Numbered from the stretch's first letter, positions 1-34,360 are shown. The stretch: DNA of 34,360 bases from Acidobacteriota bacterium (GCA_040005235.1 JBDTZG010000057.1:1-34360); one strand, 5' to 3'. The notes: generated by a model from the sequence alone, not told the origin. Translations and numbers: made by a program.

Positions 1-535
1 TGCCGAAGTGCTGGTCTTTTTCGACGCCGACCTGACCGGAGTGGTCCCCGAGCACTTTGAGGAGCTGGCCGCTCCGGTGCTTGACGGACCGTTTGCGCTC
101 TCCTGCGGCGTGCTTTCCTATGGGCCGCTCCGGGATCCCCTCTTCTTGCGCCTACCGCCGATCACCGGCCTCCGTGCCTTGAGGCGCAAAGTCTTCGAGG
201 CGGTCGACTTGGCGAACAGCCGGGGATTTCAGATCGAGATCCTGATCAACGAGGCGGTCGTCCGCCATGGGTGGCCGAGCTCGATCCGCAGCCTGGCCGG
301 CCTGCACCATCGAACGAAAGTCGCCAAACGCGGTTGGCGCGTCGGTTTGGCCGCCAGCCTCGCGATGTGGAGCGATCTGCTCGCCTGCCTGCGCACCGTC
401 CCGTTGTGGACCTATCCCGCCTACCTGCGCGGCCTGACGCTCCTGCCGCCCGTCCCTCAGCTAGACTCCGTATCTATCGATCCAGCAAGAGAGCCGGCCG
501 GCGAGGCGTCATCCAGTTCGGCCGCTACTCCGTAG
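1..535 (+). CDS. Glycosyltransferase family 2 (GT-A fold), 5'-truncated by the window edge
   Basis: The frame is open to the left edge. It has LVFFDADL (DxD after a hydrophobic strand), then ITGLRALRR and GFQIEILIN, typical of GT2 C-terminal halves. Confidence 0.8.
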   Translation, partial: AEVLVFFDADLTGVVPEHFEELAAPVLDGPFALSCGVLSYGPLRDPLFLRLPPITGLRALRRKVFEAVDLANSRGFQIEILINEAVVRHGWPSSIRSLAGLHHRTKVAKRGWRVGLAASLAMWSDLLACLRTVPLWTYPAYLRGLTLLPPVPQLDSVSIDPAREPAGEASSSSAATP

Positions 536-543
536 AGGTGGAT

Positions 544-1341
544 ATGAAACGAACCCAGCTCGCTTTTTCGCTCCTCGCACTTCCCGTCCTCCTCGGCCTG
601 CTACCTACGCCCGCGCGGGCGCAAGAGGGACCCGTGGACTACTCCGCTTGGAATCAACTCCTCGGCAAATATTACGACCCTGCCCGGGGTATGAACTACA
701 AGGCGCTCAAGGCGAACGACACCCCGGCGCTCAAGCAGCTGCGCCAGAAGATGGCGACAGTCGACGTTGCCTCCCTGCCCAAGAACGACCAGTTCGCCTA
801 CTGGATCAACCTATACAACATCTCGGTGGTCGCGACCGTGGTCGATGGTTACCCGGTCGCGTCGATTCGCGATCTTTCGACCGACCCGATCGTCCGCCTC
901 AACGTTTTCAAGAAGGACACGATCGCGATCAAGGGCGGGAAGATCTCCCTCGACACGATCGAGAACCAAAAGATCCGCCCGGTGTTCAAAGATCCCCGCA
1001 TCCACTTCGCGATCAACTGCGCCGCCAAGACCTGCCCACCGATTCGCCCGGAGGCGTACGTCGGCGCCCGGATCGGCGGCCAGCTCGACGACCAGGTGAG
1101 GAAGTTCATGACCGGTCCCTTCGGTGCCAAGTTCGAGAAGGACGGCAAATCGCTGACCGTTACCGTGACCAAGATCATGGATTGGTTCAAGGACGACTTC
1201 GAGAAGTGGGGAGGCGGACGGACCGCGTTCCTCCATAAATTCGTTCCGGCCGACAAGCAGAAGATGCTCGACGCCGCGAAAGGCGACGTCGATTTCGAGT
1301 TTGCACCGTATGATTGGAAGTTGAACGACACTTCCAAATAG
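544..1341 (+). CDS. Secreted DUF547-domain protein
   Basis: ATG at 544 follows GAGGTG and begins a signal peptide ending in ARA|Q. Motifs AYWINLYN and DPRIHFAINCAAKTCPP are characteristic of DUF547. The ORF-track start at 271 overlaps the upstream gene and is rejected. Confidence 0.9.
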   Translation: MKRTQLAFSLLALPVLLGLLPTPARAQEGPVDYSAWNQLLGKYYDPARGMNYKALKANDTPALKQLRQKMATVDVASLPKNDQFAYWINLYNISVVATVVDGYPVASIRDLSTDPIVRLNVFKKDTIAIKGGKISLDTIENQKIRPVFKDPRIHFAINCAAKTCPPIRPEAYVGARIGGQLDDQVRKFMTGPFGAKFEKDGKSLTVTVTKIMDWFKDDFEKWGGGRTAFLHKFVPADKQKMLDAAKGDVDFEFAPYDWKLNDTSK

Positions 1342-1350
1342 GAGAGCTCG

Positions 1351-2721
1351 TTGCGCGGAGAGCCAGGTACAGTTCGGCGGGCGTTCGAGCTTTTGCGCCA
1401 TCCGGCGACGGTAGAGAAGGAGGCCCTGCTCGCGGCCCGCTGGGCGGAGCTTCCTGACGAGATGCGCCTGCCGGGCCAGGGGCTCGGCCAGAAAGCGACC
1501 GGCTGCGGTGCCACGATCGGCATCCAGCCCCGTTGCGATTTCGCCTGCACCGGCTGCTACCTGGGCAAGGACGCCAACCACGTCCCGGCCCTGCCGACCG
1601 CGGCGATCTTGCGCCAGCTCGACGCCCTGCGCGCCCGGCTCGGTCCGAAGAGCAACATCCAGATCACCGACGGCGAGGTCACGCTCCGGCCGATGCCGGA
1701 GTTGATCGAAATCCTTCGCTACGCCCGCTCGATCGGCGGCGTGCCGATGGTGATGACCCACGGCGACAACCTGCGCCGCCAGCCGGGAATGCTCGAACGG
1801 CTGATGGTCGAAGGGGGCTTGACGGAGGTCTCGATCCACATTGACATCACCCAGCGCGGCCGGGACGGGCACCACGCGCCGACCTCTGAGCTTCAGTTGA
1901 TGGAGCTGCGCGACGAATTCGCGGAGATGATCCGCACGGCGCGGAAGGCCACTGGCCGGCCGCTGCGCGCGGCGACCACGCTCACCGTAAGCCAAGACAA
2001 CCTGCCGCAGATGGCGGACGTGGTCCGCTGGACGGTGAAGAATCGCGACGCCTTCAGCCTGATCAGCTTCCAGCCGCTCGCCATGGTCGGCCGGACGCGG
2101 AAGAAGCTGGTCGGTGTTTCGCCCGCCGAGCTGTGGGCCGAGGTGGCCAAGGCTACCGCCGATTTCGGGCTTACGCTCCGCGACGAAGATTCGGCGGAGC
2201 CGGTGCATTTCGGCCACCCCGCCTGCACCCGTTTCGTGCCGCTGCTCGCGGTCGAACGCCCGGGCGAGGCGCCGAAGCTGATCCAACTGATCCGGCCGGT
2301 GCCGGAGGACGTGGCGATCGTCGAGCGTTTCTTTTCGAGCAAGATGGGCGGTTCCGCATTCCGCGACGACACAGGGCTAGAAGCCGTCGCCCGCGCGATC
2401 GGCCTGGTCGGCAGCGCGCCCGGCTGGTTCTTGGGGCCGGTCCGCCGCTGGCTGAAAGAACGGGCGCGCGAAGAGCTGGGCACGTCGCTCCTCGGGCTCG
2501 GCCTCGACCGCCTGCGCGGCGCGGTGCGGCTCGACGGGCTCACGCTCACCAGCCATCACTTCATGGCGCCCGCTGAGCTGCAAACCGACCTCGGCAAACA
2601 GCGCCTGGCCGCCTGCGTCTTCCGGCTGCCGCATAAGGGAGACATGGTGCCGATGTGCCAGATGAACGCCGCCGGCCAGCGCGACAAGTTTTACCAGGAG
2701 ATCATCGAAGGAGGGGACTGA
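1351..2721 (+). CDS. Radical SAM enzyme, atypical
   Basis: CDFACTGC is the CxxxCxxC cluster motif, and DGEVT sits at the GGEP position. Further motifs are SFQP...GR, HPAC and a C-terminal ACVF...VPMC. The TTG start follows GGAG, 9 nt after the DUF547 stop. Confidence 0.88.
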   Translation: MRGEPGTVRRAFELLRHPATVEKEALLAARWAELPDEMRLPGQGLGQKATGCGATIGIQPRCDFACTGCYLGKDANHVPALPTAAILRQLDALRARLGPKSNIQITDGEVTLRPMPELIEILRYARSIGGVPMVMTHGDNLRRQPGMLERLMVEGGLTEVSIHIDITQRGRDGHHAPTSELQLMELRDEFAEMIRTARKATGRPLRAATTLTVSQDNLPQMADVVRWTVKNRDAFSLISFQPLAMVGRTRKKLVGVSPAELWAEVAKATADFGLTLRDEDSAEPVHFGHPACTRFVPLLAVERPGEAPKLIQLIRPVPEDVAIVERFFSSKMGGSAFRDDTGLEAVARAIGLVGSAPGWFLGPVRRWLKERAREELGTSLLGLGLDRLRGAVRLDGLTLTSHHFMAPAELQTDLGKQRLAACVFRLPHKGDMVPMCQMNAAGQRDKFYQEIIEGGD

Positions 2722-2751
2722 GCCCCCCGAAAGCGGGCCCAGTCGAATCCA

Positions 2752-3468
2752 TTAGGGAAGTTTTGACAGGAAATTCAAGTCGGCGCTCAACCGATTCGCG
2801 GGTTGCAGGCCCCTGGCTGAGTCCGCATGGCAGAAGAGGCCGAGCTGACCCAGGCCGACGGTTTGATCGCAACCGAGGCTGAATCTCCACTTCGCGGCAA
2901 CCGGTTTGCAACCGCCGTCGTCAGGGCCGGTGTTTGACCCCGACCACTCCGCTGCCGCCAGGCTCCAATCCATGACCGGGACCGGCTTCTGGGTCGTGTC
3001 CGCCGTCACCTTGGCGTGATAGCCCAGGACGACGAACGGTCCCTTGGTGCAGCAGTTGAGGGTCTCTGTGTCACAACCGACTCCGACTTCGGCAGAGTAG
3101 GCGGTGTGGATCTCCACCCAACTGCCGACCGGTAGTTGCCCGCGAGCCGGGCAACCCCCGACCGGTCCCCCAATCGACGACGCATGCTGATCCGAGCACA
3201 GTGGCTGGAGGTTCTCGATCCAGCAGTGATAGTGCTGGCTGCAGCGGTGGAGCGTCACGGGAGGTTTTCCAGCGTCTGGGATATAGGTGATCACGTCATC
3301 GGTCGGCCCCCTCTTGATGGTCGCCGGTGCGTCCTGGGTGTTCCACTTCTCCAAACGCCGCGGCGTTTGATCCTTACAACTCTCCTGGCCGAAAGCGGTG
3401 GGTGCGATCCACAGCCCGAGCCCGCAGAAGATGACGATGCAGCGACGCATTGACGACGAGATCAGCAT
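2752..3468 (-). CDS. Secreted, Cys-rich carbonic-anhydrase-like protein (divergent alpha/delta class)
   Basis: Signal peptide (AFG|Q) and GGAG RBS. The ordered motifs QTPR, QHYH..IEN, VEIH, WSGSNTGP and ARGLQP parallel the CA motifs QSP, HxH..EH, ExH, GSxTxP and RPxQP. Confidence 0.65.
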   Translation of the reverse strand: MLISSSMRRCIVIFCGLGLWIAPTAFGQESCKDQTPRRLEKWNTQDAPATIKRGPTDDVITYIPDAGKPPVTLHRCSQHYHCWIENLQPLCSDQHASSIGGPVGGCPARGQLPVGSWVEIHTAYSAEVGVGCDTETLNCCTKGPFVVLGYHAKVTADTTQKPVPVMDWSLAAAEWSGSNTGPDDGGCKPVAAKWRFSLGCDQTVGLGQLGLFCHADSARGLQPANRLSADLNFLSKLP

Positions 3469-3629
3469 GGCTCTTTCTCCTCACGAAAGCCGCTGTTCGA
3501 TAAGCGACCGACGTGCTAAGTCCAACTTCTTGATTTGATTTTGAGATCTTAGCCCATTCTCCGGGCCGCCGCCGTTGCCGGTAACAGGGTAGAGCGCTAA
3601 ACTACAGCATCCAACGAAGGGGGAGAATC

Positions 3630-5237
3630 ATGGGATTGCTGTCGAGGGCGGCTGTTTACGCGATCGTGGCCACGGTCATCTCAGGCCAAGCACTGGCTCA
3701 AACACCGGTCCGGATGAATTGGCAAACGTTCGCCCAAGATCCCGCTCGGGTCCAAAGTTTCCGCAACGCGGTCGCGGTGATGAAGTCGCGCGACACCGCC
3801 GATCCGACGAGCGCGCTCTATCGCACCAGCTGGCAGTATTGGGGAGCGATGCACGGTTATTTCGGCACGACCTCGGTCTTCGGCACGATCGAGAAAGCGA
3901 TCGCCAAATTCAAGGCCTCGGGCGGTGACCAGAGTCTCCTTCCTTACTTCGACGGCATCACCAATATGACTCCGCCGGATGCGATCGCCGCCCAAGTCTG
4001 GGGTCAGTGCCAGCACGGCACCGATTGGTTTTTCGCCTGGCACCGGCTCTACCTCTACTACTTCGAGCAGGTCTTAGAAAGCGCCGCCAACGATCCGACG
4101 CTCCGCCTGCCCTACTGGGATTACACGACCACGTCCAATCTCGCGATGCCGGAGGCCTATACCACTCCAACCTACGTCAACGCGAAAGGGGAGACCGTGC
4201 CGAATCCGCTGTATGAAGAGCGGCGCTACCCGGGTTGGAACACTCCGACGAGCAACACACTCGATCCGGCGGATACGGACATCAACGATCAGCTTGTAGA
4301 CACGACCTTTTTCGACGTCTCGGTCAAAGGCGACGGATTTCAAAACGGCATCGAGTACAACGTGCACGGCAACGTTCACTGTTCGGTGATGGATTGTCCG
4401 GTGCCTGACATGGGGGCGGTCGGGTATTCGGCGAACGATCCGATCTTCTGGTCTCATCATGCGAATATCGACCGGATGTGGGACTGCTGGACCAGCCTGG
4501 GCAACGCCAATCCGACCGATTCGAGCTACCTGGGAAAGAAGTTCTCCTACATCGACGGGACCAGCAACCTCGTGACCAACACGGTCGCCGACCTGTCCAA
4601 CGGAAACATCAAGCTCGGCTATGTCTACCAACAGGCGAGCAACTGCGCACGAAGCAAGACCGCGACCCTGGCGGCGACTCCGGCGCCACAAGCTATGAGC
4701 GAGGATGCCTTGAAGAGCGCGCGCACGACATTGGCCAAACCGGTCATTCTTGCCAAAGAGAAAAGCTTCGCCATCGACTCGGCGGTGACCAAGAAACGGC
4801 TGCCGATCACGGGCGGAGCCGCCCTCGCGGCCCCGCGGACGCTCGCGTTCCGTGAGAACACCGCGCTGCCGGTGCGGACCGACCTGGTGCTGCGCGACAT
4901 CCGATTCGAGGCCCATCCCGGCTCGCAGTTCAACGTCTTTCTCGAGCGGCGCGACGATCCCACCAAGCGCGCCCGGGTGGGGACGTTGAGCTTCTTCGAC
5001 TCGGCGGGGAGCGGCGAGGGGCACGAGAACCACGGCGGATCCGGATCCCTGGACCGCTCTTTCGACGTCACGGACGAGCTGCGCCAGATCGCCGGAACGA
5101 AAGACGAGCTCAAAGAGGTCGAAGTCGTCTTCGAAGCGGCGAACGGACGAATCGGAGGGAAGGCCAAGCCGCACTTCAGTTCGAAGTCGAAGCTCACCGT
5201 CGGCGAGATCGAATTGCGCGTGACGGCACGCCCGTAA
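3630..5237 (+). CDS. Secreted tyrosinase / polyphenol oxidase with C-terminal beta domain
   Basis: Signal peptide (ALA|Q). CuA site: AMHG, CQHGTDWFFAWHRLYL, LPYWDY. CuB site: VHGNVH, DPIFWSHHANIDRMW. The C-terminal FNVFL..VGTLSFF..FDVT resembles PPO shielding domains. Confidence 0.93.
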   Translation: MGLLSRAAVYAIVATVISGQALAQTPVRMNWQTFAQDPARVQSFRNAVAVMKSRDTADPTSALYRTSWQYWGAMHGYFGTTSVFGTIEKAIAKFKASGGDQSLLPYFDGITNMTPPDAIAAQVWGQCQHGTDWFFAWHRLYLYYFEQVLESAANDPTLRLPYWDYTTTSNLAMPEAYTTPTYVNAKGETVPNPLYEERRYPGWNTPTSNTLDPADTDINDQLVDTTFFDVSVKGDGFQNGIEYNVHGNVHCSVMDCPVPDMGAVGYSANDPIFWSHHANIDRMWDCWTSLGNANPTDSSYLGKKFSYIDGTSNLVTNTVADLSNGNIKLGYVYQQASNCARSKTATLAATPAPQAMSEDALKSARTTLAKPVILAKEKSFAIDSAVTKKRLPITGGAALAAPRTLAFRENTALPVRTDLVLRDIRFEAHPGSQFNVFLERRDDPTKRARVGTLSFFDSAGSGEGHENHGGSGSLDRSFDVTDELRQIAGTKDELKEVEVVFEAANGRIGGKAKPHFSSKSKLTVGEIELRVTARP

Positions 5238-5247
5238 CGCCAGCCCT

Positions 5248-5285
5248 CCTCCGTGCCCGGGGAAACGGTTTCCCGGGCACAGAGG
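5248..5285. terminator. Strong GC hairpin between convergent genes
   Basis: GTGCCCGGG...CCCGGGCAC stem (5253-5280), extended by CCTC/GAGG, between the tyrosinase and epimerase stops. Confidence 0.6.
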
Positions 5286-5317
5286 CTTTCCTCCACTTGC
5301 CGATGCCTGGAGCCTTG

Positions 5318-6298
5318 CTAGGCAGCCGGAGCGGAACGCAAATACGGCAAGGTCAGGCGCAGCCCATCGTCCAGCCCGCGCGGATGCCAATCCAGCTCCC
5401 GTTGCGCCCTGGCGTCCGAGAACGCCCAATGGCGGGCGAGACTTTCGAGCTGGCCGCTGGTGAACGGCGCTTTTCGGCCGCGCAGGCGAGCGAGGCCTCG
5501 CAGGACCGGCAGGGCCGCCCGGGCGACGCCCAGAGGCAGCTCGAAACGCGGCGGCGGCGCGCCGCCCTGCGCCCGGATCTTCTCGAACAGGCCGCGGAGG
5601 GTGACGGTCTCGCCCGCCAGGATGTAGCCGGCACCGACCGCTCCGCGATCCATGGCCCGCACGATCCCATCCACCAGATCGTCGATGTACACCCAACAGG
5701 TCTTCCGATCGCCGCCGACGATGGCGGGCATCCGGCCGAGCAGGATCTGGCGGAGGATCGAATTCGCCCCTTCCTTCTTGCCCGGCGGACCGTAGACCAG
5801 GCTGGGATAGACCGTGGTGACGCGCAGCCCGCGCTTGGCCCATTCCAGGATCGCCCGCTCCCCCGCCAGCTTGGTCTCGCTGTAGATCGACGGAGCGCTC
5901 CGCGGTTTCATCGTTTCGTCCGCGGCCGAGCCGTCGTCCGGGCTGCCGCCGAACGAGGCGACTGAGGAGACCGAGAGGAACCGGCCGACGCCAAGCTTCG
6001 AAGCGAGCGAGGCGACATTCTCGCTCCCCTGGACGTTCGAGCCGCGGAAGGTCTCCGCCGCGCCCTCCATCGCCACTTCGGCGGCCGCGTGGATCACCCA
6101 GTCGGCACCCGACATTCCCTCTCTCATCGTGATCCGGTCCCGGATGTCGCCAACGAACAGAGCGGCGCCCGCCGCTTCGAGCGGAGCGCGGTTGCTGGTC
6201 GGCCGCACGAGAGCGCGCACCTCGTGACCGTCCGCCACCAATCGCTGGGCGAGAACCTTGCCGATGTAGCCGGTGCCGCCGGTCAGGAAGATGCGCAT
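5318..6298 (-). CDS. NAD-dependent epimerase/dehydratase (extended SDR, dihydroflavonol reductase/HpnA-like)
   Basis: MRIFLTGGTGYIG Rossmann motif, VIHAAA, catalytic YSETK (YxxxK), and PSLVYGPP. Start placed at ATG 6298. Confidence 0.92.
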   Translation of the reverse strand: MRIFLTGGTGYIGKVLAQRLVADGHEVRALVRPTSNRAPLEAAGAALFVGDIRDRITMREGMSGADWVIHAAAEVAMEGAAETFRGSNVQGSENVASLASKLGVGRFLSVSSVASFGGSPDDGSAADETMKPRSAPSIYSETKLAGERAILEWAKRGLRVTTVYPSLVYGPPGKKEGANSILRQILLGRMPAIVGGDRKTCWVYIDDLVDGIVRAMDRGAVGAGYILAGETVTLRGLFEKIRAQGGAPPPRFELPLGVARAALPVLRGLARLRGRKAPFTSGQLESLARHWAFSDARAQRELDWHPRGLDDGLRLTLPYLRSAPAA

Positions 6299-6315
6299 GA
6301 GTTGGGTCCGCTCAT

Positions 6316-6354
6316 ACAAAAAGCCCCGCACCAGGGAGGGATCCGATGCGGGGG
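6316..6354 (-). terminator. Rho-independent terminator
   Basis: The minus strand reads CCCCGCATCGG-atccctcc-CTGGTGCGGGG-CTTTTTGT, an 11-bp stem including G-U pairs followed by a U tract. Confidence 0.75.
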
Positions 6355-6470
6355 GAGGAGAGGGAGCTGATGATGTTGCTCGCGGTGCCGACAACCACGT
6401 GAGTCGCACCGCGGGGGGCGAGCCCAACTCCCGACCTGCCCGCCCTTGCTGATTGAAACAAGGGAAAGGT
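6316..6470 (-). ncRNA. Candidate structured small RNA or leader ending in an intrinsic terminator
   Basis: Three consecutive hairpins (6443-6464, 6381-6413, 6324-6354). A CU-rich linker precedes the last one, which is followed by CTTTTTGT on the minus strand. No family recognised. Confidence 0.45.
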
Positions 6471-6508
6471 GATCGAGATTCCTGACCATGGCAAACTGTG
6501 CATCGAAT

Positions 6509-7189
6509 TCACAATTTCCACAGCCCCATCGCCTTGTCGGCGTAGGCGTCATCCTCGACCGACCGCCGCTCGCTCAAGAGCCGGAGGGGTTCCCCAAGCG
6601 AAAACGGCGGAAGCGCGAGATGGATCGGCCGCCAGGCGCCGAGCGGGATGTCCGGATTCTCGCTCCGCTCCGAGAAGGTGGTCGCGAGCAGGTGGCGGGT
6701 GCCGCTCGCCCGGAGGTTTTTAAGGGCGGCGAGGATCTGCGCATTCGGCAGGTGGACCCAGCAGTCGCGACAAAACGCCAGATCTGCCCGCGGCGGAACC
6801 TCGGTCGCGATCTCCAACGGGAAGAAATGCCGATGCGGCCCGCCGTACTTTTTGCGGTTGTCCTCGATCAGCTCGACCACGACGTCGACCCCGGTGTAGT
6901 CGATCTCGCCAAGGTCGAGCGTCCGAAACCAGTTGAAATCGCCGCAGCCGACGTCGAGCACCGAGCGGACGCCCAGCTCCTCGAACAATTCCGGAATCTG
7001 CTGCCGCAGCGCCGCCGTGCTCCCCAACGTCGACCCCGGCCCGGAGCGCGATTCCGGATCCTCCCAAAGATTGAGCAGATAGGCGCGGGTAAACGCGCTC
7101 TTGACCTGCTCGCCCTCGCTGGCATTCCGATCCGGAGCTTCGCGGAAGCGGCGGAGGAGGTGCTCGGCGGCTTGGCGGAGGCTAGGCAT
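6509..7189 (-). CDS. Class I SAM-dependent methyltransferase
   Basis: VLDVGCGDFNW (motif I), YTGVDVV, DLAFCRD..VHL and N-terminal ESRSGPGS. The start overlaps the upstream micro-ORF stop (TAATG). Confidence 0.88.
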   Translation of the reverse strand: MPSLRQAAEHLLRRFREAPDRNASEGEQVKSAFTRAYLLNLWEDPESRSGPGSTLGSTAALRQQIPELFEELGVRSVLDVGCGDFNWFRTLDLGEIDYTGVDVVVELIEDNRKKYGGPHRHFFPLEIATEVPPRADLAFCRDCWVHLPNAQILAALKNLRASGTRHLLATTFSERSENPDIPLGAWRPIHLALPPFSLGEPLRLLSERRSVEDDAYADKAMGLWKL

Positions 7190-7365
7190 TAATCGTCTGA
7201 CCAGCTTTTGTCCTTCGAAAGGACCATCGCTTGAACGGCCACCCAGAACGGATCGAGCTCGCTACCTTCTCTTTCTACGACCCGGTTGATGGCGGCGATG
7301 AGGAGCTCACGCTCCTTCGCAGCTGTTGCCGGCCTTTTCCTCCTGGGGATTCGCCCAGCGGTCAT
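7189..7365 (-). CDS. 58-aa micro-protein, copy 1 (absent from the ORF track)
   Basis: Hand translation: MTAGRIPRRKRPATAAKERELLIAAINRVVEREGSELDPFWVAVQAMVLSKDKSWSDD*. It overlaps the HEPN stop (ATGA) and the methyltransferase start (TAATG). A paralog lies at 10268-10426. Confidence 0.75.
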   Translation of the reverse strand: MTAGRIPRRKRPATAAKERELLIAAINRVVEREGSELDPFWVAVQAMVLSKDKSWSDD

Positions 7366-7694
7366 GACAGTCCTTCCAACCGGGTACGAAGCTGGGGAAG
7401 GTCGAATCGGAGGATCTGCCAGATGAGCTCAAGATCCAACCCGAAATAGTCGTGAACGATCCGATTACGCAGCCCGGCCATCTGGTGCCAAGGTAAATCA
7501 GGAGTCCGCGCGATGAAATCCTCTGGCAGTCGTCGAGCTGCCTCCCCGACGATTTCCAGGTTCCGCACCACGGCGTCGATGGTCTTCGGATCCGCCAGAA
7601 ACTGCCCCTTTTCCATGCCATCGGTGTACTGCTCGATCTTCCGGATGGCTGCGAGCATGTCCTCGACCAAGAGGTCGGCATCGCGCCTAGGCAT
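7362..7694 (-). CDS. hepT: HEPN (DUF86) ribonuclease toxin
   Basis: DAVVRNLEIVGEAA and GLRNRIVHDY (Rx4H plus conserved Y); 110 aa; overlaps the MNT gene. Confidence 0.92.
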   Translation of the reverse strand: MPRRDADLLVEDMLAAIRKIEQYTDGMEKGQFLADPKTIDAVVRNLEIVGEAARRLPEDFIARTPDLPWHQMAGLRNRIVHDYFGLDLELIWQILRFDLPQLRTRLEGLS

Positions 7695-7977
7695 CGACCA
7701 ACTCGGGTTCGATGCGCTCCCACATCTCTTCCTTGATGGCGCGCCGGGAGACCAGGTCTACCCGGCGTCCCAGCGCTCTTTCAAGTTCGTCTCCCAGCTC
7801 GACGAACCGCAGGCCGATCGAAGGATCGACCTCCACCAGGATGTCTATATCGCTGTCTTCCCGGGCATCACCACGAGCCCAGGAACCGAACAGGGCCATG
7901 CGCTGGATTGGATACCGAAGTCGGAGCTCCGCATGTTGGTCGCGCAATGCCATGACGATGTCTGCCGTGGTTGCCAT
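7687..7977 (-). CDS. mntA: Minimal nucleotidyltransferase (MNT) antitoxin
   Basis: LFGSWARGDAREDSDIDILV (GS..DxD) and GRRVDLV. ATG 7977 follows the RBS GGAGGAGG. Confidence 0.92.
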   Translation of the reverse strand: MATTADIVMALRDQHAELRLRYPIQRMALFGSWARGDAREDSDIDILVEVDPSIGLRFVELGDELERALGRRVDLVSRRAIKEEMWERIEPELVDA

Positions 7978-7981
7978 GGTT

Positions 7982-8046
7982 GCCTCCTCCCGGTTCCGTT
8001 TCATGGTAGCACCGTGAAGTGCGGCTGATGCTTGACCGCGCACCTT
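7982..8046 (-). promoter_or_regulatory. Promoter/RBS leader of mntA-hepT, duplicated at 8710-8774
   Basis: Contains the extended -10-like TGCTACCAT and the RBS GGAGGAGG. By hand alignment it is 56/65 nt identical, ungapped, to 8710-8774. Confidence 0.55.
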
Positions 8047-8075
8047 GGGGAGATAGGAGCCTCCAGCCTTCGCCC

Positions 8076-8534
8076 TTACGCTCCCTGCGCCCCACTGAGG
8101 CTCCCGTAGTACTCCGCCATGCCGGCGAGCGTGATCAACGCTTCGCCACGCTCTTCAGGAAGTAGACCTGCTCGGGCGTCGAGCCACGGGCGCTCGCCGT
8201 GGATCAAGTCGCTCAGCCACTGGGAGGTCTTATCGCCGTAGAAATTCAAGACCGCATCGATCGTCTCTCGTTCCGCACTCTTCAGCTTGTTCGGATCTCC
8301 CTTGGGCCAAGTGGCGACCTTGAACTGACCACGATGCTCCGCATAGAGCGTGGGCACCACCGGGCCATTGGCCCAGGCCTCGATGCGAGCTTGGAACAGC
8401 GGACGTTCGTCCCACACCAGCGACCAGGCTTGCGAGTAATAGACGAGCTTCTGCAGTTTCATCGCGGTCATCGAGCCGCGCTGCTGCAGGATGTAAGCGG
8501 CGACATCGTTGGCGCTGGTCACGGAATTCTCCAT
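8076..8534 (-). CDS. Panacea-domain (DUF4065 / GepA / SocA-like) antitoxin
   Basis: ANDVAAYIL, MKLQKLVYYSQAW, IEAWANGPVVPTLY, LSDLIH.E.PW. The start is ATG 8534 or 8543. Confidence 0.9.
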   Translation of the reverse strand: MENSVTSANDVAAYILQQRGSMTAMKLQKLVYYSQAWSLVWDERPLFQARIEAWANGPVVPTLYAEHRGQFKVATWPKGDPNKLKSAERETIDAVLNFYGDKTSQWLSDLIHGERPWLDARAGLLPEERGEALITLAGMAEYYGSLSGAQGA

Positions 8535-8597
8535 GCCTTCCATCCGGCGAATTCGCAGAATAGGTCTGCGTTGTACGCTACTGTACAACCGAGGTCC

Positions 8598-8774
8598 TCA
8601 GCCGTCGAACCCGCTATCGTCACCTTCGAAGCTGTCGCTTAGAGGGCCACCCAGAACTGCACGAGATCGTTCTGCTTCATTTGCCAGAACCCTAGGCATC
8701 GACCAGCCCGCCTCCTCCCGGTTCCATTCCATCGGAGCTCCGTGAGGTGCGGCTGATTCTTGACCATGCACCTT
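8598..8774 (-). pseudogene. Collapsed remnant of a leader-mntA-hepT-micro-gene operon
   Basis: On the minus strand, in order: the leader copy with RBS, the MNT-stop/HEPN-start junction (TGGTCGATGCCTAGG), then the micro-gene 3' end FWVAL with a CAA>TAA nonsense change and a 1-nt deletion. Confidence 0.75.
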
Positions 8775-9072
8775 TTGCGCCTTCGTTCTCGCGTTGTCAG
8801 GTAGGGAGGCACATCTAAGGAGCCAATTTGGCCTGAATATACTCCAGCTCGTAATTTCAGATCGCTGTCGGCCGGTAGCACGCTTCGATCGCCGGTGGCC
8901 CACTGAGAGACGTTCGCCACGGAGTCCTTGGGTAGAGTCTGGAGGTCTTTAGCCGCCCTCCCACCCGAAGAGATAGTTTGTTCTGTATAAGCGGAGAGAA
9001 AGCGTACCGCGAATGACGACGGCTTAGCCGATTATCGTCAGACGAGGCGTCAGGGGGCCAATGGAGGTTTCA

Positions 9073-9660
9073 ATGAGAAGTCGTAGCCATCTTCTAGCGC
9101 TGCTTTTGGTGCTCGGCTGCGGTCGTGAGCGCTTTGAACTTGGCAAAGACTCGCAAGGCCGTACAGTTCGCCTCGACCGCCAGACTGGAAAGGTAGAGCT
9201 AGTAGACTCACTAATCGCTTCGTCCGGCAGCCCGTCACCGTCTCCGTCGGCTGGCTCGCCGCCCAATCCAAAGCCCGCGCCCGATCACTCGGAGGCCGCC
9301 GCCGAGAAAATCATTCTGGTCGAGATTCTCGACAAGCGCTTCACCAAGGCCGGCTACGAGGACTTTGTGGCCTTCGACTTTCGCTACACCGCGTCTGGGC
9401 TCGACCGACCAACCCGTGCCGTGAAAGGCAAAATGCTCTTTCAGGATTTATTTGGTGAAACACATCTCACGCTAGGTTGGACCATTGACAAACCGCTCGC
9501 TCCAAACGAAACGGCTGACGAGCTCGGCAGCGGTCTTGATTACAATCAGTTCATGGACGATCACAAGTGGGCTCGATTCACCGAAAAGGGCGACATGAAG
9601 GCGGTGTTCCGGGTTCAAAGCATCATCTACGCGGACGGAACCCGCGTAGACTTCGAATAA
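9073..9660 (+). CDS. Hypothetical lipoprotein
   Basis: ATG follows GGAGG. MRSRSHLLALLLVLG|C is a lipobox, followed by a Ser/Pro linker and a beta-rich C-terminal domain (FQDLFGE, DYNQFMDDH, IIYADG). Visibly lower GC than the backbone. Confidence 0.8.
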   Translation: MRSRSHLLALLLVLGCGRERFELGKDSQGRTVRLDRQTGKVELVDSLIASSGSPSPSPSAGSPPNPKPAPDHSEAAAEKIILVEILDKRFTKAGYEDFVAFDFRYTASGLDRPTRAVKGKMLFQDLFGETHLTLGWTIDKPLAPNETADELGSGLDYNQFMDDHKWARFTEKGDMKAVFRVQSIIYADGTRVDFE

Positions 9661-9666
9661 AAGGAA

Positions 9667-10185
9667 GTGAGCCCAATGTCGCAGCCACCATCAATTTCAT
9701 GTCGCATCTGTGACCAAGGTCAGCTCTTTCATTCGAAGGTGCATCGCCTCAGTGGCCCTGCTGTGACTATCGGCTATATTCTCCTCGTACCATCGCTTCT
9801 CGGAATTCTGTTGAGCCTGTTCTTTCTGATGGCCAGCTGGGTGGGAGCCGCCTCCACCGCCACCGAGCTTTCCGCAGTTACAAGAGAGGCGATCAGGACG
9901 GCGGATGTTCCGCTCGATCTTCGGCAAAAGCTCGAACAGGGCCATCTCGTCACTGAGTCCGAAATGGCGAACCTAACCTTTGTTCAGCGCTCAGCGATCG
10001 AATCCGCGAATAGCCAGCTCGCCGCTTCGGTCGCCGGGAGCGGTTGCGCCGCTGCATGTGGGACGGGTCTTGCCGGTATCGGCGCCGTATTTTCGTTCGT
10101 TGGCGGCCTTGTCGGGTGGCTTCTCGTCATGAAGAAACGCGTCTTGAAATGCAACCTTTGTGGTGCCGCCGTTGCTGTCAGTTAG
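9667..10185 (+). CDS. Membrane protein with split CxxC...CxxC zinc ribbon
   Basis: N-terminal CRIC and C-terminal CNLC flank two hydrophobic segments. The start (GTG 9667 or ATG 9676) follows AAGGAAG. Confidence 0.75.
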   Translation: MSPMSQPPSISCRICDQGQLFHSKVHRLSGPAVTIGYILLVPSLLGILLSLFFLMASWVGAASTATELSAVTREAIRTADVPLDLRQKLEQGHLVTESEMANLTFVQRSAIESANSQLAASVAGSGCAAACGTGLAGIGAVFSFVGGLVGWLLVMKKRVLKCNLCGAAVAVS

Positions 10186-10190
10186 GCATC

Positions 10191-10239
10191 GCGCGGGCCT
10201 CCGGCTCGCCAGTGGGGGCGAGACGCCCGCGCACCCAGG
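10191..10239. repeat. REP-like palindrome / bidirectional terminator
   Basis: GCGCGGGC..CTCGCC..GGCGAG..GCCCGCGC nested stem between convergent genes. The arm GGCGAGACGCCCGCGCACCC resembles REP-type elements. Single occurrence in the window. Confidence 0.45.
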
Positions 10240-10267
10240 GAACATCGCCCCCTATGAGTCGACGGAC

Positions 10268-10426
10268 TCAGCCGTCTGACCAGCCATTGTCACCCTTGAA
10301 GGCTGTCGCTTGGAGCGCCACCCAGAACGAATCGAGCTGGCTGCCTTCCCTCTCCACAACCCGATTGATCGCGGCGACGATTCGCTCCCGCTCCGCATCC
10401 GACCGCGTTCTCTCAGGCCTCTTCAT
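10268..10426 (-). CDS. 52-aa micro-protein, copy 2
   Basis: MKRPERTRSDAERERIVAAINRVVEREGSQLDSFWVALQATAFKGDNGWSDG*. The ATG lies 1 nt after the acnA stop. It has 27/41 identical residues to copy 1 over the shared region. Confidence 0.75.
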   Translation of the reverse strand: MKRPERTRSDAERERIVAAINRVVEREGSQLDSFWVALQATAFKGDNGWSDG

Positions 10427-10427
10427 C

Positions 10428-13178
<2,751 letters not shown>

Positions 13179-13456
13179 GAGAGGTGCTCTCCTCGGATCT
13201 GGCTCACAATCTCGGCGACCGCGAAGAACGCAAGATTTTCGGCGCGGCGCAAGGGGGGCGGTCGACCGGCCCCTGCGCTCCGGCCGAGATCGCAAGCGAA
13301 CGATACCAGTTCAGACCGGACCTGTTGCAAGCCGCAAGCGCGAGAGCTATCGTCGCACCAGCACTTACACTCCAATTCTCGGCGTTTTCCGGCAACCCGT
13401 GAGCCTTCGGCTCGCGATGCGTCCTCGCTAGATCAAGGACCAGGAGGTTGATCGTC

Positions 13457-15991
13457 ATGTCCGATAAAGCACCGAGACCCACGCTGATCGAACGGGTCAA
13501 GCAGCTCTTGCCGGACCGCAACCTGCGGGGCCCGGTCGGCTGGATGCTCGACCGCCAGCTCGTCCTCAGTTTGCGCGAGATCTTCCTCTACAGCGCTTTC
13601 GGCACGAAGTTCGATGCGCGCAACTGGATGGTCGGGCGCGAGCGGGACTTCGCGCTCGAAATGGGGAGCGAGGAGTTCTGGTTCGACTACCTGTCGGACT
13701 CGGGCGACGGCATGCGCGCTACCTACTCGATCGCCTACCTCGCCCAGTCCGACCTGTTCGTGACGCAGCAGGCCAAGGCAGGGGAACAGATCGCGTTCGA
13801 CGAAACGCCCGACCGGCAGCGCCGGATGCCGCGCGGCGCGTTCCTGTTCGTCGGGGGCGACACGGCGTACCACGTCGCCGATTTCGAAACGCTCACCGAG
13901 CGCTTTCAGACGCCGTTCAACTTCGCGTTTCGCGATCTCGACGCGGAGGGCAAGCTCGCCGCTCCGGTGCGCCGACCGATCTTCGGCATTCCGGGCAACC
14001 ACGACTACTACGACTTCCTCGACGGTTTCAACCGCCAGTTCCGCCGGCCCTACGACGCCGAGCCGCGCTTCGACTCTCGCGACGAGGGCGACAAGCCGCA
14101 GCTCGTGCTCGAAGGTTTCGAGCGCAAGCAGTGGGCGAGCTACGTTTCGCTGGAGCTGCCGTTCGGTTGGCGGATGTTTGGGCTGGATGCTCAGAACGGC
14201 ACGATGGATCGGCGGCAGAAGCACTACTTCCGCTCGATCCTCGAAGATCCGAAGAAAGCGACCGACAAGCTGATCGTGGCGACGCCGGAACCGATCGTCT
14301 CGTTCGGCCGGCAGGCGACCCCGGAATCCGAGTACGCCAAGACCTTCAAAGACCTTGGGCTCCCCCGTCCCTTCCTCGATCCGCCCGAGCCGCTGCCGCC
14401 GGGGCAATGCCGGCTCGACCTGGCGGGCGACGTCCATCATTATGCGCGCTACTGGGGGGCGTCCCCGGGCGAAGCGACGGACGCGAGCTACTCCTCGGTC
14501 GTCTCCGGGCTCGGCGGCGCGTTCCTTCATCCCTCGTCCACCGACGTCGGGAAGGTGCCTTCCAAAGCCCGCTATCCGCTGCCGCGCGTTTCGCTGGCGA
14601 AGGTTTTGGAGCGGATCTTGAAGCCTTGGATGATCATCCGCGGCGGCAGGCTCTGGCTGATCGGAATCCTGATCACCGGGTTGATCTATTCGGGCGCCGC
14701 GTCGTCCGAGAGCCTGCGGAGCGTGCTCAAGCCGATCTTCGACCGGGTCGGTCTCTCCCTGCCCTCGCTGCCGACCGAAGAGGGGGTCAAAACGAGCTAC
14801 GACCCGATCGTGCACGCGCTGGGCGGCTTACGGTCAACGCTCTATGGCGAGAGGTTTATCCCCCCGGACCCGGCGGTCGGCAAACCGGCGCCCCTCGTGG
14901 GCAGCGGGCTCTGGCACCGGGAGCTGGTCTACTTGCCGGTCCTGTTCTCCGTCCTGCTCTGGGGCACCTGGTTGAACGTTCGGTTGGATGAACGGGCGAA
15001 GAAAGAGGACATCCGCTTCAACTACGCCGCCTATCGATGGCCGATCCGCGCGTTGTTCCTGACCGCCGCGGCCTCGGTCTTCTGGGTCTACATCTATCCG
15101 GGGTACGGCGAGTACGGCAACTTCCACCCGCTCGCTTCGAGCTTCATCATGCTTGCGCTCATCGCCGCGAGCTACCTCGGCCTGCTCTGGAGCCGAGCCT
15201 ACGACGAGGCGATGAACCGGAAGGCGCGCGTCCGCGGGCGGCTCACTCTGGCGGATCAGGTACACGGCTGGCTGCTCTGGATCTTCACTCTGCTCGCGTG
15301 GGTCTTCGGCCTCGCCCGCTACGGCGTCGACGCGGTCTCGGTGATGGGGGCCGACTTGGGCTACCTGATCGTCGGCCTCGGCACCCTGATCGGGCTGCCG
15401 CTCTTCGCCTGGAGCGTGGGCGGGGCTCTCAAGGGCGTCCTGGGCAAGTCCGGGTTTTTCCTGCTCGGCCTCTGGCAGGCCTTCCTGCAGCTCGCGCTGC
15501 CGCTGTTGCTGGTGATCGCCTGCCCGCCCTGGGTGGCATTGCTCGCGGGGATCGCGACGGTCGGCTTCAGCTGGCTGGCAGCCTGGATCGCGCCGCGCCT
15601 CTTGCGCCGGGACGACGCGGGGGAGCGCGGGAGCATCGGCTGGATTCTGTTCGCCGCCTGGCTGTTCTGGGACGGCCTGCTGCTCGCGCTGATCTTCAGC
15701 CATCCAACCCCGCAGAAGGCGGACTGGGCCTCGTGCCTGGTAGCGCTCGCGCTCGGAGTCGTCCTCTGCTGCGCCTGGTTCGGCTGGTATCTCGCGGTCT
15801 CGATCTGCTTTGACGGCCACAACAACGAAGCGGGCGGCGGCGCCCGGATCGAGCAGTTCAAACAGTTCATCCGCTTCCGCCTGACGAAGGAGGGTTTGAC
15901 CGGCTACGTGATCGCGATCGACGACCCTCAGGAGGACGGCCGCCTGCTCACACCCCGCCTGATCGACGTCTTCGAGGTCCGGCCACGGTAG
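13457..15991 (+). CDS. Calcineurin-like metallophosphoesterase with large multi-pass membrane region
   Basis: SDSGDG, GGDTAYH, IPGNHDYYD, AGDVHHY, GLGGAFLH, then many hydrophobic helices and a C-terminal beta segment. RBS CAGGAGG. Confidence 0.88.
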   Translation: MSDKAPRPTLIERVKQLLPDRNLRGPVGWMLDRQLVLSLREIFLYSAFGTKFDARNWMVGRERDFALEMGSEEFWFDYLSDSGDGMRATYSIAYLAQSDLFVTQQAKAGEQIAFDETPDRQRRMPRGAFLFVGGDTAYHVADFETLTERFQTPFNFAFRDLDAEGKLAAPVRRPIFGIPGNHDYYDFLDGFNRQFRRPYDAEPRFDSRDEGDKPQLVLEGFERKQWASYVSLELPFGWRMFGLDAQNGTMDRRQKHYFRSILEDPKKATDKLIVATPEPIVSFGRQATPESEYAKTFKDLGLPRPFLDPPEPLPPGQCRLDLAGDVHHYARYWGASPGEATDASYSSVVSGLGGAFLHPSSTDVGKVPSKARYPLPRVSLAKVLERILKPWMIIRGGRLWLIGILITGLIYSGAASSESLRSVLKPIFDRVGLSLPSLPTEEGVKTSYDPIVHALGGLRSTLYGERFIPPDPAVGKPAPLVGSGLWHRELVYLPVLFSVLLWGTWLNVRLDERAKKEDIRFNYAAYRWPIRALFLTAAASVFWVYIYPGYGEYGNFHPLASSFIMLALIAASYLGLLWSRAYDEAMNRKARVRGRLTLADQVHGWLLWIFTLLAWVFGLARYGVDAVSVMGADLGYLIVGLGTLIGLPLFAWSVGGALKGVLGKSGFFLLGLWQAFLQLALPLLLVIACPPWVALLAGIATVGFSWLAAWIAPRLLRRDDAGERGSIGWILFAAWLFWDGLLLALIFSHPTPQKADWASCLVALALGVVLCCAWFGWYLAVSICFDGHNNEAGGGARIEQFKQFIRFRLTKEGLTGYVIAIDDPQEDGRLLTPRLIDVFEVRPR

Positions 15992-16012
15992 GCCCGGGTC
16001 CGACGCTTTGCC

Positions 16013-17284
16013 TTACTGCGCCGCGGCGAGAGCCTGGCGGTAGTCGCCGAGGAGCTTCGTGCCGATTTCGGCCTCTTGGGATTGGCGGAGGCGCAACGCC
16101 GATGCCGAGCCGAACGAGGCAGGGTTCGAATAGAGCCGGATGAGCTGGTCCTGGGCGCCTTTCACCAGACCCTGGAGGTTCCGGTTTCCCAGCTCTCTGG
16201 CCAGAGCGTCCATGATCTGGACCCCGAGGTCCGCCGGGGCAGCTTCGGTTGCCGCCGGATCCACGTCGCGCAGTTGGCGGGCGAACCAGGCGAGCGCGGT
16301 CGGCCGGTCCCAGGACTTGACGATCTCGTAGAGGGTGAGATCGGCCCGGTCGAGGGTGGCGCTCTTGCGCAGGACGCGGCTCAGCCGGTCGCGCTGCTCG
16401 TCGGACAGGAACGCGGCGACCAGGGCCGGCGACGGTTCGGATTCGAGACCCTGGCCCGCGGCGATCCCCCGAGCGACGATCGAGCGCAGGTCGGTTGCGG
16501 CCTGCTCAAGAGGGGTGCCGCGCTGCCTTGCGGTCTCGCGGAGCGAGTCGAGCGCGGCCAGAATTTCGCCCGCGGCGGCTTTCCGGGTGACCGGTTCTTC
16601 CGCGGTCGCGACCAGCCATTCCGCCAGGTCGTCCGGGTGGATCTGTGGATAACGCGGCAGTGCGGCGAGGCTTTCGATTCTTTCGCGATAGACCGGCATC
16701 TCGGCTTCGGTCAGCTCTTTGAGACCGAAGGTGGCGTCGTCGGTTTCGTACGTCCGGCTCGCTTTCGCGCCGTCGGCTCGGGAGTTGAGAAACGCCAGGA
16801 CCAGGGCTCCCGGGGCGAAACGATCGGCGCCCACGTCCTCCTGCTCGCTGTGGAACACCCGGATGATCGCCTGGGCCTCGCGCCCTTTGAGCACCAGGTT
16901 CAGCCGCAGCTCGGTCGCCACCTCGCCTTGAGCGCCTGCGGGCATGAACGAAGTGCCGGCGATCCCCAGAACGACCAGCTCGCTCTCGTCGAACAGCTGC
17001 CGCAGCGGCTCCGACCCCAAGGGGATGTCGCCCGCGTCGAGGGACTCCCACGTACCGGAGTTGGCGGCGCTCGGCTGGGCGGTCGCCGGCTCCAGGCTGA
17101 GACAGACGACGAGCAGCGCGGCCGCGATCGGCGAGAGCCCCCGGCGCAGATCAAAAACTTGCCGGCCGGGCTGCACACAATTCCGGTGCGCCGAAGGCTC
17201 GCTTCCCTCCTGCCAACCGTTTGCCGGCGGCCACGGGGGAGCGACGGGCTCCAAACGGCTGAATTGGACTTCAAAAGCGCTCAT
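16013..17284 (-). CDS. Hypothetical exported protein, paralog of the C-terminal part of 17362-18927
   Basis: Signal-like segment IAAALLVVCLSLEPATA|Q, and blocks shared with the upstream gene (SELV, PVYRER, AEWLVAT.EEP..R). The true start may be downstream of 17284. Confidence 0.75.
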   Translation of the reverse strand: MSAFEVQFSRLEPVAPPWPPANGWQEGSEPSAHRNCVQPGRQVFDLRRGLSPIAAALLVVCLSLEPATAQPSAANSGTWESLDAGDIPLGSEPLRQLFDESELVVLGIAGTSFMPAGAQGEVATELRLNLVLKGREAQAIIRVFHSEQEDVGADRFAPGALVLAFLNSRADGAKASRTYETDDATFGLKELTEAEMPVYRERIESLAALPRYPQIHPDDLAEWLVATAEEPVTRKAAAGEILAALDSLRETARQRGTPLEQAATDLRSIVARGIAAGQGLESEPSPALVAAFLSDEQRDRLSRVLRKSATLDRADLTLYEIVKSWDRPTALAWFARQLRDVDPAATEAAPADLGVQIMDALARELGNRNLQGLVKGAQDQLIRLYSNPASFGSASALRLRQSQEAEIGTKLLGDYRQALAAAQ

Positions 17285-17361
17285 TTTCGCGACCCCCGGT
17301 CCACGGCGAGCAGACGAAAAGGCATTGCCTGCAAACTATGGACCGGGCCTTGCGCGGGCGG

Positions 17362-18927
17362 TTATCGAGGCGTTTCGATCGCTTCCTGGAGGCTTTGGAT
17401 CAGCTCGCCCCGAAGGGCGCCGGTCGGCGCGTTCTCGGGGGCCAGCTCGCGAATCGTACGGATCGCCCAGGCGGTCGCCGCCTCCCGATCGAACGAGAGA
17501 ACGACCGAGAACAGACCAAGATCGCCCTCCGTAAGCGTGCGGGTTGAATCGAGCGCTTCGACCAGCCGCTCCCGATTTCCACCGTCCAGGAAGGCCGCAA
17601 CCATTTCCGAGGAAGGATCGTTTTCGAACGACTTTCCCTCGGCGAGGAAGTGATCGACGACGGCGCGGAGGTCCGCCGCCGCGTGGTCCGCCGTCAGGTC
17701 CTTTCCTTGGGCGAACCGATCGAGCGCCTCTAAGTCTTCCATGATTTCCGCCGTCACGAGCGTACGCGCCAAAGGTTCCTCAACGGTCGCCACCAGCCAT
17801 TCGGCGATGTCGGAGGGGGCGGGCGACGCACCCCCCCAATCCGAGAGCCGCGCGAGCGCGTTCAAGCGTTCGCGGTAGACCGGCAGCTCGGCGGCCGAGA
17901 GCGGCATCAAGCCATAGTAATAGTCGGCGAATTCATAAGCCGGGCCGGATTCGCCCTCGCGCGGATTGAGCAGCACGAGAACCTGGGCTCCCGGCGGCTC
18001 GGCGAGGCCTTCGCCCTCGTAGGGAGCGGCGTGGTAGACGCGCACGCTCCGCTTCGAAGCCCGGCCTTTGAACGCGAGGTCGATGGACAGATCGGTGACG
18101 ACCTCCCCGGAATCGTCGTGGAGCGCACGAGTTTTGCCGACCGTCGCGATCGCCACCAGCTCGCTCCCGCCGTAGATCTTCCGCAACGGCTCCTTGATCG
18201 CCACGAGCGCGCCGCCGAGAGAGTGACTCTCGTCGGGGGTCGGAGAGACCGTGAGGCCGACGGTTCGGGCCTCTCCGGGCTGGATAACGACATCCGCGAC
18301 CGGCGGAGCGCTGAAGCTGTCGGAGCTGAGGTCCAGGGCATAGACCCCGGCGCCGAGGTTGTCGAAGACGAAGTCGCCGTCCTCCGAGGTCAGAGTCGAA
18401 CGCTGTTGGCCGTCGAAAGTGTTGACCGCGACAACCTGGAAACCCTTCTTCGGCGTGCCGCTCTCGTCATGGACGTTGCCGCGGAGGAGTGCCGTTCGGC
18501 CGCCGCCCTTCGCTTTGGCGTCCGGCGCGGGGGCGCGATGGCCGTCGGAAGCGCCCGCCGCCGAAGCCGGTTTTTCGGCCAACGGCTTGGCCGCCGCGGT
18601 TCCGATTCCCAAGAGTGCGGAGACCACGGCCGCCGCGACCGGCGATGCCCGATGCGCCGCCCAGTTGGATGCAGCCATCGGCTCGTAGGCCGGCTCGAGC
18701 GTCAGCAGCCGGCCGTCCTTGCCGCGGGTGATTTGGGCGCACAGCTTGCCCCCGCTCGCCTGAATCCGCGTGGCGATCTGGCGCTGGGTCATTCGTTGAA
18801 AATCGAACACCTGCCGGTCGCACTCCGCACAATGGCGCTCGGCGTCGCCGCCCGTCATCTCGTCCCAGGGTTTCGTGCAGGGAGATTGGATCACCAACCG
18901 ATTCAACTTCTCGCTCCGCGTCGCCAT
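17362..18927 (-). CDS. Membrane-anchored protein: N-terminal Cys-rich domain, carboxypeptidase-regulatory-like beta domain, uncharacterised C-terminal domain
   Basis: PCTKPWDEM...HCAECDRQVFDF...LCAQ, then a hydrophobic segment, then LRGNVHDESG..DGDFVFDNLGAGVY (CarboxypepD_reg-like pattern). Confidence 0.82.
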   Translation of the reverse strand: MATRSEKLNRLVIQSPCTKPWDEMTGGDAERHCAECDRQVFDFQRMTQRQIATRIQASGGKLCAQITRGKDGRLLTLEPAYEPMAASNWAAHRASPVAAAVVSALLGIGTAAAKPLAEKPASAAGASDGHRAPAPDAKAKGGGRTALLRGNVHDESGTPKKGFQVVAVNTFDGQQRSTLTSEDGDFVFDNLGAGVYALDLSSDSFSAPPVADVVIQPGEARTVGLTVSPTPDESHSLGGALVAIKEPLRKIYGGSELVAIATVGKTRALHDDSGEVVTDLSIDLAFKGRASKRSVRVYHAAPYEGEGLAEPPGAQVLVLLNPREGESGPAYEFADYYYGLMPLSAAELPVYRERLNALARLSDWGGASPAPSDIAEWLVATVEEPLARTLVTAEIMEDLEALDRFAQGKDLTADHAAADLRAVVDHFLAEGKSFENDPSSEMVAAFLDGGNRERLVEALDSTRTLTEGDLGLFSVVLSFDREAATAWAIRTIRELAPENAPTGALRGELIQSLQEAIETPR

Positions 18928-19165
18928 CTCAAACCCCCAGTCTCAAGTACCGCTGGAGGGATCAGACTGCAAGGGGCGAGCCCCGGTTCCCGCCCGGGGG
19001 AGACGGATCGATTCTTTGGGGCCGGCCGGGGTTTTCTCGGGATGGACGAGGCCTTGCGCCCCTTTGGGGCCGGAGGCCGACGCCATCGTCGTCCGGTTTC
19101 CCGGACGGCGATTCAAAAAGATGTCCTCCGGCGAAGGTCCGATTCGACGCTAGAATCCTTACATC

Positions 19166-19369
19166 GTGGCCGCATCCCAGGACACATTTTCGCGCCTGCG
19201 CACGCTGCAGCACCGCGAGGCCGTCGGATTCCGACAGCTGTTCGAGAGCAACCTCAAGATGCCACCGGACGCCGGCGCGCGGATCATCGCCCGAGCCGGC
19301 GCCCTGAGGGAAAAGCTTGAAGATCTTGTCGCCTCAGACCTTTCCGCCCCAAGAACCGACGCGACGTAG
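19166..19369 (+). CDS. Possible 67-aa hypothetical protein
   Basis: GTG 9 nt after a TAGAAT box in an otherwise empty region; helical-looking sequence. No family recognised. Confidence 0.3.
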   Translation: MAASQDTFSRLRTLQHREAVGFRQLFESNLKMPPDAGARIIARAGALREKLEDLVASDLSAPRTDAT

Positions 19370-19492
19370 GCACCGGCCCCGGCCCGCGACGGATTGGGCC
19401 CGGTATCCGGTCCTGCCGGTTTTACCGCAAGATTGGCCGCAGCCGGTCGCGGTTCACCTGTCGAAAACACCGAACGCCTCTGTTTGCTCCGC

Positions 19493-19782
19493 TCAGCACA
19501 TGATGCAAGCCCACGAGTAATAGCCGCCCTCTTTCCAGGCGCCGGGTGTGTACTCGGTGCAGGGCGTCGTCTCGTGCCAGACCACCAGCTGCGGGGTCTC
19601 CCCGGAATCGCAGACCACCTCTGGATGCGCGAAGGATTTGGCGGCGGCGGTCGCGGCAGCGCAGCTCAACCGTTTGCCGGCCACGTACGTCGCCGACGTG
19701 AAATTCACGCCGAAGAGGGGGCTGCCGAGACGAAAAGGACGAGGGTGGCGACGAAACCGGCCAGCAGCAGCTTGCGTCTCAT
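19493..19782 (-). pseudogene. Small secreted Cys-rich protein, frameshifted at the signal-peptide junction (pseudogene or sequence error)
   Basis: RBS AAGGAG precedes MRRKLLLAGFVATLVLFVSAAPSSA*. Adding one G at about 19707 continues it into VNFTSATY...YYSWACIMC*. Confidence 0.7.
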
Positions 19783-20003
19783 TTGAATCTCCTTTGGTAA
19801 TGAAAAGGTGACCTTCACTCCCAACGGTGCGCGCCGCGCGCGGGGTGTGACAAGCGTCTCTCCACCACTGGCCGAGCATCCGACGGAACCGGTCTCGCAG
19901 CTCTTTGTTCGCAGCCACAACCAACGGCTCCTTCCGAGATGTCGGACGGTGACCGGCCTCCACCAGTGAGCTCACGGCCAAAGAGACCTATAGAATGGGG
20001 GGC

Positions 20004-20336
20004 GTGGGACCGACTGACAAGCCATTGGTCTGGCTTCATGGCGAGCTGAAGACTCCTCCCGTGGCGTTCGGTTCCCGGTTGGAAGCAGGCTTTCTCCTGC
20101 GCAAACTGCAACAGGGGGACCGGCTGTCCTTGCCGCACTCGCGCCCAATGCCCGCGATTGGGCCAAGGTGCCATGAGCTACGTATCGACGAGGAAGATGC
20201 GACGTGGCGGGTCATCTATCGGATCGACCCGGATGCGATCGTGATCGTCGAGGTCTTGAAGAAGAAAACTCAGGCCACTCCCAAAGCGACGATTGAAGTT
20301 TGCCGGCGGCGTCTCAGCTCGTATGATCGAGCATAG
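20004..20336 (+). CDS. RelE/HigB-superfamily toxin (Gp49/DUF891-like)
   Basis: AGFLLRKLQQG..LSLPHSRPM..IG..CHELRI..WRVIYR..KKKTQATP. The start is GTG 20004 or ATG 19995. Confidence 0.88.
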   Translation: MGPTDKPLVWLHGELKTPPVAFGSRLEAGFLLRKLQQGDRLSLPHSRPMPAIGPRCHELRIDEEDATWRVIYRIDPDAIVIVEVLKKKTQATPKATIEVCRRRLSSYDRA

Positions 20337-20347
20337 GAGGCCCTAAG

Positions 20348-20680
20348 ATGGACCCGAACAAAAAAGCGCGCCTCGAAGCCCAGGGCTGGAAATTTGGCTC
20401 CGCCGAGGAGTTCCTTGGCATGACACCGGAGGAGTCTGCCTATGTGGAACTTCGCCTCAAGTTGAGCGAAGCCGTGCGCCAAGTCCGCGCGACGCGCCAC
20501 GTAACCCAACTCCAACTGGCACGACGGCTTCAATCCAGCCAAGATCGCGTGGCGAAGGCAGAATCCGCCGAAGAGCCTGTGTCGCTGGACCTCCTCATCC
20601 GCTCCCTCCTCGCCATGGGCATCACGAATCGAGATTTAGCCCGAGTGATCGCGGGGGGAGAGCTCGCCGCAGGCGCCTAG
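20348..20680 (+). CDS. Xre-family HTH antitoxin (HigA-like)
   Basis: RBS GGAGG; GWKFGSAEEFLG..EE, then HTH TQLQLARRLQSSQDRVAKAE; directly downstream of the toxin. Confidence 0.88.
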   Translation: MDPNKKARLEAQGWKFGSAEEFLGMTPEESAYVELRLKLSEAVRQVRATRHVTQLQLARRLQSSQDRVAKAESAEEPVSLDLLIRSLLAMGITNRDLARVIAGGELAAGA

Positions 20681-20725
20681 GCGCCCGGGCAGAGTTCATT
20701 TCCCCCGCCTCAGCAAGCCGGCGGT

Positions 20726-23700
20726 TCAACCAATCTCGGCCGCCGGCTCTCCCGATCCCCTCCCGAACAACCGCCCCACCCGCCGCCCCGCCCGCTGGAA
20801 CAGCTTCGCCTCGACCAGGTCGTCGAACAGGCTGTAGGCGACCGGGGTGCCGATCAGGGTGAGCAGCAGGGCGAGCGTCTGCCCGCCCATGATCACCGAG
20901 CCGATCGCCCGGTTGGTGCCCGCTCCCGTGCCGCTCGATGCGACGAGCGGCACCATGCCGGCGACGAAGGCGAGGGTGGTCATCAGGATCGGCCGCAGCC
21001 GGTCGCGGTTTGCCTCGCGGATCGCCTCGGCGCGGGGGAGCCCATGGGCGCGCAGCTGGATCGTGTGGTCGATCTGGAGGATCGAGTTCTTCTTGACGAT
21101 GCCGAACAGCACGAGGATTCCGAGCGCCGAGAAGATGTTGAGCGATTGGCCTAAGAAAATGAGCGAGAACAGGGCGAACGGCACGGTGAGCGGCAGGGCC
21201 AGCAGGATCGTCACCGGGTGCAGCCAGCTCTCGAACTGCGCGGCGAGGATCATGTACATGAAGACGATCGAGAGCAGGAAGGCGAGCGCGAAGTTCTTCG
21301 CCGCGCGGCCCTGTTCGCGCGAACGGCCGGTGAAGCCATACGAGTACGAAGCCGGCATGTCGAGCTTCTTCGCCGCGGCGGTCAGGCCGTCGATCACGGT
21401 CTGCGACGACGAGCCCGGGAGGGTGCCGGCGTAGATCAACACCTGGCGGCGGCGGGCGATCCGGTTGATCAACGACGGGCCGGTGCCGGGCGAGAGCGTC
21501 ACCACGTCGCCGAGCGGCACGGTGCCGATCTTGCTCGACGGAATCTCGGCGAGCGCAATGCCCGCCGCGTCCTTCCGGGCGCTCGCTTCGGCCCGGACGT
21601 GGACCTCGTACTGCTCCCCCGCTTCGGTGTAGCTGGTGACCTCCTGGCCTCCGACCAGAACGTTCATCGTCGAAGCGACGTCGTCCACCCGCACACCCAA
21701 ATCCGACGCCTTCGCCCGGTCGATCCGCGCGCCCAGCTCCGGCTTGCCGACGATCAGGTTCGAGTCCGCGTCCACCACGCCTGGCATCTTCTTGAGCTCG
21801 GCCAGCAGCTTCTGCGAGTAGCCGGAGAGCTTTTCAAGATCCGGGCCGCCGATCCAGAACTGGATTTCGGCGTTGTTGCCTCCTCCGAACGCCGAGATCG
21901 TCTCGACCGTCGTGCGCAGGCCGAGGCGCTTGTAGTTGGGGAGCACCTGCTCGCGCACCCTGGACATGACCGCGAATTGATCGGCTTTTCGCTGGTCCAC
22001 CGGCTTCAGGCGGACGTAGACCTGGCCGAGGTTCTTGGTCACCTGCGGGTCGTCGCCGATCGTCACCACGGTCGCCGCGACCTCGGGGAACTTGCGGACC
22101 TGGGCGGCGATCGACTCGACGATCGTCTTCGTGGTGGCCAAGCTCGAACCTTCGGGCGCGCGGACGTTCACCCCGAACTGCGATTCGTCGTCGCGGGGAA
22201 GGAAGTTCTTGTCCACCCGCTGGAATAGCGGAATGGTCGAAACGAACACCGCGAGCATCACCAGCACGACCACCCAGCGATGGGCGAGCGAATGGTCGAG
22301 CAACCACAGATACGCCTTCTCAATCCGCGCGTAGAAACCGCGCTCGCGGGTGCTCCCCTTCGCCTTTTCGCCGTTCGCCTTCTTCTCGTTGGCGCTGATC
22401 CAGCGCGAGCAGAGCATCGGCGTCAAGGTGAACGAGACGAGCAGCGACACCGCGATCGCGCAGGCCATGGTGATGCCGAACGAGTACATGAACCGGCCGA
22501 CGATGCCGCCCATGAACGCCACGGGCAGGAACACCGCGATCAGCGACAACGTGGTGGCGAGAACGGCGAGAGTGATTTCGCCGGTCCCCTTGGCCGCCGC
22601 CTCGCGCGGGCTCATCCCCTTTTCTTCGATGAAGCGGAAGACGTTTTCGAGCACGACCACCGCGTCGTCGATCACGATGCCCACGACCAGCGCGAGGGCG
22701 AGGAGCGTGATGACGTTCAGAGTGAAGCCGAACCAGGCCATCGCGGCGAAAGCGGCGACGAGAGAGGTGGGGATCGCGACCGCCGAGATCAACGTCAGGC
22801 GGAAGCGGCGGAGGAACAAAAGGACGATCAGCGCCGCGAACAGCGAGCCGAGCACCAAGTGCTCTTGCACCGCATCGACCGCCGCGGTGATGTAGTCCGA
22901 CTGGTCGCGCACGATGTCCATCTTCCAGCCGGCCGGGAGCTGCGAGCGGAGCTGCGCGAGACGGTCCTTCACCCCGGCGATCACCTCGACCGTGTTCAAA
23001 CCCGACTGCTTGCGGATCTGGAGCACGACCGCCGGTTTGCCGTCGACGCTCGCGAGCGTTTCCGGCTCGGCGGTCGAGTCTTCCACCCGGGCGACGTCGC
23101 TCACCTTGACCGGATAGCCCGCGCGGTTTGCGATCGGAATGTCGCCGAACGCCGCGGGCGAGGCGACGCGGCCGTAGGTGCGCAGCGTGAGATCGCGCAG
23201 CCCCTGCTCCACCTGGCCGCCGGGGATCTGCACGTTCTGGCCCTGAAGGCCGCGGACCACGTCGGCGACGGTCAGGTTCAAGGCGGCGAGCTTGCCCGGG
23301 TCGGCGACCACGTTCACCTGGCGCGGCCGGCCGCCGAGGATTCGGACCTGGCCGACGCCGGAGATCGATTCGAGCTGGCGTTTGAGCGTCTTGTCGGAGA
23401 ACTCGGTCAGCTCGCGGATCGGCACCGGACCGGCCAGAGCGATCGACAGGACCGGCGCCGCGTCCGGATCGATCTTCTGGATGATCGGCGGGTCGGCGCT
23501 CTGCGGCAGCTCGCCGAGCACGGTGTTCACCCGGTCGCGCACCTCTTGGGCGGCCACGTCGCCGTCCTTTTCGAGCACGAACGAGACGATCACCTGCGAG
23601 GTGCCTTCCGACGAGATCGAGATCAGCTGATCGATGCCGCTGATCGTGTTGACCGCCTCTTCGAGCTTGTCGGTGATCTCGGTCTCGATGTCCTCGGGAC

Positions 23701-23866
23701 CGGCGCCCACCAGGCGGGTGGTGATCGTCACGGTCGGAAAATCGACCTTCGGGAAACGGTCGACGCCGAGCTTGCCGTAGGCGAACAGGCCGACTACCAC
23801 CAGCGACAGGATCAGGACCGACGCGAAGACCGGCCGGCGGATGCACAGCTCGGCCAGGCGATTCAT
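20726..23866 (-). CDS. RND efflux permease (AcrB/MdtBC-like)
   Basis: 1046 aa; IRRPVFA, GIVIDDAVVVLEN, GIVKKNSIL, RLRPILMTT. Confidence 0.97.
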   Translation of the reverse strand: MNRLAELCIRRPVFASVLILSLVVVGLFAYGKLGVDRFPKVDFPTVTITTRLVGAGPEDIETEITDKLEEAVNTISGIDQLISISSEGTSQVIVSFVLEKDGDVAAQEVRDRVNTVLGELPQSADPPIIQKIDPDAAPVLSIALAGPVPIRELTEFSDKTLKRQLESISGVGQVRILGGRPRQVNVVADPGKLAALNLTVADVVRGLQGQNVQIPGGQVEQGLRDLTLRTYGRVASPAAFGDIPIANRAGYPVKVSDVARVEDSTAEPETLASVDGKPAVVLQIRKQSGLNTVEVIAGVKDRLAQLRSQLPAGWKMDIVRDQSDYITAAVDAVQEHLVLGSLFAALIVLLFLRRFRLTLISAVAIPTSLVAAFAAMAWFGFTLNVITLLALALVVGIVIDDAVVVLENVFRFIEEKGMSPREAAAKGTGEITLAVLATTLSLIAVFLPVAFMGGIVGRFMYSFGITMACAIAVSLLVSFTLTPMLCSRWISANEKKANGEKAKGSTRERGFYARIEKAYLWLLDHSLAHRWVVVLVMLAVFVSTIPLFQRVDKNFLPRDDESQFGVNVRAPEGSSLATTKTIVESIAAQVRKFPEVAATVVTIGDDPQVTKNLGQVYVRLKPVDQRKADQFAVMSRVREQVLPNYKRLGLRTTVETISAFGGGNNAEIQFWIGGPDLEKLSGYSQKLLAELKKMPGVVDADSNLIVGKPELGARIDRAKASDLGVRVDDVASTMNVLVGGQEVTSYTEAGEQYEVHVRAEASARKDAAGIALAEIPSSKIGTVPLGDVVTLSPGTGPSLINRIARRRQVLIYAGTLPGSSSQTVIDGLTAAAKKLDMPASYSYGFTGRSREQGRAAKNFALAFLLSIVFMYMILAAQFESWLHPVTILLALPLTVPFALFSLIFLGQSLNIFSALGILVLFGIVKKNSILQIDHTIQLRAHGLPRAEAIREANRDRLRPILMTTLAFVAGMVPLVASSGTGAGTNRAIGSVIMGGQTLALLLTLIGTPVAYSLFDDLVEAKLFQRAGRRVGRLFGRGSGEPAAEIG

Positions 23867-24879
23867 CGCGCGCCTCCCGGTGTGCTTCCAGATCCCAGAT
23901 CGAGCTTCACGCGGGCGAACAGACCGGGCTTCAACCGTCCGTCACGGTTGGGAAATTCGGTTTCGACCGCGACCGTGCGGGTGGCGGCTTCGACCACGCC
24001 GCCGATCACCTTCACCCGGCCGCGGAACGTCTCGCCCGGATAGGGATCGACACTCGCCGCGACCTCCTGGCCGAGCCGGACGCTCGAAAGGTAGCGCTCC
24101 GGCAGGCGGAAGCGGAGCTTGAGCGGCGAGGTCTGGACGATCACGAAAGCGACCGTCGCTTCGCCCATCCGCTCGCCCACGTCGGTCCGCTTTTCGGCCA
24201 CCACGCCGTCGATCGGCGAGCGGAGGACGGCGTCCTCCATCCGTTGCCGCGCGAGGTCGCGGGTTGCTTTCGCCGCGAGCACGGCGGCGTCGGCTCCTGA
24301 GGCGGTCGATTCGGAACGGTCGAACGCGGCCTGGGCGACGCTCCCTTTGGCGAGCAGGTCGCGCTTTCTTTCGAGGTCCCGCTTGGCGTCGCCCGCCGCC
24401 GCATTGGCCCGCGCCACCTCGGCGGTCGAGCGCTCGACCTCTAGCGACAGGTATTGGGTTTCGAGCGTCAGCAAGGGCTGGCCCTTCCGGACCCGCGCGC
24501 CTTCATCGACGTACATCTTGCCCACCCGGCCGGGCATGCGGACTGCCAGCTCCGACTGGACGGGCGAGACCAGCTCACCGGTCGCCTCGACGCTCGTCGC
24601 GCCGATCGCCGGATCGGAGGCCGTCGTGGAGGCTGCCGACGCGGTGCTTCCGGTCGCACCCGAGGCCGCGGCATCTGCGCCATCCGCGGCCGGCACGTCG
24701 GAGCCAGGAGCGATGCCGGCGATCTTTTCGACGTCCGCCGGAAGCGCCGGAGCGGGAGCAGAAGCGGTATCGGAGGCATTGGCTTCGGGTTTCGCCGCCG
24801 GCTTGGGCTTTCCGCCGCAGGCGAAGGCGGGAAGAAGGAGGACGGAGAGAGAAAGGATCGAGATCGGCAGGCGCTTCAT
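23863..24879 (-). CDS. RND periplasmic adaptor (membrane fusion lipoprotein)
   Basis: Lipobox AFA|C; G.V....V.EG..V.KGQPL, LRSPIDGVV, RLKPGLF; ATGA overlaps with both neighbours. Confidence 0.95.
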   Translation of the reverse strand: MKRLPISILSLSVLLLPAFACGGKPKPAAKPEANASDTASAPAPALPADVEKIAGIAPGSDVPAADGADAAASGATGSTASAASTTASDPAIGATSVEATGELVSPVQSELAVRMPGRVGKMYVDEGARVRKGQPLLTLETQYLSLEVERSTAEVARANAAAGDAKRDLERKRDLLAKGSVAQAAFDRSESTASGADAAVLAAKATRDLARQRMEDAVLRSPIDGVVAEKRTDVGERMGEATVAFVIVQTSPLKLRFRLPERYLSSVRLGQEVAASVDPYPGETFRGRVKVIGGVVEAATRTVAVETEFPNRDGRLKPGLFARVKLDLGSGSTPGGAR

Positions 24880-26267
24880 CGGACGTCCTCCATCGAAAGA
24901 TTCTTGGCCAGCAGGCCGGCCGCGGCCCAGACCTGCAACTCCGCGAGATCGCGGTCCAGCTCGCCCGTGGCGACTGCGCGTCGCGCCTCGGCGAGCGACG
25001 TTTCCGCCACCCGGGCGTCCAGCGCGGTCAGCTCTTGGGCGCGGTACAGCTCATCGGCCTGTTGGTATTCCGCCTCGGCGGCGGTCTTTTGTTCCTGGGC
25101 GAGCGCAAGCTCGGAATCCGCGGCGGCCAGATCGGCGATCGCCCGCCGGACCTCTTCGCGCACCGTGCGGCGCGCGGCTTCGAGATCCAGCTCGGCCTGA
25201 TGCAGGCGCTCGGTGGCCACGGCCACTCTCGCCTTCACTTCGCCCCCTTGGTAGACCGGCACGGTAAGCCGCAAGGCGAAAAACCCATACTGATCGAGCG
25301 GAAACGACGAACGCTGCTTCAACCAGGCGCCGTCGGCGGTCAGAACCGGCAACAGCGCGCCCTTCTGCTTGCGGATTTCCAGCCGTGCGAGCTCGACCGC
25401 CGTGGCGGCCCGCGCCACCTCCGGGCGCGAGGCCTCGACCTGCGCGAGCAGCTCCGCCTCGGTCGGCCGCTTCGGCAGGATGCGGCCCGGCTCGGTCGGC
25501 ACGAGCGGCACGTCGAGCGCCAGGTCTTCGCGCAGCCGGCTCTCGGCGAGCGCCCGCGTCTGGCGCGCCTGGGCGAGCTGGCGCTCGGCGCCTTTGATGT
25601 CGGTCTCGGCGCGCAAGAGGTCGACGCGCGTGGTCTCGCCCGCGTCGAAAAAAGTCTGGGCCTGTTCGCGCCGGGCGGAAGCGAGCCCGACACTCTGGTT
25701 TTCGACCGCGATCAGCTGATCGGCCCGCACGACGGCCAGGTAGTCGGCGGCGACGGCCAGCAACAGCCGGTCGCGCACCGACTCGGCGTTTGCATGGGCG
25801 GTGTCGATCCCCAGGCGCGCCTGTTCGAGCGCCCGGCGCTCGCGATTGCCGGCATAGATCGGCTGCGACAGGGTGAGGCGATAGCTCCAGTCGCGGCCGG
25901 GTAGGACGACCCGCTTGTCGGAGCCGGAGCCGAAGCTCGCCTCTTCGCTGTTGATTACGTAATTACCCTGCACGCCGACCTTCGGCAGCACGCTCGCGAG
26001 CAGCGCGCGCACCTGGCCTTTGACGGCGGTGGCTTCGATCTCGGCCGAGCCGAGGGAAGGGTTCGCCGCGAGCGCCTGGGAGAGCGCCTCTTGAAGCGTG
26101 ATCGGGCGCGGCGCGGCGGCGTCCAGCGCAGAAGCCGGAGAGATCGCCGGGGGCGCGGCCACGGGATCGTCCGCCGCGAGCGCGGGGCCACACAAGGCGA
26201 TCCCCAGCGCTAGGGCTAGCCCCAAGGCCCGGCGCGGGGCGAGTTTGAACAGAGCTCGACGGATCAT
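24876..26267 (-). CDS. TolC-family outer membrane efflux protein
   Basis: Signal peptide; ITLQEALSQALAANP, LSQPIYAG, LTVPVYQGG; two-repeat OEP pattern. Confidence 0.93.
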   Translation of the reverse strand: MIRRALFKLAPRRALGLALALGIALCGPALAADDPVAAPPAISPASALDAAAPRPITLQEALSQALAANPSLGSAEIEATAVKGQVRALLASVLPKVGVQGNYVINSEEASFGSGSDKRVVLPGRDWSYRLTLSQPIYAGNRERRALEQARLGIDTAHANAESVRDRLLLAVAADYLAVVRADQLIAVENQSVGLASARREQAQTFFDAGETTRVDLLRAETDIKGAERQLAQARQTRALAESRLREDLALDVPLVPTEPGRILPKRPTEAELLAQVEASRPEVARAATAVELARLEIRKQKGALLPVLTADGAWLKQRSSFPLDQYGFFALRLTVPVYQGGEVKARVAVATERLHQAELDLEAARRTVREEVRRAIADLAAADSELALAQEQKTAAEAEYQQADELYRAQELTALDARVAETSLAEARRAVATGELDRDLAELQVWAAAGLLAKNLSMEDVR

Positions 26268-26322
26268 TGCGACTCGCTTTCGAAAATGGGGATCAGGCCG
26301 AACGGGATGCGACCGGCAGATC

Positions 26323-26338
26323 TGTAACGTAGCTTACA
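26323..26338. promoter_or_regulatory. Inverted-repeat operator candidate between the efflux operon and yqgE
   Basis: TGTAA-cgtagc-TTACA, an AT-rich dyad 55 nt upstream of the TolC start. Confidence 0.55.
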
Positions 26339-26450
26339 TTACGACCGAGGGTCAAGAAGGTTGCAGCGCCGCAGCGATGTAGACGAACGAGGGGCGCCGA
26401 TATTGTGGGGCGCGGTGGCGGCTCGGGCAGAAGCGATAGAATGACGGCGA

Positions 26451-27080
26451 ATGCCTCCCGCACACTCCGCGCTCACGGCGCCCGTCTTTCTCCTGGCGAT
26501 GCCGCAGGTGCTCGATCCGTTCTTCCATAAGAGCGTCGTGCTGCTGGTGCAGCACGACGACGACGAGGGGAGCTTCGGCTTCATCGTCAATCGGCCGACC
26601 GGTATCCGGGTGACCGAGATCTTGAAGGGGATGGAGGTCGGCTGGAGCGGGCGCGACGATGCCCTCGCCTATTTCGGCGGGCCGGTGCAACCGCAGACCG
26701 GCACGGTGCTGTTCCAGCCTGAGCCGGCGGCCGAAGGGGAAGGCACGGACGAGGCGGCAGCTTCGGCCGATTCCGAATTCTCCGCGTCGGCGAGCGAGGT
26801 GGTGCCGGGGCTCTCGATCACCCAGCACGTAGGCGATCTCGCCCAACTCGCCGAGACCCCGCCCGAACGGTTTCGGCTGTTCCTCGGCTACGCGGGATGG
26901 GGGGCGGGGCAGCTGGTCGAGGAGATCCTGCGCAACGATTGGCTGACCGCGCCGGTTTCGAGCGACCTGGTGTTCTCCTCCGAGCCCGAGGAGGTTTGGG
27001 CCGCGGCCGTCCGTTCGGTCGGCGTCGATCCCGCCGTGCTTCCCTCCTGGACCCCCTCCTCCGGCGACCAGGCCAACTAG
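26451..27080 (+). CDS. yqgE: YqgE/AlgH family (DUF179)
   Basis: LLAMPQVLDPFF..SVVL, GFIVNRP, GGPV, LFLGYAGWGAGQL..E...N.W. Confidence 0.93.
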   Translation: MPPAHSALTAPVFLLAMPQVLDPFFHKSVVLLVQHDDDEGSFGFIVNRPTGIRVTEILKGMEVGWSGRDDALAYFGGPVQPQTGTVLFQPEPAAEGEGTDEAAASADSEFSASASEVVPGLSITQHVGDLAQLAETPPERFRLFLGYAGWGAGQLVEEILRNDWLTAPVSSDLVFSSEPEEVWAAAVRSVGVDPAVLPSWTPSSGDQAN

Positions 27081-27093
27081 GCGGCGGACGGCG

Positions 27094-27621
27094 ATGCGCA
27101 CCGAGAAACAGCATTCGGCGGGCGGCTTGGTGGTCGAGGCGGGGCAGATCCTGCTGATTTCCACCCGCAGCGGCCGGCGCTGGCAGCTGCCCAAGGGGCA
27201 CATCGAAATCGGCGAGACGCCGGAGCAGGCGGCGGTGCGCGAGATCCGCGAAGAGACCGGGGTCACCGGCCGGATCGTCGCGCCGCTGCCCGGCGTCGAA
27301 TATTGGTACGTCGAGCGGGGTCAGGCGCGCATCCACAAGACGGTCGATTACTTCCTGCTCGACTACATCCACGGCACCACGGAGGATTTCGACGCCAGCG
27401 AAGTTTCCGGCGCCTCTTGGTTCGCTTGGGACGAGGGGATCTCTCGCTTGAGCTTTGAGAACGAGCGGCAGGTGGTGACGGTGGCCCGCGAGTTGCGCGA
27501 AGGCGGCCGGGTCGATCCGGATCTCGGACGGGTGAGAATCGCCGCCGGCTCCGGGGGGACGTTTCGCACCGAGGACGGCAATCCAGTTTCCCCCCCACCG
27601 ACCCAGGAGAACGACGGATGA
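27094..27621 (+). CDS. NUDIX hydrolase
   Basis: SAGG, WQLPKG, and the Nudix box GHIEIGETPEQAAVREIREETG. Confidence 0.95.
   Translation: MRTEKQHSAGGLVVEAGQILLISTRSGRRWQLPKGHIEIGETPEQAAVREIREETGVTGRIVAPLPGVEYWYVERGQARIHKTVDYFLLDYIHGTTEDFDASEVSGASWFAWDEGISRLSFENERQVVTVARELREGGRVDPDLGRVRIAAGSGGTFRTEDGNPVSPPPTQENDG
27460..27604 (+). repeat. Direct repeat, copy A (3' end of the NUDIX gene)
   Basis: Matches 31947-32090 with 11 mismatches and one 1-nt gap by hand alignment. Confidence 0.9.
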
Positions 27622-27977
27622 AGACTCTCGTTCGCGCCGCGCTGCATGTCGCGGTCAACGCTCTAGCGCTCTACTTCGCCGGCCAGTGGATTCCCGGAAT
27701 CACCGTGCCCCACGACTGGCAGACGCTCGCGGTCGCGGGCCTCGTGCTCGGGCTGATCAACTTGATCGTCAAGCCGATCGTGAAGCTCCTGTCGCTGCCG
27801 TTCATCTTCCTCACCCTCGGCCTGTTCTACCTGGTGATCAATGGGCTGATGCTGATGCTCGCCTCCTACCTGCTCGACAGCGTTCAGGTGGCGGGCTGCC
27901 TGCCCGCAATCCTGGGCGGTCTCCTGGTCGCCGCCGCCAACTGGTTCATCGGCCTGTTCGGCAGCAGCAAAGACTGA
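27618..27977 (+). CDS. 4-TM membrane protein, YvlD / phage-holin-4 family
   Basis: LGLINLIVKPIVKLLSLPFIFLTLGLFYLVINGLML signature; RBS AGGAG. Confidence 0.9.
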   Translation: MKTLVRAALHVAVNALALYFAGQWIPGITVPHDWQTLAVAGLVLGLINLIVKPIVKLLSLPFIFLTLGLFYLVINGLMLMLASYLLDSVQVAGCLPAILGGLLVAAANWFIGLFGSSKD

Positions 27978-27986
27978 AGGCGCCGC

Positions 27987-28742
27987 GTGTCCGATCCCTC
28001 GCAGAAGACGCCGAAGAAGATCGCCGTCGTCACCGGAGCCTCGGCCGGATTCGGCGCGGCCACCGCCCGGGCTCTTTCCGCCGTCGGATATGAAGTCGTC
28101 CTCGGCGCCCGCCGCTTCGACCGGATCGAGCGCCTGGCGACCGAAATCGGCGGCCGGGCGCTCTACCTCGACGTCACCTCGACCGAGAGCGTCGAGGCAT
28201 TTGCGGCGGAGATTCCCGCGCTCCACCTGCTGGTCAACAACGCCGGCCTGTCGCTCGGGCTCGACCCCATCGAACGGGCGAACGAAGATCATTGGCGGAC
28301 GATGTTCGAGACCAACGTGATGGGTGTGATGCGCCTCACCCGCGCGCTGCTCCCGAAGCTCGAAGCCTCGGGCGATGGCCACATCGTCAACATCGGTTCG
28401 ATCGCTGGCTTTGAAACCTACGCCGGGGGCGCCGGCTATACGGCGTCCAAGCACGCCCTGCGGGCGCTTACCAAAACCCTCCGCCTGGAGCTGATCGGCC
28501 GACCGATCCGGGTGACCGACATCTCGCCCGGCCTCGCCGAAACCGAGTTCTCGGAAGTCCGCTTCGGCGGCGACAAAGAGAAAGCCAAGGCCCCCTACAA
28601 GGGAATGACGCCGCTCTCCGCCGAAGACATCGCCGACTGCGTCGTCTGGGCCACCACCCGGCCGGCCCACGTCAACATCGACGAGATCGTGATCCGGCCC
28701 CTCGATCAGGCGACGGCGACGCTGGTACATCGGCGAGCGTAG
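27987..28742 (+). CDS. Classical SDR, YdfG-like oxidoreductase
   Basis: VTGASAGFG, LVNNAG, NIGSIAG, YTASK, PGLAETEFS.VRF, P.HVNI. Confidence 0.93.
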   Translation: MSDPSQKTPKKIAVVTGASAGFGAATARALSAVGYEVVLGARRFDRIERLATEIGGRALYLDVTSTESVEAFAAEIPALHLLVNNAGLSLGLDPIERANEDHWRTMFETNVMGVMRLTRALLPKLEASGDGHIVNIGSIAGFETYAGGAGYTASKHALRALTKTLRLELIGRPIRVTDISPGLAETEFSEVRFGGDKEKAKAPYKGMTPLSAEDIADCVVWATTRPAHVNIDEIVIRPLDQATATLVHRRA

Positions 28743-29076
28743 GGTCCAGGCCCAGGTCTCAACGCCAGGGGACCTTGTCCGAACCCCTGCCGACCGCCGA
28801 ACTGCACCGGTTACTCGCCGGGCATCCGGGCTGGGCAATCATCGAAAACAGCACCCGGCTCGAATGGGGGACGCCGCTCGCCGAGCTGCGCATGGCGGCG
28901 ACCGGTCGCGATCTGCGCCCCCTGCAACGCTCGGCCGCCGAATTGGCGAACGGATCGTGCGGCGACATGAAACGGTCGTCACGTTTCAGAGGTCGAGCGC
29001 ACCATCAAATTTTGGGGCAAGCTCGATATGTACCTCCACACGAAGAATCTTTACAACGAACCGGGAGGTTCTCACC

Positions 29077-29442
29077 ATGCTTAGAAAATTCTCGCGGCTC
29101 CTTGGAGTCTTACTGCTTGTTGGCGCGTTCTGCTCTTCGACGGCGCCAGCTCGCGGGACGGGCACGACGTACTACGGGTGCTTCAGTTGTCACTACCTCC
29201 ATGCTCTAGGGATCGACTCGATCTGCAGATCTGAGCTCCAGGGCGATGGGTGGATATGCAACGAGGAAACGACTTTTGATGGTGGGGTGGAGTGTTATAC
29301 CAACGGTCAGGCGTGCGCATCGGGCACGACAGGCTCTGGCGGCGGTGGTGGGATTGGCGGGGGTGGTGGTGGTGGCTGCAATGTTGCTAATGGAGCGGTG
29401 TGCCCCGCCGCCTGTATTGGTTGCCGTCGGCCCGCGATCTAG
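29077..29442 (+). CDS. Secreted Cys/Gly-rich mini-protein (121 aa)
   Basis: RBS GGGAGG and a signal peptide. The mature part has 10 Cys, split 6+4 by a poly-Gly linker. Confidence 0.8.
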   Translation: MLRKFSRLLGVLLLVGAFCSSTAPARGTGTTYYGCFSCHYLHALGIDSICRSELQGDGWICNEETTFDGGVECYTNGQACASGTTGSGGGGGIGGGGGGGCNVANGAVCPAACIGCRRPAI

Positions 29443-29457
29443 ATGAGAGGCGCCCCC

Positions 29458-31815
29458 ATGAGCCATCGTAACTTCATCCTCTGCGCCTGGTGTCTAGTGC
29501 CTCTTGCCCTTGCAGCCCAGGTCGGCCCGAGTCCAAAACCGACAGCAAAGGTCGAGATCGAAGGGGTGCCGCTGGGCGGCGCGGTGGCTTCCTGGGCGGG
29601 TACTCTGACGCTTCGGCCCGAAGACCCGGCGCTCGAGCCGATCGTTCTCGATGCCTCGAACGAGAAGCCGATCGCCCTGTCCGTGCCGGAGCATTCCAGG
29701 TGGCTCGCTTTCCTCGATCTGCCGGACCGCTGGGCGGCGGTCCAGCGGATTGAGGTGGCGGGCAGCGACGAGATCTTTACGCAGCGCTTCTTCATCTGGC
29801 CTGCCGTGGAAGCTCATGGGCGGTTGCAAACCACTGAGCGGAGGGCGAAACTCCCTGCCCGCGTGACCCTGGAGGTTCTGCCGGCGGCGAAGGCAAAAAC
29901 TTGGCTCGACGGGCCACGGGGGGACACGTACTGTCCCGTCGATGCGAAGGGCGTGTTTCGGTGCAGACTTCCTTCAGGCGAACGAGACCTCGCACTCCGC
30001 GCTGAAGGGTTTGCGTCCATCTATCGCCTGGGAACAAACCTCGTTCTCCCCGCGAGGGTCGCTTCGGGGGGCGCGAAGTCCGATTCGATCCGCCCGAAGA
30101 GCGATCCGGCGCAGGAGGCAAAAGCCGTCAACCTCCGGGACTTCGTATTGCGGCGGGGAGCTTCCCTCGTCGGTTGGGTCGAGGTTGTGGGCGGTGCTCT
30201 AGATCCGAAAAACTGCCGCGTGAGGTTGGCGCCCTGGGCGGCTCGCGGGCCGGTCGGAGGAACGAACGATTCCCTGAGTACGGCAGAACAGTCCCTCCCG
30301 GTCGATGCCAGGGGCTTTTTTCAGTTCGTCGGGGTCTCACCCGGCGCATACTCCGTGGTCGCTGTTCAGCCGGGGTGGGTCGCCGCGCCCGTCGGCCCTC
30401 TCCTGCTCGACGATGCGACCGCTACCGAGATGCCCAGGCCGCTTCGGCTGGAGAAACCCTTAGAGTTGACCCTGATCCTCAACCCTCCGCGAGACTGGCT
30501 CGACCAGCAATGGGCGGTACAACTCTGGCGGGACTCCGACCTAGGACCAGGGGGACCTCGCACACAGGTTTTTGACGGTCCGCCGGACGCCGAAGGCCTC
30601 GTTCGGGTAAAGAATCAAACCCCGGGAACGTTCTCGATGTTGGTGGCCGACTCCCGAGGGAACAAGTTCTTCGGCGAGTTCAATCGGCCGATGTTCGATC
30701 AGAACAGCGCCGAACGCCGGATCGATCTCGATTTCGTGAACGTTCGAGGGCGCCTCCGATTGGGCGACGAGCCGCTCGCGGCGACGCTCTGGTTTGGCGG
30801 TCGATTCGGTGCGCCGGGAGTACAGTTCGATTCGAACGAGGAGGGCGTTTTTCACGGAGCCCTGCCCAAGGGCGGCCGATGGAAAGTCGAAATCGAAGCC
30901 GCGGAACCTCACCTTCAGCTGACGCGGAAGATCGAAGTCGAAGCTGACTCGAAGGGTCTCGCCGAGGTCGCGATCGACCTTCCCGATACTCTGATCTTCG
31001 GTAGCGTGGTCGATGCGAAGGACCAACCAGCCCCGGGTGCGAGCGTAAATATCGAGTCCGCCCAGAACAGCTCCTCCACGACCGCGAACGCCGAGGGGAG
31101 GTTCGAACTTCGAGGATTCGATCCAGGCCTGCTGGCGTTACTGGCCGAACAGGCTTCGGAGGTCCCGGGATCGGCGGCAAGCGAAACCGTGCGCACCACT
31201 CTGCAGGAGTCGTCGCCATTGGGACCCTTGGTGCTTCGGCTGCGCGACAATCTCCATTTCGAAGGGCAGGTCTTGGGAGATGTAGGGCCGGTCGCAGGCG
31301 CGAGTCTGGTCATCATGACGCAGCCGCGAACCGGTGCGATCGATACGGCCCGCACCGGCCTGGATGGTCGTTTTGCGGCAAAACTGCCTGCGATGGCGCA
31401 ACGCGCCGTGATCGTGGTTTCCCCGCCGGGCAACGCCCTTCGTGCGTTCGATGCGCCTCTCGACGGATCGCCGCTTGTCTTGCGAACCAGCGCGGCCGGG
31501 GGGACACTCGAAGTCACCCTGCCGGATGGGGAAGAGATTCAGCGCCGCAACCTACGGTTCTACATCTTCCAGAACGGGCTGGCCTTGCCAATTCCTGAGC
31601 TCTACCGTTGGGCGGCTGGCAACGGGGACCCCGTGGATCCTCAAAGCACGGACCTGCGCTTTCCTCGGTTGGCTGAAGGCCGTTACGACGTGTGCCTCGT
31701 GCCCTACGCAACCCTCCTCGCTGCCGACTATTCGGGGGGGCCGGCAGGCTCCTGTGCGCAAGGTCAGCTCTCGGCGGGGGGCGTCTTGCGTCTGAGCCCC
31801 GAGTTGGGTTTGTGA
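29458..31815 (+). CDS. Large exported protein with repeated carboxypeptidase-regulatory-like beta-sandwich domains
   Basis: Signal peptide (ALA|A). Repeated motifs VDAKGVF, VDARGFF...PGAY, NEEGVF, GSVVDAKDQPAPGASV..NAEGRF, GLDGRF. The start is 29443 or 29458. Confidence 0.82.
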   Translation: MSHRNFILCAWCLVPLALAAQVGPSPKPTAKVEIEGVPLGGAVASWAGTLTLRPEDPALEPIVLDASNEKPIALSVPEHSRWLAFLDLPDRWAAVQRIEVAGSDEIFTQRFFIWPAVEAHGRLQTTERRAKLPARVTLEVLPAAKAKTWLDGPRGDTYCPVDAKGVFRCRLPSGERDLALRAEGFASIYRLGTNLVLPARVASGGAKSDSIRPKSDPAQEAKAVNLRDFVLRRGASLVGWVEVVGGALDPKNCRVRLAPWAARGPVGGTNDSLSTAEQSLPVDARGFFQFVGVSPGAYSVVAVQPGWVAAPVGPLLLDDATATEMPRPLRLEKPLELTLILNPPRDWLDQQWAVQLWRDSDLGPGGPRTQVFDGPPDAEGLVRVKNQTPGTFSMLVADSRGNKFFGEFNRPMFDQNSAERRIDLDFVNVRGRLRLGDEPLAATLWFGGRFGAPGVQFDSNEEGVFHGALPKGGRWKVEIEAAEPHLQLTRKIEVEADSKGLAEVAIDLPDTLIFGSVVDAKDQPAPGASVNIESAQNSSSTTANAEGRFELRGFDPGLLALLAEQASEVPGSAASETVRTTLQESSPLGPLVLRLRDNLHFEGQVLGDVGPVAGASLVIMTQPRTGAIDTARTGLDGRFAAKLPAMAQRAVIVVSPPGNALRAFDAPLDGSPLVLRTSAAGGTLEVTLPDGEEIQRRNLRFYIFQNGLALPIPELYRWAAGNGDPVDPQSTDLRFPRLAEGRYDVCLVPYATLLAADYSGGPAGSCAQGQLSAGGVLRLSPELGL

Positions 31816-31890
31816 TGGCTGGGGAGGCAGGTCCCGGCGCCAGCTCCCGCCGCCCCAGCCCCGGTGAATCGGCCCGCTCGCCCGGGGCTC

Positions 31891-31950
31891 GGATCCAGGT
31901 CGCAACGATCGGGACCCAGGTCCGAGCTTTCTGGACCTAGGTCGCAAACG
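31891..31950. repeat. Three degenerate tandem units with 21-bp period
   Basis: The core GGAYCYAGGTC starts at 31891, 31912 and 31933. Confidence 0.7.
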
Positions 31951-32090
31951 AGCGGCAGGTGGTGAAGGTCGCCCGCGAGTTGCGCGAAGGCGGCCGGGTC
32001 GATCCGGGTCTCGGGCGGGTAAGGATCGCCGCCGGCTCCGGGGGGACGTTTCGCAGCGAAGACGGCCCTCCGGTTCCCCCCCACCGACCC
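31947..32090 (+). repeat. Direct repeat, copy B (orphan NUDIX 3' fragment)
   Basis: About 92% identical to 27460-27604; six of the differences are synonymous in the NUDIX frame. Confidence 0.9.
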
Positions 32091-32097
32091 TAGTCGC

Positions 32098-32154
32098 GGT
32101 TCGTTAGGTCGCGCCAGAAGTAGTCGAAGTTTCCGGGGTGCGAGCCTAAGTGAA
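32098..32154 (-). pseudogene. Fragment homologous to part of the 33243-34360 gene
   Basis: 50/57 nt identical to 33377-33433; encodes HLGSHPGNFDYFWRDLTN versus HLGSQPGNFDYFWLDPTN. Confidence 0.8.
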
Positions 32155-32173
32155 TATCGCCGGACCCCGAACT

Positions 32174-33229
32174 TCAGTGCGGCGCAACCGCCAGCGGCCG
32201 ATCCCACGCCGTCCCGCGCAGCAACTCCGGCCAGGGTACGTCGTCGGTGAGAATGTTATTCGGGCTGGCTAGATACTCGGCGTTCAGGAACGCTCCGCTG
32301 CGGAACTGCGCCTCGGTCTGCTGCTCGTGGCCGGCGAAGATTGGCGGCGCCACGAGCACAGCATAATCTGGATCGAGCGACCCTGAGCAAGGGAGAGGAT
32401 CGTTTTCCAGACACCAGGGCAGGGCTTCGATTCGGCCGACCGCCAGCGTGCCCGCGGCATCGATTGTGAAGCGGAGCCGGAATTGAAAGCTGCCTTCTCC
32501 ATAGCCGCACTCGGGGTCACAGGCTACAAGGTAGGAGAAGACCTTTGCCCGGTAGGTTAACGGCTCCACGTCGCGGAAGAAGATCGTCTTGTAGCGCTCC
32601 AGGCCCGGGCCGGGGAACGGCTGTTTGAGAGCGTCGGTCACTCGGAAGGTCCGCGACAGGATCTCGAAAACCTGGAGGTCGAATGCCGAGGGCCCATCCG
32701 CCGAGCAGCGCTCGAACAGGTTCTCTGCCGCGAGGCTTCGGGAGGCACCGCTCGCCGAGCCGGAGCTTCCGATTTGGCTGCTGATCAAGATGCCGTGGGT
32801 GGGCCGCGTCGGGTCCACAACCCTCGGTGCCAGCTCCAGGCTCACGTCGATCCTCACCTCCTCCTCCGGCGAATGGAACGGAGTCGTCAGCAGATCGTTG
32901 CGCGCGAGAACGGCTTGCGGCAGCAGCGACCGGCGCGGATTGAGGAGAGCCGACCCTGGGCTGAGCTGCAGATCGAACCCCATCTGCCAGTCGCGGCGAA
33001 CCAGCCCGACAAACAGCGGATAAACCCCCAGTCCGGCGTAACGATCAGGGCCGGCTGGCCATAGGTACAAATTCATCCCCGGCCCATTGGTTGCCATCCG
33101 ATGAACCAGACGTCCGAGCCTCGCCTCCTCGCAGGCGACCTCCGCGGAGGTGAGGGCGCGGGAAGTCGAAGCAAAGCCCAGCAGGGGAAATAAGGCGAGG
33201 AGCACTACGCGGGTCTTCAGAGATCTCAT
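32174..33229 (-). CDS. Hypothetical secreted protein
   Basis: GGAG RBS; signal peptide ending SRA|L; 351 aa; 13 nt downstream of the preceding gene. No family recognised. Confidence 0.78.
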   Translation of the reverse strand: MRSLKTRVVLLALFPLLGFASTSRALTSAEVACEEARLGRLVHRMATNGPGMNLYLWPAGPDRYAGLGVYPLFVGLVRRDWQMGFDLQLSPGSALLNPRRSLLPQAVLARNDLLTTPFHSPEEEVRIDVSLELAPRVVDPTRPTHGILISSQIGSSGSASGASRSLAAENLFERCSADGPSAFDLQVFEILSRTFRVTDALKQPFPGPGLERYKTIFFRDVEPLTYRAKVFSYLVACDPECGYGEGSFQFRLRFTIDAAGTLAVGRIEALPWCLENDPLPCSGSLDPDYAVLVAPPIFAGHEQQTEAQFRSGAFLNAEYLASPNNILTDDVPWPELLRGTAWDRPLAVAPH

Positions 33230-33242
33230 TTCGGACTCCGGG

Positions 33243-34360
33243 CTACCGCTGCACGATTCGCAGCAGGGCGTCGTAAGGATACCTGGGCGAGGTGATCTTG
33301 CAGGGGCTGCTCCCTCTGCAGAATTCGGGGGAAGGCTTCCAGTCGATCTGCCCCTGAGCCAGGGGCGCGGCCGAAGGGTTCGTCGGGTCGAGCCAGAAGT
33401 AGTCGAAGTTTCCGGGTTGTGAGCCTAGATGAAGAATCAAGTCCGTCTCTTGGTATCGCGCCGTAGGGCGGCGGCGGCCGTCGTAGGCGTCGAACGCGAG
33501 GTTTACTCCAGCACAGTGGAGAAGCCCGTCGGTTTGTCGATTGAAGTCATCGTTGTCACCCTTGCACCGTGGGGTGCTGCGATGAATGTAGAGCATGAAG
33601 CTCCTCCCTGTACCTGCGTTTTGAAAGCTCCGCGATTCCATCGCCGCCCAATGCTTACGGGACAGAGTGCCCGCGTCCCAGCTCGTATTCGTCGGGTAAG
33701 GACCGACGTCCGCCCAGCCGGCTCCCGTAGAGCCAGCCGCCGAAGCGATCAGCTCGTGGATCTTGATGCCGGCGAGGTAGGCCCGGATCCGGCCGAGCTG
33801 GTCGCGCACTTTCTGGGCGTTGGCTTCGGTAAAGCTGTACCCGAAATGGTCGAAGCTGCCGCCGCCGTGGAGCAGGAATTCAAGCACCTCGGCCCGCACG
33901 GGATCAGGCAGGCCGAACTGCCGGGCGTCCGGGGTCGTCGGCGGAATGTCGGTTTTGAAGGTGCGGGTCCCTTTTGGCCCCCCGAGCGGTGTGATGTTGT
34001 CTTCGTTCAGGCCAAACACCTTCATGGGATTGCTGAATTCGCGGATCAGGCGGATCGCGCCGACTTCGAGTCGGTTGTCTCCCGATGTCGCGGGGAAAGG
34101 CGCTGCTTTGGTGGTCAGCACCTGCGTGTAGTGTCCGTTGATCACGTCCGGTCGACAGCCTCCCGGAGTTGCGACGCTGCACGCGGTCGAAGGGGTGCGC
34201 CAGACACCCGCCGCAATTTCGTCGAACGGCTGCACCGCGATCGGATGCCGAGCCTGGAGCGGCTTGCTGGGCGTCGCGTTCGACCTCAGGTAGCGCGACT
34301 CCGACGCCTTGGTGTAGGCGATCATCTGCTGCTGCCAGGCGATCACGCGGTTGGGATCGA
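33243..34360 (-). CDS. Hypothetical protein, 5'-truncated by the window edge
   Basis: The frame is open to the right edge; more than 367 aa with several Cys pairs. No family recognised. Confidence 0.75.
   Translation of the reverse strand, partial: DPNRVIAWQQQMIAYTKASESRYLRSNATPSKPLQARHPIAVQPFDEIAAGVWRTPSTACSVATPGGCRPDVINGHYTQVLTTKAAPFPATSGDNRLEVGAIRLIREFSNPMKVFGLNEDNITPLGGPKGTRTFKTDIPPTTPDARQFGLPDPVRAEVLEFLLHGGGSFDHFGYSFTEANAQKVRDQLGRIRAYLAGIKIHELIASAAGSTGAGWADVGPYPTNTSWDAGTLSRKHWAAMESRSFQNAGTGRSFMLYIHRSTPRCKGDNDDFNRQTDGLLHCAGVNLAFDAYDGRRRPTARYQETDLILHLGSQPGNFDYFWLDPTNPSAAPLAQGQIDWKPSPEFCRGSSPCKITSPRYPYDALLRIVQR

Follow-up and report, generated by a model that had tools for sequence, protein, structure and literature searches.

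Probable orphan mini-antitoxins of the MazE6 type in a toxin–antitoxin-filled interval between acnA and a methyltransferase gene of an Acidobacteriota bacterium

Between acnA and a methyltransferase gene, the Acidobacteriota DNA analysed here (a stretch of 34,360 nucleotides, named the window) carries three copies of a micro-gene, which is homologous to the C-terminal, toxin-binding half of ribbon-helix-helix (RHH) antitoxins of the MazE6 type and lacks the DNA-binding N-terminal half. The explanation that we regard as probable is that these genes encode orphan mini-antitoxins at a spot with a history of acquisition, duplication, and erosion of toxin–antitoxin (TA) modules. The observations behind it are the homology, the anatomy of the locus, its difference from that of the relative L001, the age of the copies, and the purifying selection acting on the two intact ones. 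The sequence-only reading of this DNA had proposed an undescribed cassette-like system; however, with the micro-gene recognized as half of a MazE6-type antitoxin, the locus is of a kind already known, TA pile-up and decay, and not a new cassette system.

Organization of the interval

The interval measures 3.24 kb and is filled with TA genes. Its features and flanks, in coordinates of the window, are as follows.

10428..13295, minus strand: acnA (aconitate hydratase), conserved left flank (Pfam Aconitase 4.1e-170, Aconitase_C 5.4e-41)
10268..10426, minus strand: micro-gene copy C, 52 aa, intact, solitary behind acnA, without MNT or HEPN
9667..10185, plus strand: Zn-ribbon-like membrane protein, 172 aa, convergent with copy C
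9061..9660, plus strand: lipoprotein-like ORF, 199 aa (Atlas leads by features all <0.9)
8872..8949, minus strand: MazF/PemK toxin remnant, corresponding to L001 MazF residues 63–88, with a 2-nt indel
8710..8774, minus strand: MNT 5' leader remnant including the ribosome-binding site, start of unit B (86% to 7982–8046 over 65 nt, E 5e-18)
8691..8705, minus strand: MNT-stop/HEPN-start junction remnant of unit B (exact 15-mer in common with 7686–7700)
8598..8669, minus strand: micro-gene copy B, decayed, last ~20–24 codons left, in-frame TAA at 8639–8641
8076..8588, minus strand: Panacea (SocA-like) antitoxin-domain protein (Pfam SocA_Panacea 6.9e-18; phrog_1281 3.6e-34)
7687..7977, minus strand: MNT/MntA-type nucleotidyltransferase antitoxin, 96 aa (Pfam NTP_transf_2 3.8e-14)
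7362..7694, minus strand: HEPN/HepT-type RNase toxin, 110 aa (Pfam HepT-like 3.8e-31)
7189..7365, minus strand: micro-gene copy A, 58 aa, intact, last gene of the MNT-HEPN-micro unit
6509..7189, minus strand: class I SAM-dependent methyltransferase, conserved right flank (Pfam Methyltransf_23/25/12 ~1e-6)

All three same-strand copies of one small gene described by the sequence-only reading were confirmed, on the minus strand, and the blocks between them contain what it had listed, the lipoprotein-like and Zn-ribbon ORFs on the plus strand and Panacea, MNT, and HEPN on the minus strand. It had also reported no integrase or transposase, and no such domain was found in Pfam scans of 12 ORFs or of 78 ORFs with 110 aa or more from the 34-kb window. 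Its view of the interval as variable and TA-filled is supported by the length of the same interval in L001 (1.16 kb, holding Panacea, MazE, and MazF) and by the lower G+C of the island (0.53–0.63 vs. 0.64–0.72 in the flanks).

The likely start of acnA is the ATG at 13178. For MNT, the ATG at 7977 was taken as the start, the ORF being open to 8043, and the MNT and HEPN genes overlap at 7687–7694. As in the HepT/MntA type VII module, these are adjacent overlapping genes matching Pfam family models, and the MNT protein also matches PADLOC PDC-S09 (1.4e-24); the NCBIfam equivalog scores stay below the 60-bit cut-off (HepT_toxin 1.5e-14, 54 bits; MntA_antitoxin 5e-14, 52.1 bits). The HEPN and MNT translations hold what we take to be the catalytic motifs. 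In contrast to that module, a third overlapping gene, of MazE origin, follows HEPN here, in two units. Panacea is kept in both genomes (86% identical at the protein level to its L001 counterpart across 162 aa) and has no evident toxin partner. The Zn-ribbon-like membrane protein (ORF G+C 0.53–0.60) gave 0 matches in Pfam, NCBIfam, PADLOC, and PHROGs; its nearest Atlas cluster is a “hypothetical protein” one of 128 members, mostly Acidobacteriota (score 0.96), which may be the cluster that contains this protein itself. No family was found for the lipoprotein-like ORF in the same four collections, and by structure it falls to a “putative lipoprotein” Atlas cluster (TM 0.54). These two genes probably represent an inserted lower-G+C pair.

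The ATG of copy A shares ATGA with the HEPN stop (a 4-nt overlap), and its TAA shares TAATG with the methyltransferase ATG. The ATG of copy C lies 1 nt past the acnA TGA; the ORF is readable from 10474, but that upstream stretch overlaps acnA. Both ATGs are preceded by a purine-rich stretch and both genes are coupled tightly to the upstream gene. The downstream neighbour of copy A is the methyltransferase gene and that of copy B is Panacea; after copy C come an intergenic stretch and the convergent genes.

Comparison with L001

Relatives were sought among 185,579 species representatives, and one match was obtained, the Holophagales MAG L001, with ~85% nucleotide identity to the window on both flanks (acnA 87% with L001 3224–5976; methyltransferase gene 84% with 7132–7437). 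The order in L001 is acnA-Panacea-full-length MazE-MazF-methyltransferase, the full-length RHH antitoxin being followed by an intact PemK/MazF toxin (Pfam 4.1e-24). The 1.85 kb between acnA and Panacea is present in the window and absent from L001; this segment runs from the first base of the copy C gene to ~17 nt past the copy B stop codon. MazF stands upstream of Panacea in the window, as a remnant, and downstream of it in L001, a difference for which no simple one-step history accounts. As there is one comparison genome only, the direction and order of events cannot be fixed.

Homology to MazE6-type antitoxins

The L001 antitoxin connects the micro-genes to a known family. Its residues 51–84 match copy A with 62% identity (E 9.9e-11) and copy C with 68% identity (E 1.9e-10), each over 34 aa by tblastn, and of the 36 core residues 24 are identical in copy C and 21 in copy A. 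The full-length family is widespread, with proteins of ~78 aa; for the L001 antitoxin, 112 of the 114 candidates are relatives at E <= 1e-3, mostly of 77–80 aa. When 18 family members and five micro-proteins were aligned, the micro-proteins matched the C-terminal half alone, with no residues aligned at family columns 1–34 and a short basic stretch there instead. No RHH domain was detected in the micro-proteins with Pfam or NCBIfam, copy C gave no match in these or in PADLOC and PHROGs, and a tblastn search of the window with the L001 antitoxin gave no N-terminal remnant above noise. The sequence-only reading had missed this homology. The profile of this alignment matches the PDB MazE6 structure 7wj0 (E 3.4e-10) via the N-terminal half, and the L001 toxin matches PDB MazF6, 5hk0 (E 2e-27).

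Compared with MazE6-type antitoxins (the L001 pair; 7wj0, 5hk0), the C-terminal ~38 residues of the micro-proteins align with the toxin-binding tail, and the conserved S-x-L-D, Q, and terminal W are also present, whereas the RHH half is absent; consequently, the micro-protein should be unable to bind an operator as the MazE family does. The toxin gene follows the antitoxin gene in that family, but no cognate MazF/PemK gene lies directly downstream of any micro copy, the sole MazF trace being the 78-nt remnant at 8872–8949. A 3-codon extension past the family's terminal Trp is common to copies A, B, and C, and with the stop so displaced the usual overlap of antitoxin stop and toxin start is lost. 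In MazE6, the MazF6-binding region was scanned over residues 31–82, of which 23 were scored as contributing; residues 45–66 were inferred to be helical upon binding and a strong contribution was assigned to positions 31–45, according to the part of the study available (PMC8593223). The micro-proteins differ from the full-length family in the stretch matching MazE6 31–45, which counts against the antitoxin reading.

Structure prediction was applied to copy C with two copies of the L001 MazF. The complex scored 0.85 vs. 0.00 for the best of three controls, passing a mark that 116 of 157 solved complexes attain, as do 2 of 215 mismatched pairs, with contact agreement of at least 80% between runs and partner pLDDT of at least 72. 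The modelled interface of copy C (residues 16–31, 34–44, and 48–50) is the conserved core. The toxin in this model comes from another genome and the alignments were built by us; moreover, the pass may reflect likeness, because MazE–MazF complexes have been solved (e.g., 4me7). An intact MazF was not found in the 34-kb window by tblastn, which makes any target toxin hypothetical.

Duplication, age, and selection of the copies

The micro-gene copies are unequal in state. Copies A and C share 60% protein identity (30/50; BLASTP E 4e-20) and 76–77% DNA identity over 122–124 nt (E 6e-23); copy B matches copy C with 84% identity (62 nt, E 1e-14) and copy A with 80% (35 nt). A likeness of 76–86%, judged from these alignments, would not be expected from strain collapse or a chimera. 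The MNT leader and junction remnants lie directly upstream of copy B; unit B corresponds to unit A minus 7701–7981 and 7262–7685. Copy B is the end of an MNT-HEPN-micro unit that has collapsed and is paralogous to the intact unit A at 7189–8046, and what is repeated is therefore this three-gene unit and not a cassette punctuation. The MazF remnant aligns with L001 6979–7037 at 90% (blastn, 8877–8935) and with the L001 protein at 62% over 26 aa (tblastn, E 4e-5), the local alignment spanning 8949–8872. Neither this remnant nor the MNT/HEPN remnants upstream of copy B had been noticed before. The micro-gene follows HEPN twice, and a pure MazE reading leaves this double order unaccounted for.

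The longest identical run between copies is 12–13 nt, and dS between copies A and C is about 0.75–1.0, near saturation, compared with 0.46–0.68 between the window genome and L001. The A/C divergence is thus no younger than the separation of these genomes, and such old copies, 76–84% identical, are poor substrates for recombination; their age speaks against recombination or homogenization still going on through them. Between copies A and C, dN/dS comes to 0.27 (40 codons) and 0.15 (31 codons), indicating purifying selection on both intact copies, although the estimate rests on 31–40 codons and the divergence may partly predate truncation.

The family of micro-proteins is tiny, which would also fit short-lived debris. 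Among 5.8 billion proteins, four other related clusters of 53–59 aa were found, from other samples and with 70–78% identity, all with the same headless architecture, an aligned start, and a matching C-terminal extension; over six micro-gene sequences the start position is kept within five codons. A search of 1.84 billion representatives gave four micro-protein matches at E <= 0.001, two of them long repetitive proteins.

Alternative explanations

It is possible, though unlikely, that the micro-ORFs are non-functional antitoxin debris left after loss of the toxins and DNA-binding halves and still open by chance or recency. In favour of this, copy B is clearly pseudogenized, the cis-encoded toxin has been destroyed, the family has very few members, and many orphan antitoxins in the survey material consulted are remnants of degraded systems (PMC7354431, PMC13617665). 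Copy C is also absent from the proteins returned by the 5.8-billion-protein search and may thus escape gene callers. However, debris does not readily explain dN/dS of 0.15–0.27 at near-saturated synonymous divergence, the purine-rich stretch ahead of the ATG and the tight upstream coupling in both intact copies, the recurrence of the headless form in the four other clusters, or the coincidence of the conserved core with the modelled MazF interface.

Recruitment of the micro-protein as a third HepT/MntA component, e.g., a regulator or second HepT inhibitor, is very improbable. The MNT-HEPN-micro order does occur twice (unit A intact, unit B decayed), with the 4-nt overlap of HEPN stop and micro start in unit A, but copy C is a lone gene next to acnA with no MNT or HEPN attached, the homology and the interface, modelled with MazF, point to MazF and not to HEPN, and HEPN/MNT is described, in the portion of the source available, as a two-gene module neutralized by adenylylation (PMC7641770).

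Least probable of all is the earlier proposal of an accordion-like cassette array in which the micro-gene serves as the recombination handle, with an ancestral acnA-microgene-methyltransferase order, cargo gained and lost through the micro-gene, and copies punctuating cargo blocks. RecA-type recombination requires longer identical runs than the <=13 nt found here (A–C dS 0.75–0.98). Three same-orientation copies do bound blocks, the 1.85-kb window-only segment runs almost from copy to copy, and the interval content differs between the window and L001; against this, L001, the single relative compared, has neither a micro-gene at the acnA junction nor an empty or one-copy site, and instead of variable cargo between copies it shows a full-length antitoxin with MazF, zero recombinase domains were found in the window ORFs scanned with Pfam, copy B is accompanied by MNT and HEPN remnants, so that the repetition is one of a whole three-gene unit, and the micro-gene shows antitoxin homology.

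Orphan mini-antitoxins at a TA spot

In the favoured explanation, the product of the micro-gene would be the toxin-binding domain of a type II antitoxin of the MazE6 type, standing alone, the retained segment being the part that wraps the MazF toxin in full-length relatives. The acnA–methyltransferase interval would be a small chromosomal spot of TA acquisition, duplication, and erosion, holding a destroyed MazF, the collapsed unit B, the intact unit A, an orphan Panacea, the solitary copy C, and the inserted pair of lower-G+C genes, and the three micro-gene copies would mark repeated antitoxin-bearing units, not recombination sites. TA modules are reported to cluster in small chromosomal spots, where toxins are often pseudogenized (Belot et al., 2026; PMC13617665). 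The features of such acquisition and erosion spots were found here in the two genomes compared: as in the spots covered by the accessible part of that work, a short interval with conserved genes on both sides contains several modules, a toxin is eroded, and the content varies, but unlike there, no transposase or integrase was found in the 34-kb window.

Translation of the intact micro-proteins probably takes place by coupling to that of acnA or HEPN. The products may act as orphan mini-antitoxins, neutralizing a MazF6-type toxin encoded elsewhere or on incoming mobile DNA (anti-addiction), and would be unable to repress a promoter. Orphan antitoxins have been read as remnants, regulators, or anti-addiction modules, the three possibilities also considered for the micro-gene; like the micro-gene, those treated in the part of the source available are chromosomal, toxin-less in cis, and located beside degraded TA genes, but they are whole proteins, whereas the micro-gene is a conserved half-protein in several copies and a putative neutralizer (PMC7354431).

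A further step, which we consider quite unlikely, is that mini-MazE is a domesticated stand-alone toxin-neutralizing peptide, travelling in last position in a HepT/MntA cassette or riding on a housekeeping operon such as acnA. If this is true, mini-MazE would give the host immunity to MazF6-type toxins from plasmids, phages, or neighbouring modules, and the hybrid three-gene unit would be a type VII module carrying a type II anti-toxin device.

Three copies of one micro-gene

Between acnA and a methyltransferase gene, one micro-gene occurs three times, always on the minus strand:

10268-10426 (-), copy C, intact, 52 aa
about 8598-8669 (-), copy B, decayed, last ~20-24 codons kept, in-frame TAA at 8639-8641
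7189-7365 (-), copy A, intact, 58 aa

The likeness among the copies is far above chance. Proteins A and C are identical at 30/50 residues (BLASTP E 4e-20) and their DNA at 76-77% across 122-124 nt, and copy B matches copy C at 84% identity over 62 nt (E 1e-14). Copy C begins 1 nt past the acnA stop; copy A overlaps both of its neighbours, with its ATG at the HEPN stop and its TAA at the methyltransferase ATG. The coordinates and common orientation of the copies given by a sequence-only reading were correct, as were the contents that it assigned to the two cargo blocks between them (a lipoprotein with a zinc-ribbon membrane protein, and Panacea-MNT-HEPN).

Relationship to MazE6-type antitoxins

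No match to the micro-proteins was found in Pfam, NCBIfam, PADLOC or PHROGs, and the protein is rare, with four other clusters (P0002-P0005, from other samples; 53-59 aa) among 5.8 billion proteins. A profile of six sequences, searched against 1.84 billion representatives, gave four matches at E <= 0.001: the already known P0004, one 37-aa fragment and two proteins of 634 and 565 aa, both long and repetitive, which were taken as compositional matches. Copy C was absent among the proteins returned by a search with copy A, despite long exact words in common; the gene calling behind the protein collection seems to have missed it, and the family may therefore be under-counted.

Full-length antitoxins were not reached by the profile in these representatives, and the link was supplied by a genome scan. 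The conserved motifs, sought in 185,579 species with one genome each, were found at one locus only, termed L001, which lies in a Holophagales MAG. The match comprises residues 51-84, the C-terminal part, of an 85-aa ORF (77 aa counted from the conserved Met), whose N-terminal half matches RHH models weakly, in every case under the Pfam cut-off, and which is directly followed by a PemK/MazF toxin (Pfam 4.1e-24). Relationship to this antitoxin at E <= 1e-3 was found for 112 of 114 candidates, mostly 77-80 aa, some of them named CopG/RHH or MazE6 by their sources. In alignments of 18 such relatives with five micro-proteins, and of 58 with six, the micro-proteins span the C-terminal half only; they keep the S-x-L-D, Q and terminal W of the family, and have a short basic stretch upstream, where the family has its RHH domain. 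The alignment profile matches the solved DNA-binding domain of MazE6 (7wj0, E 3.4e-10), and the L001 toxin matches MazF6 (5hk0, E 2e-27). Passages of one study map MazE6 residues 31-82 as the MazF6-contacting region, with 45-66 inferred to be helical (PMC8593223); in our reading, the 52-aa copy C corresponds to about this 31-82 segment, in register. Judged by these alignments, the micro-gene belongs, in truncated form, to a known antitoxin family and is not the undescribed system that had been proposed: the C-terminal half is common to MazE family antitoxins and the micro-proteins, whereas the RHH DNA-binding half is absent from the latter.

Age and maintenance of the copies

Comparison of A with C gave dS 0.75 and dN/dS 0.27 over 40 codons, or dS 0.98 and dN/dS 0.15 over 31 codons, and the backbone genes acnA, Panacea and epimerase gave dS 0.46-0.68 between the window and L001 genomes. 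The copies are therefore no younger than the split between these genomes, and the low dN/dS suggests that A and C have been maintained as proteins. Against the L001 antitoxin tail, the proportion of synonymous differences for A and C is 0.68-0.73, near saturation, and copy C is equally close to that tail (24/36) and to copy A (25/38); on this comparison, simple orthology with the tail holds for neither copy.

The sequence-only reading had cargo exchanged by recombination through the micro-gene. This is largely unsupported, given the age of the copies, the longest identical runs between them of 12-13 nt, and the absence of any integrase or transposase domain among the window ORFs, which that reading had itself remarked on.

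The locus in a related genome

Both flanks of the island are syntenic in L001 (82-87% nt identity), where the order is acnA, Panacea, MazE, MazF, methyltransferase (325 nt deleted internally) and epimerase. The window has acnA, copy C, two convergent genes of unknown function, a MazF remnant, a collapsed unit B, Panacea, the intact unit A and the methyltransferase. Unit A (7189-8046) consists of an MntA-type MNT gene, a HepT-type HEPN gene and copy A. The remnants, all on the minus strand, are:

8872-8949, MazF remnant, 90% nt identity to L001 MazF over 59 nt
8710-8774, MNT leader remnant of unit B, 86% identity to 7982-8046
8691-8705, MNT-stop/HEPN-start junction remnant of unit B, exact 15-mer common with unit A

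Unit B keeps three pieces of unit A (MNT leader, junction 15-mer and micro tail) and equals unit A minus 7701-7981 and 7262-7685. The extra 1.85 kb of the window extends exactly from the acnA stop to the conserved Panacea leader, and in the interval from the Panacea stop to the start of the methyltransferase L001 has MazE-MazF where the window has MNT-HEPN-micro A. The G+C content of the island is 0.53-0.63, against 0.64-0.72 in the flanks. An empty site with one copy, or variable cargo between copies, had been expected; the one relative compared has Panacea-MazE-MazF with a full-length antitoxin. Stepwise histories were considered in which a Panacea-antitoxin-toxin unit was duplicated in tandem or the micro-gene received a Campbell-type insertion; with two genomes to compare, none could be fitted. 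As compared with this one genome, the locus is a spot of toxin-antitoxin acquisition and erosion. Passages of a Photorhabdus study describe modules clustering in small chromosomal spots, a single site acquiring repeatedly, and toxins often pseudogenised (PMC13617665).

The Panacea-domain protein is present in both genomes (window 8076-8588 (-), L001 5976-6482; 86% aa identity, 162 aa) and matches the phage family phrog_1281 (3.6e-34); no toxin partner for it is recognisable in the window or L001. Between the stop of copy B and the Panacea coding sequence there is an inverted repeat, TTGTAC-AGTAGC-GTACAA (8571-8588 (-)), possibly an operator or a junction scar; in L001 its right half alone remains, directly after the acnA stop. 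About 325 nt of the window methyltransferase (6560-6884) are absent in L001 (compare L001 7132-7437 and 7433-8654), and since this is not a multiple of three, the L001 gene is probably a pseudogene. A second variable spot lies nearby, with 2.6 kb in the window (2717-5336) against ~157 nt in L001:

2752-3468, unassigned ORF
3630-5237, tyrosinase-domain protein (Pfam 3.4e-33)

Regulatory signals and other genes

In 6400-10700, scans found one sigma-70 promoter (shuffle mean 0.8) and five terminators (shuffle mean 3.6), neither above shuffles. The hairpin-rich spacer from copy C to the Zn-ribbon gene does not fold better than its shuffles (z -1.7; 14/200 shuffles fold equally well), and no terminator is claimed there. 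The short repeats D4, D9 and D18 near 10180-10245, resembling the HEPN start or MNT leader (72-87% over 15-25 nt of G+C-rich DNA), were treated as chance. Atlas look-ups of two cargo proteins returned "hypothetical" clusters only. Elsewhere in the window are:

19995-20680 (+), likely toxin-antitoxin pair, a Gp49/HigB-like (ParE/RelE-fold) ORF (Pfam Gp49 9.6e-12), then an HTH_3-type ORF (2.5e-4, slightly short of the Pfam cut-off)
20726-26267 (-), ordinary RND efflux operon, with AcrB-type pump, HlyD-type adaptor and outer-membrane factor

Predicted MazF binding and proposed role

A complex model of copy C with two MazF chains, the toxin being taken from L001 and not from the window, scored 0.85 (best of three controls, 0.00). 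The model supports binding, but as MazE-MazF complexes have already been solved, the score may show likeness rather than binding. Of 157 solved complexes, 116 attain the mark used for this score, as do 2 of 215 mismatched pairs. At least 80% of contacts are common to the runs, partner pLDDT is at least 72, and the modelled copy C interface (residues 16-31, 34-44 and 48-50) is the conserved core. The most likely products of the intact micro-genes are orphan mini-antitoxins, which would be capable of binding a MazF6-type toxin and incapable of binding DNA. The identity of the gene and the layout of the locus are established here; we infer further that the micro-genes are expressed and act on a target toxin in an anti-addiction role. 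Passages of a review give three readings of orphan antitoxins, as debris, regulators or anti-addiction factors, and call the last still undemonstrated (PMC7354431).

HEPN/MNT is described as a two-gene module (PMC7641770), whereas the window unit adds a MazE-derived micro-gene behind HEPN. Among the titles listed by narrow text searches of the literature, none describes a toxin-binding half of MazE conserved as a protein of its own, or an MNT-HEPN-MazE-fragment unit.

The micro-gene is of modest interest, as it is apparently selected for and recurs behind HEPN, and it cautions that repeated small ORFs in toxin-antitoxin spots may be antitoxin fragments and not new systems. If active, it would be a natural case of an antitoxin pared down to the part that binds the toxin, and selected without a toxin or an operator-binding domain, and would provide direct material for the anti-addiction idea. 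Otherwise, the locus would be an ordinary yet clear case of toxin-antitoxin turnover in an under-sampled phylum.
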